The notes beneath the pieces were generated by a model, which saw nothing but the letters and a program-made list of their open reading frames with translations, made no database searches and was not told the origin of the DNA. Shown here piece by piece: positions 1 to 64,000 of a stretch of 64,000 bases of DNA; the stretch's first letter is position 1, and the number at the start of each line of letters is the position of its first letter. Source of the stretch: an uncultured delta proteobacterium (GTDB taxonomy: Bacteria; Desulfobacterota; Binatia; UBA9968); contig CAWFJP010000012.1 in assembly GCA_963816145.1 (NCBI GenBank), forward strand, positions 90,979 through 154,978, read 5' to 3'. A program made the translations under genes and the position numbers.

Positions 1-456
1 GTTCAATGCCGCGCTGCCGTCTTTGATTTGCGCTTTGGGCAGCGCTTCGGTCAGTCCGGATAAATAATTCACCGGGATACCCAGGCGCTGATCGTCGCCT
101 AACTCGAAGCCCAGTTTACTTTCGCCTAACTCCATTTCCTTGATGCTCGCTGCGATCATCTCCTGCGGAAACGGCACGTCGGTGTAAGACCTCACTTCGC
201 CGACCCAGGGCAACGCCTTGGCCTTGGCTTTGTCGTTGCCGTAGACGAGCAAGAGCGGTTTGCCGGTCTTGGGGAGAATACAAATTTGCGGTCGTTGAAT
301 ATGGTCCAGCTGGTAGCTGATCAGGCCGCTGAAGTACCAGTAGTTGTTCTTTTCGGAAACCACCAGGGCATCGAGGCCGTCGCGCTCCATGAGCGCTTGG
401 GCGCGGGTATAGCGATCGAAATATTCCTGATCGACGAAGGGGGATTCGGTGGCCAT
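1..456 (-). CDS. Xaa-Pro peptidase (M24)/creatinase family protein, N-terminal part, runs off the window edge
   Basis: Manual translation from ATG at 456 (RBS GGAG upstream): MATESPFVDQEYFDRYTRAQALMERDGLDALVVSEKNNYWYFSG..., typical creatinase/aminopeptidase P N-domain; open to position 1. Confidence 0.75.
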   Translation of the reverse strand, partial: MATESPFVDQEYFDRYTRAQALMERDGLDALVVSEKNNYWYFSGLISYQLDHIQRPQICILPKTGKPLLLVYGNDKAKAKALPWVGEVRSYTDVPFPQEMIAASIKEMELGESKLGFELGDDQRLGIPVNYLSGLTEALPKAQIKDGSAALN

Positions 457-508
457 GAGAGTCTCCTACTGATGGTCGGTCCTGCCAGGTTTATGGTGGA
501 GAGGATTT

Positions 509-590
509 TACCACGAAGGACACGAAGAGCACGAAGTTCGGAAAATATATTGGCTAATCCCTTCGTGTCCTTCGTGATCTTCGTGGTGAG
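509..590. repeat. Intergenic inverted repeat with 9-nt periodic arms (CACGAAGnn / nnCTTCGTG)
   Basis: ccacgaaggacacgaagagcacgaag ... cttcgtgtccttcgtgatcttcgtgg. Confidence 0.7.
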
Positions 591-596
591 TCTCTC

Positions 597-1304
597 TTAG
601 CTCGCCAGCGCTTTGCGGCCTTCCATTCGTTTGATTTTGCCGACGTAGTCGAGGGCTTCGGATAGCTGAATGACGCTGGCGTACTTTGCGTTCATCTCGA
701 ACAAATTGACCAGGTGCGAGGTGCGTGAGCGGTCGAAGATGCATTCCTCCACGGGGAATACCGGGTAGCCGTAGGAGTAGCCGTCGAGCACGGTGCCGCG
801 CACACAGCCGCAGGTGCTGGTGCCGGCGATGAGCAAAGTGTCGATGTTTTTGCGCACCAAATAGGTGATCAAATGGGTGCCGAAGAAGGCGCTGGCGCGG
901 GCCTTGCGCACGATGAATTCGTCGTCGCGCGGTTTGATCATGTCGGGGAATTCGACGGCGAGTTTTTCGAAGTCGGTCTTGTCGACGCCGCGTTTGGTGG
1001 CGTTGCCGAAGGCTGCTTTGAAATCGGGATCGGAGGTGGAGTAGATCACCGGAATCTTGGCGTCCCGGCAGGCGTGGAGCAATCCCTTGATTTTCGGCAG
1101 CGCGTCCCAGGCGACTTGGCCGCAGCTGGTGGGAAACTCATCGATCGCTTCCATGACCGGCATCGGCTTGGTGCCGGTGAAGCCGGTGATGACGTCGATG
1201 ATAATCAGCGCCGGATTGACGCCGAACTTTTCTTTGCCTTTGTAGCCGGCCTTTTCATAAATCTTTCGCTCTTCTTCGGGGACAATCGCTTCCCAGTCGC
1301 GCAT
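597..1304 (-). CDS. Isochorismatase/cysteine hydrolase family protein
   Basis: ALIIID, K.R.SAFFGT and TSTCGCVRGT motifs (Asp-Lys-Cys triad). Confidence 0.9.
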   Translation of the reverse strand: MRDWEAIVPEEERKIYEKAGYKGKEKFGVNPALIIIDVITGFTGTKPMPVMEAIDEFPTSCGQVAWDALPKIKGLLHACRDAKIPVIYSTSDPDFKAAFGNATKRGVDKTDFEKLAVEFPDMIKPRDDEFIVRKARASAFFGTHLITYLVRKNIDTLLIAGTSTCGCVRGTVLDGYSYGYPVFPVEECIFDRSRTSHLVNLFEMNAKYASVIQLSEALDYVGKIKRMEGRKALAS

Positions 1305-1337
1305 AACTTAACCTCCGATGTCACACTAAAGTTAAAG

Positions 1338-1420
1338 GTTCCAGTCGTTCCAGCAGTTCCAATTGTATCGACTCATTTGAAACTGAGCGCAGCGGTGAAA
1401 CGGTTGGAACTATTGGAACC
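1338..1420. repeat. 9-nt periodic GTTCCA inverted repeat
   Basis: gttccagtcgttccagcagttccaatt ... ttggaactattggaac; same unit at 59354-59392. Confidence 0.6.
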
Positions 1421-1429
1421 TCGCATTAG

Positions 1430-2497
1430 TCATGGTGAAAACAGTTTGTCGCCGCGCTGGGTCATGAACAGTTCCAGCGGCAGTTCGGTGCCGATGCCTT
1501 TTTCTCTGGCTTTGTCGTACATCTTTCTCGCGGTGACCGCGAACTGGATGCCCATGCCGGTGTTGTTTTTGAAAAAGGTGATCTCTTTGTCGCTTTGGCG
1601 GCCGCGGCAGTTGCCGTTCACTAAGTCGCCGAGCTCATGGAGGTCTTCGGCTTTGACCAAGCCACGCTCCAAGCGATCGTGAAATTCGGCCTGCTTGTCG
1701 AGAAAGATTTGCTGCTTGTAGCCGACGACGATGAGATTGGCTTTCATTACCGCTTCGTCGTCGAGCTCTTTTCTCGGCAAGAAGCCGTCGCCACCGACGA
1801 TGCTGTTGAGATGCATGCCGGGTTCGACCCATTTACCGAGAATCACCGGATCGACGGTGTTGGTTGCCGCCGTGACGATGTCGCTGCCGCGAATCGCCTC
1901 CTCGGCGGAATTGGTCGGCAAGACTTCGATGCCGGTCTCTGCGCTTACTTCCTTGGCGAACTTCTCGCGGTTCGCCTTGGTCGGGCTGTAGACTTTGACC
2001 CGGGTCAGCTGGCGCACGCAGGCATGGGCGGTGACTTGGGTTTTGGCTTGTTCGCCGGAGCCCAACAGCGCCATCACTTTGGCGTCTTTGCGAGCCAGTA
2101 AGTTGCTCGCCACCGCGCTGGTGGCGCCGACGCGCATGGCCGAGATGTAATGATCGTCCATGATCGCCAAGATATTGCAGGTGTCCATATCGAAGAGCAT
2201 CACCAGGCCGATGAAATCGCCGGGATAAACGCGCCGTTTGCTGCCTTCGACTTGGATTTCTTTCGAAAAGCTCGAGTCGATGCGCAGCGCCATCGACTTC
2301 ATGCCCGGCACCAGCCCCATGATGTTGTTGAAATAGTACTGGCCGCCTTCCTCTTTCCAGGGCGTGCGCAGACGGGCGCGCGGCGCGAGCATGGCTTTGC
2401 CCTGACCCAACTCGCGAAAAGCCAGCTCGATGGCGTCGATCTCCTCAGACATCGGCAGCAAGTTTTCCATCTGATGGTTTTTGAGGACGAGTACCAT
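1430..2497 (-). CDS. Ornithine cyclodeaminase/mu-crystallin family protein
   Basis: MRVGATSAVA, GSGEQA Rossmann motif, FFKNNTGMGIQF C-terminal motif. Confidence 0.9.
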   Translation of the reverse strand: MVLVLKNHQMENLLPMSEEIDAIELAFRELGQGKAMLAPRARLRTPWKEEGGQYYFNNIMGLVPGMKSMALRIDSSFSKEIQVEGSKRRVYPGDFIGLVMLFDMDTCNILAIMDDHYISAMRVGATSAVASNLLARKDAKVMALLGSGEQAKTQVTAHACVRQLTRVKVYSPTKANREKFAKEVSAETGIEVLPTNSAEEAIRGSDIVTAATNTVDPVILGKWVEPGMHLNSIVGGDGFLPRKELDDEAVMKANLIVVGYKQQIFLDKQAEFHDRLERGLVKAEDLHELGDLVNGNCRGRQSDKEITFFKNNTGMGIQFAVTARKMYDKAREKGIGTELPLELFMTQRGDKLFSP

Positions 2498-2581
2498 GAA
2501 GTTCTCCTTAGATACTCTGCGTACAACAGAGCTTGAAGTGGAGTCAAGACGGCGGAGAAAGTAAATCCAGTGTAGAAAAAC

Positions 2582-2611
2582 GAAGGGCTGAGAAACTTTT
2601 CTCAGCCCTTC
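2582..2611 (-). terminator. Intrinsic terminator downstream of the ferredoxin
   Basis: GAAGGGCTGAGAA...TTCTCAGCCCTTC hairpin followed by a T-run on the minus strand. Confidence 0.75.
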
Positions 2612-2641
2612 ATGAAACGGCGCGAAGCAGGCGGTTAGTGA

Positions 2642-2914
2642 TTAGCCTTTCTTGGCTTTGTACCAGTCAGCGTCGATTTTGATAAAGTGTTTCCACTTAT
2701 CTGGAACCGCCGCTTCCTCAAAGATCGCCTCCACGGGGCAGACCGGCTCGCAAGCCCCACAGTCGATGCACTCCTCGGGATCGATATAGAGCTTATTTTC
2801 TTTCTCGAATTCCTCAGCCTCATTTTTTGTCGGATGAATGCAATCCACCGGACAGACATCCACACAGGCCGTGTCTTTGGTATCGATACAGGGTTCAGCA
2901 ATAATGTAGGCCAT
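2642..2914 (-). CDS. Dicluster (7Fe-type) ferredoxin
   Basis: [17 protein letters not shown] and [12 protein letters not shown]; RBS GGAGG. Confidence 0.93.
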
Positions 2915-3065
2915 CTATTCCTCCTAGATTCGAACTCCAACTTAGTTAACAAATCGACTCTCGCATGTCAATTTATCGGGATGTCCGACGCGTTAAGGTC
3001 GCCGCCTTGACCCCCTCGAGCGCTCGATGTTAGATGCAAGTTACTCCAGATTGGCGGGAAATATC

Positions 3066-4145
3066 ATGATCCGGCAATTTTTAGGTATATTTCTCTGTGC
3101 GGCGGCCATTGGCCTCGACGGCGGTTCCGAATCGTTGCCAGCGGCGACGGTCGACGAGCTTGCCAAGAGCATGCGCAGCCTCACTGGCGCTCAGCGCAAG
3201 TCGTTCTTAGAGGAGGGCGCGCGCAAGGAAGGCGAGGTGATCTGGTACACCTCGATGAGCTTGACCGACTTCCCCAAGATCGTCGGCGCTTTCGAGCGGA
3301 GCCATCCCTACGTCAAGATCAAAACCAATCGTTTATCGCAGTCTTCGGTTATGCCCAAGATCGAAACCGAAGCCCGCGCCGGCCACTATGCCGTCGATTT
3401 GGTCGCCTCGGCGCCGGTGGAGATGTGGGAACTCAAGCAGCGCAATTTCTCCGCGCCCTATCTTTCGCCTGAGCTAAAAGCTTTCCCCACCGGTTCATTC
3501 GACCCGCAGGGTTTCTGGGCTTCGACCGAGGTGACGCCCATAGTTCTGGCATTTAACACTAAATTGGTTGCCCCTGATGACGCGCCCAAGAGTTATCAGG
3601 ATCTGTTGCTGCCCAAGTGGCGCGGCAAGATGAATTTCGGCAGCGATGAGTACGCCTGGTATTCAGTCATGCTCGACGGCATGGGCAAAGCCAAGGGGAT
3701 GGATTTCATGCGCGCCCTGGCGCGCCAGCAGCTGCATATCCCCGGCGGCAGCAGTATCATGCGCTTGCAATTGATGCTCGCCGGCGAGTCCGCGATGGTG
3801 ATCGCGGCGCGCGGCCGGCGCGCCACCGAATACAAAGAAAAGGGCGCGCCGGTGGATTTTCGCTTGCTCGATCCCTATCCGGGCGAGCCCAACGGCTTGG
3901 CTTTGATGCGCCGGGCGGCACATCCGCATGCTTCTATGCTGTTTATCGACTGGATGCTTTCGGAAGAAGGCCAGACGGTGCTCGCGCAGCAAGTGCCGCG
4001 GATTACCTTGCGCAAGGGCGTCAAGCAGATCCCGCGGCATCAGGAGCTTTACAAAAAAGAGTTCGTTTTTGTGAATCCCGCTTCTCTCGGCCCCAATTTG
4101 ACCGAGCTGATCGCTTCCTATCAGCAGGTTTTCAACATCCGCTAA
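3066..4145 (+). CDS. ABC extracellular solute-binding protein (Fe3+/thiamine-like family)
   Basis: Signal peptide; ARKEGEVIWYTS, PKSYQDLL.PKWRGK, APHPHA..LFIDWMLSEEGQ-type motifs. Confidence 0.85.
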   Translation: MIRQFLGIFLCAAAIGLDGGSESLPAATVDELAKSMRSLTGAQRKSFLEEGARKEGEVIWYTSMSLTDFPKIVGAFERSHPYVKIKTNRLSQSSVMPKIETEARAGHYAVDLVASAPVEMWELKQRNFSAPYLSPELKAFPTGSFDPQGFWASTEVTPIVLAFNTKLVAPDDAPKSYQDLLLPKWRGKMNFGSDEYAWYSVMLDGMGKAKGMDFMRALARQQLHIPGGSSIMRLQLMLAGESAMVIAARGRRATEYKEKGAPVDFRLLDPYPGEPNGLALMRRAAHPHASMLFIDWMLSEEGQTVLAQQVPRITLRKGVKQIPRHQELYKKEFVFVNPASLGPNLTELIASYQQVFNIR

Positions 4146-4254
4146 ATGGCGGGTCATGGTTTAACTTGATTATGGCTTGGGTGCGAGGATCTCGTCATGT
4201 GACACATCTAGTTCAATGGTCTCGACGGTCGCGGTCAGATGGCTGCCGATTATA

Positions 4255-4396
4255 TCCCCCTTTGGAAAAGGGGGATCAAGGGGGATTTGAATCCGGGGCG
4301 GGCAGGTTTTCTTCGGAGCAGTCGCGCTGTGTTCTGGGACGATGGAGCCGTGTGAGCAGACAAAATCTCCCCTGGCCCCTCTTTTCCAAAGAGGGG
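4255..4396. repeat. REP-like paired hairpins, CCCCCTTT-N-AAAGGGGG family
   Basis: tccccctttggaaaagggggatcaagggggattt ... aaatctcccctggcccctcttttccaaagagggg; related copies at 11867-11890 and 38268-38364. Confidence 0.75.
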
Positions 4397-4503
4397 TGAT
4401 TAAGGATTTAACAGTTTTGCGGTAGTCGACGAGAATCTATCGTGACTTCTGTACCCACCGTGTCCAAACAGGATGTATAGGTAACGGTTATGGGTGACGG
4501 GGA

Positions 4504-4531
4504 GAGATTTCTCGCTGCGCTCGAAATGACA
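4504..4531. repeat. REP-like unit GAGATTTCTCGCTnCGCTCGAAATGACA
   Basis: Same family as the paired copy at 42106-42172. Confidence 0.6.
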
Positions 4532-4556
4532 GACTTCCACAGGTTATTGAGTACTA

Positions 4557-5006
4557 ATGGCTGTTGAAATCACCCGGTTGGGAGCCGGCACCAAGTATCC
4601 GACCGCGGCGTTGCGCCAGATCGCCGAGATTCTCCTCCGCGCCCTCAAACAAAGCCGTGCCGAACTCAGCATCGCCCTGGTCGGCGACCGGGAAATGCGT
4701 CCACTCAACGCCAAGTACCGAAAGAAAAGGCAAACCACCGATGTGCTGTCGTTCTTCGTCGAGGACCAGCCGAGGTCGGGCGCAAAATTGCTCGGCGACG
4801 TGGTGATCTCCGTGGAACAGGCGCGCCGCCAGGCGGCGGAGGGCGGCATGACCCTCAAGAGCGAGATGGTGACTTTACTGATTCACGGCATCCTGCACTT
4901 GCTCGGCTACGACCATGAAAAATCGCCGCGCCAAGCGCAGATCATGTTCGCTTACGAGCGGAAACTTCACGCCTACCTTTGTGACCGCGGGTTATTGAAG
5001 GTATAG
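4557..5006 (+). CDS. ybeY: rRNA maturation RNase YbeY
   Basis: LNAKYR...TDVLSF, LGDVVIS, HGILHLLGYDH. Confidence 0.95.
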   Translation: MAVEITRLGAGTKYPTAALRQIAEILLRALKQSRAELSIALVGDREMRPLNAKYRKKRQTTDVLSFFVEDQPRSGAKLLGDVVISVEQARRQAAEGGMTLKSEMVTLLIHGILHLLGYDHEKSPRQAQIMFAYERKLHAYLCDRGLLKV

Positions 5007-5053
5007 TAACCGGAGGTCGGAAGTCGCTAATCAGGAGTCGGAAGAAAGCTAAG

Positions 5054-6158
5054 ATGATCGAAGAAACTACAGAACAACTTACCCACCTCGAAGCGCGGCT
5101 TGAGCAGTTGCGGAGGCGGCTTTGACGTCGACAGCAAGCAGAAGCGTGTCGAGGAGCTGAACCAAGTCACCGCCCAACCGGATTTCTGGAACGACGCCGA
5201 CAAAGCGCAAAACGTTCTCAAAGAACAGTCTGCCCTCAAAGCCGTCCTCGCCAACTGGGAAAAGCATCAGTGCGATCTTGAAGAGGCGAGGTTTTTTCTC
5301 GACGTCGCCAGAGACGAGAAAAACGAGGACGCGCTCGGCGAAGCTGCCGGCAAAGTCGCGGCGATCACCAAGGAGATGGCACAGACCGAGCTGACCCAAC
5401 TGCTGGGCGGCCCCGATGACAGGCGCAACGCCATTGTCACGCTGCATCCCGGCGCCGGCGGCACCGAGGCGCAAGACTGGGCCGAGATTCTCTTGCGCAT
5501 GTATTTACGCTGGTGCGACCGGCGCGGTTTCCGCAAAGAGATTCTCGACTATCAACCGGGCGAGGAAGCTGGGGTCAAAAGCGTGACCTTTAATGTCACT
5601 GGCGATTACGCATTTGGCTACCTGAAAGCTGAAGCGGGGATTCACCGCCTGGTGCGGATCTCGCCATTCGACGCCAACTCGCGTCGCCATACCTCGTTCG
5701 CTTCCGTCTTCGTTTATCCGGAGGTCGACGACGATATCAAAATAGAAGTTAACGACGACGACCTGCGCGTCGATACTTACCGATCGAGCGGTGCCGGCGG
5801 CCAGCATGTCAATAAAACCGATTCGGCGGTGCGTCTGACCCATCTGCCGACTGGGATTGTAGTCGCCTGCCAGAACGAGCGCTCGCAGCATAAAAACCGG
5901 GCGATGGCGATGAAGATTCTCAAATCGCGGCTTTACGAATTGGAGCTGGTAAAGCAAAAAGAAAAGATGGAGAGCTACCATAAAACCAAGAAAGACATCG
6001 CCTGGGGCAGCCAGATCCGCTCCTATGTGCTTGCTCCTTATCGCCTGGTCAAGGACCATCGCACCAACGTCGAGGTCGGCAACGCCGACGCCGTCCTCGA
6101 TGGCGACATCGATCAGTTCATCGAAGCTTATCTGATGATGGCGGATGAGCCGGCTTAA
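5054..6158 (+). CDS. prfB: Peptide chain release factor 2 (programmed +1 frameshift)
   Basis: ATG 5054 gives MIEETTEQLTHLEARLEQLRRRL, then CTT TGA C at 5120-5126; the +1 frame has the SPF and GGQ motifs. Confidence 0.96.
5111..5126 (+). other. RF2 autoregulatory frameshift site
   Basis: CGGAGGCGG CTT TGA C: internal SD-like sequence ahead of the canonical slippery CTT-TGA-C. Confidence 0.92.
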
Positions 6159-6346
6159 GCGGTTTAGGAGTCAGGGGTTAGGGGTAAGGCATCGCCGCTC
6201 CGCCCCGCCGCGCGGAACTTTTCTGCTACTTCCACCGTTGTGATGACAACTAAAATAATGTGAAGTCCGGGTGTGTCCAAAATTTGGCTTGCGCGGATTT
6301 TGTGAAGGTGGTCATCTCAAGAAATTACTGAATCGTCGGAGGATTG

Positions 6347-7545
6347 ATGGAATCGGAAAGTCTAAAGGCCAGCGGAGCTAATGGTCATATCGCAAACCTT
6401 GAAGCGGCGGTGTTGCAGCGTTATGGCAACGCGGCTCAGGAAGTTGAAGCCTGCTTATGTTTGCCGGTGAACTATGACAAGACATTGTTGAAAGTTATTC
6501 CCGACGAGATTATCGAAAAAGACTACGGCTGCGGCGACCCGTCGCGTTATATTCGGCTTGGGGAAACCGTTCTCGACCTCGGTTCGGGCAGCGGCAAGGC
6601 CTGCTACATTATTTCGCAAATCGTCGGCGCCCAGGGCAAAGTGATCGGCGTCGATTTCAATCTGCCGATGCTGGGGCTAGCTCGCAAGCATCAGAAATCC
6701 ATCGGCGACAAGTTGGGCTACCACAACGTTGAGTTTCGCCGCGGCAAGATCCAGGATCTTGCAAACCAATCTCGACTTGATCGATGGCTATCTGCAAGCG
6801 AATCCGGTTCATTCGGTCGCGCGATCTGGCCGGGCTGCGAGAATTCGAAATCAAGATGCGCCAGGAACGGCCGCTTATTCCGGATGAATCCATCGATGTG
6901 ATCGTGTCGAACTGCGTGCTCAATCTTGTCCGGCCCGAGGACAAGAAGCAGTTGTTCGCCGAGATGTACCGCGTGCTCAAGCGCGGCGGCAGGATCGCGA
7001 TTTCCGATATTGTCAGCGACGAGGCGGTGCCTGAACATTTGGCCAAAGACCCGGATCTGTGGAGCGCCTGCGTGTCCGGATCCTTTCAAGAAGAAGACTT
7101 TTTGCGCGCCTTCGAAGACGCCAAGTTTCACGGTATGCAAATCGAAGAGCTGCGCAGCGAGGCCTATCAAACCGTCGAGGGCATCGAGTTCCGCGCCATC
7201 ACGGTGACCGCATACAAAGGCAAAGATGGGCCCTGCATCGAGCGCAACCAAGCGGTGATTTACCGCGGTCCTTGGAAGCAAGTGGTCGACGACGATGGCC
7301 ATACGTTGGAGCGCGGCGCGCGCATGGCGGTGTGCGACAAGACGTTCAAGTTGTATTCACAGGCGCCCTACGCCGGACAATTCATTCTGGTGCCGCCTCG
7401 TGAAGAAGTGGCGCTGGCAAGCGCCGGTTCCTATGATTGTTCGCGCGATCACAAACGCCATCCACGCGAGACCAAGGGGATGGAGTACAACGTCACGAAG
7501 ATGTCCGGCTCCGTTTGCGGACCGGATTCCAATTGCTGTCCGTGA
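6347..7545 (+). CDS. ArsM-like arsenite/SAM-dependent methyltransferase; two apparent 1-nt insertions near 6758 and 6820
   Basis: DYGCGDP, VLDLGSGSG, DVIVSNCVLNL, Cys-rich tail CGPDSNCCP; the frames join into one protein if two bases are removed. Confidence 0.8.
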
Positions 7546-7646
7546 AATAAATTCATATTGATAATTGAGAATGGACAATTGAGAATTATCGGAGGAAGAG
7601 AAGAATCGGAACTGCCAATTGGATGTAGAGGTTCTCTGATATCTCG

Positions 7647-8606
7647 ATGCAACCGTTCACTGAAAAACTTCGTCGACTAAACGGCAGCGGCCTCAAGCGC
7701 CGGTCGGTCGATGTGTTGCAAGTGAACCTTGGGCGCTACTGCAACCTGGCCTGCATCCACTGCCATGTCGAGGCCGGGCCGACGCGCACGGAGATGATGA
7801 GCCGGGAGAATGTCGACGCAGTGCTGGGTTTTCTCGGTGCGACCAACATTGCGACCCTCGATATCACCGGCGGCGCGCCGGAGCTGCACCCGGCATTCGA
7901 TTATCTGGTCGAGTCGGCACGCGGGCTGGGCCGGCAGGTGATCGATCGCTGCAACTTAACGGTGATCTTCGAGCCGGGGAAAGATTATCTGCCGGAGTTT
8001 TTTCGCCGGCAGCGAGTCGAACTTGTCTGTTCACTGCCTTGCTATTCCAGCGATAATGTCGACAAGCAGCGCGGCAAGGGCACTTTCGCCGGCAGCATCC
8101 GGGCGCTGCAAATTCTCAACGGACTCGGTTACGGCCGGCCGGAGAGCGGCTTGGTGCTCAATCTGGTTTACAATCCCGTCGGACCGCACTTGCCGCCGCC
8201 GCAAGAAAAACTCGAGCAGGACTACAAGCGAATTCTTCACGATGAATTCGGCATTGTCTTCAATCGGCTGTTTTGCCTGACCAATATGCCAATCACCCGT
8301 TATGCGACCCATCTCAAGCTCCGCAGCGAGTATGAGCCGTACTTGGATCTGCTCGAGCGCAGTTTCAACGCTAGCACCGTCGATCAAGTGATGTGCCGCA
8401 ATTTGATCAGCGTCGGCTGGGATGGCGGGATTTACGATTGTGATTTCAATCAAATGCTCGACATGCCGCTCACCGACGGCGAAAAACCTTTGCATATCGC
8501 TTCAGTGACTTTGGATCAACTGACCGGGCCGGCGATCGCGGTCGGCGACCACTGCTATGCGTGCACCGCCGGTTCGGGCAGCAGTTGCGGCGGCACGCTT
8601 GTCTGA
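7647..8606 (+). CDS. arsS: Arsenosugar biosynthesis radical SAM protein (TIGR04167/DUF3641 type)
   Basis: CNLACIHC, DITGGAPEL, YDCDFNQML, HCYACTAGSGSSCGG. Confidence 0.9.
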   Translation: MQPFTEKLRRLNGSGLKRRSVDVLQVNLGRYCNLACIHCHVEAGPTRTEMMSRENVDAVLGFLGATNIATLDITGGAPELHPAFDYLVESARGLGRQVIDRCNLTVIFEPGKDYLPEFFRRQRVELVCSLPCYSSDNVDKQRGKGTFAGSIRALQILNGLGYGRPESGLVLNLVYNPVGPHLPPPQEKLEQDYKRILHDEFGIVFNRLFCLTNMPITRYATHLKLRSEYEPYLDLLERSFNASTVDQVMCRNLISVGWDGGIYDCDFNQMLDMPLTDGEKPLHIASVTLDQLTGPAIAVGDHCYACTAGSGSSCGGTLV

Positions 8607-8689
8607 GACCAATGCTAACCCGCTAAGTCCGTATTCCAGATAGAAAGCCCGCGAAAGTCGACACAGCGCACCGGCTTCTAACGAGAATC

Positions 8690-10942
8690 ATGAAACCAAG
8701 TAAAGCGATTCTCCTCGTGATGGCTCTGGCCGCAGTCGTTGTCGGTGTTCTCTTTCTGCCGGTGCGTGCCTGGTTCGCGCATTTCGAGAGTTTCGTGCGC
8801 TCACTCGGCGCCATCGGACCTGTTGTTGTCGTGCTGGTTTACATTGTTTGCACTGTACTGTTCGTGCCGGGGAGCGCGATTACGATTGGTTCAGGAACGC
8901 TGTTCGGCTTGTCGACCGGCTTTGTCGTCGTGGTTCTTGGCGCTAATTTGGGTGCACTCTGTTCGTTTCTGTTGGCGCGTGGCTTGCTGCGTAACAAAGT
9001 CACGCGCTGGGCGGCGGGCAATGCTAAGTTTCGTTCCCTCGACCAAGCCATCGGCAAGCAAGGCTTCAAAATGGTTTTGCTCACCCGATTGAGTCCGGTG
9101 TTTCCCTTCGTATTGCTGAATTATCTGCTCGGAATGACAGCCGTGCGCACACCGTCGTACATCATGGCGAATCTGCTCGGCATGCTGCCAGCGACGTTTC
9201 TGTTCGTTTATATCGGCGCCGCGGCGCGCGATGCGCTCGGCGCGCAAGTCGATGCATCGGCCGGCTTTTATCAGCAGATTCTTAAGTACGTCGGTTTGCT
9301 CGCCACGGTTGGTGTGGTTGTTGTGGTGACCCGCGTTGCGCGCAAGGCCTTGCGCGAGGCGGAACAGTCACAGGAGGGAAACATCGCGGCCGGTAAACCG
9401 CTGCTCGATCCAAATCATCGGCCAGTTGCCTATCGTGAAATGTTGCTTGCCGACGATGTTCATGATCGGCAGCTGATCGAAAATTGTCATCCACCGCGCT
9501 GGAGCAATCCGACACCGGCGGGAAAGTACAATCTGGTCGTCATCGGCGGCGGCACCGCGGGGTTGGTGAGCGCTGCGGGCGCGGCTGGGCTCGGCGCGAA
9601 AGTGGCACTCATCGAGCGCAATCTTTTGGGCGGCGATTGTCTCAATGTCGGCTGCGTGCCGTCCAAGGGCGTGATCCGTGCGGCGCGCGCCGCTCATGAT
9701 GCGCGCAGCGGTACGGAGTTCGGCATCCAACAGACGGCAGATCCGCAGATCGGCTTTGCCACGGCGATGGAGCGCATGCGCCGATTGCGCGCGGGCATCA
9801 GCGAACATGATTCGGCGGAGCGGTTTCGCAAGCTTGGCGTCGATGTCTTTATCGGCCATGGCCGATTTGTCGATCCTAAGACGATTGACGTCGACGGTAA
9901 TCGCTTGCAGTTCGGCCGGGCTGTGATCGCCACCGGGGCGCGCGCCGCGGTGCCGCCGATTAGCGGACTTGGTGGCGTTGGCTACTACACCAACGAAACG
10001 ATTTTTACGCTCACCGAGTCGCCGCGGCGGCTGGCGGTCATCGGCGCCGGTCCCATCGGTTGCGAATTGGCGCAAAGTTTTCAACGCTTTGGCAGCCAAG
10101 TGACGTTGCTCACTGATGGTGCGGTAATCCTGCCGCGGGAGGATCGCGACGCGGCGGCGATCGTCCGCGCGCAGATCGAAAAAGACGGTGTGACGATCTT
10201 GACCGGCGCGCAGATTCAAAGCGCGTCGCGACGTGACGGCGCGAAGTGTTTATTATTGAACATCGGCGACAGGCCGATGGAATTAGCCTGCGACGCGATT
10301 CTGGTAGCGGTCGGGCGCGTGCCCAACCTCGAAGGATTGGGTCTCGATACCGCGGCAGTGCGCTATGGCATGCGCGGTGTCGACGTCGATGCGCGTATGC
10401 GCACGTCCAATCCGCGGGTATATGCCGCCGGCGATGTTTGCTCGCGTTACCAGTTTACCCATGCGGCCGACGCGATGGCGCGCATCGTCATTGCCAATGC
10501 GCTATTCCTGTCGCGCCGCAAGGCGACCGATCTAGTCATGCCCTGGTGCACGTACACCGACCCGGAGATCGCTCACGTGGGCTATTACGAAAAGGCTGCG
10601 CAGGCTGCCGGTTACGATGTGGCGACGCTCACGCAGCCGTTGAGCGAGGTCGACCGGGCGATTCTTGACGGCGAGGCGAATGGTTTCGCCCGGGTTCACT
10701 ACGATAAGAAATCAGGTAGAGTTCTTGGCGGCACCATCGTCGCGCGCCACGCCGGCGAGATGTTGGGCGAATTGACGCTGGCGATCACGGCGAAGCAGAC
10801 GATGGGAGTGTTGTCGTCGACGATTCATTCCTACCCGACCCAGGCCGAAGCGCTGCGCAAGATCGGCGATGCGTACATGCGCACCAAGCTGACGCCGACG
10901 GTTAAAAAGGTTTTTGCCAAATGGTTGGAATGGCGACGATGA
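8690..10942 (+). CDS. TVP38/VTT (DedA-like) membrane domain fused to a MerA-like pyridine nucleotide-disulfide oxidoreductase
   Basis: N-terminal hydrophobic domain with RLSPVFPF..LNY; then GGGTAG, GGDCLNVGCVPSK, GAGPIGCE and HSYPT; no C-terminal CC pair. Confidence 0.88.
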   Translation: MKPSKAILLVMALAAVVVGVLFLPVRAWFAHFESFVRSLGAIGPVVVVLVYIVCTVLFVPGSAITIGSGTLFGLSTGFVVVVLGANLGALCSFLLARGLLRNKVTRWAAGNAKFRSLDQAIGKQGFKMVLLTRLSPVFPFVLLNYLLGMTAVRTPSYIMANLLGMLPATFLFVYIGAAARDALGAQVDASAGFYQQILKYVGLLATVGVVVVVTRVARKALREAEQSQEGNIAAGKPLLDPNHRPVAYREMLLADDVHDRQLIENCHPPRWSNPTPAGKYNLVVIGGGTAGLVSAAGAAGLGAKVALIERNLLGGDCLNVGCVPSKGVIRAARAAHDARSGTEFGIQQTADPQIGFATAMERMRRLRAGISEHDSAERFRKLGVDVFIGHGRFVDPKTIDVDGNRLQFGRAVIATGARAAVPPISGLGGVGYYTNETIFTLTESPRRLAVIGAGPIGCELAQSFQRFGSQVTLLTDGAVILPREDRDAAAIVRAQIEKDGVTILTGAQIQSASRRDGAKCLLLNIGDRPMELACDAILVAVGRVPNLEGLGLDTAAVRYGMRGVDVDARMRTSNPRVYAAGDVCSRYQFTHAADAMARIVIANALFLSRRKATDLVMPWCTYTDPEIAHVGYYEKAAQAAGYDVATLTQPLSEVDRAILDGEANGFARVHYDKKSGRVLGGTIVARHAGEMLGELTLAITAKQTMGVLSSTIHSYPTQAEALRKIGDAYMRTKLTPTVKKVFAKWLEWRR

Positions 10943-10965
10943 GCATCGAGGGTAAGGAGTAAGGC

Positions 10966-11814
10966 GTGAGGCGTAAGGCGATTCGGATCGGTCTGACGAC
11001 ATTATTAATTTTCTTCGGCATGATTGAATATTCAATTGCCCAGACGGCACCCAAGGCGCAGTTGTGGGCGCGCTGGCAGAAGCATGATCCGGCGAACGCA
11101 CAGAGGATCGATCACGGTGCGTGGGATCGCTTGCTCAAGCAGTATGTGGTCCATCATCCGTCGGGCATCAACCGGGTACGCTATCAAGATATCCGTGTCG
11201 AAGATCAAAAGCTTTTGAAAAATTATCTCCAGACCCTGCAAGGGATGCCGATCTCGACCTATAATCGCAAAGAACAGCAAGCGTATTGGATCAATCTTTA
11301 CAACGCGTTCACGATCGACCTGATTTTGTCGCGCTTCCCGGTGGCGTCGATTCGCGACATCAACATCTCTCCCGGCTTACTGGCGCGCGGACCTTGGGGT
11401 GCCAAGCTGATCAGCGTGGAAGGCGAAAAGCTATCGCTGGACGATATCGAGCATCGGATCTTGCGGCCGATTTGGCAAGAAGAACGAATTCACTACGCGG
11501 TTAACTGCGCCAGTTTAGGCTGCCCTAACCTGCAGCCGGTGGCGTACACGGGCGATAACACCGAAGCGCTGCTCGACAAAGGCGCCAAGGAGTTTGTCAA
11601 TCATGCGCGGGGCGTGACGCTCACCGGCGACAAGCTCAAAGTATCGAGCATCTATGTGTGGTTCCAGGAGGATTTTGGCGGCGGCCCGGAAGGGCTGATG
11701 GAGCACTGGCGCAGTTTCGCAAATCCCGCGCTGGCGGGAGCGCTGGAAAAATACCAAGGCGGTTTGAGTCACGACTACGATTGGCGCTTGAACGGCGTCG
11801 ACCTAAAACCGTAG
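10966..11814 (+). CDS. DUF547 domain exported protein
   Basis: AYWINLYNA, LSLDDIEHRILR, RIHYAVNCASLGCP, YDWRLN; N-terminal signal. Confidence 0.9.
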   Translation: MRRKAIRIGLTTLLIFFGMIEYSIAQTAPKAQLWARWQKHDPANAQRIDHGAWDRLLKQYVVHHPSGINRVRYQDIRVEDQKLLKNYLQTLQGMPISTYNRKEQQAYWINLYNAFTIDLILSRFPVASIRDINISPGLLARGPWGAKLISVEGEKLSLDDIEHRILRPIWQEERIHYAVNCASLGCPNLQPVAYTGDNTEALLDKGAKEFVNHARGVTLTGDKLKVSSIYVWFQEDFGGGPEGLMEHWRSFANPALAGALEKYQGGLSHDYDWRLNGVDLKP

Positions 11815-11915
11815 GATATATTTACCGAAGTGAGCCGATGATCTCGCGGTCTTGCAATTGAATTTACCCCCTTTGCCAAAGGGGGATTTTGTCGAATCGC
11901 TGATTTCAGTAATTA

Positions 11916-12596
11916 ATGATGAACATTTCAGTCATCGTGCCGGTGCTCAACGAAGACAAGTCCATCGCCGCCACGTTGCAAGCGCTGGCGCCGTTGCAGC
12001 CCTACGAAACCATCGTCGTCGACGGCGGTAGTCATGATAGAACCAGCGAGATCGCCGCCGAGTTCGGTGTTAAGATAATTTCCGCGGAGCGCGGCCGGGC
12101 GCGCCAGATGAATCGCGGCGCGCAGGAGGCGAGCGGCGAAGTGTTTTTGTTTCTCCACGCCGACACGCGCTTGCCAACAACGGCATTTGCCGATATTGCG
12201 GGCGCGCTTGGCGATCCGCGCTATGTCGGCGGCCGCTTCGACGTCGCGCTCGATGGCAGCCACTGGATTTTGCCGCTGGTGGCGCGGCTGATCAGCTATC
12301 GCTCGCGCGTCTCCAAAGTCGGCACCGGCGATCAGGCGCTCTTCGTACGCTGCGAAGTGTTTCAGCGCATGGGCGGGTTCCCTGACATTCCGCTCATGGA
12401 AGACATCGCTCTCTGCCGCAGTCTCAAGCGTCTGGGCGAAGTTGCCTGCTTGCGCAGCCGGGTGGTGACCTCGGCGCGCCGTTGGGAATCGGACGGCGTG
12501 TGGCGGACGATTTTCCGCATGTGGACGTTGAAGCTGCTTTATCTGAGTGGCGTATCGCCGACGCGTTTGAAACAGTTCTATGCCGACACCCGCTAA
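11916..12596 (+). CDS. TIGR04283-family GT2 glycosyltransferase (arsenosugar-associated)
   Basis: ISVIVPVLNE, VDGGS.D, GRARQMNRGA, FLHAD, GDQALF, PLMED, TSARRW. Confidence 0.9.
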   Translation: MMNISVIVPVLNEDKSIAATLQALAPLQPYETIVVDGGSHDRTSEIAAEFGVKIISAERGRARQMNRGAQEASGEVFLFLHADTRLPTTAFADIAGALGDPRYVGGRFDVALDGSHWILPLVARLISYRSRVSKVGTGDQALFVRCEVFQRMGGFPDIPLMEDIALCRSLKRLGEVACLRSRVVTSARRWESDGVWRTIFRMWTLKLLYLSGVSPTRLKQFYADTR

Positions 12597-13275
12597 CGCT
12601 CTCGCCATTATGGCCAAGGCGCCGCTGGCGGGCGCCGTGAAGACCCGGCTGGTGCCGCCGCTGACGCCGGCCCAGGCCGCGGAGTTCTATCGCGCGCTGC
12701 TGCTCGACCAGTTCGACCATTTGCGACATTACGCCGGCGCCGAGCGCTATGTGTTTTTTGCACCGGCGGATGCCGAAAATACTTTGCGCGATCTCGGCGG
12801 CGCCGAGTACGCCTATCTGGCGCAATCCGGTGGCGATCTCGGCGCCCGCATGCAACAAATATTCACTGCGCTTTGGCATTTGGGCCATCGCAACATTATT
12901 CTCATTGGCAGCGATCTGCCCGCAGTGCCTTGGGCGATTCTCGACGAGGGCTTCGCCCAATTGGCCCAGACGGAATCGCGGCTGGTCTTGGGGCCGAGCC
13001 GGGACGGCGGTTATTATCTTGTCGGCATGAATCGACCGACGCCGGAGATATTTGCCGACATGACCTGGAGCCATGAGCGGGTTTTGGCGGAGACGACGGC
13101 GCGGCTCGACGCGCTTGATCTGACCTACAACATTCTGCCGACTTGGTTTGACCTCGATGTGGCCGAAGATTTTCAACGATTGTGGACATTGCCGAAAACA
13201 AAGTCACGTGGGGTGCTGAGCCGAACGCTGCTTTTCTTGCAACAGTCCGGCCTTTGGCCGCCGTCAAAAGTCTGA
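12580..13275 (+). CDS. TIGR04282/DUF2064-family transferase (arsenosugar-associated)
   Basis: AKAP..G.VKTRL, GDLGARM, IGSDLP, GPSRDGGYYLVG, DLD..ED. Confidence 0.9.
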   Translation: MPTPANALAIMAKAPLAGAVKTRLVPPLTPAQAAEFYRALLLDQFDHLRHYAGAERYVFFAPADAENTLRDLGGAEYAYLAQSGGDLGARMQQIFTALWHLGHRNIILIGSDLPAVPWAILDEGFAQLAQTESRLVLGPSRDGGYYLVGMNRPTPEIFADMTWSHERVLAETTARLDALDLTYNILPTWFDLDVAEDFQRLWTLPKTKSRGVLSRTLLFLQQSGLWPPSKV

Positions 13276-13407
13276 CAGTCGCCGAATACATTTGCTTTAA
13301 GATCTGCCGATTAGTTCGAGTATGTTGCTGACCTCGGCGGGCGAAAGTGATAAGAGTACGCATGAATCAACCCTACCGGCAGGTTCCGGTTAGAACAGGC
13401 AGACCTT

Positions 13408-15463
13408 ATGAACCAGTCGATCGATCAATTGTCCATAAATACCATTCGCACGTTGTCCATGGACGCGGTGCAGCAGGCCAACTCCGGCCACCCCGGCACG
13501 CCGATGTCGATGGCGCCGGTGATGTACGGTCTGTGGCAGCGCCATCTGCGCTATGATCCCGCCGATCCGCTGTGGCCTAATCGCGACCGTTTCGTGCTGT
13601 CCATCGGCCATGCGTCGATGCTGCTCTATTCGACTTTGTATTTAGTCGGCGTGCGCGCAATCGATGGAAAGCAGCAGGTGCTCGATCAGCCGACGCTGAC
13701 CCTCGACGATTTGCAGAAAATTTCGCCAGCTCGACAGCAAGACCCCCGGCCATCCCGAGTTCGGCCTCACCGCCGGTGTCGAGACCACCACCGGTCCGCT
13801 CGGCCAAGGCGTGGCCAACAGCGTCGGTATGGCGATCGCGTCGAAATGGCTCGGCAGCTATTTCAACCGGCCCGGCTTCGAGCTGTTCGATTTCGCTGTT
13901 TACGCGCTGTGCGGCGACGGCGACATGATGGAAGGGATCAGCAGTGAAGCGGCGTCGCTTGCCGGCCACTTGAAACTCGGCAATCTTTGCTGGATTTACG
14001 ACAGCAATCGCATCTCCATCGAAGGCAGCACCAGCTTGGCGCTGTCGGAAGATGTCGGCAAACGTTTCGAGGCTTATGGCTGGAACGTTTTGCATGTCGC
14101 CGACGCCAACGACCAGGCAGCCCTCGATCGGGCGCTGGAACAATTTCGTAAAAGCAACGACCGGCCGACGTTCATCGTGATCGAAAGCCATATCGCCTTC
14201 GGCGCGCCCAACAAGCAGGACACCGCGGCGGCGCATGGCGAGCCCTTGGGCGATGCCGAGATTAAACTGACCAAGAAAAACTACGGTTGGCCGGAGGACG
14301 AAAAATTCTTCGTTCCCGAAGGGGTTCAAGAAAACTTTGCCCGAGTGCTCGGCAAGCGCGGCCGCGAGCTGCGCGATCGTTGGGCGGCGCAGTTCGCTCA
14401 ATACAAAGACAAAGTATCCCGAACTCGCCGAGCAACTGACGGATCATGCAGCGGCGCGAGCTGCCGGCGGGTTGGAACAAAGACATTCCTAGTTTTCCTG
14501 CCGATTCGAAAGGCCTGGCGACGCGCGATTCTTCCGGGAAAATATTAAATGCCATCGGCAAAAACGTTCCGTGGCTGATGGGTGGTTCGGCGGATCTGGC
14601 GCCATCGACCAAGACGCGACTGACTTTTGACGGCGCGGCAGACTTTGAAGCCGGCAACTACGCTGCGCGCAATTTTCACTTCGGCGTGCGCGAGCACGCC
14701 ATGGGTGCCATCGTCAACGGCATGGTGCTCTGCGGTTTGCGCGCGTTCGGCGCCGGTTTCTTGATTTTTAGCGACTACGCCCGGCCGGCGCTACGCTTGG
14801 CGGCGCTGATGGAAATTCCCCAGCTGCATGTCTTTACGCATGATTCCATCGGCGTTGGCGAAGACGGACCGACGCACCAGCCGGTGGAGCAGTTAGCGTC
14901 GCTGCGCGCCATGCCCGGAATGCTGGTTATCCGACCGGCAGACGCCAATGAAGTTGTCGAAGCTTGGCGTGTGATTATGGAGATCGAAGCATGAGCCGGT
15001 GGCACTGGCGCTGACGCGCCAAGCGTTGCCGACCTTGGATCGGACGAAATATGGCGCCGCCGCCGGATTGGCTAAGGGCGCGTACATTCTGGCCGACGCC
15101 GACGGTGGCAAGCCGCAGGTGATCTTGATCGGCACCGGCAGCGAAGTGTCGCTCTGCATTGACGCCTACGAGCAGCTCAAGAAAGACGGCGTCCGAGCGC
15201 GCGTCGTCAGCATGCCGTCGTGGGAACTGTTCGAGCGGCAGACCAAGGAATATCGCGAGCAGGTGCTGCCTTCATCGATAAAAGCGCGCGTCGCAGTGGA
15301 GCAAGGTGTGACTTTTGGTTGGGCGCAATACGTCGGCATGACCGGCGCGGTGATCGGCATGAAGAGCTTCGGCGCCTCGGCGCCGTTTCAACAATTACAG
15401 AAGAAGTTCGGTTTCACGGTGGAAAATGTCGTGGCGGCGGCCAAGGCGCAGCTCGCGAGTTAA
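13408..15463 (+). CDS. tkt: Transketolase, split by apparent indels near 13720, 14420-14445 and 14985
   Basis: [22 protein letters not shown] and [16 protein letters not shown] occur across consecutive frames. Confidence 0.9.
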
Positions 15464-15465
15464 CC

Positions 15466-15924
15466 ATGCGCATCGTCATCGGCGCCGATCACGCGGGCTT
15501 CGATCTGAAGCAGATTATTGCCGCTTATCTACGTTATCATGGTCACGAGGTGATCGACCAGGGGACTGATAGCGACGAGCCGGTGGACTATCCCGACTTC
15601 GCCGAAGCCGTGGCGAAAAGCCTGCTTGCCGGCGAGGCAGAGCGCGGCCTGCTCATTTGCGGCAGCGGCGTTGGCGCCTCGGTCGCGGCGAACAAGTTGC
15701 CCGGCATTCGCGCCGGTTTGTGCCATGACACCTACTCGGCGCGCCAGGGTGTCGAGCATGACGACATGAATATTCTCGTGCTCGGGGCGAGAATTATCGG
15801 CGTCGAGTTGGCACGTGAGCTGGTGGATAGTTTTTTAGCGGCGAAATTCAACGGCGCAGAACGGCACCGCAGACGCGTGGATAAAATCCGCGCCTTGGAG
15901 CAGCGTTACGGTAAATCCACCTAA
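15466..15924 (+). CDS. rpiB: Ribose-5-phosphate isomerase B
   Basis: [33 protein letters not shown]. Confidence 0.95.
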
Positions 15925-15936
15925 GGGGGTACGGCC

Positions 15937-17061
15937 ATGAACCCATTGAAAGAGCTCGCTGGACAAGGACAATCGATCTGGCTCGATTACATCCGACGCA
16001 ACTTGATTCGCAGCGGCGAGTTAAAGCGCATGGTCGAAGAAGACGGTATCCGCGGCGTCACCAGCAATCCGACCATTTTCGAAAAAGCGATCGCCGGCAG
16101 CACGGACTATGACGAGGCGTTGGGCGCCATGCTGGCGCGCGATGCCAAGGCGCCGGTCGAGCAGCTCTATGAGCCTTTGGCGATCGAAGACATTCAGATG
16201 GCCGCCGATGTCTTGCGCCCGGTCTACGATGCCAGCCATGGCGACGACGGCTATGTGAGCCTGGAGGTGTCGCCTCATTTGGCCCATGACACTCAAAGGT
16301 CAATCAGTGAAGCCAAGCGGCTGCGCGCGGTGGTGGATCGCCCCAACTTGATGGTCAAAGTGCCGGCGACGCCGGCGGGGATTCCAGCGATCGAGCAGTT
16401 GATCGCGGATGGGCTGAACATCAACGTGACGTTGATGTTTTCCATGGCCGATTACGAGGCGGTGGCGCGCGCATATTTAACCGGATTAGAGCGGTGCGCC
16501 GAGCCGTCCAAGGTCGCCTCGGTGGCGTCGTTCTTCGTCAGCCGGGTCGACACCATGGTCGATAAAGAATTAGAAAAAAACGGCACCCCGGAAGCGAGCG
16601 CGCTACTCGGCAAGATCGCCATCGCCAATTCCAAGGTCGTCTACCGCCGCTTCATGGAGATCTTTCGCGGCGAAGGCTTTGCGTCGCTGCGGCAGCGTGG
16701 CGCGCGCGTGCAGCGGCCGCTATGGGCGAGCACCGGCACCAAGAATCCGGCCTACTCCGATGTGCTCTACGTCGAGAATCTGATTGGCCCGGAAACCGTC
16801 AATACGTTACCGCCGGATACCATCAATGCCTTCCGCGATCACGGCAAGATTTCCGGCGCGGTGGTGCAGCAGGGGTTCGCTGAAGCCGATGCGGCGCTGG
16901 CGGCGTTGGCCAAGTTGGGCATCGATCTCGGCGCCATCACGGCAAAATTACAGCAAGACGGCGTGGCGGCATTTGCCGCCTCCTTCGATCAGTTGATGGC
17001 GGCATTGGAGAAAAAACGCCAGGCGATGGTGGATGACGGCGATGTGGTGAAAAAGGGGTAA
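15937..17061 (+). CDS. tal: Transaldolase
   Basis: QSIWLD, GVTSNPTIF, VSLEVSP, KVPAT, RPLWASTGTKNP. Confidence 0.95.
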   Translation: MNPLKELAGQGQSIWLDYIRRNLIRSGELKRMVEEDGIRGVTSNPTIFEKAIAGSTDYDEALGAMLARDAKAPVEQLYEPLAIEDIQMAADVLRPVYDASHGDDGYVSLEVSPHLAHDTQRSISEAKRLRAVVDRPNLMVKVPATPAGIPAIEQLIADGLNINVTLMFSMADYEAVARAYLTGLERCAEPSKVASVASFFVSRVDTMVDKELEKNGTPEASALLGKIAIANSKVVYRRFMEIFRGEGFASLRQRGARVQRPLWASTGTKNPAYSDVLYVENLIGPETVNTLPPDTINAFRDHGKISGAVVQQGFAEADAALAALAKLGIDLGAITAKLQQDGVAAFAASFDQLMAALEKKRQAMVDDGDVVKKG

Positions 17062-17067
17062 ACAGCG

Positions 17068-18612
17068 ATGGCGATCGACGGCCAAGATTATTTGCACCAA
17101 AGCTTGGGACAAGCGAAGAAGCCGCACGGCTGTATCGTGACGATTTTTGGCGCGTCCGGCGATCTCACCAAACGCAAGCTCATCCCGGCGCTGTATAATT
17201 TAGCTCTGGAGAAGAAGCTGCCGGAGCGCTTCGCCGTGGTCGGTTACGCGCGCAGCGAAATGACCCATGAGGCCTTTCGCGACAAAATGCGCGAAGCGGT
17301 GCAAGAGTTCTCCCGTACCGGACTCAAAGACCAAGCGGTCTGGGAGCTGTTTGCCTCGACACTTTATTACGTGCGCGGTGGCTACGACGAGGCCGACGGT
17401 TATAAAAGCCTGAAAGAATTCATCGATGGCTTCGATCGCAGCAGCCGGGTGCTGCCCGGCCGGGTCTTCTATCTAGCGACGCCGCCGGATCTGTACGGAC
17501 CCGTCATTGAGCGCATTGCCGCCAATGGATTGACGCCCAAGGAAGCCGACGGCGAGGCGCGCACTCGCGTGATCATCGAAAAGCCCTTCGGCACCGACCT
17601 GCAAACGGCGCGGGAGCTCAACCGCCGCGTGCATGAAGTGCTCGATGAAAATCAGGTGTATCGCATCGACCATTATCTCGGCAAAGAGACCGTGCAAAAT
17701 ATCATGGTCTTACGATTTGCCAACGCGGTGTTCGAGCCGATCTGGAATCGCCGTTATGTCGATCACGTGCAGATTACCGCCGCCGAGAGCGTCGGCGTGG
17801 AAAACCGCGGCGGTTACTACGAAGAAGCGGGCGTCGTGCGCGACATGTTTCAGAATCACCTGATGCAGCTTCTCTGTCTCACCGCCATGGAACCGCCGGT
17901 GGGATTTAACCCCGACGCAGTGCGCGACGAGAAGGGTAAACTGCTCAAGTCGGTACGCGCGATCGCGCCGGAGGAGGTGGCCTCGGCGGCGGTGCGCGGG
18001 CAATATGGTCCGGGGCAGTCAGGCGACCAGAAGGCGCCCGGTTACCGGCAAGAGAGCGGGGTGCAAAAGACTTCGCCGACGGTAACTTACGCCGCGCTAA
18101 AGTTTTACGTCGACAACTGGCGTTGGGAAGGCGTGCCGTTCTACCTGCGTTCCGGCAAGCGCATGGCGAAACGGGTCACCGAAGTGGCTATACAATTCAA
18201 GCGGCCGCCGTTGTTGCTGTTCAAGTCCCATTCGCCGGACAATGTCGAGCCCAATGTGTTGGTCATACGCATTCAGCCGGATGAGGGTGTGTCCTTGACG
18301 TTTGAAGTGAAGCCGCCGGGATCGACCATGGTCGTCAGTCCGCTCAGTTTGGACTTCAATTACGAGGAAGCTTTTGGCAGTGGTTCGCCGGAGGCGTACG
18401 AAACGCTGCTGGAAGACTGCATCGAGGGCGATTCGACGCTGTTCACGCGCCATGACTGGGTCGAGGCTGCCTGGGCGTTGACCGACCCGATCATTCAAGT
18501 GTGGAACCTGAGCAAGCCGAAAAGTTTCCCCAATTACGCTGCGGGCACCTGGGGACCGGCCGAGGCCGATGATTTCATGCAGCGCGACGGCCGGCGCTGG
18601 CGCCGGCCGTGA
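17068..18612 (+). CDS. zwf: Glucose-6-phosphate 1-dehydrogenase
   Basis: GASGDLTKRKL, EKPFG, RIDHYLGKE, RWEGVPFYLRSGK. Confidence 0.97.
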   Translation: MAIDGQDYLHQSLGQAKKPHGCIVTIFGASGDLTKRKLIPALYNLALEKKLPERFAVVGYARSEMTHEAFRDKMREAVQEFSRTGLKDQAVWELFASTLYYVRGGYDEADGYKSLKEFIDGFDRSSRVLPGRVFYLATPPDLYGPVIERIAANGLTPKEADGEARTRVIIEKPFGTDLQTARELNRRVHEVLDENQVYRIDHYLGKETVQNIMVLRFANAVFEPIWNRRYVDHVQITAAESVGVENRGGYYEEAGVVRDMFQNHLMQLLCLTAMEPPVGFNPDAVRDEKGKLLKSVRAIAPEEVASAAVRGQYGPGQSGDQKAPGYRQESGVQKTSPTVTYAALKFYVDNWRWEGVPFYLRSGKRMAKRVTEVAIQFKRPPLLLFKSHSPDNVEPNVLVIRIQPDEGVSLTFEVKPPGSTMVVSPLSLDFNYEEAFGSGSPEAYETLLEDCIEGDSTLFTRHDWVEAAWALTDPIIQVWNLSKPKSFPNYAAGTWGPAEADDFMQRDGRRWRRP

Positions 18613-18629
18613 GTGAGTAAGACGGAATA

Positions 18630-19150
18630 TCTCCCGCAAAGACGTCAAGCCCGCAAAGGTCGGAGAATTAGGATAAAAATAATTTGTCAGAACTTTTATC
18701 GTTGTCCTCCGAACTTTGCGTCTTAGCGAGAAAAATTTCCGAATCCGAGTTTTTTCAAATTCCATATCAATTGCGCACACACCACAAATTTTGAACGATG
18801 GTAATACAAAGGGGACAAAACGAGATCGGAGAAATTAGCCGCAAAGAATACAAAGATCGCAAGAATGGGATCAGGGAATGTTCCGGGCGCGGCGTGCTGC
18901 GACCACAAGAAAGCTTCGTGACCTTCGTGCCTCCGTTGAAAATACATGTGCAGGTATTATCCGGGCGACGAATTGGCACGAAGGTTCCGTCATACCGGCG
19001 AAAGCCGGTATCCAGGCTTTACTCGGCCTCGCAGAATGAGCGAAGATGGATGCCGGCCTTCGCCGGCATGACGAATCGGGGGGGCGTGCAGGGGGGCTGC
19101 AATTTCATACTCTGTAGACGAGCGAAAGCTCATGGACACTTCGTGGTGAG
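18630..19150. repeat. Cluster of intergenic repeat units, including a GTCAT.CCGGC...GCCGG.ATGAC palindrome at 18988-19073
   Basis: cgtcataccggcgaaagccggtatccagg ... tggatgccggccttcgccggcatgacg, plus 9-nt periodic cgcaaag/ctttgcg arms. Confidence 0.65.
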
Positions 19151-19158
19151 AAAAAACT

Positions 19159-20160
19159 ATGGCACAGCGCGAACTCGTTCTTGCCGGTGATATCGGCGGC
19201 ACCAAGACCAGCTTGGCGCTGTTCTCGGTTAAGGGTGATAAGCTGCATGCCGAGTTGACGCGGACTTTTCCCAGTAAGCGGTATTCAGGATTGGGACCGG
19301 TACTGCAAGATTTTCTCGCCGGCGACGGCCCGAAACTTGACGCGGCTTGTTTCGGCATCGCCGGACCGGTGGTCGACGGCAAAGTCAAAACCCCAAATCT
19401 GCCTTGGATGGTCGATACGGCGGAGTTGCGCCGGGCGCTGAAGCTCGACGCGGCCTGGTTACTCAACGATCTCGAAGCCGGCGCCTACGGTATTTTTACC
19501 CTGGGCAACGACGAGTTTTGCACGCTTAACGAAGGGACAATGCGCCAGTCGGGTAACAAGGCGTTGATCGCTGCCGGCACGGGATTGGGTCAGGCGATCT
19601 TGCACGACGACGGTCATCACTTTGATCCATTGGCGTCGGAAGGCGGCCATGGCGACTTTGCACCGCGCAACGAACTGGAAATCGACCTGCTGCGCTACCT
19701 GATGGGCCGCTTTCAACATGTCAGTTACGAGCGGGTAGTTTCCGGACCCGGTCTTTTCAATATTTATCGCTTCTTCAAAGAGCGCCGCGGTTTGGCAGAA
19801 CCGCAATGGCTGACCGATCGCTTTGCCGCTGCCGACGATGATAGCGCGGTGATTTCGCAAGCCGCGTTGGCCGGCGAGGCGGAGATTTGCGTCAAGAGCT
19901 TGGATCTCTTTGTTTCCGTCTATGGCGCCGAGGCGGGTAATCTGGCGCTGCGCGCCAAGTCGGTGCGCGGCCTTTACATCGGCGGCGGCATTGCGCCGAA
20001 GATTCTCGCCAAGCTCAGAGACGGCACGTTCATGCGCGCCTTCGTCGATAAGGGGCGCTATACCGACCTGCTCGCCGCCATTCCGGTTCAAGTGGTTTTG
20101 AACGATCAAGCGGCGCTGCGCGGCGCCGCCTACTACGCCGCTTTCATCGCCCGTGACTGA
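19159..20160 (+). CDS. glk: Glucokinase
   Basis: GDIGGTKT, GIAGPV, LNDLEA, AGTGLG, SEGGH, GGGIAPKI. Confidence 0.95.
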   Translation: MAQRELVLAGDIGGTKTSLALFSVKGDKLHAELTRTFPSKRYSGLGPVLQDFLAGDGPKLDAACFGIAGPVVDGKVKTPNLPWMVDTAELRRALKLDAAWLLNDLEAGAYGIFTLGNDEFCTLNEGTMRQSGNKALIAAGTGLGQAILHDDGHHFDPLASEGGHGDFAPRNELEIDLLRYLMGRFQHVSYERVVSGPGLFNIYRFFKERRGLAEPQWLTDRFAAADDDSAVISQAALAGEAEICVKSLDLFVSVYGAEAGNLALRAKSVRGLYIGGGIAPKILAKLRDGTFMRAFVDKGRYTDLLAAIPVQVVLNDQAALRGAAYYAAFIARD

Positions 20161-20257
20161 CCGAGAATTTTGGCCGGCCAGACGTGCCTTGCGGCTCAAC
20201 CTTTTTCAAAGTTGTTGATTCGGGGCCGTGTCGTAAAGCGATAGCCAGCTCCCGCTG

Positions 20258-20854
20258 CTAGAGCGACTTGATCTTCCGCAGCTCGGTGACGATCTGTTGA
20301 TTGGTCGGCCGTATGTTTTCTTTCTTTTCGATGAAGCGCCAGCGCACGGCGCCCTGGAGGTCGATCACGAAGGTCGACGGGTAGGGCCAGCCGCGGCCAT
20401 CCGGATTAAATATGCCGTAGCGGTCGATGACTTTGTGATCTTTGTCTTCAAGCAGTGGAAAATCGAACTCGCCGTCGAAGCGTTTGCGCAGCATTTCGCC
20501 GAACTTTTTCGATTCCTCGCGGGTATCGACGCTGACCGCGAGGATCTGCACCTTGTTTTTCTGGGCTTTGGTCAAAAGGCTTTTCAGCTTCCCGAGCTGT
20601 TCCATGCAGAAGGGTCACCAGTAGCCGCGGTAGAAAACCAAAACCACGGCTTTCTTGCCGCGAAAGTCAGAAAGGTTGACAGCCTGGCCTTCGACGTTTT
20701 CCAACGCGAAGTCGGGCGCGGCTTGACCGACTTTGATGCGCTCGAGTTCGGTGGCGCTGCCGTTAGTCGGATCTTTGGGGCCGAGTTGGGCGAACAGCGG
20801 GTTTGCCGCGAGTACGCCGGCAATCAAGCCGGCCATTAACCATCGAGATTTCAC
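20258..20854 (-). CDS. Exported AhpC/TSA peroxiredoxin-like protein with in-frame UGA (probable selenocysteine, UxxC)
   Basis: GTG start with RBS GGAGG; APDFALE...VLVFYRGYW-TGA-PFCMEQL continues in frame to PSTFVID; TGA at 20615-20617. Confidence 0.85.
20585..20599 (-). promoter_or_regulatory. Candidate bacterial SECIS hairpin
   Basis: CAGCU-CGGGA-AGCUG stem-loop begins 15 nt 3' of the UGA. Confidence 0.5.
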
Positions 20855-20914
20855 TTGTTACCTCCGTCAAGCCGATTAACGATTGGGCCGATCATAAGTT
20901 CCTCGAGCGAATAA

Positions 20915-21721
20915 TCAAGGGCGCGAGCTCGCCGGGACGGTCACGTAGGGACGAAAGCGCCGCTGCGCCAGGTAGCGAAACGGGCCGGGTGCAAACTGTT
21001 TGATCCAGCACAAGAGCGCTAGCGAGCGCGGCATGACATGCTCGGCGGTGTCGCGTTCAATGACCCGGATGATCGCTTCGCTAACCGCGCTGATGCTGAC
21101 GTATAGCGACTCCGGCGATTGCGGCTGGCTGTCGCGAAAACTGCTGGCGAATCCCGTATGCACCGGTCCTGGACAGACCAACGAGACTTTGACCCCGAGT
21201 GGCTTGAGTTCGTGATAGAGACTTTCCGACCAGCCGTTCATGGCGAATTTCGAAGCACTGTAGGCGGCCATGTTGAGTGTGCCGATCTTGCCGGCAACCG
21301 AAGAAATGTTGACGATATGGCCGCTGTGGTGCGCGATCATCGACGGCAGCAGTTCATGGGCGCAGTAGACTGCGCCGAAATAATTGACGCGCATGATCGC
21401 TTCAATGGTTGCCAAGTCGGTCTCGTAGAAGGGTTTGCGCATGCCGATGCCGGCATTGTTGATCAAAATATCGACTCGGCCGTAGTCGGCGAGGACTTTG
21501 TCGATCATGCCATGGACTTGTTCCGGGTCGCTGACATCGCAGCCCATCATCAATGACTCCGGACTGGTTTGGCGCACCTCTTTGAGCACTTCTTTCAGCC
21601 GCTCGATGGAGCGGCCGCAGCCGACGACCACGGCGCCGCGCTTGGCGAAATCAATGGCCAATTGCCTGCCGATGCCGTTGGAGGCGCCGGTGATGAAGAT
21701 GGTCTGGTCGGTGAAATCCAT
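20915..21721 (-). CDS. SDR family oxidoreductase
   Basis: TGASNGIG, NNAGIG, YSASK. Confidence 0.92.
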   Translation of the reverse strand: MDFTDQTIFITGASNGIGRQLAIDFAKRGAVVVGCGRSIERLKEVLKEVRQTSPESLMMGCDVSDPEQVHGMIDKVLADYGRVDILINNAGIGMRKPFYETDLATIEAIMRVNYFGAVYCAHELLPSMIAHHSGHIVNISSVAGKIGTLNMAAYSASKFAMNGWSESLYHELKPLGVKVSLVCPGPVHTGFASSFRDSQPQSPESLYVSISAVSEAIIRVIERDTAEHVMPRSLALLCWIKQFAPGPFRYLAQRRFRPYVTVPASSRP

Positions 21722-22041
21722 TCGCGATAATTGCCGCCGCGCGCCAGGCGCTATTTTCAGTCTATCATCGACCGTCGCGCCACGGACCCTGCGGTGATGT
21801 CATCACAGGAATGAAACAATGTCGCTTTCGACGAGTCAAGGTGAAGCCGAGAAAAATTCACTCATTGATCCATTGCAGCATCGTGAAGCCAATAGCTGCG
21901 CTGCCGGCCAAATCCTCCAAGGGAATTAGTGCGCCCAAGAGCCGGGATTCGACCGCCATTACTTACAGGGCGGCAAAACCTTGTTATTGCCCGAGAACCG
22001 ACTAGAATGGCGCCACTTAACGTATCGAGAAAGACCACCGC

Positions 22042-23709
22042 ATGACCGCCGAGTTCAGTCCAGACGAACACAAACGCCTTGAGCCTTTTTTTACCAACCT
22101 CGAACGCGACACTTTCGGCCTCAAGCTGCCCCAGGAGGTCGCCGGCGCGTTATTCTCGCGCTACAGCCGCTCGGCCAAGAGTTTGCGCCGGACTTTCCTC
22201 GACGAATTTCTCGGCGATCCCGAGCTCGCCTTGAAAGATTTGCTCGGCGGCCAGCTTCCCGCCGGCGGCGACAGCGCGGCCTTGAAAAAAGCCCGGGCCT
22301 TCTTCGAGCGGGTGCTGGTCGGCTACGGCGACGATTCCGTGGCGCAGTTGGGCGGCGCGCATGTCGCCTGCGAAAATATTTCCAACGTTGCGGCGAAATT
22401 GTTGGAAGACGCGCGCATCGGCATCGCGCCGCTGGAAAAATCGACGCGCTATGTGCGCTTCGATCAGAAGGACGCCGCCGGCGATTATCTGTTTTACCGC
22501 GAGCCCAAGATCATGGCGTCGCGCCACCGTGACACTTATCTCGAAGTGATGAATTTGCTGTTCGAGACCTATTCGAAACAGATGGAGCCGATGCTCGGTC
22601 ATGTCGCCAAGTCGCTGCCCATCGAGCAGTTGGAAGTGCGCGATCCGGTGAGCGGCAAAGGTCTGAGCTACGCCGAGGCGGCCAAGGACGAGCGCTTGAA
22701 GCGCTGGGCCGAGACCGCTTATCGCGCTACGGTGCGGGCGCAGGCCTGTGACGTGCTGCGCAGTTATCTGCCGGCGGCGACTCTGACCAACGTCGGCATG
22801 TTCGGCGCCGGCCAGGCGTTCGAGTATCTAGTCAGCAAATTGTACTCGCACGACCTGAGCGAAGCCCAAGCAATCGGCGCGGCGATTCACGGCGAGCTCA
22901 ATCAGCTCATTCCATCGTTCGTCAAGCGGGCGCAGCGCAACGACTATCTAGTAGCGACCACGGCGGCGGCGAAAGCGCTGGCGGCCCGCGCGACGACGAT
23001 AATACCGGTCGCAACCAACGAACCGGTGACGCTGGTCGATTACGATCCGGATGCGGAAGCGAAAGTCATCGCGGCGATGCTCTACGGCCACGCACGCCAG
23101 CCGCTGGAGCAATTGCGTCAAGTAGCCGCGGCGTTGAGCCAAGCGGAGCGCCGGCAAATTTTCCAAGAATTTTTCTCCAAGCGGCGCCACCGCCGCGATA
23201 GGCTCTCCCGCGCCTTCGAAAACGTCTATTACACCTTCGACATCCTCGGCAATCTCGGCCTCTACCGCGACCTGCACCGCCACCGGATTCTCACCCAGGA
23301 ACGCCAGGATTTTACCACGGTGCACGGCTACGACACGCCGCCGGAAATCGAAGAGGGAGGCTTCAAGAGCGAGTTCGACCGTTGCATGGAGCGCGCGGCG
23401 AAGTTGTGCGAGCAGATCTACGCCGATCTGCCGAGCGAAGCGCAGTACGTCGTGCCGTTCGCCTACAAGATCCGCTGGTACATGAAGCTGAACCTGCGCG
23501 AAGCCCTGCACATGTGCGAGCTCCGCACCATGCCCCAAGGCCATCCCGACTACCGTTTCATCTGCCAGGAGATGTGGCGCAAAATCCAATCCGTCCATCC
23601 GACGCTCGCCGAGTCGGGAAGGTTTATGGACTGGCAGAAGTATCGGTTGGGAAGATTGCAGTCGGAGATGCGGACGGAGTTTAAGAAGTCGGCGATGGAG
23701 AAATCATAG
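22042..23709 (+). CDS. thyX: FAD-dependent thymidylate synthase, long tandem-domain form
   Basis: FSRYSRS, GYGDDSVAQL, EKSTRYV, RDLHRHR, ELRT.PQGHPDYR. Confidence 0.85.
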   Translation: MTAEFSPDEHKRLEPFFTNLERDTFGLKLPQEVAGALFSRYSRSAKSLRRTFLDEFLGDPELALKDLLGGQLPAGGDSAALKKARAFFERVLVGYGDDSVAQLGGAHVACENISNVAAKLLEDARIGIAPLEKSTRYVRFDQKDAAGDYLFYREPKIMASRHRDTYLEVMNLLFETYSKQMEPMLGHVAKSLPIEQLEVRDPVSGKGLSYAEAAKDERLKRWAETAYRATVRAQACDVLRSYLPAATLTNVGMFGAGQAFEYLVSKLYSHDLSEAQAIGAAIHGELNQLIPSFVKRAQRNDYLVATTAAAKALAARATTIIPVATNEPVTLVDYDPDAEAKVIAAMLYGHARQPLEQLRQVAAALSQAERRQIFQEFFSKRRHRRDRLSRAFENVYYTFDILGNLGLYRDLHRHRILTQERQDFTTVHGYDTPPEIEEGGFKSEFDRCMERAAKLCEQIYADLPSEAQYVVPFAYKIRWYMKLNLREALHMCELRTMPQGHPDYRFICQEMWRKIQSVHPTLAESGRFMDWQKYRLGRLQSEMRTEFKKSAMEKS

Positions 23710-23771
23710 GGGGACTGTCGCCGGATGCATTTCGGCCTTGCTAAGTCTTTTTTGCATGATAAAAAAGACTT

Positions 23772-24905
23772 ATGTATCCACGATTGCTCCAGGCACCCCC
23801 CAAGCAAAGCTTTTTCTTGTTCGGTCCTCGTGGGGTCGGTAAGACGGCTTGGCTGCATCAGCAGTTTCCCGGGGCGCTGTTTTTCGACTTGCTCGATCAT
23901 CAAGTTTACACTCAGTTGCTTGCCCGACCCGACCGGCTCGGTGATCAGGTTCCCAAGGCATACAAGGACTGGGTCGTCATAGACGAAATTCAAAGGGTTC
24001 CGGAACTGCTCAATGAGGTGCATCGTCTCATCGAGTCGCGCAAATTACGTTTTGCCCTGAGCGGATCGAGCGCCCGCAAACTGCGACGGCGCGGGGTGAA
24101 CTTGCTGGCCGGCCGAGCGCTCACGCGTCACATGCATCCGTTCACGGCATTGGAACTCGGCAAAGATTTTGATTTGAAACGAACCCTGCAGTACGGCTGT
24201 TTGCCGATGGCATTCACCAGCGACCGGCCGCAAGATTATTTGAAAAGCTACGCCGCGACCTACCTGCGCGAAGAAGTCCAGCAAGAAGGTCTCGCGCGCA
24301 ACATCGGCGCGTTCGGTCGTTTCATCGAGGTCGCGAGCTTTTCCCAAGGCAGCGTCCTCAACATGGCCGCCGTGGCGCGCGAGTGCGCGGTGTCGGCCAA
24401 GGTGGTGGAGGACTATTTCAGCATTCTCGAAGACCTGCTGATCGCCGTGCGTTTGCCGATTTTTTCCAAACGCGCCAAGCGGCGGCTGGTGGCCCACCCG
24501 AAGTTCTACTATTTCGATGCCGGTGTCTTTCAAGCGGTCCGTCCTCGCGGACCGCTCGACGCCCCCGAGCAGATCCACGGACCGGCGTTGGAAACCCTGT
24601 TCTTGCAACAGGCGCGCGCGCTGAACGACTACAAGGACTTGGGCTACCGTTTGCACTATTGGCGCACCGCCGCCGGCGACGAGGTCGATTTCGTTCTATA
24701 CGGAGAGCGCGGTCTGCGTGCTTTCGAGATAAAAATGGCGCACACCGTCCGCTCGGAAGATCTGCGCTCGTTGCTGAGATTCCAGGAGGATTTCCCCGAA
24801 GCTAAAATTCACTTGTTGTATCTCGGCAAACGCCGTTGGCATGATCGAGGCATTGAGATAATTCCTTTCGGGGATTGCATTGGCGAGCTCGACCGATGGC
24901 TGTAA
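23772..24905 (+). CDS. AAA_14 ATPase with DUF4143 nuclease-like C-terminus
   Basis: GPRGVGKT, IDEIQR, SGSS, LAGRA, KFYYFDAG, EVDFV...FEIK. Confidence 0.9.
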   Translation: MYPRLLQAPPKQSFFLFGPRGVGKTAWLHQQFPGALFFDLLDHQVYTQLLARPDRLGDQVPKAYKDWVVIDEIQRVPELLNEVHRLIESRKLRFALSGSSARKLRRRGVNLLAGRALTRHMHPFTALELGKDFDLKRTLQYGCLPMAFTSDRPQDYLKSYAATYLREEVQQEGLARNIGAFGRFIEVASFSQGSVLNMAAVARECAVSAKVVEDYFSILEDLLIAVRLPIFSKRAKRRLVAHPKFYYFDAGVFQAVRPRGPLDAPEQIHGPALETLFLQQARALNDYKDLGYRLHYWRTAAGDEVDFVLYGERGLRAFEIKMAHTVRSEDLRSLLRFQEDFPEAKIHLLYLGKRRWHDRGIEIIPFGDCIGELDRWL

Positions 24906-24940
24906 AGAGAGTTCTTGAAATTGTTGAGAGTCGCGAGCGG

Positions 24941-25076
24941 TGGCGCGAGATTCGATCGAACCATCCAACCCTGTTTGACGGGGGAATTCATGGACTGGCG
25001 GAAGTATCGGTTGGGCAGATTGCAGTCGGAGATGCGGACGGAGTTTAAGAAATCGGCGATGAAAAATACAAATTGA
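24941..25076 (+). repeat. Orphan copy 1 of the thyX 3' end
   Basis: WREIRSNHPTL..FMDWRKYRLGRLQSEMRTEFKKSAM versus thyX WRKIQSVHPTL..FMDWQKYRLGRLQSEMRTEFKKSAM (23575-23709). Confidence 0.92.
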
Positions 25077-25097
25077 GTACATCTAATCACGTCGCTA

Positions 25098-25518
25098 ATG
25101 GTAAAACGATCCATTAAAGTACCCTCGTCTAGCGCTAATTTGCCAGCGGAACCGCAAGGTCCGTTGAGGTGTCTCGCTCTACACACCTTGGGATGGAAAT
25201 CCTTCCAGGATTTATGCGCTCAAATTTGTGAAGAGGTGCTAAAGACGACACTCTCGATTTATAGGGAAGCGCAGGATGGCGGACAGGACGCTGTCTTTCT
25301 CATATCTTCGCTCGATCACGAGGGCAAGAAGAAAACGGAACGTTCCAGTGGAAATTTTGCGATCACGGCGCCGGTTGAAGCAAAGTGATCTTTCCAACGA
25401 AATTGCCACCATCTCCGATTTGTATCAACGGGGGAGGCGCACACTTATTACTCTATTACGAACATGGATGTAGATGCGCCTGTAGAAACCGAAATTCGCG
25501 GGAAGCTTGAAAGCTAGG
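25098..25518 (+). pseudogene. Degraded N-terminal restriction-endonuclease-like domain (type found on STAND/NACHT ATPases)
   Basis: LHTLGWKSFQDLCAQI...DGGQD, then frameshifted Q.KF...LKQSDL; low GC; truncated. Confidence 0.5.
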
Positions 25519-26688
25519 TGAAAAGAGCTGTCGTTGTTGTTCTGCCGATAGATATTTTGGTAGGAAAAGCCGGATCTGATCGAAGATATCGTTCTCTATG
25601 CTCACGAATAGAGGTCCCACAAATTGGAATATAAAGCGTACTTGGACTCTGCGTCCAAGTCTTTCTGATTCTTCAATAGATCGTCGTAAATCCTGTTGAT
25701 CTGTTGAAATAGATCGATGTCGCGAATTTCGAGGGAAATCGCTTGCGATATCGTTCCGGATGTACCACGGAGAACAGTTCGACTGTCTTCAATTAAAATA
25801 GGCAAATGGGAATACTGCGCTATGAGCAATGCAACCGTTAGCGTCGTGGCAACTAGATTAGATGCCGCTGCACGAGCATCATTCACACTTGTTTTTTTAA
25901 ACCGGTCTAGACTACCGTCGGATGTGCAAGATGAGGACCGGATCGACCGTTGCAGAAGGGTGGGCGTAAGCAGGTTGACAGAAGCAATGACTCCTGGAAT
26001 TGCGACGGTACGTTCTTGGTTCTGTAACATGCACGTGAGTAAGTTATGGATTTGATCCAACAATCGCCGACGCCATCCCGTATCGTGGGACATCGTCCGG
26101 ATCAAGTAGAGCTTTAGTCCGATACGCACGTGATGAATCACTCCTCTCAGAGTCTGTTTGTGCAAATCTGGATCAATCCGTGATGCGGTCATAGTTCCGA
26201 TTCGATCAATGACCTACGATATCGCGAATATTAGACACGTCGGATGAGCGAGGGCTAATATCTCTATTTGCCTTCTAAGGGAGCGCGCTTCTGAACTGTT
26301 TTGCGCGAAGTTCTGAAGCAGGCTCCCAATCTTCTAGAGAAAACACAAGTTACATGGAGGTTTATCATGACGCAAAAATCCGCTGTATGCGCTGTCATGC
26401 TCTAGGTCTTGCGAAGAACTCAGACCAATCAGTCGATCGGCTTAGAAGGCAATTTGCGAAAATTTGGACCATTCGTTTCTCGATCAGACAGCATCTTCAC
26501 TTATCACCAACCGGTGTACCTGCGATTCGACGTGTGGACAATTGTAGGTCACTTGCACGGCATCAAAGATTGACAACAAAGCTGAATCTGAATCGGCCGA
26601 AGACAATTTCGACCGTCAGTTCGTTTGTAGCCACTTGAACCCGTTCGTTGGAATGACGGTCAATTCAAATTGCTGATGTAAAAATTGA

Positions 26689-26967
26689 CTAGACGCTATC
26701 GACAAGTTTCAATCTGAAGCTCATTCTCTTGGAACGATGAAAAGGGCAATAATGGCAACTGACGGCTTTATTGATCACGTTGTCGGGGATGCTTGCGATC
26801 GGAAGAGGTTCAGTTTCTGGATATTGCGCTTTCAGTCCGGAATACAATAAGCCAGGAAGCAAATCACCTACTGCTGGAGCTGTGGTTTCGAAACGGATTT
26901 CGAAAATCACCTCAACGAGCGGGCTTTTTCCTAACGCAACCGGCATCTTGGAATCCATTGGTATCAA
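26689..26967 (-). pseudogene. TIGR04255-like protein fragment
   Basis: LGKSPLVEVIFEIRF...LPGLLY N-terminal signature; truncated; low GC. Confidence 0.55.
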
Positions 26968-27105
26968 ATCGCCCTTCTGCTATCTAGGCATCCTTTGTAT
27001 GGGCCATTATACTGTTAATAATTAAGTTCACAAATGTTAGGTCTAATGCAATGACGAGTTGTGATGGTTCCAGCGTGCGCATACGTCGCGAAGATTAGCC
27101 ATCAC

Positions 27106-27350
27106 TCATGATTTTTCATTGAGGATTTGACTCAACAATTTCTCCAGCGGGCGGAGATCTTTTGATTCTTGGGCGTCGCTATCGAAGTATTTGAGATTGT
27201 CGGTGCGCTGCTCTTGCGCGAGTATTATGATCCTTGGGGATATCGGTGCGCCGGGAGTTTTTCGAATCGCCGGGTTGACTCATTCTTTTTGAAGGGCGAT
27301 CTGGCCGTCGCGGGAGAGATACCAATTGATGAACACCTTGGCGGCGGATG
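27106..27350 (-). repeat. Orphan copy of the 3' end of the solute-binding protein gene at 34102-35238
   Basis: AQEQRTDNLKYFDSDAQESKDLRPLEKLLSQILNEKS* versus AQEQRTDHLNYFDSDAPDSKDLRPLEKLLTQILGEKS*. Confidence 0.92.
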
Positions 27351-27486
27351 CCCATGTGTGACGACTCGTCTAAAAGTCCGTAGGTAAATATACATACCCG
27401 ATTGACCGAAACATTCATCGGTGGTATCCGCCTATTGCTCGCGGGGTGAAGTGATCGGTTCGAATATAATCGAAGGATGGTGTCGT

Positions 27487-28473
27487 ATGGTTCGAACGAT
27501 ACTCCTGGTATTAGCTCTTTTGCTTCCCTACTCAGTCAGCGCGGCGACCAAGACTGCGATTCCATTGCGGGTGGCCTACAGTTCGATCTCCGGAGCTGGG
27601 ATCGTTACTTGGATCGCGGCAGATAAGGGATTGTTCGCCAAGCACGGGCTCAATGTCGAGTTGATCTACGTGGCCGGCTCTCAGGCGATGCAATCGCTGC
27701 TCGGTGGCACCACGGTTATGGGGATCCAGGGCATCGAGCCTGTTTTCAGGGTCAACCTTCACGGCTCCGACACGGTGATGATTTTCGGCATCGTGACCAA
27801 GCCGACGTTCTCCATCATTGTGCGGCCGGAGATTAAAGAGTACCGGGAATTGAAGGGCAAGCCGATGGGTGTGACTCGCTACGGCTCGTCCACCGATATG
27901 TTGCTTCGGCTGACTCTCGAAAAGTGGGGTTTCAAACCGGAAATCGATGTTCCGATACTACAAATGGGCGGTGTGCCGCCGATCTTGGCGGGCATGCAAT
28001 CCGGCACAATCTTTGGCGGCCCGTTGTCGCTGCCGACGCTGGCCCGCGCCAAGCAGGAAGGGTACCGCGAATTGGCCGATGTGGCGGACCTGATTCCGGA
28101 TTATCAGGTGGCTGGAATCGTCACACGGCGGTCTTTCATAAAAGAGAACCCCGAGATCGTGCGCGGATTCGTCAGGGCCATGACCGAGGCCATCGCCATG
28201 TTCAAAAACAACCCCGAAGCGGTCAAAGAGGTGATGAAGAATCGGCTCAAGATCGACGACCCGGCGGTGATCGAGGAAACCCAGAAAACCTATCCGAAGT
28301 ACATGCCGAATGTTCCCTACCCAAGCAAAGCGGGCATCACGGTGATCAAGAATTTTCTCGAAAAAACCGAGCCGGCGCTGCGCAAGTTGTCGATCGACGA
28401 TCAGATCGACAATCGGTTCGTGCGGGAAATGGAAGAAAGCGGCTTTCTCCGTGAAGTCAACCGCACTAAGTGA
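27487..28473 (+). CDS. ABC substrate-binding protein, NMT1/SsuA-like
   Basis: Signal peptide; GLFAKHGLNVEL, LKGK.MGVTRYGSSTD, DNRFVREMEESGF. Confidence 0.85.
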   Translation: MVRTILLVLALLLPYSVSAATKTAIPLRVAYSSISGAGIVTWIAADKGLFAKHGLNVELIYVAGSQAMQSLLGGTTVMGIQGIEPVFRVNLHGSDTVMIFGIVTKPTFSIIVRPEIKEYRELKGKPMGVTRYGSSTDMLLRLTLEKWGFKPEIDVPILQMGGVPPILAGMQSGTIFGGPLSLPTLARAKQEGYRELADVADLIPDYQVAGIVTRRSFIKENPEIVRGFVRAMTEAIAMFKNNPEAVKEVMKNRLKIDDPAVIEETQKTYPKYMPNVPYPSKAGITVIKNFLEKTEPALRKLSIDDQIDNRFVREMEESGFLREVNRTK

Positions 28474-28516
28474 CGCTCAATTATATTGGCCCAATATCGG
28501 CGTGAAGCTCGTGCAG

Positions 28517-28697
28517 GAGCTTGGGGCCAGGCCTACTATCGTCGGACCCACTTTGCAATTTATTCTCTGGTTGCGCTGATCGGATCGCTATCCCGCGCGG
28601 GATTATTGCGAGTTAGCGTTGTTTGAATAACTTGTTCATAAAAACTTCGCGCACCAGGCGATCGACGAGGGAGTTGTCGGCGATGGTCTCGACGCCG
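28517..28697 (-). repeat. Orphan copy of the 3' end plus downstream DNA of the solute-binding protein gene at 33085-34077
   Basis: ADNSLVDRLVREVFMNKLFKQR* (stop 28613-28615) versus ADNSILDRLVREGFIDKLFKQR*; flanking non-coding DNA matches about 32969-33085. Confidence 0.88.
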
Positions 28698-28842
28698 CTC
28701 GCCCCGATCGGCTAACAGCGCGTGGTCCCGATGGTGGGTTGGATCCCGACGCCAGGTGCAGACCTATCTCCACCTACATCGCCAGCACCGCAGCGCCTGG
28801 GCGTCCCAGATCGAATTGCGTCCCTGGGTGGAGAAATTTTAG
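28698..28842 (+). repeat. Inverted orphan copy of the 3' end of the SDR gene at 35303-36004
   Basis: RPDRLTARGPDGGLDPDA/QTYLHLHRQHRSAWASQIELRPWVEKF* versus RPERLTERGPDGCLDPDAIAQTYLHLHRQHRSAWASQIELRPWSEKF*. Confidence 0.9.
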
Positions 28843-29073
28843 CGCACCGGCGGTTATTGTGAACCCGTCGCCGGCAGATTGCGTCTAATGGCATGTGTCA
28901 ATGTCGAATCGGCGAGCCCCTCTCGGTTGGGGGCGGGACGTATTGTGGAGGCTGATCGACTGTTTTAGTATGCCAATTTGCATCGTCGTATTAAGGGGCT
29001 TTGAACTTCGGTGCGGATCAATGCCAACGAGAAACGGTCAGTCATGGGCAAATCATCTGATAGAACCAGTCGA

Positions 29074-29961
29074 ATGAAGCTGCGCTCTCTGTTTGTCGTC
29101 TCGGCAATTGCTTTTGCCCTACTTGCTGCCGGTTGTAATCTTATACTGGAACCGATCGAGCAGCGATTCCTGTTTCGGCCTTGGGGCGGGGACCCCATGA
29201 AGCTTGCATCGGTTGCTGCACGCGACAACGGCATCGAGGAAGTTCGGCTGCCGACGGCCGACGGCGTGACGCTGCATGGCTGGCTCAAGCGCCCCAAGGT
29301 GGCGCCGGCAGTTGGACGCTTTCCGCTCGTGATCGTATTCGGCGGCGCGCGCAGGGAAACTTCCTGGATAATGGATCTTGCCGACAAACCCGAGCATTGG
29401 GGCTGGCTATTTATCAATTACCGAGGCTTCGGACTATCGGAAGGCGAACCGTCCGAGCGTATTGTCCTGGCGGATACCCGTCTCATATACGATTACGCCG
29501 CGGCAAGGCCCGACGTAGATGCGACAAATATCGTGGTGCTTGGCCGGAGCCTGGGCACTTATTTCACGGTTGCCTTGGCCCGCAGCCGCGCCTTGCGCGG
29601 CGCGATCCTCGCCACGCCGTTCGATAGCATCGCCGCAGTCGGCGAAGAGCGCTATCCGTGGCTGCCGGTCGGGCTGATTCTTAATGGCCGCTATGACGCG
29701 GCCGCCCTCGCGCCGAAGATCAAAGTTCCCGCGCTGTTTGTCTTAGCCGAAAACGACGACGTGACTCCGGTGGAGAATGGCGCCGCACTCGCGCGCGCCT
29801 GGGGTGGACCGCAAAAAATTCTGACCTTGGCGGGCGCGCGCCACTACGGCATCGAGCGGCGGCCGGAATTCTGGAGCGCAGTGACGGATTTTCTCAGCGC
29901 CATCGAACCGGCCGCTTCGCGCCGCGACGATTACGCCGGACAACTCGGCGCGAAGCCGTAA
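29074..29961 (+). CDS. Alpha/beta hydrolase, probable lipoprotein
   Basis: Lipobox-like LAAGC; NYRGFG.SEG, GRSLG nucleophile elbow, AENDD, ARH. Confidence 0.85.
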   Translation: MKLRSLFVVSAIAFALLAAGCNLILEPIEQRFLFRPWGGDPMKLASVAARDNGIEEVRLPTADGVTLHGWLKRPKVAPAVGRFPLVIVFGGARRETSWIMDLADKPEHWGWLFINYRGFGLSEGEPSERIVLADTRLIYDYAAARPDVDATNIVVLGRSLGTYFTVALARSRALRGAILATPFDSIAAVGEERYPWLPVGLILNGRYDAAALAPKIKVPALFVLAENDDVTPVENGAALARAWGGPQKILTLAGARHYGIERRPEFWSAVTDFLSAIEPAASRRDDYAGQLGAKP

Positions 29962-30012
29962 ACTGCGACCCTTTCGTTCCATGCGTTGCAGCTTTTTTGT
30001 CCACGGCTAAAT

Positions 30013-30225
30013 TTACCGAACAGACCGATAAGTAGTGTATAGTTGTTCAGGCGGCATAACGAACATGTTTTTCGAGAAACAGGTTTTTGATGAGCTGAGT
30101 CTGCATCTGGCGCCGGAACACATGACGGCGCAGCGTGGCCATCATCTCAACCTTGCCGCGCGGACGGCTCTTGCCCAAGGCATGGTTGTTCACATCTTGT
30201 TTGATTAGTTCATCGGGGCGGACGC
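30013..30225 (-). mobile_element. IS630-family transposase C-terminal remnant with right end
   Basis: Minus-strand PDELIKQDVNNHALGKSRPRGKVEMMATLRRHVFRRQMQTQLIKNLFLEKHVRYAA* (stop 30047-30049) resembles IS630 transposase C-termini. Confidence 0.7.
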
Positions 30226-30275
30226 GGGACTGCCAAAACCTGACATCTGGCGTTGCCGCGGAGTGAGATCGAGCG

Positions 30276-32213
30276 ATGCAAAGTGTTTCTCATGACGTAG
30301 TTGGCCTGCCGGCACAACAACAAGCTCTCCAGGCGCGATGCTTCCACCCGACGGAGACGTTTATCGAGTTTAGGAAAGAGGAGATTGACCAGTCCATCCC
30401 GGCGCGCTTCGAAGATCAGGTACGCAAACATTCTCAACGGCTGGCCATCAAGACCAAGGAGATTGCACTCACCTATGATGCGCTGAACAGGGCGGCAAAT
30501 CGCATAGCGCACGCTCTCCTGGCGAGACGTGGAGAGGGACAAGAGCAGGTGGCGATATTCTGTCACCAAGGCGCCGTGGCGATCACCGCGATGCTCGCCG
30601 TGCTGAAAGCGGGCAAAACCTACGTGCCTCTGGATCCCATGGCGCCAAACCCGCGGAATCGGCAAATCCTCGGCGATGCTCAGATCGGACTTATCCTTGC
30701 CGACGCCGAAACTGTTTCACTCGCCGCCGATCTGGCGCAAAACGAGTTCGGCGTGATGAGTATCGCTAGTCTGGAGTCGAGTTTTTCCAGTGACAATCCC
30801 GGGCTCGGTATCTCACCCGATCGTCTTAGCTACATCATGTATACCTCCGGGTCCACAGGCGAACCCAAGGGGGTTATGCAGAATCATCGGAACGTACTCG
30901 ACAAAACCAGGGGATGGGTCAACGTTGTCCACATCTCGCCGGGAGATCGCTTGAGCCTATTGCGATCGCTTGATGTTAGCGGCTCGATCCGAGATCTATT
31001 TGGCGGCTTGCTCTGCGGTGCGACAGTTCTTCCCTTCGACGTGAAGAGGGAGGGACAGATGCATTTAGCCGACTGGTTGGTGGATGAGGAGATCACAATC
31101 TACAATTCGGTGGTAACGCTATTCCGTAACTTGGGCAGCACATTGACCGGTTCTGAGAGTTTTGCCAGCGTTCGCGTGATCAAATTAAGCGGTGAACCGG
31201 TGCGCAAGCGTGACGTCGAAATCTATAAGAAATATTTTCCGTCGCACTGCCTGGCGATCAATATGTTGGCGTCAGCGGAGGTCGGCAGCACCCGAGTCTA
31301 TTTCATCGACAAGGAAACCGCCATTCCCGACACTCTAGTGCCGATAGGTTATCCGTTGGAAGGATGCGAAGTCCTTCTACTCGACAACGATGGCAATAAG
31401 CTCGGCTTCGACGAAGTAGGTGAAATCGCCGTGCGGAGCCGCTACCTATCGCCGGGATACTGGCGCAGGTCAGACCTTACTCAAGCCTGTTTTCTTGCCG
31501 ACCCTGAAGGCGGTGATGCGCGCATCTTTCGCACGGGAGACCTCGGTTCCATGCGTCCGGATGGATGCCTAGTGCACCGGGGACGCAAAGACTTCCACGT
31601 AAAGATCAGAGGATATAGCGTCGAGATCGCCGAGGTTGAAGCGGCGTTGCTCGAACTTGACGCGGTGAAACAAGCCGTGGTCACGACTAGGGCAAACGCC
31701 CAGGGAAACCAAGTTTTGGTAGGTTATGTCGTCCTGACCGGGAAGACTACCCTCACCGTTAGCGCGATCAGGAAAGCTCTGGCCGCAAGGGTACCGGACT
31801 ATATGATCCCTTCGGCCTTTATTTTCTTGGACAGCCTTCCGCTCATCGGCCCCGGAAAAGTGAACGTCCGCGCCCTTCCGGACCCGGGCAAGACGCGCCC
31901 GGACCTCGAAGTGCCCTTTGCCCTGCCGCGCGACCCGGTCGAGGAAAAAATAGTCAAAATCTGGTCCGAGATTCTAGGCTTAAATGAGGTCGGAATTCAC
32001 GACCGTTTCTTAGAACTGGGCGGAGATTCGTTGCTCGCCACAAGGGTAATTTCCCGAATCATTGTCACTTTCCGTTGCGATTTGCCGATGCGAACTTTTT
32101 TCGCGGAACCCACTGTCGCCGCTCTAGCCGCTGTGGTGGCGCGGAACGAAACGAAGCCGTCCACGTCGGAAAAAATCAAGCGCGCGCCGAGGTCGAAGCA
32201 CATTTGGAAATAA
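30276..32213 (+). CDS. Stand-alone NRPS-like adenylation + carrier (A-T) protein
   Basis: YTSGSTGEPKG, FRTGDL, GRKDFHVKIRG, carrier motif FLELGGDSL. Confidence 0.9.
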   Translation: MQSVSHDVVGLPAQQQALQARCFHPTETFIEFRKEEIDQSIPARFEDQVRKHSQRLAIKTKEIALTYDALNRAANRIAHALLARRGEGQEQVAIFCHQGAVAITAMLAVLKAGKTYVPLDPMAPNPRNRQILGDAQIGLILADAETVSLAADLAQNEFGVMSIASLESSFSSDNPGLGISPDRLSYIMYTSGSTGEPKGVMQNHRNVLDKTRGWVNVVHISPGDRLSLLRSLDVSGSIRDLFGGLLCGATVLPFDVKREGQMHLADWLVDEEITIYNSVVTLFRNLGSTLTGSESFASVRVIKLSGEPVRKRDVEIYKKYFPSHCLAINMLASAEVGSTRVYFIDKETAIPDTLVPIGYPLEGCEVLLLDNDGNKLGFDEVGEIAVRSRYLSPGYWRRSDLTQACFLADPEGGDARIFRTGDLGSMRPDGCLVHRGRKDFHVKIRGYSVEIAEVEAALLELDAVKQAVVTTRANAQGNQVLVGYVVLTGKTTLTVSAIRKALAARVPDYMIPSAFIFLDSLPLIGPGKVNVRALPDPGKTRPDLEVPFALPRDPVEEKIVKIWSEILGLNEVGIHDRFLELGGDSLLATRVISRIIVTFRCDLPMRTFFAEPTVAALAAVVARNETKPSTSEKIKRAPRSKHIWK

Positions 32214-32343
32214 AAGCGCCAGTACTTTTGTCTAATGGGGAGAAATGGACATTTCAAACTTATGCGTCGTCCATGGGAATTGCAAAACCGAAACATGGAA
32301 TGAGGGAACGATAAGGAAACTAGGCTCGCGCCGGCCCCCAAGT

Positions 32344-32418
32344 AAGTATCGACTTGGGCGATTATAATCGGAGATGCGGACGGAGTTTAAGAAGTCGGTG
32401 TTGCAAAACATGGAATAG
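32344..32418 (+). repeat. Orphan copy 2 of the thyX 3' end (more degraded)
   Basis: KYRLGRL*SEMRTEFKKSVLQNME*; shares the exact 26-mer TCGGAGATGCGGACGGAGTTTAAGAA with thyX and copy 1. Confidence 0.9.
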
Positions 32419-32585
32419 GCTACTGGAAGACGTGGATTTCGCAGATCGGGTTCAGAGGTGTCAAAAAATGAAGAAGACAAAACGAGAATTTCTCCGGGTA
32501 AATCGGGGGCACTGATAAGTAGCTTATCCGCTGGACAAAGTTATATGACGTATTCGATCGCCTGGGAACTGGCGTATCTGAAGTA

Positions 32586-32786
32586 ATGAAGGATCACGGC
32601 GATTTATTAGATGAGGTTCTTCGAGAAGCGATCTTACAAGACAACATCGTCCAGCTTAATATGAGCCTGCCTCCAGCCATGAAGGCCGTGCTAGGCAAGC
32701 CTGTGCGCCAGCGCACGACGGATGCGACGACCCTTGCTCGCATATGTCTCGCGGAACGATTGGAACGAGAAGTAAAAGCGGGTTGA
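32586..32786 (+). pseudogene. Possible CopG-like antitoxin remnant
   Basis: LNMSLPP..K..L......TDATTLARI.L.ERL resembles ribbon-helix-helix antitoxins; N-terminus appears broken. Confidence 0.35.
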
Positions 32787-32850
32787 TTTGACAAAATGTT
32801 AGCCGTTCCCCGATGCTGCCGCTCTAAAAAATCAATACTCAGGCCTGCCC

Positions 32851-32958
32851 CGGATTTTCTCAACGCCATCGAACCGGCCGCTTCGGGCCGCGACGATTAC
32901 GCCGGGCAACTCGGCACGAAGCCTTAAACTGCGACCCTCTCGTTCCACGCGTTGCGGC
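32851..32958 (+). repeat. Orphan copy of the 3' end plus downstream DNA of the hydrolase gene (29885-29992)
   Basis: About 108 nt direct repeat with about 8 mismatches by eye, spanning the stop codon. Confidence 0.92.
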
Positions 32959-33084
32959 ATTTGGGCGAGAGCTTAGGGTCATGTCTACTTTGGAATTATT
33001 CCCAGGCTTGCTTTCGAACGCGCTTTACTAATTATTCCCTGGGTGCACTGATCCAGTCGCTATCCAGCTTGGGTTTATGGCCGG

Positions 33085-34077
33085 CTAGCGTTGTTTGAAT
33101 AACTTGTCGATAAAACCTTCGCGCACCAGCCGGTCGAGGATCGAGTTGTCGGCGACGGTCTCGACGGCGATCGGCTTTTTGCCCATGAACTCGACGATCG
33201 GTGCGATCGCTTCGGGCTCAACGCGCGGGACGCGCTCCAAGAACTTTACCGAATCGGTGTACAGTTCTTCGATCAAGCGCTGATCTTTGAGGCGGGTGTA
33301 TTTCTCAATCACTTTGAACGCGCGATCTTTCTGGTTGTGCGTTGCGGCGACGCCTTCGAGGTAGGCGCGGGTAAAGGCTTCGGCCAGCTCGGGCGAGCGG
33401 CGCAGGTAGTCGCGCGTCAGGGCGATCACGATGTTGGAGTATTGAATGTCGAGCTCGTTCATGTCGACGAGCATGCGCATCGGCGCGTTGACGCGCAGCG
33501 CGGATATCACCGCGCCGGCAATCTGTTTGAGTTGAAACGCTGCGGCGATTTCTGTGGTGCCGCCGAACTGGCGCACCGTGACCGCGCCGTCGAGTCCCTT
33601 TTTGCGCAACAGCATCCGCGTCATGTTGTCGGTCACCGAGCCGAAGCGCGAAACGCCCAAGGTCTTGCCGCGCAATTGCTCGACGCGGGTGATTTCCGGC
33701 TGCGTCCATAAGCGATAATAGGGCCGATTCACCAGACTCATGATCGCAACCAGCGGCGCTCCGCCCAGCACGGCGGCGATCACCGAGTTGGTCGCGGCAA
33801 ATCCGCCCTGCAAATCGCCGCCGATCAAGGCCTGCACGACGATCGGTCCGGAAGAAATAAAGATCAGATCGGCATCGATGCCGTATTTTTCGAAGGCGCC
33901 GGTCTCCTTGGCCATCCACAGGCCGGTGCCGGCAGGCCCGACGGTGGAATATCCGAGCGTGAATTTCTTGAGATCGGCTGCGGTCGCCCCGTTGCACAAC
34001 CAGAAAATCATTGAAATAACCGTCAACGCTTTTGCAAACGGGCGGCAGATTGCGTTATGAGCGTGCGCAGGTTTCAT
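33085..34077 (-). CDS. ABC substrate-binding protein, NMT1/SsuA-like
   Basis: FEKYGIDADL, LRGKTLGVSRFGSVTD, DNSILDRLVREGF; start uncertain. Confidence 0.85.
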   Translation of the reverse strand: MKPAHAHNAICRPFAKALTVISMIFWLCNGATAADLKKFTLGYSTVGPAGTGLWMAKETGAFEKYGIDADLIFISSGPIVVQALIGGDLQGGFAATNSVIAAVLGGAPLVAIMSLVNRPYYRLWTQPEITRVEQLRGKTLGVSRFGSVTDNMTRMLLRKKGLDGAVTVRQFGGTTEIAAAFQLKQIAGAVISALRVNAPMRMLVDMNELDIQYSNIVIALTRDYLRRSPELAEAFTRAYLEGVAATHNQKDRAFKVIEKYTRLKDQRLIEELYTDSVKFLERVPRVEPEAIAPIVEFMGKKPIAVETVADNSILDRLVREGFIDKLFKQR

Positions 34078-34101
34078 CGGATGGCGCGGTCGGTTCGATG
34101 A

Positions 34102-35238
34102 TTACGATTTCTCGCCGAGAATCTGCGTCAGCAGCTTCTCCAGCGGCCGCAGGTCTTTTGAATCCGGCGCGTCGCTGTCGAAATAGTTCAGATGGTCGGT
34201 GCGCTGCTCTTGCGCCGGGACATGGTCTTTGGGGATATCGAGGCGGCGCGAGTTCTTTGAATCGCCGGGCTGGCTCATTTCTTTTTGAAAAGCGATTTGG
34301 CCTTCGCGCGAAAGATACCAATTAATGAATACTTTGGCGGCGTTGGGATGAGGCGCGCGGTTCATGAGTGCCAGTTGTCCGAACGCGGACGAGATATTGA
34401 TGCCCTCTTTGAAGTGGGTGATGGAAAAATCGGAAATCGGCAGGCCCTGATTCTTGGCCTTGATCACCGCGGAATCCTGGCAGGGGACACAGACCGCGAC
34501 CTTGCCGCTGGCAACCCAGTCGACAGCTTGACGGATTTCACCGGCCATCACCACTTCCATCTCGCTAAAGAGTCGTTGGACAAACTTCACGCCGAGCTCT
34601 TTGTGGTAATAAAGATACTGCCAGGAGGCGCCGGCGCCGCGGACTCTGCGTGGGTCGACGGAGGTGATTTTGCCCTTCAGCTTGGGATTGAGAAGATCCC
34701 AGTAGGATCGGTACTCGGCGGGATTCAATAGTTGGGTGTTATAGGCCGCGTTGCCGCCGCTCGAGACGTTGCCCTCGTAGACGAAGATGTAGCGGCTGTC
34801 CCGGTCGGTGTACTTGTGAGTTTTCTCCCACCACTTGGAGGTGTCGGTAACCTCGGGAAGAATCAGCGCCGGTTTGATCGGATCGAGAAACTTGGCGAGA
34901 TAGAGCGCTTGGTATAGAGAATTGCCGCCGCCGTTATAGACGTCAGCCAGATATTTTTCGCCGCGCCGTTCGGCGGCGATGCGCTGGCTCAAGTCGGTGC
35001 CTGAGCCGCCAATGGTGACCACTTTGATCTTGGGAAAAGCTTTCTGAAAGGCGCCGGACTCGATGACTTTGCTGTAGCCGGAAAAGTACAGGGTAACTTG
35101 CCCCTCGGCTTCCGCCGCTTTGACGGTTTTGTCCCATTCCGCGCGCCAGGCCTCTGCCGCCGGACTCATTTGAGGCGCAAAAAGGATCGCCAGCCAGGTA
35201 ATTACCAAGATTAAAACTCTCGCCGTGTTGTGATTCAT
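34102..35238 (-). CDS. ABC extracellular solute-binding protein
   Basis: Signal peptide; WDKTVKAAEAEG, SYWDLLNPKLKGK, APHPNAAKVFINWYLSREGQ. Confidence 0.85.
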   Translation of the reverse strand: MNHNTARVLILVITWLAILFAPQMSPAAEAWRAEWDKTVKAAEAEGQVTLYFSGYSKVIESGAFQKAFPKIKVVTIGGSGTDLSQRIAAERRGEKYLADVYNGGGNSLYQALYLAKFLDPIKPALILPEVTDTSKWWEKTHKYTDRDSRYIFVYEGNVSSGGNAAYNTQLLNPAEYRSYWDLLNPKLKGKITSVDPRRVRGAGASWQYLYYHKELGVKFVQRLFSEMEVVMAGEIRQAVDWVASGKVAVCVPCQDSAVIKAKNQGLPISDFSITHFKEGINISSAFGQLALMNRAPHPNAAKVFINWYLSREGQIAFQKEMSQPGDSKNSRRLDIPKDHVPAQEQRTDHLNYFDSDAPDSKDLRPLEKLLTQILGEKS

Positions 35239-35302
35239 CCGAATACAAACCCCTGAATGCTGACCTTTTCTACCTGACCGCGCCGTTCCGCCAATTGTTT
35301 TG

Positions 35303-36004
35303 CTAAAACTTTTCCGACCACGGTCGTAACTCAATCTGCGATGCCCATGCGCTGCGGTGCTGGCGGTGCAGGTGGAGATAGGTCTGCGCAATGGCGTCCG
35401 GGTCGAGACAACCGTCGGGGCCGCGTTCGGTGAGTCGTTCCGGGCGCTCCGGGTTGGTGATGCCGCCGTCGATCACCACTTGCGCGACGTGAATATTTCG
35501 CGGCTGCAGCTCGCGCGCCATGCTTTGCACCAGTCCGGTCAAACCCATTTTCCCCATGGCGAATGCCGGAGAGTTGGCGTAGCCTTTGACGCTCGCGGAC
35601 GCGCCGGTGAATAGGATCGTGCCGCTGCCGGCTTTGATCATGCGCTTGGCCGCCTCCTGGCCGATCAGAAAGCCGCCATAACAGGTAATCAAGATCGTCT
35701 GGCGCACGTCTTCGGGGTCGAGATCGGTGACCGGACCGCGGACACGGCCGCTGGCGTTGTAGACGACGAGATTGGGATCGCCGATATCTTGGCTCACCGA
35801 CTGGAATAGCTTTTTCACGTCCGTCGGGCTGCTCGCATCGCAAGCGTAGGCGCGGCCGTCGATTTCTTTGACCAAGCCGTCCAGTTTCTTGACGTTGCGC
35901 GAGGCCATTGCCACCTTCATTCCTTCTTTCTTGAACAGCCTTGCCAACGAAGCGCTCAATCCCGGTCCGCTGCCGACAATCAATGCGATTTCTGGTTGTG
36001 CCAT
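35303..36004 (-). CDS. SDR family oxidoreductase
   Basis: GSGPGLS, VYNA, FTGASAS, QSMAREL, IDG, ELRPW.EKF. Confidence 0.9.
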   Translation of the reverse strand: MAQPEIALIVGSGPGLSASLARLFKKEGMKVAMASRNVKKLDGLVKEIDGRAYACDASSPTDVKKLFQSVSQDIGDPNLVVYNASGRVRGPVTDLDPEDVRQTILITCYGGFLIGQEAAKRMIKAGSGTILFTGASASVKGYANSPAFAMGKMGLTGLVQSMARELQPRNIHVAQVVIDGGITNPERPERLTERGPDGCLDPDAIAQTYLHLHRQHRSAWASQIELRPWSEKF

Positions 36005-36138
36005 GGCGATCCTCCAACGGCGGGATATTAAGATGAACTCGGGCTGTCAATCAAGACAACGAAGTGTCCATGAGCTGACAATCGTCTAAAGAATATGAGA
36101 TTGGCGGGATTTCCCTCCATATACACCTCTCCCCGACT

Positions 36139-36216
36139 CGTCATTCCCGCGCAGGCGGGAATCCAGGTTTTTTCACCGCCGAGTTAGCCTGGATACCCGC
36201 TTTCGCGGGTATGACG
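36139..36216. repeat. REP-like palindrome, GTCATTCCCGCGnAGGCGGGAATCC family
   Basis: cgtcattcccgcgcaggcgggaatccagg ... cctggatacccgctttcgcgggtatgacg. Confidence 0.8.
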
Positions 36217-36279
36217 GAGCTAGGCGGTTTCTTCGATCGGTAAATTTTCTTCGCATGCCTATTTTCGAAGGAGCAATTT

Positions 36280-36422
36280 CATCGAAGACGAACCAAGTGG
36301 ATAACGACGAGCTAGAGCGTATTCTCGCCGAGGCGCGGCAGTTGCAACTGCCGCGGGGAAATCTTTATCGCAATCAAGCATTCAAGAAGGACTGCAATCA
36401 CAACAACAATCCGCATGAAGGC
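36280..36422 (+). pseudogene. Internally deleted, diverged copy of the yajD 5' half
   Basis: ELERILAEARQLQLPRGNLYRNQAFK|KDCNHNNNPHEG versus ELEHILAEARKMRLRRGNIYRDRALK[25 aa]KDRNHDNNPPDG. Confidence 0.8.
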
Positions 36423-36745
36423 TACCCGATGCTCTCGCTGAAGCACCAACCTACGATACCTGACGTCAGTGAGTGTCGCAATTCTCCTTACTGAAGTTGA
36501 TTTCTACCTACTGATTCTTGTTTTGTTCGTCATATCATTCGCGCCGGTTGGGTCGAAGGCGTCTCTCCGAATGAAATTTATAATTTTATGTCGGTGCGGA
36601 AGTCCCAGCGCTGCAATGAGTTATGCGCCGCGCGGCGATGTATTATCTGCCGATTGATCTGTCACGACAATGTGGCATGCGACTTGCGGTTTTACTGATT
36701 GTGCGCGCAATCGTTGGTGCAGCAATAAACAGAGGAGGAGAAATA

Positions 36746-37144
36746 GTGAAATTTAAAAAATCCGCAATTGCAGCCGCCATCGTGGGGGGTGCCCTAGGGT
36801 TAGCGGCGAACTTTGTCGGTGCGAAGGAAAACATCCACAGCAGGCGTGGATTGCCGACGGATCGTTACCCGGTCACGATCGGAGACGATTCGAGTCTGGC
36901 ACCTGGTGTCCCGGGGGTGACGGAGGAAAACACTTCAGATATGACTGCAGATGAAGTGAGGAAAGTGCAGCAGGCGTTGGCAGCCGAGGGATACGATCCG
37001 GGCCGCTCCGACGGCGCCATGACCAATGATACCCGGGCAGCCATCCGGGAATTTCAGAAGGATAATGGCATAGTGATGACGGGCGGTCTCGATGCCAAAA
37101 CGGCGATGCTTCTCGGCATCGAGTTCAGCCGATCGTCGGGTTGA
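36746..37144 (+). CDS. Secreted peptidoglycan-binding domain protein
   Basis: GTG with RBS GAGGAGG; signal peptide; VRKVQQAL...GYDPG..DG....TRAAIREFQ. Confidence 0.8.
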   Translation: MKFKKSAIAAAIVGGALGLAANFVGAKENIHSRRGLPTDRYPVTIGDDSSLAPGVPGVTEENTSDMTADEVRKVQQALAAEGYDPGRSDGAMTNDTRAAIREFQKDNGIVMTGGLDAKTAMLLGIEFSRSSG

Positions 37145-37281
37145 ACTGGTTTAGAGCGAGCCAGGTAAATTAAATATAAATAGTAACCCAGCGTTGCGCG
37201 CATGAGGATGACACTGCGGTTCGGCCGACAAACTCGGTCACCACGGAGCCCAGTTCCGGTCGGACCCAGTGTCATTCTTAG

Positions 37282-37456
37282 CTAGTGTCCTGGTCCAGAA
37301 GTTCGCAAAACAGGTCGGACGGCCTGATATCGTCATGGCGGAGAAAGCCGGCATCCAGGTTGGCGATTTTCCTGGATTGCGGGTCGCGCTAGCTATCGCC
37401 AGCTTGCCCGGAATGACGGATGAATTATGTAGCGGACTTTTGGGTCGGCACGCTAG
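37282..37456. mobile_element. MITE-like element with CTAG-bounded imperfect terminal inverted repeats enclosing a REP-like palindrome
   Basis: ctagtgtcctggtccagaagttcgc ... gcggacttttgggtcggcacgctag; internal cgtcatggcg...ggaatgacg at 37331-37418. Confidence 0.55.
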
Positions 37457-37602
37457 GGAGAAAAGGAATTGCGAAATTGGGTCGTGCCGTGCCCCGCATT
37501 TTTTTGTCAGTCTTGCTGTGAGTCGCGCACAAGACTAGACTCCAAATCGATAGACTCTGAATTTCGACTGGTGTGGGTTTCAGAGGGTTGGTTTCGATTC
37601 AC

Positions 37603-37983
37603 ATGACTGCAAAGACGACCCGATCGGAGAGCGGCGAGCTGGAGCACATTCTTGCCGAGGCGCGCAAGATGCGCTTGCGGCGAGGGAATATTTATCGCGA
37701 TCGAGCGCTTAAGATTTTGCCGTGGATTTGCGCCTGGTGCGGGCGGGAATTTAACAGCAAGAAATTGCACGAGCTGACGGTGCACCACAAGGACCGCAAC
37801 CACGACAACAATCCGCCTGACGGCAGCAACTGGGAACTCCTGTGCCTGTACTGCCACGACAGCGAGCACTCACGGTCGCTCGATCGGGAAGCAAGCAGCG
37901 AGACCGTGGTGCATGACGATGAAGACAGTCCGCAGACCTACAATCCTTTCGCCGTCCTAAAAAAACTCAAACCCAAAAAATAG
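37603..37983 (+). CDS. yajD: YajD-family HNH nuclease
   Basis: YRDRALKILPWICAWCGREF, LTVHHKD.NHDNNPPDGSNWELLCLYCHD.EH. Confidence 0.92.
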   Translation: MTAKTTRSESGELEHILAEARKMRLRRGNIYRDRALKILPWICAWCGREFNSKKLHELTVHHKDRNHDNNPPDGSNWELLCLYCHDSEHSRSLDREASSETVVHDDEDSPQTYNPFAVLKKLKPKK

Positions 37984-38267
37984 CCGCAAGTTGCATCCGC
38001 GGGCAATCTTAACCGAGCAGCAAGTGTCGTAAACCGTTGCGCAATCGCTGCATCGCTCGACTCGTAAAAATCTCAGCGGTTTGAAAACGAGGCATAAACC
38101 GTAACCTTTGTTGCACAATGCCTGCCTAAACGAAAGACGAAAAAGACGCTACAAAGTTTCTCGGGCTTAATGAATTCAAACGCAAAACAGCTGCAGTTTA
38201 AATTGCTGGCTCTTCGCGTAATCGAGTGGGTGAAATTTGTTGGGAAATGCTGTTCTTGTAGGTTTCA

Positions 38268-38364
38268 CCCCCCTTTAGAAAAGGGGGGTTGGGGGGATTT
38301 TGTGCAGAAGACGATCTTTCAAGCCATGAAAAATCCCTCCTAACCTCCCTTTGCGAAAGGGAGG
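38268..38364. repeat. REP-like paired hairpins, CCCCCTTT-N-AAAGGGGG family
   Basis: cccccctttagaaaaggggggttggggggattt ... aaatccctcctaacctccctttgcgaaagggagg. Confidence 0.75.
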
Positions 38365-38521
38365 AACCGGCCATGGGAGAGTAATTTGCCATTAAGTCAG
38401 CGCCCACTCGATTACGCGATGACCCAAATTGCTAGGCACGGCTATCCGGGGCGACATGATGGCGGGTTGTGTGTTAAAGGACGGAAGTCTTTATGTACGC
38501 CAATTCGAGTTGGGAGGGGTG

Positions 38522-39373
38522 ATGAACGAAAATATCTCTGCGACGCAGCTGGGTGATCCAATGGTTCCTGTGCCGATTCCGGCGCAGGTTCCGGCAAAGG
38601 AGGGCATGGCCAAGCTTGGCGACTTTTCACTGGGCTATTGGGATACTGGCGGCAGTGGAGAGCCGGTGGTGTTGCTCCATCCCGCGTCGGGCAGCGCGCT
38701 GGTCTGGTTGTACCAGCAGCCGGTGTTCGCCAAGGCCGGCTATCGGTTGATCGCGTATTCGCGGCGCAACTATTACAACTCGGACTCGGCACCGGCCGAG
38801 AATCCCGGAAGCCCATCGGTGGACTTGCAAAAATTCGCCGACTTCCTCAAGCTCGACCGGTTCCATCTCTTGGGCTCGGCGGCGGGCGGCAGCGTCGCCG
38901 CCGATTTTGCGTTGTCCCATCCGGAGCGGTTGCTGAGTTTGACGATTTCCAGCAACAATCTGGCGGCGGCGCAAGGCTATATCGCCGACGCCGCGGCGAG
39001 CATCAAACTCGAAGAGTGGGACAAGCTGCCGCGCTGGTTTCGCGAACTCGGACCATCCTACCGTGCGGCCAACCCTGAAGGTGTCGCCAAATGGGACGAA
39101 CTCAATCGGATCTCGGAGACCGGAAGAGGCAGCCGGCAAAAGAACGTCAATACGGTCACCCCGGAAATGCTCGAGAAACTGCGGGTGCGCACGCTATTGA
39201 TGACCGGGGCGGCGGATATGTTCACGCCGCCGTCGATCATGCGCAAGATCGCGCGCCATGTTCCCAACAACGAGACGGTGATCGTGCCGGAGTGCGGCCA
39301 TTCGCCCTATTGGGAACAGCCCGAGTTGTTCAACCGCACCGTGCTTGAATTTATCGGCCGGGAGTCGAAATAA
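38522..39373 (+). CDS. Alpha/beta hydrolase fold protein with atypical nucleophile elbow
   Basis: VVLLHPASG, HLLGSAAGG, GAADMF, CGHSPYWEQP. Confidence 0.8.
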   Translation: MNENISATQLGDPMVPVPIPAQVPAKEGMAKLGDFSLGYWDTGGSGEPVVLLHPASGSALVWLYQQPVFAKAGYRLIAYSRRNYYNSDSAPAENPGSPSVDLQKFADFLKLDRFHLLGSAAGGSVAADFALSHPERLLSLTISSNNLAAAQGYIADAAASIKLEEWDKLPRWFRELGPSYRAANPEGVAKWDELNRISETGRGSRQKNVNTVTPEMLEKLRVRTLLMTGAADMFTPPSIMRKIARHVPNNETVIVPECGHSPYWEQPELFNRTVLEFIGRESK

Positions 39374-39511
39374 AGACTCGGGGGATTTTTACACCACTAA
39401 GGACGCCAAGCACGGAGATGTTGAAAGGTAATCTGCTCGACTCGGTGACATCTGCGCCGCGGCCGTGAATGCTTGGCATTTGAATTCAACTCTTGGAGGA
39501 CGGTTCAGGAA

Positions 39512-40588
39512 ATGGTTACGAGAAAAGCGCTGGTCACTATTCTAATCGCAATCCCGTTTTTCACACTACTCGCAACATCCCCGACCTCTGCCCAGGAGAC
39601 CTCCGGGCAAATTCTCGCGAAACTTGAAAAACTTTCGGCGGAGAACCGGCAGAAAGTTCTCGTCGAGCGCGCCAGGAGCGAGAAGGAAGTGACCTTTTAC
39701 AGCTCGCTTCAGGCGGTCGATGCGGACGGTTACGTCAAGGCGTTCAACAAGCGCTACCCGTTCATCAAGGTCAATATCTTCCGCATCTCGGGGCAGAAGC
39801 AGGTGTTGATGATCCAGACCGAGTTCAACGCCGGCAAGCATGGCTTTGACATCACCAACGCGTCGGCGGCGCAGGCTTTTGGCATCAAAAAAACCGGCGC
39901 CTTGAATCCGTACCAGAGCCCGCAGCGGCAGTATTTCTCGACCGCTCACAAAGATAAGGAAGGCTACTTCACGCCGACCTATATCGTTCCGGTGGTGCTC
40001 GGCTACAACACCAACATGGTCAAGCGCGGTGAAGCGCCCAAACGCTATGAAGATTTGCTGGAGCCGAAATGGAAAGCCAACATGATTTTGGACGTCGAAG
40101 AATTTCCCTGGTTTGCCGTCCTGCTCAAACACTATGGCCGGGAAAAAGGCTTGGACTATATGAGGCGGCTCGCCAGGCAGGAGATTCTGATGGGCCGAGG
40201 CCGCACCACTCAGGCGCAACTCATCAGCGCGGGCGAGCGCGCCATCGGCATCGCCCTCAACAGCTCTTCGGTCCTTGAGTTCAAAACTCGCGGCGCACCG
40301 CTCGACTGGACTGTGCTTGACCCCTACTACGCCAAACCCAACATGCTCATGCTGGCGCGCCACGCGCCCCATCCCCACGCCGCGGCGCTCTTAATCGACT
40401 GGACGCTGTCGGACGAAGGCCAGTCGCTGCTGGCGAGCTTGGGTTACGTGGTTGCGCGCAAGGGCGTGAAACAAAGCGTCCCGGCGCTGTTGGAAAAGGA
40501 GAGCTTTCTCGCCGATCCCGACTTCATCGGTCCAATCCTGGAAGAAACCGGCAAAGACTTTCGCAGCGTGTTTACCGGCGGGCGGTAA
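39512..40588 (+). CDS. ABC extracellular solute-binding protein
   Basis: Paralog of 3066-4145; PKRYEDLLEPKWK, APHPHAAALLIDWTLSDEGQ. Confidence 0.85.
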   Translation: MVTRKALVTILIAIPFFTLLATSPTSAQETSGQILAKLEKLSAENRQKVLVERARSEKEVTFYSSLQAVDADGYVKAFNKRYPFIKVNIFRISGQKQVLMIQTEFNAGKHGFDITNASAAQAFGIKKTGALNPYQSPQRQYFSTAHKDKEGYFTPTYIVPVVLGYNTNMVKRGEAPKRYEDLLEPKWKANMILDVEEFPWFAVLLKHYGREKGLDYMRRLARQEILMGRGRTTQAQLISAGERAIGIALNSSSVLEFKTRGAPLDWTVLDPYYAKPNMLMLARHAPHPHAAALLIDWTLSDEGQSLLASLGYVVARKGVKQSVPALLEKESFLADPDFIGPILEETGKDFRSVFTGGR

Positions 40589-40807
40589 AACTGCATTCCT
40601 GGCGGGGCTTGCCGTTTATCATGCGAAAAGCACGGAGGCTCAGACCGACCGTCAATTGACAAAGTGTTTACTTTTGTCGCAGCACCTGGAGGCAGGCGGG
40701 ATTCAAGTGGGATTGCTGAAACGAACCTAGTCTCTGAACTAAACCCCACGCGTCTCGTCTTTTCATGAGCAAACCATCTAGAAAAACGAATTAAGATCAA
40801 CCACTGT

Positions 40808-41335
40808 TCACACTAACCCCAGCACACCCGCCAGTGCGCCGACGGCGAGAAGCCAAAGCGGGTTCCACGGCGTGCGCATGACGAAGGTGACGGTGACCAG
40901 CGTGAGCAGGTAGGCGCGCCAGTTGTGATTGACCGCGCGGATCAAGATCGTCGAGCTGGCGCACATCAGTCCGATTGTAATCGGCGTCAGCCCGCGTTTG
41001 ACGATATTGCCGATGGTGCCATTGGGACGGCGCTGATTCATATGCCCGAGAATGAGCGAGAAAGTCATCGTTGGCACCAGCACCGCAATCGTCATCAGGG
41101 CGGCGCCGGTCCATCCCGCCATCTGCCAGCCCATCAGCGTGACGTACAGGAAGTTGGGACCAGGCGCTGCCTGCGCTAAGGTGTAAAGCTCGGTGAACTG
41201 CGAGTTGCTTATGAACTGGTGCGCTTCCACCAAATAGCGATGAAACTCCGGCAGGATCGTCGAGGGACCGCCGACGGACACGAACCATAAGGCTAAAGAA
41301 TGCAGAAACAGCGCTATGATCTCGCCGCGAGTCAT
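40808..41335 (-). CDS. Short-chain chromate transporter (ChrA family), second half
   Basis: SVGG, LAQAAPGPN; start overlaps the upstream stop (TGATG). Confidence 0.85.
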   Translation of the reverse strand: MTRGEIIALFLHSLALWFVSVGGPSTILPEFHRYLVEAHQFISNSQFTELYTLAQAAPGPNFLYVTLMGWQMAGWTGAALMTIAVLVPTMTFSLILGHMNQRRPNGTIGNIVKRGLTPITIGLMCASSTILIRAVNHNWRAYLLTLVTVTFVMRTPWNPLWLLAVGALAGVLGLV

Positions 41336-41889
41336 CACGCTTGCCCTTTCCAGGCGGCGAAAAGGGCCACCGGCGCCAGCGCAACGATCACCCAAACCAG
41401 CGGCCAGCGAAAAATCCCGACGCCGATGAACGCCAGGATGGCGATTGAGAACGGCAACCAGCGGCGGGGCAAGACCCGCGCCACTTTGGCAAAAGTTGCA
41501 AACAGCAGTCCGGCGGCAACGATGGACATACCAGTCAAGGCGCGTTGGACGATCGGCAGGGCGCCGTAATATTGGTAGAGCACGCCCATACCGACAGCGA
41601 TTAGAAACGGCCAGCCGACAAATCCGCCCACAGCCGCCACTGCACCGGCCCAACCCCCGAACCGATAGCCGACCAGCACGGTAAGATTTAATCCCGGCGG
41701 CCCGGGAAGGAGCTGTCCGAGGGTGAGAAATTCGACGAACTCCCGGTCGGTTAACCAGTGCTCTCGTTCGACCAGGCGGCGGCGTGCCCAGAACATCGCG
41801 CCGCCGAAGCCGGACAAACTTATTTGGGAAAAGATCAGGAACACGCGATATGGGCCGATCCGCGTCTTGGGCAATTCGGTTTGCTCCAT
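41335..41889 (-). CDS. Short-chain chromate transporter (ChrA family), first half
   Basis: SGFGG, LVEREHWLTDREF...GQLLPGP. Confidence 0.85.
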   Translation of the reverse strand: MEQTELPKTRIGPYRVFLIFSQISLSGFGGAMFWARRRLVEREHWLTDREFVEFLTLGQLLPGPPGLNLTVLVGYRFGGWAGAVAAVGGFVGWPFLIAVGMGVLYQYYGALPIVQRALTGMSIVAAGLLFATFAKVARVLPRRWLPFSIAILAFIGVGIFRWPLVWVIVALAPVALFAAWKGQA

Positions 41890-42105
41890 GGATGTCTTGA
41901 TGACTCGTGGGCGATAGTGTGCTGGAATTAAGGGACTGGTGTTTTTATTCTCGGAGTCAAAGTGCGCAGGAAATAGTCATAGCATATCAATGATTCTGTT
42001 ACATAGATTGGCGGAAATTAGCCGGTCATTTTCATCTCCGCGACTGACGGAGAACCGCCTTTGGCGCAAATGGGTCGCTCTGCCGTGTAGTGGTTCAGTT
42101 AGACC

Positions 42106-42172
42106 GAGATCTCTCACTTCGTTCGAGATGACAAATCGACTATTCTGCTGTCATTTCGAGCGAAGCGAGAAA
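42106..42172. repeat. REP-like inverted pair (…CGAGATGACA / TGTCATTTCGAGCG…)
   Basis: gagatctctcacttcgttcgagatgaca ... tgtcatttcgagcgaagcgagaa. Confidence 0.65.
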
Positions 42173-42333
42173 ACTTTCCCAGGATGAGGATGCGTCGCCG
42201 ACTCGAACTGAACCACTACCCGCCGTCGTTCGACATTGACAGAAAGCTGCTCATCGAATACCTTCGCTCCAAGGTAACAAAGCAAACCACAAATCAGCCG
42301 CGCGGCTGGCCGGCGCGCTGCACGGGAGGAATC

Positions 42334-44010
42334 ATGGCATACGATCTGGTTATCAAGAACGGTACGGTGATTGACGGTTCCGGACTGCCGGGTTTTCATG
42401 GCGACGTTGCGGTCCGCGGGGGGCGGATCGTCGAGATCGGCAAAGTGAGCGGCGCGGCGCACCAAACCGTCAATGCCGACGGCTTGGTGGTGTCGCCAGG
42501 TATCATCGACAACCACACCCATTACGATGCTCAGGTCACCTGGGATCCGCTGTGCACCTACTCTTGCTATCACGGCATCACCACCGTGGTCATGGGCAAC
42601 TGCTCGCTGGCGATGGCGCCGGCCCATAAGGAAGATCGAGATAATCTCGCCGGCGTCTTATCCCATGTCGAGGCGATTCCACTGGAAGCCATCGAAGCCG
42701 GAGTCAACTGGACTTGGGAAACCATTCCTGAATATTTAAATGCGCTAGACAAAAAGCTCGGCATCAACGTTGCCTCGTTGATCGGTCACTCGGCCGTACG
42801 CCGCTATGTGATGGGTGAAGCGTCCCAGGAGCGCCACGCGACGGATGAAGAAGTGGCGGCGATGAAGGCGATCGTGCGTGAAGGCTTGGAAGCCGGCGCG
42901 GTGGGCGTTTCTTTCGAGCGCAATCTGCGTCACTTCGATTGGCATGGACGGTTGGCGCCGACCAATCACGCTTCCGAGGAGGAGATTTTCGCGGTCGCGG
43001 GGGTGGCGGATGAGATAGGCCGCGGCGTGATCCAGTTCGGCGGCGACCGGGCGATCAGCACGCGGCTCGCCAAGGCCAGCCGGCGCCCGGTTTTCTATGG
43101 CAACATCACCCAGCAGGCGGTGGCGCCGGATAAATGGCGCAAGCAGTTGACCGAAGCCGAAAACTTAATGCGCCAGGGTCATCGCGGCTACCAGTTCGTC
43201 ATGCCGCGGCCCGGCGATCTGCGTTACACGCTGAAAACCGCGCAGCACTTCGACGCCATGGCGACCTGGAAAAATGTCATGCTGCTGCCGCTGGAACAAC
43301 GCAAAGAAGTGTTCCGCGACCCGGCGACCCGCGCCAAGCTGCATTTTGAAGCGGTCGAGACGCCGCTCAATCCCGATCTCGCCGGCGACTTTACGCGCCG
43401 CTGGGATTTGCAGTTCGTCTTCAAGCCGGCGTTGGCGAAGAACGAACATCTGATCGGCAAGAGCGTCGCCGAGATCGCGCGTCAGCAGAACAAAGACGTG
43501 CTCGATGCTTTCCTCGATTTGGCGCTGGAGGAAAATCTTGAAACCGAATTCGAGCGGCGCGAAGTGAACAGCGATCAAGCCGCCATGTCCGCGCTGCTCA
43601 CCAGCCCCTACACCGTCATCGGCCAGTCGGACGGCGGCGCCCATGTGGTGTTCCGCACCGACTACAGCTACTCGACCTATCTGCTGTCGCACTGGGTGCG
43701 CGAGAAACAAATTATGTCGCTGGAGGACGCCATCCGAAAGCTCACATTCATACCGGCATCGCTGTTCGGCTTCTCCGACCGCGGCCTGGTGCGTCCGGGC
43801 ATGGCCGCCGACTTGATGGTGTTCGATCCAGCGACCATCGCCGCCTTGGAACCGGGCGTGGCACAGGACTTACCCGGCGGCGCCAAGCGGCGCAAACAAC
43901 TGGCCCAGGGCATCGAGTGGACCGTGGTTAACGGCCAAGTGCTGATGGAACACGGCAAGCACACCGGCGCGTATCCGGGAAAGGTGGCGCGTCCCGGCGC
44001 AGCGCAGTAA
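42334..44010 (+). CDS. N-acyl-D-amino-acid deacylase-like amidohydrolase
   Basis: YDLVIKNGTVIDGSG, PGIIDNHTHYD, GNC, SDGGAH, DRG..RPG..ADL; RBS GGAGG. Confidence 0.9.
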   Translation: MAYDLVIKNGTVIDGSGLPGFHGDVAVRGGRIVEIGKVSGAAHQTVNADGLVVSPGIIDNHTHYDAQVTWDPLCTYSCYHGITTVVMGNCSLAMAPAHKEDRDNLAGVLSHVEAIPLEAIEAGVNWTWETIPEYLNALDKKLGINVASLIGHSAVRRYVMGEASQERHATDEEVAAMKAIVREGLEAGAVGVSFERNLRHFDWHGRLAPTNHASEEEIFAVAGVADEIGRGVIQFGGDRAISTRLAKASRRPVFYGNITQQAVAPDKWRKQLTEAENLMRQGHRGYQFVMPRPGDLRYTLKTAQHFDAMATWKNVMLLPLEQRKEVFRDPATRAKLHFEAVETPLNPDLAGDFTRRWDLQFVFKPALAKNEHLIGKSVAEIARQQNKDVLDAFLDLALEENLETEFERREVNSDQAAMSALLTSPYTVIGQSDGGAHVVFRTDYSYSTYLLSHWVREKQIMSLEDAIRKLTFIPASLFGFSDRGLVRPGMAADLMVFDPATIAALEPGVAQDLPGGAKRRKQLAQGIEWTVVNGQVLMEHGKHTGAYPGKVARPGAAQ

Positions 44011-44038
44011 TCGGAAAAAGACTAAGTCGAGAGAAGTA

Positions 44039-44069
44039 AGTGGCAGGAGCTTCCGAGCTTCCTGCCACT
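44039..44069. terminator. Hairpin between convergent genes
   Basis: AGTGGCAGGA...TCCTGCCACT. Confidence 0.6.
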
Positions 44070-44075
44070 GCTATT

Positions 44076-45782
44076 TTAGCCGAGGGAAACTTTAATCGGT
44101 TGCTTGCGAATCTTATATTTGCCGACCTGCTTCATCACCAACGGCACGAGAGTTTCGGGGACGTCGACGAAGGACTTTTGGTTTTCGATGTGGATCTTGC
44201 CGATGGCATTGCCCGGAATATCGGCGTGATAGGCGATGGTGCCGACCAGATCGCTCGGGCCGATGCCATGTTCTTTGCCGACGTTCAGCGTCAATCTTAC
44301 CATTCCGCTTTCATGCGAATCTCTGCCGCCGCGCTGCGGCGGCGCGCGCTTAGCCGAGTCACGCGAGTAAGCGGGCGTTGCCGACGCTCGGCCGCGCTGC
44401 TCGGCGCGGTAACTGCCACGGCGCGGTTCGCGTTGGTAACGGTTGTTCGGCATTTCTCGCATCTCTTCCACTTCGGCTACCGGAGCAATTGTGCGTTGCT
44501 TCTCGTCGCCCCGAGCGAGTTTCAACGCGGCGGCGGCGATGTCCAACGGGTCGTACCCCTGGGCGACCAACTCGTCGACGATGGTTCGTTCGCGGTTGAT
44601 CCGGCCGCGCCTGAGCCAGAGGGTCACTTGTTCGGTCAGCTGCGCGCTGCGCCGTTTCATGATGTCTTCGACGCTGGGCAATGTGGCCCGGTTAAACTTC
44701 TGCCGGGTAAAGGCTTCAATGCGGCGCAAGTGGGCCTGCTCGGCTGGCGCGATTAGCGAGATCGCGATGCCGGTCTTGCTGGCGCGGCCGGTGCGGCCGA
44801 TGCGATGAACGTAGACTTCGGCTTCGGTGGGCAGATCATGATTGAAAACATGGGAGATGTCGTCGATGTCGAGGCCGCGGGCGGCGACGTCGGTGGCGAC
44901 CAGGATTTGAAGATGATTGTTGCGGAAGCGATTCAATACTCTTTCGCGGGCTTCCTGGGTGAGATCGCCGTTCAAAGTTTCGGCTGGGAATCCCTGCTGG
45001 GTGAGCGCGTTGGCCAATTCGGCGGTGCCGATGCGCGTGCGCGCAAAGATCAAGGCGCGTTTGACGTCTTCATTTTCTAAAATGCGTGTTAGCGCGGATA
45101 TCTTGTCGGACGGACGCACCAGATAATAACGTTGCTCGATGGCTATAGCGGTGATTTGATTGCGTTGAATGGTCACCGATTGCGGCGCGCGCATGTATTT
45201 GTCGGCCAGACGGCGGATCGGCGGCGGCATGGTGGCGGAAAACAGCGCGGTCTGCCGCGTCGCCGGCGTCTTGGCTAAAATAGCCTCGACATCGTCGATG
45301 AATCCCATCTTGAGCATCTCGTCGGCTTCGTCGAGGACGACGGTCTGAATGGCGCTGAAGTCGAGTAACTTGCGATCGAGAAGATCGAGCAAACGGCCCG
45401 GTGTGCCGACGACGATATCGACGCCGCTGCGCAGTTGCCTGATTTGCTGGCCATAACCTTGACCGCCGTAAACCGCCAGCACCTGCGCGCCCACGTGGCG
45501 TCCGTAGCTCTGCATCGCTTCGGCGACTTGCAAGGCCAGCTCACGCGTGGGTGCGAGCACCAAGGCTTGGGGGGTCTTGCGCGGCTGATAATTGTTGAGA
45601 ATAGGCAAGGCGAAGGCGGCGGTCTTGCCGGTGCCAGTTTGCGCTTGGCCGATGACATCGACGCCGGTGAGCATGAGCGGAATCATGCCCGATTGAATCG
45701 GTGTCGGCGTCGTGTAGCCGAGCTCGGTTAGCGCTTTGAGCAATGACGCATGTAAGTTGAATTGGGCAAACTCTGCGGTCAT
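44076..45782 (-). CDS. DEAD-box RNA helicase, DeaD/CsdA-like with C-terminal RNA-binding domain
   Basis: Q-motif, AQTGTGKT, PTRELA, DEAD, SAT, ARGLD, HRIGRTGR. Confidence 0.93.
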   Translation of the reverse strand: MTAEFAQFNLHASLLKALTELGYTTPTPIQSGMIPLMLTGVDVIGQAQTGTGKTAAFALPILNNYQPRKTPQALVLAPTRELALQVAEAMQSYGRHVGAQVLAVYGGQGYGQQIRQLRSGVDIVVGTPGRLLDLLDRKLLDFSAIQTVVLDEADEMLKMGFIDDVEAILAKTPATRQTALFSATMPPPIRRLADKYMRAPQSVTIQRNQITAIAIEQRYYLVRPSDKISALTRILENEDVKRALIFARTRIGTAELANALTQQGFPAETLNGDLTQEARERVLNRFRNNHLQILVATDVAARGLDIDDISHVFNHDLPTEAEVYVHRIGRTGRASKTGIAISLIAPAEQAHLRRIEAFTRQKFNRATLPSVEDIMKRRSAQLTEQVTLWLRRGRINRERTIVDELVAQGYDPLDIAAAALKLARGDEKQRTIAPVAEVEEMREMPNNRYQREPRRGSYRAEQRGRASATPAYSRDSAKRAPPQRGGRDSHESGMVRLTLNVGKEHGIGPSDLVGTIAYHADIPGNAIGKIHIENQKSFVDVPETLVPLVMKQVGKYKIRKQPIKVSLG

Positions 45783-46387
45783 GAGAGGCTCCTTCAAATG
45801 CTTATGTGTAGACGTTCATTTTGCTGCAACGTCTCTGCAGATACCGTTGTGGTTCAACAACCGGACCCATCACACAAGCACGAGCCGCTCTGTTGTATCT
45901 AAACGTCCGACCCAGGGGGCGGACAGATTGGGCGTTACCAAGCCCTGACGATTTGCCACTTTCGGAAGGTGATTCACAATAGCATACAGAATCGTGAACT
46001 TCGACGGGCGGGAGGTTTTGTGCCGATTCACACCTTCCAGGTGGCTCCGACGATGAAGATTCTCGGCGGCTGAAAAGTGCTCTTGACGAGTTCGAACCGA
46101 AGGGGATGCCGATTCATGCGACGCATCGCGATGGCCGCTATGGTTCGGCGAGACGATGCTCTGTTGCCGATGTGACTGGCGGCAGGCTGAGAAATGACCA
46201 GATTTGACAATAAATTCTTCCGGAATTCTTGAGCCGGTCAACATGTCGGTTTGCGACTTGTCAAAGCGGCCACTGGTGGGTATCACAAGCGTTGTTGCCA
46301 GTCGTCCGATCCCCAGCCGTAGCCTTCCCGGTCAGGGATTCACTCTTGTGCTAGACCGCTTATGGTGTGACGATTGCGCTGAAAGGG

Positions 46388-48232
46388 ATGGCACTTATTG
46401 TGATGGATCCTCAAGAAAAACTTGGCCCGTTTGACGACGAGGCAACCTCGCTTGCCTCGATGTTCGAAGCGCAAGTCGCCCGATACCCTGACAGGATGGC
46501 GATTGTCTGCGGCGATCGCAGTTTGACCTACTCTGAGTTAAACCAGGCGGCCAATCGCATCGCCCATGTGATTCTGTCCCGTCTCGGCGATCAGGCGACC
46601 ACGGTTGCGCTGCTCTTTCAGCCGGGCACAACGATCGTCGCGGCGATCTTGGGTGTGCTCAAGGCCGGCAAGATCTACATTGCCTTAGATCCATCCTATC
46701 CGCGGCCGCGAACCGCCTTTATGTTGCAGGATTGCCAAGCGCAACTTCTGCTCACCAATTCACAACACTTCACATTCGTCGAGCAGTTGGCGCACGGACG
46801 CCAGGCCATAGTTAACTGTGACGAGATCGATCGGACTGTTCCGGACGCCAACCCGAACTGTTGGGTAAACGGGAATACCCCCGCTTTCCTTCTCTACACT
46901 TCGGGTTCCACGGGGAATCCCAAGGGCGTGCTGCACAGTCACCGCAATGTGCTGGTCGAAGTCCGAAACTACACCGGCGACGCCGCGATCTGTCCCGATG
47001 ACCGTTTAGCGGTCTGGCATTCATTCAGCTTCGCTAATTCGATTCGTAACCTTTACGGCGCCTTGATGAACGGCGCCACGGTCTTTCCTTACGACCTGCC
47101 GGCAGAAGGTTTGATGCCGTTGGCAGAGTGGATTCGCAAGCATGAGATCACCATGATTCATACTTTGGCGACGACATTTCGCGGCTTTGTCGATACGCTG
47201 CCGAGTCACGCGACTTTTCCCAGTGTGCGCGTGCTTCGCCTAGGCGGCGAGCCGATCCACAGCGACGATGTCAAGAACTTCAAGCGCCATTTCCCGCCGC
47301 CTTGTCTGCTGATGCATGTGATCGGTCCGACAGAGACCTTTAGTATCCGGCGCCAATTCATCGACCATGATTGGCAGGGCCAAGAAGGCAAAGTCGCGGT
47401 GGGCTACCCGGTGGCCGATAAGGAAGTATTCCTCGTCGATGAAGCGGGCCGTCGGGTCGCCCCTAACCAGACCGGCGAGATCGTCGTGCGCAGCAAATAT
47501 CTCGCCCTCGGTTATTGGCGGCTACCGCAACTGACCGAGGAAGTTTTCTTGCCGGATCCCGCCGGCGGCGAAGAGCGGCTTTATTACACCGGAGACTTGG
47601 GGGTGATGAGCGTTGATGGTTGTTTGATGCATTTGGGCCGCAAAGATTTTCAGGTGAAAATCCGTGGCTATAGGATCGAAACCGGAGAGATCGAGGCCGT
47701 GCTTGTCAAGTTGGATTCGGTGAAGGCCGCGATCGTGCACGCGCAGCCCGATCACTCTGGCGAAACGCGTCTGGTTGCCTATATCGTGCCCGCTTCAGCA
47801 AAGACGCCAAGCCTCGACGATCTGCGCAGCGCCATAGTTCAAGCTTTGCCGAATTATATGATGCCGGCCAGCTTCCTATTCCTCGACGAGCTTCCACTGC
47901 TCCCCAACGGGAAAGTTGACCGGCGCGTTTTGCCGCTGCCCAATCTCGACCGCCCGGAGCTGCTAGAACCCTACGCTGAGCCGCGCAATCCTGTCGAATC
48001 GGCGCTCACCGCAATCTGGATGGATGTTTTGCAGATGGAAAAGATCGGCATCCACGATCGATTCTTGTGTCTTGGCGGCGATTCACTGCGGGCGACGCAA
48101 ATTCTTAACCGCGTGGTCAAATCCTTCGGTGTAAACATTACCATCGGCGACCTGATGCTGATGGAAACCATCGCCGATATGGCTGAATTCATCGCCATCC
48201 TAGATGCAGCGGATTCCGGGAAGAAGTCGTAA
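46388..48232 (+). CDS. Stand-alone NRPS-like adenylation + carrier (A-T) protein
   Basis: YTSGSTGNPKG, GPTE, YTGDL, GRKDFQVKIRG, PNGKVDR, LGGDSL; start uncertain. Confidence 0.9.
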   Translation: MALIVMDPQEKLGPFDDEATSLASMFEAQVARYPDRMAIVCGDRSLTYSELNQAANRIAHVILSRLGDQATTVALLFQPGTTIVAAILGVLKAGKIYIALDPSYPRPRTAFMLQDCQAQLLLTNSQHFTFVEQLAHGRQAIVNCDEIDRTVPDANPNCWVNGNTPAFLLYTSGSTGNPKGVLHSHRNVLVEVRNYTGDAAICPDDRLAVWHSFSFANSIRNLYGALMNGATVFPYDLPAEGLMPLAEWIRKHEITMIHTLATTFRGFVDTLPSHATFPSVRVLRLGGEPIHSDDVKNFKRHFPPPCLLMHVIGPTETFSIRRQFIDHDWQGQEGKVAVGYPVADKEVFLVDEAGRRVAPNQTGEIVVRSKYLALGYWRLPQLTEEVFLPDPAGGEERLYYTGDLGVMSVDGCLMHLGRKDFQVKIRGYRIETGEIEAVLVKLDSVKAAIVHAQPDHSGETRLVAYIVPASAKTPSLDDLRSAIVQALPNYMMPASFLFLDELPLLPNGKVDRRVLPLPNLDRPELLEPYAEPRNPVESALTAIWMDVLQMEKIGIHDRFLCLGGDSLRATQILNRVVKSFGVNITIGDLMLMETIADMAEFIAILDAADSGKKS

Positions 48233-48288
48233 CCGTCGAGCGCTGTTTGATACGTCGCTCCTAAGGTGGCTACGCGCGCAAGCGCGCC

Positions 48289-49293
48289 TCAAAATTTTAG
48301 GTACTTGACCATTTCCTTTTCCGTCTGCGGCGATTGGTTCAAGATAGCGCTCATGCCTTTACGGATTTCTGCCGCGGCAATATGCCGCAAATCCATTTGA
48401 GCTTTGCGTCCTAGCGCGCCGACTTCGGGATCGGCGAGGACCTTGGCAAGGGCCTCGCGCAGGATCGCCACACGCTCTGCTGGCGTACCGGGGGTAGCGG
48501 CGATGGCGCGACCCATGGCAAGTGGCGCCGTCTTGATCGACATGAGCGCTTTGCCTATGGGATCACTAGTCAGGGTTTCGTCAACCGGGAGTTGATCGAA
48601 TCCGGGCGTCGGGACCCTTGCCCGGACTAGCGGCCGAACCAAGCCGCGTTGGACGACGGGACGAACCGCTGCAGCGAAGGCCGCCCACACGTCCACCTCC
48701 TTGCGCTCGATGGCCAGGAGGATATCGGTGCTGGCTGGGTAGCCGGAGACGAACCTAAAGTTCGCAGCGGCGAATTCCTTGAGCAGCAACGGGAAATCAT
48801 GCGCGTTGGAACCGGGCCCGGTGCTGCCGACCTTCAGTTCCTGACCGCTATTGCGCATTTCTTCAAAGCTGTTGTACGGCAAATCCGAGCGGATCGTCAT
48901 GACCACGCCGTCCGCTCCCGACGAACCGAGCCACTCAAAGCCTCTGACATCGAAACGAACCCCTTCAACTTTGATCAACTGTGCGATAGCGACGTTCGGA
49001 TTGGCGGCCAACAAAGTCAGACCGTCGGGTTTTGCCACATTGAAAACGTAATTGGTGGCGACGATGTGAGCGCCGCCGGGCATGCTTTGCACGATCACCG
49101 ATGGATTGCCGGCAATGTATTTGCCAAGGTGTTGGGCGATAAACCTAGCCGCGTCGATGGTGCCGCCGCTGGCCGTGCCGACAACGATTCTGATGGTTTT
49201 GCCCTCGTAGAACGAAACCTGCCCCCAAGATGAAGCTGGAAAGCCAAGCTGCGTTAGCAACACCGCCAAAAACACTGTTCGCGTTCGCTTCAC
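48289..49293 (-). CDS. Tripartite tricarboxylate transporter (Bug/TctC-like) substrate-binding protein
   Basis: FYEGKTIRIVVG..SGG, MPGGA, KPDGLT, PGTPAERVAILREA. Confidence 0.85.
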   Translation of the reverse strand: MKRTRTVFLAVLLTQLGFPASSWGQVSFYEGKTIRIVVGTASGGTIDAARFIAQHLGKYIAGNPSVIVQSMPGGAHIVATNYVFNVAKPDGLTLLAANPNVAIAQLIKVEGVRFDVRGFEWLGSSGADGVVMTIRSDLPYNSFEEMRNSGQELKVGSTGPGSNAHDFPLLLKEFAAANFRFVSGYPASTDILLAIERKEVDVWAAFAAAVRPVVQRGLVRPLVRARVPTPGFDQLPVDETLTSDPIGKALMSIKTAPLAMGRAIAATPGTPAERVAILREALAKVLADPEVGALGRKAQMDLRHIAAAEIRKGMSAILNQSPQTEKEMVKYLKF

Positions 49294-49493
49294 AGTTACC
49301 TCACGTTAACTTATTTCCTTTTCGCGACCATTGCTCTTGCCGCTCGCTTGCCGTCCCGGAGCCACGTTCTGAGAGTTATCATCCGCCTATCATGCGCCAG
49401 CCACCGTCGCAAACATGCCGGCTAAAACATGGCGGGCAATACGGTCCGGTTGCGCCGCCTTGTGTTATCGCAGCTTGGGGACTAGAGTGATCT

Positions 49494-49688
49494 ATGGCAA
49501 GAATCACTGTCGAAGATTGTTTAGAAAAAATTCCCAGTCGCTTTATCCTTGTCCAGCTCGCCTCGAAACGAGCCCGGCAACTTCTCAAGGGCGCTAAACC
49601 ACTCATCGAATCGGACAACCGGGATATCGTGATCGCCCTGCGCGAGATCGCCGAAGGCAAAGTCCGCTGGGCGGCTCCCAAAGCCTGA
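49494..49688 (+). CDS. rpoZ: RNA polymerase omega subunit
   Basis: [10 protein letters not shown]...[13 protein letters not shown]...IALREIAEG. Confidence 0.95.
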
Positions 49689-49795
49689 CGCCGCTAGACC
49701 CGAGCTTACCTTAAAATAATTTGCCGCAATCGATTGGCGCCGATAACTTTTCTGGGCCACCAGCCGCATGGTTTCGCGCGACTGTGGCGTCGCTC

Positions 49796-50795
49796 TCAAA
49801 CTGTTATCGAATCCTCATGCGCGCGCAAGAATTTTTCCCAAGCTGAGCGCGACGGCGCGACTTGTTCTTGCAATTTCTGCTTGCCGGTTTCGCCGAGCGG
49901 GGTAAAACTCAAGGCGGCTTGAACGTTTTGCTCCAGCGGCGCCAATTGCTCGCAGCCGATGATGACGCTGGCGACGGGCTGGCTTAAATTGAATTGCAAA
50001 AGCGCGGCGGCGGAGGCGCGGCCGGTGCCGCTGCCGACGAGCATGCCTTGACCCATCACTTTCATGGATAAGATTCCCATGTTCTTTTGCAACGCCACCG
50101 GCAAAGCGGCGCTCTCGAACGCCGGGATCGGCTCCATCCTGCGCTGGGCGATCGGATTGGCCGATTGGGCCGCATTGAGCGCCATCAAGACCGTGTCGAA
50201 ATCGTAGCGGCGCAGCGCCTCCGCCATGGCGGCGCCGTCGTTGTGGCCGGTAATTCCTATGAAACGGGCGACCTTTTGCTCGCGCAATTCTCGGACGGCA
50301 TTGAGCACGCCGCCGGCACTGGCGATGCGCTCGAGATCGTCGAGATTGCTCAAGCTATGGATCTGGATCAAGTCGATGTAGTCGGTTTGCAAGAATTTTA
50401 GACTTGTCTCGACCGAACGCAGCGCGCCGTCGCGGTCTCGCGGATCGATCTTAGTGGCAAGAAAAATGTCTTTGCGGCGCGGCTTGATAAAATCGCCGAG
50501 GCGTTTTTCGCTCAGTCGTTCGATACCGCGCCTCGTGTAGGAGCCGGCGGTATCGAAATAATTGATGCCGAAAGTGAAAGCCCGTTCGAGCAGGGTTTGC
50601 GCAGCATCTTCGTTTTCGATGGAGCAGAACCGGGTGCCGGAGCCGAAACCAATGCAGGAAACCATTGCACCGGTTTTGCCGAGGCGGCGTTTCGGCAGCG
50701 AGCTTAGCGGCGGCCAGGGCTGTTTCCGCAGCCCCCAGCACGACCGCGGCTGTAGTTGTCTTGAGAAACTGACGACGGGACCAACGTGATTCCAT
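49796..50795 (-). CDS. Tat-exported aldo/keto reductase; apparent indel near 50700
   Basis: SRRQFLK Tat motif, then KRRLGKTG, YFDTA..Y, LATK, LQTDYIDL. Confidence 0.8.
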
Positions 50796-50998
50796 GCTCC
50801 CTCCTATCGATGCCTGCCGAAGAACTGTAACGGACCCATCATAGCCCCACTGACGGTAACGGCGTCAAGCGTTTTTTCGCAGCGAGCCATCCAAGCTTTC
50901 TTCACTTGCAAAGCGCGCTGGCGCAGGAGTACAAGAACTCTACATTTGAACGAGGTTTCGCGACCCCTGGCCATAAGTTAGCTAGACGAGACGCCAAC

Positions 50999-53900
50999 GT
51001 GAACTGTCCGCGCTGCCAGCATGACAATCCTGCCGGTGTAAAGTTCTGCGGCGAGTGCGGTGCGCGGCTGGAATCCATCTGCGCTTCTTGTGCAGCTGCG
51101 AATCCTCTGGGAAATAAATTCTGCGGCCAGTGCGGTTCGTCGCTCGTTCAAGCGGCGACTTCCGCCAAGTTTGCTTCACCCGAAGCATATACTCCCAAGC
51201 ACCTCGCCGAAAAGATCCTCACCTCCAAGAGCGCGCTCGAAGGCGAGCGCAAGCAGGTCACGGTGCTTGTTTGCCGACATGAAAGGCTCGATGGAACTGC
51301 TCGCGGATCGCGATCCTGAAGAGGCGCGCAAGCTGCTTGATCCGGTGATCGAGCACATGATGGAAGCGGTGCACCGCTATGAGGGGACGGTCAGCAATTT
51401 AATGGGTGACGGCATCATGGCGCTGTTCGGCGCGCCGCTTGCGCACGAAGATCACGCGGTGCGCGCTTGCTATGCGGCGCTCAGAATGCAGGAGTCGGTG
51501 AATCGCTACGCCGACGGAGTGCGGCGGACCGAAGGTGTGCCGATTCAAATCAGAGTGGGTTTGAATTCCGGAGAAGTGGTGGTCGGAGCGATCGGCAACG
51601 ACTTGAAGATGGACTACACGGCGATCGGCCAGACCGTGCATTTGGCTTCGCGCATGGAACAGATGGCGACGCCGGGATCGGTTTTGATGACGCCGGACGC
51701 TCTGCGCTTGGCCGAAGGCTACGTGCAGGTGAAGCCACTCGGCCCGGTCAGCGTCAAGGGATTAACTGAGCCGGTGGAAGTTTATGAAGTTACCGGAGTT
51801 GGAGCCGCGCGCTCTCGTCTGCAAGCGGCCGCCGCGCGAGGATTGACTCGCTTTGTCGGACGCGATGGTGAAACCGAGCAGCTTCGAAAAGCGCTTGAAC
51901 AAGCACGGTCAGACCATGGTCAGGTGGTCGGTGTCGTAGGAGAACCTGGTCTGGGTAAGTCACGGCTGTTCTTCGAGTTCACTCATTCACATCGGACGCA
52001 AGGATGGTTGATCGTCGAAAGCGGGTCAGTTTCATACGGAAAAGCCACACCCTATCTGCCGGTCATCGATCTCCTCAAAGCCTACTTTAAGATTCAGGAT
52101 CGCGACGATCAGCGCGAAATCCGCGAGAAGGTGACCGGCAAGCTGCTCACGCTGGATAAATCTCTGGAGTCCACGCTACCGGCCTTCCTGGCACTATTAG
52201 ATGTGCCGGTTGACGATCCGACGTGGCAGGCACTCGATCCTTCCCAACGCCGTCAGCTGACCCTTGGCGCGGTCAAGCGGCTGCTGCTTCGAGAGAGCCA
52301 GGTCCAGCCGCTGATTCTGCTATTCGAGGATCTGCACTGGATCGATTCCGAGACCCAGGCGATGCTGGAGAGCTTGGTGGAAAGTCTGCCGACGAGCAGG
52401 CTGCTCCTCCTGGTCAACTATCGTCCAGAATACCAGCATGGTTGGGCCAACAAGACTTACTACACCCAACTGCGGCTTGATCCGCTGCCGCCTGAAAGCG
52501 CGGGGGAAATTCTCAATTCAATTCTGGGCAACGACCACGGACTTCAATCCCTCAAGCAGCTTTTGATCGAACGAACAGAGGGGAACCCTTTCTTCTTGGA
52601 GGAGAGCGTCCGGACACTGGTGGAGACAAAAGTTCTGGCGGGTGAGCGAGGGAATTATCATCTGGAGAAAAAGGTGGAGAGCACCCAGGTGCCGGCGACG
52701 GTTCAAGCCGTGCTGGCCGCGCGCATTGACCGGCTGCCGCCCCAGGAAAAGCAGCTCCTGCAATCAGCCGCGGTCATCGGCAAGGATGTTCCGTTCTCCC
52801 TCCTGCAGGCCATCGCCGAGTTATCTGACGAGGAACTCCGTCGCGGCCTTACCCACCTCCAAGCAGCGGAGTTCCTTTACGAGACCAGTCTGTTTCCCGA
52901 TCTGGAATACACTTTCAAGCACGCGCTCACACACGAGGTGGCGTACGGAAGCCTTCTCCACGAGCGCCAGCGCGCGCTGCACGCGCGGATCGTGGAAGCC
53001 ATCGAGACGCTATATCCGGATCGGCTGATCAGAGCAGGTCGAGCGGCTCGCGCATCACGCAGCGCGGGGAGAGGTATGGGGAAAGGCGCTGACTTATCTC
53101 CGGCAGGCCGGCACCAAGGCCGATGCCCGCTCGGCGATTCGAGAAGCAGCATCGTATTTCGAGCAAGCGCTAACTGCTCTAGGGCATCTGGCTGACGATC
53201 GCGAGATGCGCGAACAGGCCATCGACCTTCATTTCAGCATGCGTGTTTCGCTGGGGGCGCTCGGGGAACGCGAGAGGGTTCTTGAACACCTGCGCGCAGC
53301 CGAAGCTCTGGCAAATGCTCTAGGAGATCAACGCCGGTTGGCGCGGGTTAATGCGTTCATAGCGAGAATGCTCTTGAACGCAGGGTGAGTACGAACAAGC
53401 CGTCACGGCCTGTGAACGTGCCATCGGAATGGCCAGAACCCTAGACGACTACGGTCTGGAGGTTCTGACAACTAATATTCTGGGACTGACTTACTACTGC
53501 TTGGGCAATTATCCTAAAGCAGTAGAGGTGCTGACGGCGCAACCTGGCACCCATTGACAGCCCAGTGGTTCGTGAGCGCCTTGGTGGGTTCGGCCTTCCC
53601 TTCGCGAACTCGCGTATCTCGTTAGCCTTTGCGCTGGCCGAGCGTGGGGAGTTTGTCGAAGCCATCGCCCGTGGCATTGAGGCAATCCAGATAGCGGAGG
53701 CGGTCGGCCATCCCTTCAGCGTTACCGTGACGCATCGAGGGTTGGGTCATCTGCACCTCAGGCGGGGGGATCATCACCAGGCAACTCTCGCACTCGAGCA
53801 CGCCCTGGAGGTCTGTCAGGGAGTGGACAGTCCGCCTCTCTTTCACACAGTGAGTTCCACTCTAGGCTACGCCTATGCGCTCTCCGGGCGCAGCTGCTGA

Positions 53901-54364
53901 GGCAATTTCCCTCCTGGAGGAGGCCGCCGAGCGCCCCGTCATGGTCACGGTCAATGAAGGCCAATCGCTGCGGTCCATCTGGCTGAGCGAAGCCTATCTG
54001 CTGGCCGGGCGGGAAGCGGATGCCCATGCCGCCGCACAGCGCGCCTTGGGTCTCGCCCGTCATCACAAAGAGCGAGGACACGAGGCGTACACTCTTCGGC
54101 TCCTTGGGGAGATCGCAGCGCGCGAAGATCCCCTTGATATCGGCAAGGCGGAAGACCACTATCGCCAAGCTCTCGCTCTCGCTGAAGAACTCGGCATGCG
54201 CCCGCTCATCGCGCATTGCCACGTTGGCCTGGGAAACTGTATCGGCGGCCGGTAACCGACAGCAAGCGAGGACGCATCTCGCCAACGGCGTCGCGATGAT
54301 GCGCGAGATGGAAATGGGATTGTGGTTGGAAAGAGCTGAGGCGGAGCTGAAAGAGCTTAATTGA
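50999..54364 (+). CDS. Double zinc-ribbon + class III adenylate/guanylate cyclase + AAA + TPR protein; several apparent indels
   Basis: CPRC..FCGECG, GERKQVTVLFAD, GDGIMALFGAP.AHEDHA, GEPGLGKS, TEGNPFFLEE, TPR-like tail; frame breaks near 51270, 53030, 53385, 53890 and 54240. Confidence 0.85.
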
Positions 54365-54409
54365 CGATACAAGCCTGAAAAAGCTATAACTAGGTGAATT
54401 GAGGTGCGT

Positions 54410-55425
54410 ATGACATTTGGCCGGTTACTGAATGTGCTGTGTCTTTTGGTTTTGACTAACAGCGTTGTGGATCCGATGAAACATCGGCCATTTTTGCCGC
54501 TTCGGCAGCAGCGCCGTACAAAGCGGTCTTTACCTTCGGCGGACTCAACGAGCGCAGCGGCATTCTCTGGGTGGCACGGGACGCGGGGATTTTTCAGAAG
54601 CATGGTATCGACCCGACCATTGTCAATGTGCGCAACGCCCAGGTGGGCATGTCGGCGCTCGCCGGCGGGGAGACACAATTTCATGTTGGATCCGCTACCG
54701 GCACTTCGATTGGGGCGATGGCTGGCGGACTCGATCTCGCCTTCATTGCTGGTCTAATCAACAAGCTCGACGGCGCGTTTGTAGTTAATCCGAGCATCCG
54801 TTCGCCGGCGGACCTCAAGGGCAAACGGATCGGCGTGCAGAGCATCGGCGGTGGCGTTTGGATGTTCACCATGCTCGCCTTCGAGCACTGGGGGCTCGAT
54901 CCCGATCGCGACAAGATTCAGTTTCGCATCCTGGGCGACCAGTCGGTGCAAGCACAGGCCATCGCGCAGAACGTTATCGACGGCGGATATCTGAGCTACT
55001 CTTACGGCGCGCAGTTGGAGCGCCAAGGATATCGTATCATGGCCGACCTGATAAAATTGGGCATTCCGTATCAGGGCTTGGGCGTCATGGCGAAGCGTAG
55101 CTTGATCGATAAGACTCCCGAACTACCGGAACGATCGCTGCGGGCGATAGTGGAGGCGATCGCTTTCGTTAACAATCCAGCCAATAAGAATTTCGTGACG
55201 AAATCCCTGATGAAAGAGCTCCGGCTCGCGAAAATTGAAGATGCCCAGGCCGGTTATGAAATGATGCGGGTGCTTTTTGAAAAGCGCATCTATCCCAATG
55301 CCGATGGTTTGCGCAACGTCGTCCACCTCCTCGGTCGTACCAGCGAGCCGATTCGCAAGCTTAAAGTCGATGACATAATCGACGATCGGGTGGTGAGGAA
55401 ACTGGAGAAGGAAGGATTGTTCTAA
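54410..55425 (+). CDS. ABC substrate-binding protein, NMT1/SsuA-like; apparent indel near the 5' end
   Basis: GIFQKHGID, DLKGKRIGVQSIGGG, IDDRVVRKLEKEG. Confidence 0.8.
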
Positions 55426-55554
55426 CTGGCACGCTGGCGCAATTTAGGGCAGGCCCAATTGATTTAGTGTTTCGATCTGATAGTCATTGGCCAGGTGTTG
55501 AAGGTGAGGAGAAGCATAAATTAACGATACCAATTTTAGAAGGAGGAATTGACG

Positions 55555-56214
55555 ATGGGACTTCATATTAACGAAGAGGCACCGAACTTTACCGCAGAGA
55601 CAACCGAAGGAACGATTAATTTTCACGAATGGATCGGCAATGGCTGGGCGATTTTGTTTTCACATCCCAAGGATTTTACGCCGGTGTGCACCACCGAGCT
55701 GGGTTACATGGCGCGCCTCAAAGGCGAATTCGACAAGCGTAACACCAAAGTGATCGGACTGAGCATCGATCCGGTGACCGATCATAAGAAATGGGCCAAA
55801 GACATCGAGGAAACCCAAGGCCATGCGGTGAACTATCCGATCATCGGCGATTCCGATCTAAAAGTGGCGAAGTTGTACGACATGATTCACCCCGATACCC
55901 CCGGCAGTTCCGCGGGACGTACCGCGGCAGATAACCAAACCGTGCGTTCGGTCTTCGTCGTCGGGCCAGATAAAAAGATCAAACTCATGCTGACCTACCC
56001 GATGACGACCGGGCGTAACTTTGACGAGGTCCTGCGGGTGTTGGACGCGATGCAGCTTACTTCGAAGCACCAAGTGGCGACGCCGGTTAACTGGAAACAG
56101 GGCGACGATGTTATCATCGTGACCTCGGTTTCCGACGAAGAGGCTAAGAAAAAATATCCCCAAGGGTGGAAAGCTTTGAGGCCCTACCTGCGCTTGGTGT
56201 CGCAACCGAAGTAG
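55555..56214 (+). CDS. 1-Cys peroxiredoxin (Prx6 family)
   Basis: FSHPKDFTPVCTTELG, YP..TGRNFDE, VATPVNW; RBS AGGAGG. Confidence 0.95.
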   Translation: MGLHINEEAPNFTAETTEGTINFHEWIGNGWAILFSHPKDFTPVCTTELGYMARLKGEFDKRNTKVIGLSIDPVTDHKKWAKDIEETQGHAVNYPIIGDSDLKVAKLYDMIHPDTPGSSAGRTAADNQTVRSVFVVGPDKKIKLMLTYPMTTGRNFDEVLRVLDAMQLTSKHQVATPVNWKQGDDVIIVTSVSDEEAKKKYPQGWKALRPYLRLVSQPK

Positions 56215-56234
56215 TCTTGACTCGGGAGTAAATG

Positions 56235-56264
56235 AAAGAGGCGCCGTAGGGTGCCTCTTTTTTT
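56235..56264 (+). terminator. Intrinsic terminator
   Basis: AAAGAGGCGCC-GTAG-GGTGCCTCTTT-TTTT. Confidence 0.8.
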
Positions 56265-56422
56265 GAGAAATCGTCACCGGCGCTTGGTCACAAGTAATTT
56301 CATGCCATCGGCATAAATTTGCCGCCGGTGGTTAATCTTGACGCTTCAATGGCGATGGTGGTAGACCTTCGGGTATAGGCAATTGCCCAAGTTCTTAGAT
56401 TCAGCCCAAGGAGGAAGACAAA

Positions 56423-57481
56423 ATGGCTGGCAACGATGCAGGATTCGAAGTTATTATCTCGTCTGACTCTCACGTAATGGAGCCGTCGGACATCATCGCC
56501 GAGCGCGCACCCAAGGCGTTCAAAGACCAAGTGCCACGATTCCCTAAGCTTCAGGTCGGTAGCAGTTTTCAGACTCATCCCGGTGGCTCGGACCCGACGC
56601 AACGGATCAAAGAGATGGAGACCGATGGGCTCTCCGCCGAAGTGCTCTATCCGACCTATCTGCTACCCCAGTACGCCATGGACGACGCCAAACTGCAGGA
56701 AGTCACGTTCCAAGCCTACAATGATTGGTTGATCGACTACTGCAACAGTTCACCCAAGCGGCTGCTCGGCATCGCGGCGATCGCGGTGTATGACATCGAT
56801 GTGGCGGTGAAAGAATTGGAACGGTGTGCCAAAGCGGGTATGCGCGGTTCGCTGATCTGGCAGGCGCCCCATCCGGATTTGCCGCTGCATTCCGATCACT
56901 ACAATAAATTCTGGGCCGCTTCGCAGGATCTCAATATGCCGGTGCATCTGCATATCCTCACCGGTCATGGCTACCACAAGCAGACGGTCTTCGGGAACAA
57001 ACGCACCGGTGTGGAAGCCTACCGCGGCAGCGTAAACCTCAAGCTCAAAGAAATCATCGACGACTTTTTTGAATTGATTTTCTACGGTGTGCTCGATCGT
57101 TATCCTGGATTGAAGTTCGTCAGCGTCGAGAACGAGATCGGCTGGATGCCGTTCATGATGCAGCAGTGGGATTATTATTATAACCGCTTCAAGAAAGTGA
57201 ATCCGCCGCCGTTCACGAAGAACCCGAGCGAATATTTCAAAACGCAGATCTTCGGCACGTTCTTCCGTGACACCGTGGCCGGCCACAACTTCGAGTGGTG
57301 GGGTCAGGACAACTGCATGTGGTCGAACGACTATCCGCACGGCAATTCCACCTGGCCGGAATCGAAGAAATATATCGACCGCGATTTGGGCCACTTGCCG
57401 GCGGACATCCGCAAGAAGTTGGTCTACACCAATGTGAAAGAACTTTACAAAATCGATATCCCGCATCCTGCCGTTCATTAA
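56423..57481 (+). CDS. Amidohydrolase_2 family metallo-hydrolase/decarboxylase
   Basis: ISSDSHVMEP, AYNDW, VHLH, WSNDYPH. Confidence 0.88.
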   Translation: MAGNDAGFEVIISSDSHVMEPSDIIAERAPKAFKDQVPRFPKLQVGSSFQTHPGGSDPTQRIKEMETDGLSAEVLYPTYLLPQYAMDDAKLQEVTFQAYNDWLIDYCNSSPKRLLGIAAIAVYDIDVAVKELERCAKAGMRGSLIWQAPHPDLPLHSDHYNKFWAASQDLNMPVHLHILTGHGYHKQTVFGNKRTGVEAYRGSVNLKLKEIIDDFFELIFYGVLDRYPGLKFVSVENEIGWMPFMMQQWDYYYNRFKKVNPPPFTKNPSEYFKTQIFGTFFRDTVAGHNFEWWGQDNCMWSNDYPHGNSTWPESKKYIDRDLGHLPADIRKKLVYTNVKELYKIDIPHPAVH

Positions 57482-57503
57482 AACGGCATTGTCGCGATGA
57501 CTT

Positions 57504-57553
57504 AAATGGCGCGCTGACGGACGACTCCAAGTCTGCTAGCGCGCCATTTTTTT
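57504..57553 (+). terminator. Terminator-like hairpin
   Basis: AAATGGCGCGCT...AGCGCGCCATTTTTTT. Confidence 0.6.
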
Positions 57554-57596
57554 GGCGTTGATTTGAATAGATAAAATACAGGTACCTGGAGGTTTT

Positions 57597-59345
57597 ATGC
57601 CCGCACGTTACGGTTCCGACCTGGTCGTCGATCTGCTCAAAGTTCTTGGCATCGAATATGTCGCGCTCAACCCCGGTTCGAGCTTTCGCGGCATCCACGA
57701 CTCCCTGGTCAATTACGAAAGCGGCCGCACGCCCAATCCCGAGATGGTCCTCTGCTGCCACGAGGAGATCGCCGTAGCGGTGGCGCATGGCTACGCCAAG
57801 GCGACCGGCAAAATCATGCCGGCGATTGTCCACAACGTGGTCGGTCTGCAGCATGCTTCCATGGCGATCTACAACGCCTGGTGCGATCATACGCCGGTGA
57901 TGGTCATGGGCGGAACGGGACCGATGAATTCGAGCAAGCGGCGTCCCTGGATCGATTGGATTCACACCGCGCAGGTGCAGGGCAACCTGGTGCGCGACTT
58001 CGTCAAGTGGGACGATCAGCCGGTGGGCGTCGAGGCGTTTCCCTCCTCGATCATGCGCGGCTATCGCATCGCCATGAGCGATCCCGGCGGGCCGGTCTAT
58101 CTCTGCTTCGACGTGAGCGATCAGGAGGCCGCCATCGAAAAGGAAATTCCGCTGCCCGATCCGAGCCGTTTCCGGCCGCCGGCGCCGCTGCAAGCGGACT
58201 ACGACGCGATCAAGGAAGCGGCGCAGTTATTGGCGACGGCGCAAAATCCGGTGATCCTGGCCGACTATGTTGGGCGTAACAACGACGCGGTGATAAGCCT
58301 GGTCGCGCTTGCCGATCTGCTGTCGATTCCGGTGATCGATTTCGGCGCGCGCTTGAATTTTCCCAACACCCATTCCTTGAATCTCACCGGCAAAAATCGC
58401 GAGTTGATCGCCAACGCCGATGTCATCATGGGCTTGGACATGACCGATCTCTACGGCGCGCTGGTGCACTCGGATCCGAACACGCACGCCAACGTTCCCG
58501 CGACCAAACCCGGCTGCAAGGTGATCAACGTCACGCTCAAAGATATCGTGGTGCGGAGCTGGACGAGCGATTTTCAGGAATTGGCGCCGGTGGACGTGCC
58601 GATCGTCGCCAACACCAGAGTGTTTCTGCCCGCTCTCGCCGAAGAAATCCGGAAGCAGGGAAAGTTTTCCAAGAGCGTGGTCGAAGACCGGCGCAAGACG
58701 CTGGCCGCCCAGCACGAAGAAGTTCATGCGCGCTGGCAAGCCGATCTCAAGAAACGGTGGGACGAAAAACCGATCTCACCGCCGCGCCTGGCCTGGGAAA
58801 TTTGGGAAGCTTTGAAAAAGGAAGACTGGCTTTTGGTCGCCGGCGCTTTTCGCGGCTGGCCGAGCCGGCTCTGGACCTGGGACAAACCGGGGCTGTTTCT
58901 CGGCGGCTACGGCGGCGGCGGTCTGGGCTACGGCCCGGCTGCGTCGGTCGGCGCGTCGCTGCCCTATCGCGGCACCGGCAAGATCTGCGTCAATCTGCAG
59001 CGCGATGGCGAGATGCTCTACACGCCGAGTTCCCTGTGGACAGCGGCCAACATGGGCGTGCCGCTCTTGACGGTAATGACCAACAATCGGGTTTACTACA
59101 ATGACGTCGAGCATCAGGAAAAAGTTGCGATTCACCGCGGCCGGCCGGTGGAAAACAAGCTCATCGGCATGGAGATGGGCAAGCCGCCGGTAGATTTTGC
59201 CAATCTGGCGCGCACCTTCAGTGTTCACGGCGAGGGTCCGATCACCGAACCGGAGCAGATACGCCCGGCGGTGGAGCGTGCGATTAAAGTGATCAAAGAA
59301 GAAAAGCGGCCGGCGTTAGTTGACGTGATTATGCAGATGATTTGA
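57597..59345 (+). CDS. Thiamine pyrophosphate-dependent enzyme (acetolactate synthase/benzoylformate decarboxylase superfamily)
   Basis: NPGSSFRGIHDSLVNY, HEE.AVA.AHGY, GLGYG, variant RDG...NN ThDP motif. Confidence 0.88.
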   Translation: MPARYGSDLVVDLLKVLGIEYVALNPGSSFRGIHDSLVNYESGRTPNPEMVLCCHEEIAVAVAHGYAKATGKIMPAIVHNVVGLQHASMAIYNAWCDHTPVMVMGGTGPMNSSKRRPWIDWIHTAQVQGNLVRDFVKWDDQPVGVEAFPSSIMRGYRIAMSDPGGPVYLCFDVSDQEAAIEKEIPLPDPSRFRPPAPLQADYDAIKEAAQLLATAQNPVILADYVGRNNDAVISLVALADLLSIPVIDFGARLNFPNTHSLNLTGKNRELIANADVIMGLDMTDLYGALVHSDPNTHANVPATKPGCKVINVTLKDIVVRSWTSDFQELAPVDVPIVANTRVFLPALAEEIRKQGKFSKSVVEDRRKTLAAQHEEVHARWQADLKKRWDEKPISPPRLAWEIWEALKKEDWLLVAGAFRGWPSRLWTWDKPGLFLGGYGGGGLGYGPAASVGASLPYRGTGKICVNLQRDGEMLYTPSSLWTAANMGVPLLTVMTNNRVYYNDVEHQEKVAIHRGRPVENKLIGMEMGKPPVDFANLARTFSVHGEGPITEPEQIRPAVERAIKVIKEEKRPALVDVIMQMI

Positions 59346-59353
59346 ACTACATT

Positions 59354-59392
59354 GTTCCAGTCGTTCCAACGGTTCCAAACGTTCCAATTGTT
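59354..59392. repeat. 9-nt periodic GTTCCA tandem repeat
   Basis: gttccagtcgttccaacggttccaaacgttccaattgtt. Confidence 0.6.
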
Positions 59393-59410
59393 CGAATTCG
59401 AGGTGCGTCC

Positions 59411-60412
59411 ATGCTTCGCTTAAAGTCCGTTTCCCTGTCTGCTGTGGCGATTTTGGTTTTCGCATTCGCTGGCGCCGCATACGGTCAAAACAAACCGCTG
59501 AAAAAAGTCCGCGTCGGCGTGCCATCGGTGGGCGTCGCCAACATCATCATCTTCATTGCCAAGGAGGGAAAACTTTATGAGAAGCATGGCCTCGACGCCG
59601 AAGTGATCACGGTTAACGGCTCGGGGATTGGTTCGAAGGCGCTGATCAGCGGCGGCATCGACATCATTCCGATCGCCACGCCGACGGTCATCGCGGCGAA
59701 TCTTGCCGGCGCCGATATGCAGATCCTTGCCCATACGATGCCGGGCGTGGTCCACGCCATGATGGTGAAGCCGGAGATCAAACGGGTCGAGGATTTGAAG
59801 GGCAAGAAGATCGGCGTGTCGAGCCTCGGATCATTGACCGATTTTCTCGTCCGCACCATTGCGCGCAAAAAAGGGCTCAATCCGGATCGTGATTTGACGC
59901 TGATCGTCATGGGCGGCGACGCCGAGCGCTTGACCGCGCTGCGCGCCGGCTCTGTCGACGCATCGGCCATGTCACATCCCGGGTACGGCCGGGCGCGCCG
60001 CATGGGATTTCAAATGCTCTGGGACTCGGCCAAAGAGATCGATTATCCCTGGATGGAAATCACCACGCGCCGGGACACGATTAGGAAAGACCGCGAGCTG
60101 GTAACCCAGTATATGAAAGCGCATTTGGAAGGCATCGCTTTGTTCAAGAAAGACCCCGAGTTCAGCAAGCGGGTGATCAAAAAGACCTTACGCATGGACG
60201 AGGACGACTTGGTCGCCGAAGCTTACGACATTTACTCCAAAGCTTTTATCCCCGCGCCCTATCCGAACCTGCCGGGGATGAAGGTGAGCTTCGAATATGT
60301 CGGCGCGAACAATAAGGATGTCTGGAAACACAAGCCGGAAGAGTTCGCCGACGCCAGCTTCGTGACCGAACTGGACAAGAACGGGTTTATCAAATCGTTG
60401 TATGCGCGGTAA
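59411..60412 (+). CDS. ABC substrate-binding protein, NMT1/SsuA-like
   Basis: Signal peptide; EKHGLDAEV, DLKGKKIGVSSLGSLTD, DASFVTELDKNGF. Confidence 0.85.
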   Translation: MLRLKSVSLSAVAILVFAFAGAAYGQNKPLKKVRVGVPSVGVANIIIFIAKEGKLYEKHGLDAEVITVNGSGIGSKALISGGIDIIPIATPTVIAANLAGADMQILAHTMPGVVHAMMVKPEIKRVEDLKGKKIGVSSLGSLTDFLVRTIARKKGLNPDRDLTLIVMGGDAERLTALRAGSVDASAMSHPGYGRARRMGFQMLWDSAKEIDYPWMEITTRRDTIRKDRELVTQYMKAHLEGIALFKKDPEFSKRVIKKTLRMDEDDLVAEAYDIYSKAFIPAPYPNLPGMKVSFEYVGANNKDVWKHKPEEFADASFVTELDKNGFIKSLYAR

Positions 60413-60433
60413 TCGTTCGGTTGACCGTCGTTG

Positions 60434-61081
60434 TTAGTAACTTTTGTTTTCAAACACCCACCGATCGAGGTTGTCGAAATAAGCCCGGCGTAGCACTAAG
60501 CTCATCGCCACGGCGCGGGCGGCTTTTTCTTGTTTCTCCGCCGTCGTCGCATATTTGACGAGGATCTCGAACGGGTAGTTGCCATGTTCTTCTTCGTCTT
60601 CGTGGATTTTCTGATACGGCGCGGTGACCCAGCTGGGCACGGTTCCGGCCTTTAGGCTTTTGGCGATGAGATAGTCGGCGACGCCTTCGCCGGCCATGGG
60701 AAAAGCGGCGATTCTTTCCACGGTGTCGGTCAAACCTTCGAAGGCGTTAAACATCGCCATCTGCGCCGGCAGCGGCTGGTAGTCGTACGGCGTGGCGCCT
60801 TTACTGCGCAGCGCTTCTTCCAGGAAGACGGCGTGTTCGTATTCTTCGTGGGTCGCATTGGCGAGGGTTTTCTTGACGTCCAGTTCCGGTGTGCTTTTCA
60901 GCCAGCCGCCGAAGATCTCGCCGGCGCGGATTTCATTGAACAGCCGGCTCTGCATAACTTTGATGCGCATTTCATCCGTAGTGAGCGGGATGAAGCAATA
61001 GGCCGGCAGTTTGACGTCGAGGGCTTTGCAAAAATCGGCGACCTGTTTTTCGATCGCTTTGGCGAACTCGCGGCTCTCCAT
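60434..61081 (-). CDS. Ferritin-like (diiron-carboxylate) domain protein
   Basis: FNE...HEEYEH...GEG...EDEEEH pattern; RBS AAGGAG. Confidence 0.65.
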   Translation of the reverse strand: MESREFAKAIEKQVADFCKALDVKLPAYCFIPLTTDEMRIKVMQSRLFNEIRAGEIFGGWLKSTPELDVKKTLANATHEEYEHAVFLEEALRSKGATPYDYQPLPAQMAMFNAFEGLTDTVERIAAFPMAGEGVADYLIAKSLKAGTVPSWVTAPYQKIHEDEEEHGNYPFEILVKYATTAEKQEKAARAVAMSLVLRRAYFDNLDRWVFENKSY

Positions 61082-61137
61082 GGGACTGATCTCCTTAGCC
61101 GTAAATATCACGGAACACGAAATTCACCTCTTGCTAT

Positions 61138-61160
61138 CAGTATATCTATACAGCGGTCAA
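61138..61160 (-). promoter_or_regulatory. Candidate -35 box (TTGACC) with adjacent palindromic operator
   Basis: Near-palindrome CAGTATATCTATACAG lies in the promoter spacer upstream of the ferritin-like gene. Confidence 0.35.
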
Positions 61161-61243
61161 GGAGCGGTGAAATGGAATTAATAGATAGGGCTCGCAGCGC
61201 TTTAACAGCGTTCAATATCGCGGCCGAGGCGACCGCGATGAAT

Positions 61244-62146
61244 TTATTTCTTTCGACTGACGATGGCCAGACCAACGCCGACGATTATCAGTGTGCCCGA
61301 TAGGATCAAGCGCAGGGTAATTCGTTCGGATAAGAAAAACACGCCACCGAACGCTGCCAGTGCCGGGACCGAGAGTTGTAAGGTCGCGGCCACGGTGGCG
61401 GCCAGTTGAGGCAACACCGCGTACCAAATGACATAGCCGACCGCGGATGTTATCGAGCCCGATAAAGCAGCCCAAAGAACACCCTCCGCAGTGATCGCGA
61501 CGGAAGGCGACCAGAGTAACAGGACAACTAAAGCTAAAGGAACTGTTCTGAGAAAATTTCCGGCGGTGGCGCGCAGAGGATCGGCGACGCGGCGCCCAAG
61601 GATGGAGTAGATGCCCCAGCTCGCGCCCGCGGTGCCCATCAGAAGCGAGCCGAGCCCAGAGGGCGCGGTGACACCCGGCGAGACCAGAAAGACCAGACCG
61701 GAGATGGCAATCAGGAGACCGAACCAGTGGAGCACCGAGGGATGTTCCCCAGCGTAAAGGCCGAGCCCGATCATGGTGACCTGCACCGCGGCGAAGAGGA
61801 TTAATGCGCCCGTTCCAGTGGTCAAGCTGACGTAGGCGAAGGAGAACGACGCGGCGTACAGGAACAGCATTGCCGCGGAAGTCCAGGAACTCTCAGCTCG
61901 CGTTAACGTTTCGCGTCGCCGCGTGTAGTCGATGAGCCATAAAGTTACAGCTCCAGTCAGCAAGCGCACTGTGGTGTAGCTGGCGGGGTCGATGCTCGGA
62001 CCGCTCAATGCAAGCCGAGCAAAGATAGAATTGGCGGCGAAGGCTATTAGCGCGAGAAGCGTAAGCAGGGCCGTGGTGATCGAGTCTTGACGCGCGGGCG
62101 ACTGGACTGAGGCGTCACGCGAACGGTTATTTAACTCAGATGCCAT
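61244..62146 (-). CDS. DMT/EamA family transporter
   Basis: AFAANS..AR, about 10 hydrophobic segments, two EamA repeats. Confidence 0.88.
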   Translation of the reverse strand: MASELNNRSRDASVQSPARQDSITTALLTLLALIAFAANSIFARLALSGPSIDPASYTTVRLLTGAVTLWLIDYTRRRETLTRAESSWTSAAMLFLYAASFSFAYVSLTTGTGALILFAAVQVTMIGLGLYAGEHPSVLHWFGLLIAISGLVFLVSPGVTAPSGLGSLLMGTAGASWGIYSILGRRVADPLRATAGNFLRTVPLALVVLLLWSPSVAITAEGVLWAALSGSITSAVGYVIWYAVLPQLAATVAATLQLSVPALAAFGGVFFLSERITLRLILSGTLIIVGVGLAIVSRKK

Positions 62147-62233
62147 TCAGCGCACCCGGCCACCATTTCGTGCGATCCGCTTAAGACCGTGATACGAGCC
62201 CGACAAATCACCAGATCCTTAGACCGCGGCGTT

Positions 62234-63616
62234 CTACGGTTTAATGTTCTGATTATAATGAAAGACATTCTCCGGATCGTAGCGTTTCTTTAACTGGACG
62301 AGACGATCATAGTTTGAACCGTAAGCAGCAGCGACTCGGCTGCTTTCCTCTTCGGTCATAAAATTCACGTAAGCGCCTGCCGAAGCGTAAGGCGCACTCG
62401 CCTTAAAAAAAGCGCGCGCCCATTCGATGCAACTCGTATCCTGTGCCGCGGTGTCCCATCGTCCGTGCACGTTCATGACGAACTGGGCGTCTCGGTGCGC
62501 GTAAGCCATGGCGTTGGGCGCCACACGATTGGCAGCGCCGGCGATATGACCGACGAAGATCTCGCACTGGGGCGAGGGCAGTTTGCCGGCGTATTCGATG
62601 ATGGAATTTAACGCACCGTCGCCAAGCTCGGTGAAGTTATGCGACTTCCAATAGTTTCTGGCGCCAGGCGCGAGCAGAGGATCGAAGGCCTTCTGCCACT
62701 CAGTGTAAGGCTGGGCGCCGATATGCTCGCCGTGAGGATTGCCGAAAGCACGAAGCCGCTCGATCCACTTCTGGCCTTCTGCAACCTTGCCTGCGTAGAA
62801 AATCGGTAGCACGACAACTTCTTTGCCGTGCACGTTTTGAGGGAGAAAGGGCAGCGGCGGAGCCTGGCGCAGCACGACCCATACGCTAAGGTCTTCAGGC
62901 GCTGAGATGGCAAGCTGGCGATACTGGGTCAGAACCTGCTTTGCTTGGACAAACGGAAAAACGATCAAACCCGCGAGTACTTCCGGCCCCACCGGATGAA
63001 GCGCGAATTCGAACTGGGTGACCACGCCGAAATTGCCGCCGCCGCCTCGCAATGCCCAGAAAAGCTCGGCGTCGTCCTGCTCGCTCGCCCGTATCTTTTT
63101 GCCGTCCGCAGTGACCACTTCCGCCGCGACCAGATTGTCCACGGTCAGACCGTATTTGCGGGTCAGCCAGCCGAAGCCGCCGCCGAGGGTCAAACCGGCG
63201 ATACCGGTCGTCGAGTTGATACCCACCGGCGTAGCCAAACCATGCAGCTGGGTCGCACCATCAAAATCAGCGAGCGTGGCGCCGGGCTCGACGTAGGCGA
63301 GTTTTTTACCGGCATCTACTCGGACTCGCTTCATGTTCGAGAAATCGATCGTTACGCCGTCATTGCAGAGGGCGTTGCCGGCAATGTTATGCCCTGCGCC
63401 CCGAACCGAAATTTCTAGCGTGTTTTCCCGCGCAAACTTGATGGTCGGCGCGACGTCGTCGCTATCCGCTGGCTGCACAATGACTGCGGGACGCCGGTCG
63501 ATCATGGCATTCCAAATCTGCCGTGCTTCATCGTAACCGTTGTCATCGGGGCTCAAAACGCGGCCCGTGAGTGCGCCTCTGAGTTTATCGATTGATTCGC
63601 TCGAAAATGTCGTCAT
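62234..63616 (-). CDS. FAD-binding oxidoreductase (berberine-bridge/VAO family)
   Basis: WNAMIDRRP, RGAGHN, GLTLGGG.GWL, LFWALRGGGGNFGVV, YVNF, KRYDPENVF. Confidence 0.92.
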   Translation of the reverse strand: MTTFSSESIDKLRGALTGRVLSPDDNGYDEARQIWNAMIDRRPAVIVQPADSDDVAPTIKFARENTLEISVRGAGHNIAGNALCNDGVTIDFSNMKRVRVDAGKKLAYVEPGATLADFDGATQLHGLATPVGINSTTGIAGLTLGGGFGWLTRKYGLTVDNLVAAEVVTADGKKIRASEQDDAELFWALRGGGGNFGVVTQFEFALHPVGPEVLAGLIVFPFVQAKQVLTQYRQLAISAPEDLSVWVVLRQAPPLPFLPQNVHGKEVVVLPIFYAGKVAEGQKWIERLRAFGNPHGEHIGAQPYTEWQKAFDPLLAPGARNYWKSHNFTELGDGALNSIIEYAGKLPSPQCEIFVGHIAGAANRVAPNAMAYAHRDAQFVMNVHGRWDTAAQDTSCIEWARAFFKASAPYASAGAYVNFMTEEESSRVAAAYGSNYDRLVQLKKRYDPENVFHYNQNIKP

Positions 63617-64000
63617 CGGGTTCTCCTCCGAATATTCATTATCGGTCAATGGCCATTGAAAGTCTGGCGAAGTCGCAAAGTATGGTAGTCCAAAAGTATG
63701 CAAAAAGCCGCATCAAGTCCAGTTGCAGCTGTGTGGCGCAGGAAACTATTCACGGACGAAGATTGGCCGTTGGGGTTGTTAAGTTTGGTCACGATGGTGA
63801 CCGAGGAATTTGCTGTTTGTCGAGAACAGATCGATTCGCGCAAAAAAACTTTTCGCCATTTACGCATGACCGGGCTTTTAGCCGAGCACGCATGTAAAGC
63901 TGCGAACTATATTTTGATTCTTCTTGTGACAAATCGCGGCTCCGGCGCTCCGCCATCGCGAGCGCTCAACGGCTGGTGATCAGCACGACGCCACCGACCA

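Follow-up and report, generated by a model that had tools for sequence, protein, structure and literature searches.

The locus studied here lies in a stretch of 64,000 nt (the window) of contig CAWFJP010000012.1, from assembly GCA_963816145.1 of an uncultured delta proteobacterium (Binatia; UBA9968). All genomes compared are MAGs, and the related loci are labelled L002-L040. On the forward strand the essential gene thyX (22042..23709), which encodes a protein of 555 amino acids of the Thy1 family (Pfam Thy1, 1.7e-39), forms the conserved left flank of a variable island. Its orthologues are 68-92% identical in Binatia MAGs, and the zwf-glk-SDR block upstream of it is kept, whereas the content downstream differs in nearly every locus, as in a defence island or hotspot. 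The island begins at the thyX stop codon and measures approximately 27 kb, since the backbone common to relatives resumes at 51060 with an AC-AAA_16 STAND gene, an NMT1 substrate-binding protein (SBP), an Amidohydro_2 and a TPP enzyme (51060..60409, +; Pfam), a segment matched by L040, L014, L023, L028, L015 and L022 in tblastx. Six orphan copies of gene tails lie within its first 12 kb.

The first cargo gene behind thyX (23772..24905, +) encodes an ATPase with AAA_14 and DUF4143 domains (Pfam) that matches the candidate defence family PDC-S01 (PADLOC, 7e-53), and a palindrome with 11-nt arms is found directly upstream of its start codon. The cargo at 25077..27105 is degenerate, with a GC content of 46% and no long open reading frames (ORFs); beyond an N-terminal fragment of a TIGR04255-family gene on the reverse strand (26692-26979; NCBIfam 1.2e-9, positions 4-52 of 252), Pfam and NCBIfam gave a single weak Pfam match there (DUF7034, E 0.006). 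Further along the forward strand lie a substrate-binding protein of the NMT1/SsuA family (27421..28473; Pfam NMT1 7.9e-21, NCBIfam SsuA_fam below cutoff), an alpha/beta hydrolase (29011..29961; Pfam Hydrolase_4), a stand-alone NRPS adenylation and carrier protein gene (30276..32213; Pfam AMP-binding 2.8e-56 and PP-binding) and a small gene, X (32452..32817). Gene X is frameshifted in the window, has no Pfam or NCBIfam match and is 80% identical to positions 11966-12326 of L003, where it sits between thyX and a thyX relic. The reverse strand carries SBP1 of the NMT1 family (33085..34077), SBP2 of the SBP_bac_1 family (34102..35391), whose true start probably lies some 50 codons into the listed ORF, judging from a signal-peptide-like stretch, and SDR (35303..36004), all assigned by Pfam; an SDR orthologue (93% amino acid identity) is also present in the thyX-downstream island of L013. 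Directly upstream of the SDR start there is an inverted, diverged copy (36056..36273, -) of the glk-upstream region, 70% identical to positions 18931-19147 of the window and 79% to positions 3267-3445 of L009, and self-comparison placed a partial copy of an HNH gene at 36285-36422.

The original prediction described six orphan 3' ends of intact neighbouring genes, and all six were recovered by blastn of the window against itself (word size 7) and a repeat search, with E values from 1.6e-9 to 3e-51. Positions 23400-36100 gave seven self-hits at E<=1e-3, compared with none in each of 30 dinucleotide shuffles. Two relics derive from the last ~140 nt of thyX (23569-23709). T1 (24935..25076, +), which has its own stop codon at 25074-25076, is 81% identical to the functional tail over 134 nt (23569-23702 against 24935-25066), with an 80-nt core at 93% and a longest identical block of 35 nt. 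T2 (32344..32418, +), which contains an in-frame TAA and ends in a stop at 32416-32418, is 82% identical over 65 nt (32344-32408), including an identical block of 31 nt. The SBP2 relic (27106..27346, -; stop 27106-27108) is a direct copy in which 27110-27346 matches 34106-34342 (80% over 238 nt, E 3e-51) with two compensating frameshifts. The SBP1 relic (28527..28701, -), which consists of the last 89 nt of the gene and ~85 nt of its parent's downstream sequence, is likewise direct (33002-33173; 79% over 175 nt) and stands head-to-head with the SDR relic (28700..28843, +). The latter is inverted relative to its parent (35302-35446; 77% over 145 nt) and is 93% identical in amino acids to the SDR tail of L013. 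Finally, the hydrolase relic (32851..32962, +) repeats 29885-29996 directly (92% over 112 nt) and comprises the tail with 35 nt of its parent's downstream sequence.

Several features ascribed to these copies held only in part. Every copy was said to end at a stop codon, which is true of four of the six, while the SBP1 and hydrolase copies continue into downstream DNA. The parent-copy intervals were thought to interleave rather than nest, and this is so for the thyX copy at 32344 only: the SBP2 interval (27110-34342) contains that of SBP1 (28527-33173), which in turn contains that of the hydrolase (29885-32962). Only tails were said to be present, which does not hold strictly in view of the TIGR04255 N-terminal fragment and the partial HNH copy. 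We consider the bias towards tails largely geometric. At thyX it is forced, because the gene points into the island with its 3' end; elsewhere, by our reading of the listed fragments, ~6 tails compare with 4 heads or partial copies, an excess that is not significant. The SBP2, SDR and 24935 copies carry frameshifts, which may be sequencing indels given that housekeeping genes in the window are also split over frames.

Many of the differences between relics and parents had been called synonymous, and the example quoted in support was found in the SDR pair. A synonymous bias holds for the SDR relic (Sd 23.5, Nd 7.5, pN/pS 0.10), the SBP2 relic (Sd 32.5, Nd 14.5, pN/pS 0.12) and thyX relic T1 (pN/pS 0.32 overall, 0.23 in the core), but not the SBP1 relic (3 synonymous and 9 nonsynonymous differences, pN/pS 0.91) or the hydrolase relic (2 and 4, pN/pS 0.66). 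From the prevalence of synonymous differences we infer that the SDR, SBP2 and thyX relics once belonged to functional genes in lineages that had diverged. A dS of >1 with a pN/pS of ~0.1 rules out a local duplicate that then decayed neutrally.

The site recurs across the lineage with relics at the same gene end, in agreement with the proposal of an accretion hotspot. Of 27 Binatia-like loci whose downstream sequence is at least 1 kb long, 12 have thyX-tail relics downstream of thyX (11 found by the scan, and L028, which it missed, added separately), compared with 0 of 40 loci from other taxa. Eight are robust (the window, L003, L011, L017, L019, L022, L026 and L028), and several of the contigs are long (1.5 Mb for L003, 170 kb for L028, 43 kb for L019). 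The cargo bracketed by the relics includes toxin-antitoxin genes, CBASS, PDC-S01 and PDC-S02 (both candidate defence families) and binding proteins; PADLOC matches among the loci were to PDC-S01, PDC-S02, CBASS cyclase, E2 and phospholipase, PD-Lambda-2_B and mad3/AriA-like proteins. Both empty and occupied states occur among the loci: L009 reads thyX-W and L003 thyX-X-relic-AAA-relic-W, and L031 reads thyX-Z and L011 thyX-5 kb cargo-relic-Z. Likewise, L017 reads thyX-AAA-relic-Amidohydro_2 and L014 thyX-STAND-weak relic-Amidohydro_2. The AAA_14-DUF4143 gene followed by a thyX relic is also present in L003 (78% nucleotide identity) and L017 (75%), a fragment of the gene occurs in L019, and the order of cassettes varies, X preceding AAA in L003 and following it at a distance in the window. 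Since the amino acid identity of the AAA cassette parallels that of thyX (86% versus 89% in L003, 83.5% versus 80% in L017), this cassette may be vertically inherited and not mobile. The architecture is not confined to thyX; in L019 another A-PCP gene lies between an SBP tail relic and the SBP gene itself (SBP relic-NRPS-SBP), and ADH-TctC-relic in L002 is possibly a further case. Many cargo junctions in relatives are free of relics (L013, L040, the CBASS/2-Hacid_dh junction of L028), so the tail scar is a by-product of some events and not an obligatory joint.

One element of the original prediction gained no support, namely that incoming DNA supplies a new tail and leaves the old one behind. 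The functional thyX tails look native, being 86-95% identical to those of the five nearest relatives, compared with 77-88% for the relics. Furthermore, in L011 there is a step in divergence at the relic edge: the relic and the DNA downstream of it are 92% identical to L031, whereas thyX and the DNA upstream are 76% identical, and it is therefore the relic side that is discordantly close to another genome. This step, and pN/pS values well below 1 in three relic families, reveal mosaic ancestry.

As had been noted, no integrase is visible, and this extends to the whole window (Pfam, 48 + 38 ORFs). Integrase, transposase and resolvase Pfam domains numbered 0 in ~450 ORFs, 86 from the window and 364 (62 + 83 + 116 + 103) from 29 related loci. 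The scan thus showed no tyrosine or serine recombinase in the array, although an integrase acting in trans is compatible with the data, and it does have the direct repeats of an integrative element, in the form of thyX 3'-end relics in the window and 11 further loci. The crossover is not fixed: at least 10 left edges were found, at -59, -71, -96, -131, -140, -154, -168, -184, -218 and -277 nt from the stop, and the three relics of AAA cassettes alone begin at -140, -131 and -218. Right edges fall between -24 and +12 of the stop. Most thyX relics retain one conserved core (peptide RLGRLQSEMRTEFKK), which five fragments lack (L019, L022, L014, L015 and L029). Third codon positions of the core showed no unusual conservation across genomes in a noisy comparison (5 of 24 rows misframed), and hence give no sign of a universal DNA-level site. 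As in displacement arrays, the anchor gene is intact and diverged copies of its 3' part lie behind it.

Based on these observations, we propose that the array arose by repeated additive insertion anchored by homology in a conserved gene end, without a dedicated recombinase, a reading to which we give an even chance of being correct. The donor DNA would be the corresponding island of a related lineage, and would recombine through a conserved stretch, the final 60-280 nt of the gene bordering the island. That gene may be thyX or, at an earlier stage or within the donor, the gene for the hydrolase, SBP1, SBP2 or SDR. Two routes could join the other end without matching homology: homology-facilitated illegitimate recombination, and integration of a circularised piece by a single crossover. 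Throughout, the bordering gene would be kept intact, a second, diverged copy of its end would remain between successive cargo blocks, and no element-encoded recombinase would take part. Relics already in imported blocks would be carried along with them, which would account for the mixture of relics from five genes. What the sequences show is the relics and how they recur among related loci, the lack of integrase domains, the signature of selection and mosaic ancestry; how recombination proceeded, and in which order the insertions took place, is what we infer.

It is conceivable, but we think it rather doubtful, that the thyX-tail repeats are themselves working parts of a recombinase-free cassette system in which cargo carries its own pair of homology arms. 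RecA recombination could then drop a bracketed block into a related genome with a single thyX end while leaving thyX unbroken, and the block could equally loop out as a circle and re-insert; the PD-(D/E)XK proteins encoded by cassettes might help by cutting unoccupied thyX ends. If true, the conserved end of a housekeeping gene would serve an entire bacterial class in the way that an attachment site does.

Several observations count against homology-anchored insertion. All relics start <=280 nt from the stop and end near it, most of them retain one core, and the divergence of the AAA cassette follows that of thyX. If joins were random and illegitimate, longer relics would be expected as well; anchoring this close to the 3' end is the product of site-specific elements. 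Such elements are the main alternative: integrative elements would target the thyX 3' end and carry a replacement end, with the integrase acting in trans or lost, and would accrete in tandem, so that the remnants would be integrase-less satellites with att-like repeats. One gene end has been struck again and again, in 12 of 27 genomes, the relics are stop-anchored and mostly share one core, and compact cassettes with defence and toxin-antitoxin cargo are typical of integrative islands. There is also a precedent in the tycheposons, for which the preprint, as far as it is drawn on here, describes older elements pushed inward and partial target copies in the islands (10.1101/2020.12.28.424599). 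However, given that the ~450 ORFs of the window and 29 loci yielded no integrase or recombinase domain, that the left edges differ so widely, that five fragments lack the core, that the relics of four other genes would each require a system of their own, that cargo blocks adjoin without a repeat in L013, L040 and L028, and that the third positions of the core are not extra conserved, we consider this explanation possible but unlikely.

A special mechanism may not be needed at all if the fragments are debris that ordinary deletions, inversions and replacements leave behind in an island of rapid turnover, a second, decayed SDR-SBP2-SBP1 cluster among it; tails would persist because 3' pieces without a promoter are harmless. 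Heads and internal pieces do occur (the TIGR04255 head, the partial HNH copy, an AAA head in L019, a head duplication in L027), the back-to-back SBP1 and SDR relics at 28700/28701 are the expected remnant of one deletion across two divergent genes, and no selection signature is seen in the relics of SBP1 and the hydrolase. Nevertheless, the SBP2, SBP1 and SDR relics are not ordered and oriented as a decayed cluster copy would be, the high dS and low pN/pS speak against duplication in place, every relic keeps within 280 nt of a stop, and direct repeats bracketing cargo recur at thyX in many genomes while being absent from 40 control loci. We therefore regard it as improbable that debris accounts for the array.

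We find still less probable a homing-like process, confined to single-gene cassettes, in which a protein of PD-(D/E)XK type (AAA_14-DUF4143 or, in L019, YhcG) would cut naive thyX ends and repair would copy the cassette, the functional tail and the relic being the two homology arms. DUF4143 appears in a survey of the PD-(D/E)XK superfamily, in the part of it drawn on here, a YhcG PDDEXK protein holds the same position in L019, and three genomes have the AAA gene between copies of the thyX end. Against this, most cassettes have no nuclease gene, both proteins match candidate defence families (PADLOC), and AAA divergence runs parallel to that of thyX. A chimeric assembly of co-existing strains is hardly credible: although all records are MAGs, housekeeping genes in the window are frame-split and the L011 contig is of low coverage according to its name, the relics are truncated and share 70-95% identity with their parents, unlike the exact repeats that let an assembler switch haplotypes, and the same architecture is found in independent assemblies, including contigs of 0.17-1.5 Mb.

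The scars at thyX are a physical trace of block addition, accompanied by empty and occupied states and a divergence step. If homology-anchored insertion is correct, they represent a testable path for additive gene gain with host recombination alone, and stop-anchored, diverged repeats of flanking genes become a signature searchable in any pangenome. If site-specific elements are responsible instead, this would point to an unseen integrase family that acts in trans on thyX.

The thyX site is close to known kinds of locus, namely accretion islands and the displaced 3' ends of toxin loci. Like core defence hotspots such as E. coli hotspot #37 and those of P. aeruginosa, which have no identifiable mobility genes (PMC10121019), it combines a fixed position by a conserved gene with differing defence systems and, often, no mobile-element genes. 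How genes reach those hotspots is an open question according to the E. coli survey; the portion of that survey used here mentions no duplications of flanking gene ends such as those at thyX, and much of the cargo of the window is metabolic (binding proteins, hydrolase, NRPS). Integron arrays similarly place compact units, mostly of one or a few genes, in a row by a fixed point, each followed by a recombination-prone repeat. In contrast, no IntI-type integrase domain was found in the window (Pfam), and the repeats duplicate the end of a host gene and are not attC hairpins.

Closer parallels are ICE/CIME arrays and the tycheposon islands of Prochlorococcus, in which integrative elements accrete in tandem at a gene or tRNA 3' end and where new elements push older ones inward and partial target copies are scattered (10.1101/2020.12.28.424599). 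In the descriptions drawn on here, these share with the thyX site the reuse of one gene end, partial target copies between cargo blocks, inward displacement of older blocks, adaptive or defensive cargo and some units without mobility genes. Unlike them, the thyX site targets a protein gene, has no integrase or integrase fragment in the window and 29 loci, and combines repeats of widely varying left edges with relics of other genes. In polymorphic-toxin loci, such as orphan Rhs/CDI tips and the T6SS effector-immunity arrays of Vibrio cholerae, old 3' pieces come to lie further downstream, and the source, in the part used here, proposes homology-facilitated illegitimate recombination for which a dedicated recombinase is not needed (PMC5361080). 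On the same partial account, both kinds of locus keep the 5' part of the gene constant and anchor incoming modules by upstream homology. However, in toxin loci what varies as payload is the 3' end of the gene itself, and the orphans retain immunity function, whereas at thyX the end of a housekeeping gene is conserved, the payload follows the stop codon and the relics are apparently functionless.

The original prediction placed six diverged copies of gene 3' ends, here termed relics, between thyX and the minus-strand genes SBP1 (33085-34077), SBP2 (34102-35391) and SDR (35303-36004), and self-blastn with a repeat search of the window found all six essentially where predicted. By self-blastn, the thyX relic T1 (24935-25066) is 81% identical to its parent tail at 23569-23702 (93% over an 80-nt core), and the second thyX relic, T2 (32344-32408), is 82% identical to the same tail. 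The SBP2 relic (27110-27346) matches 34106-34342 at 80%, the SBP1 relic (28527-28701) matches 33002-33173 at 79%, the SDR relic (28700-28843) matches 35302-35446 at 77% in inverted orientation, and the hydrolase relic (32851-32962) matches 29885-29996, which covers the end of a plus-strand gene at 29011-29961, at 92%. Seven self-matches at E<=1e-3 fall within 23400-36100; none appeared in any of 30 dinucleotide shuffles. Two further features that had been proposed, stop-anchored copies and interleaved parent-copy intervals, hold in part. In pairwise alignments, similarity for thyX, SBP2 and SDR runs out at the stop codon or slightly ahead of it, and extends 85 nt beyond it for SBP1 and 35 nt for the hydrolase. 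Nesting is seen for the SBP2, SBP1 and hydrolase pairs, and the distal thyX copy alone interleaves with them. An attempted reconstruction of the window's history, in which an inversion between the SDR repeats was also reversed, was compatible with more than one sequence of events.

Annotation with Pfam, NCBIfam and PADLOC gave the following gene order: thyX (22042-23709), encoding a 555-aa protein that contains two Thy1 stretches; an AAA_14-DUF4143 ATPase of the candidate defence family PDC-S01; T1; 2 kb of degenerate DNA at 46% GC with an N-terminal fragment of a TIGR04255-family gene; the SBP2 relic; an NMT1-family binding protein; the SBP1 and SDR relics, meeting at a head-to-head junction; the alpha/beta hydrolase; a stand-alone NRPS adenylation-carrier gene (30276-32213); T2; the small, frameshifted gene X (32452-32817); the hydrolase relic; and SBP1, SBP2 and SDR on the minus strand. 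Genes that lie 0-10 kb from thyX in relatives are found at 51-60 kb in the window. They resume only at 51060-60409, with an adenylate-cyclase/AAA_16/TPR gene (96% amino acid identity to related locus L040), Amidohydro_2, a TPP enzyme and an NMT1 SBP, so thyX is followed in the window by ~27 kb of additional DNA, an island whose first 12 kb hold the relics and their cargo. Directly upstream of the SDR start, 36056-36273 is an inverted copy, 70% identical, of the zwf-glk intergenic (glk-upstream) region at 18931-19147; it is nearer to the counterpart in the related locus L009 (79%) and contains a palindromic hairpin motif that recurs at 37330-37361. A YajD-family HNH nuclease gene (37573-37983; NCBIfam 8e-44) has a degenerate partial second copy 1.3 kb upstream (36285-36422; 75-86% over two blocks). 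At 46367-49293, a second stand-alone NRPS adenylation-carrier gene (57% nucleotide identity to the first) adjoins a minus-strand TctC binding protein gene, and the pairing of such genes with orphan binding-protein genes recurs in the window and in locus L019.

A ThyX scan of species-representative genomes placed the window in Candidatus Binatia, with best matches of 88-92% identity in MAGs labelled Binatia, delta proteobacterium or Syntrophobacter; the nearest ThyX outside Binatia in that scan was archaeal (Nitrosopumilus and DPANN-type MAGs, 40-48%). The upstream order zwf-glk-SDR-thyX is kept, and the downstream content is different in almost every genome. When the last 300 nt of each thyX was used as a blastn query against the DNA that follows it, thyX-tail relics were present at 12 of the 27 Binatia-like loci that offered 1 kb or more of downstream sequence (11 by blastn, plus L028 with two relics) and, by the same blastn test, at 0 of 40 loci in other taxa. 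Relics of the thyX tail are a lineage trait. They are robust at eight loci (the window, L003, L011, L017, L019, L022, L026 and L028) and short or weak at four (L004, L014, L015 and L029), with left edges -59 to -277 nt from the stop codon and right edges at -24 to +12. A relic in L028, at least 95% identical, would mark a recent event. The relics bracket the window's AAA gene (L003, L017), an ABC-type ATPase (L026), an ArsR-like regulator with a MazE-like gene (L028), toxin-antitoxin genes (HigB/HTH, MazF, Phd-type), a YhcG nuclease (PDC-S02; L019) and, between the two thyX relics of L028 (13294-17341), a CBASS-like set of E2, cyclase, patatin phospholipase effector and M78/capP-like genes. 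Elsewhere, cargo at the thyX hotspot includes PD-Lambda-2_B in L013 and a mad3/AriA-like ATPase in L026. At 11453-11658 of L013 the functional thyX end reads as a pair of overlapping pieces in which the RLG codons are briefly repeated, and this may reflect either a scar with zero cargo or an erroneous indel. Retention of terminators as the cause of tail persistence was rejected, as relic ends do not coincide with terminator-like sites (12 sites vs 15.8 expected). A general tail bias was also rejected: of 32 clusters in a fragment census of 36 sequences, 17 were tails, 11 internal pieces and 4 heads, with thyX supplying eight or more of the 17 tails, at least two entries being ORF-calling artefacts and the copy at 32344 missed; for genes other than thyX, a tail bias is not demonstrated by the census.

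Empty and occupied states are both represented among the loci. In L009, thyX is followed by a segment termed W; in L003, thyX is separated from W first by a block of small genes, X among them, and then by the AAA gene with a relic on each side. Similarly, a segment Z follows thyX in L031, and in L011 5 kb of cargo and then a relic lie between the two. The relic and Z of L011 (15795-16431) are 92% identical to L031 (11507-12141), and thyX with the 5 kb upstream is 76% identical; judged by these identities, the step in ancestry is a sharp recombination breakpoint exactly at the left edge of the relic. L017 (thyX-AAA-relic) and L014 (thyX-STAND gene-weak relic) both run into a common Amidohydro_2 gene (87% nucleotide identity). 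Gene X lies after T2 in the window and between thyX and a relic in L003, and the order of X and the AAA gene differs between the two. Functional thyX tails are 86-95% identical to their five nearest relatives, whereas relics, in a nearest-neighbour comparison with 29 functional tails that used sequences too short for placing donors, reach 77-88%; on this measure the functional end appears native, and the relics appear older or of foreign origin. On sequence grounds, L011 shows its relic block as a discordant, recently shared piece, so that some relics may be resident ends that were displaced and others the cut-off margin of a block brought in from elsewhere. Transport of relics within imported blocks would account for the intermixing of ends from five genes.

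We favour additive insertion in which incoming DNA would be anchored through homology in a conserved gene end and the opposite joint formed without matching homology, perhaps by homology-facilitated illegitimate recombination or through integration of a circularised piece in a single crossover. We prefer this reading for the lack of any recombinase among the ORFs scanned, the variable left edges, the involvement of several different genes, the mosaic ancestry and the many joints free of repeats; block-to-block joints of this kind occur in L013, in L040 and at the CBASS/2-Hacid_dh joint of L028. The predicted absence of a visible integrase was borne out, with no integrase, transposase or resolvase domain in the region (48 ORFs) or in the remaining window (38 ORFs), and no recombinase domain in 62 + 83 + 116 + 103 ORFs of 29 related loci (the last two sets being 219 of the 239 stop-to-stop ORFs that reach 60 aa, and the remaining 20 duplicating ORFs scanned earlier). 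The chief weakness of homology-anchored insertion is that every relic is tightly anchored to the last 280 nt, the signature of site-specific elements which rebuild the gene end they target. For this reason elements served by an integrase acting in trans stay a serious rival, to which we give a real but minor chance. Integration linked to tRNA was rejected, as the window has no tRNA or tmRNA genes, as was a universal DNA-level att core: third-position conservation is 0.62 in the thyX core vs 0.67 elsewhere, a weak test with 5 of 24 sequences misframed.

Nei-Gojobori substitution counts between relic and parent bear on whether the relics are pure debris of island turnover. The synonymous bias that had been predicted for the tails is present in SDR (Sd 23.5, Nd 7.5, pN/pS 0.10), SBP2 (32.5, 14.5, 0.12) and thyX (functional tail vs T1: 11.5, 14.5, 0.32, core 0.23; vs T2: 6.7, 7.3, 0.31) and absent from SBP1 (3, 9, 0.91) and the hydrolase (2, 4, 0.66), two families that are uninformative or neutral. 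The ratios for the first three show that these families diverged with relic and parent both under purifying selection. Local duplication with neutral decay was rejected for them on pN/pS of 0.10-0.32 and dS up to >1, and a decayed copy of the cluster on the mismatch in relic order and orientation. Although head fragments are present, as debris would leave, that explanation fails on the selection signature and on the recurrence at thyX, and we regard it as distinctly improbable. The transketolase (13811-15463) and methyltransferase (6344-7542) genes of the window are each broken over several overlapping frames, as are zwf and thyX in the MAG loci L002, L009, L019 and L040, probably through assembly indel errors; since housekeeping genes of the window are also split, frameshifts in the relics have limited meaning. 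A chimeric assembly is unlikely, as the relics are truncated and, at 70-95% identity, are not exact repeats; they are also seen on long contigs from independent assemblies (L003, 1.5 Mb; L028, 170 kb).

A literature search that was not exhaustive yielded no account of repeated thyX ends, nor of such a pattern in Binatia. The closest architecture is that of tycheposon islands, for which the portion of the account drawn on here describes tandem accretion at gene or tRNA 3' ends (10.1101/2020.12.28.424599); the thyX island differs in that no integrase was found and the boundary is not fixed. The thyX island also works like the arrays of T6SS effector-immunity genes and orphan Rhs tips, for which sequential displacement was proposed, but there, in the sections relied on, the gene end itself is the variable payload (PMC5361080). 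Finally, as far as the excerpted description of defence hotspots without identifiable mobilisation extends (PMC10121019), the thyX island is similar to these and additionally carries a physical scar.
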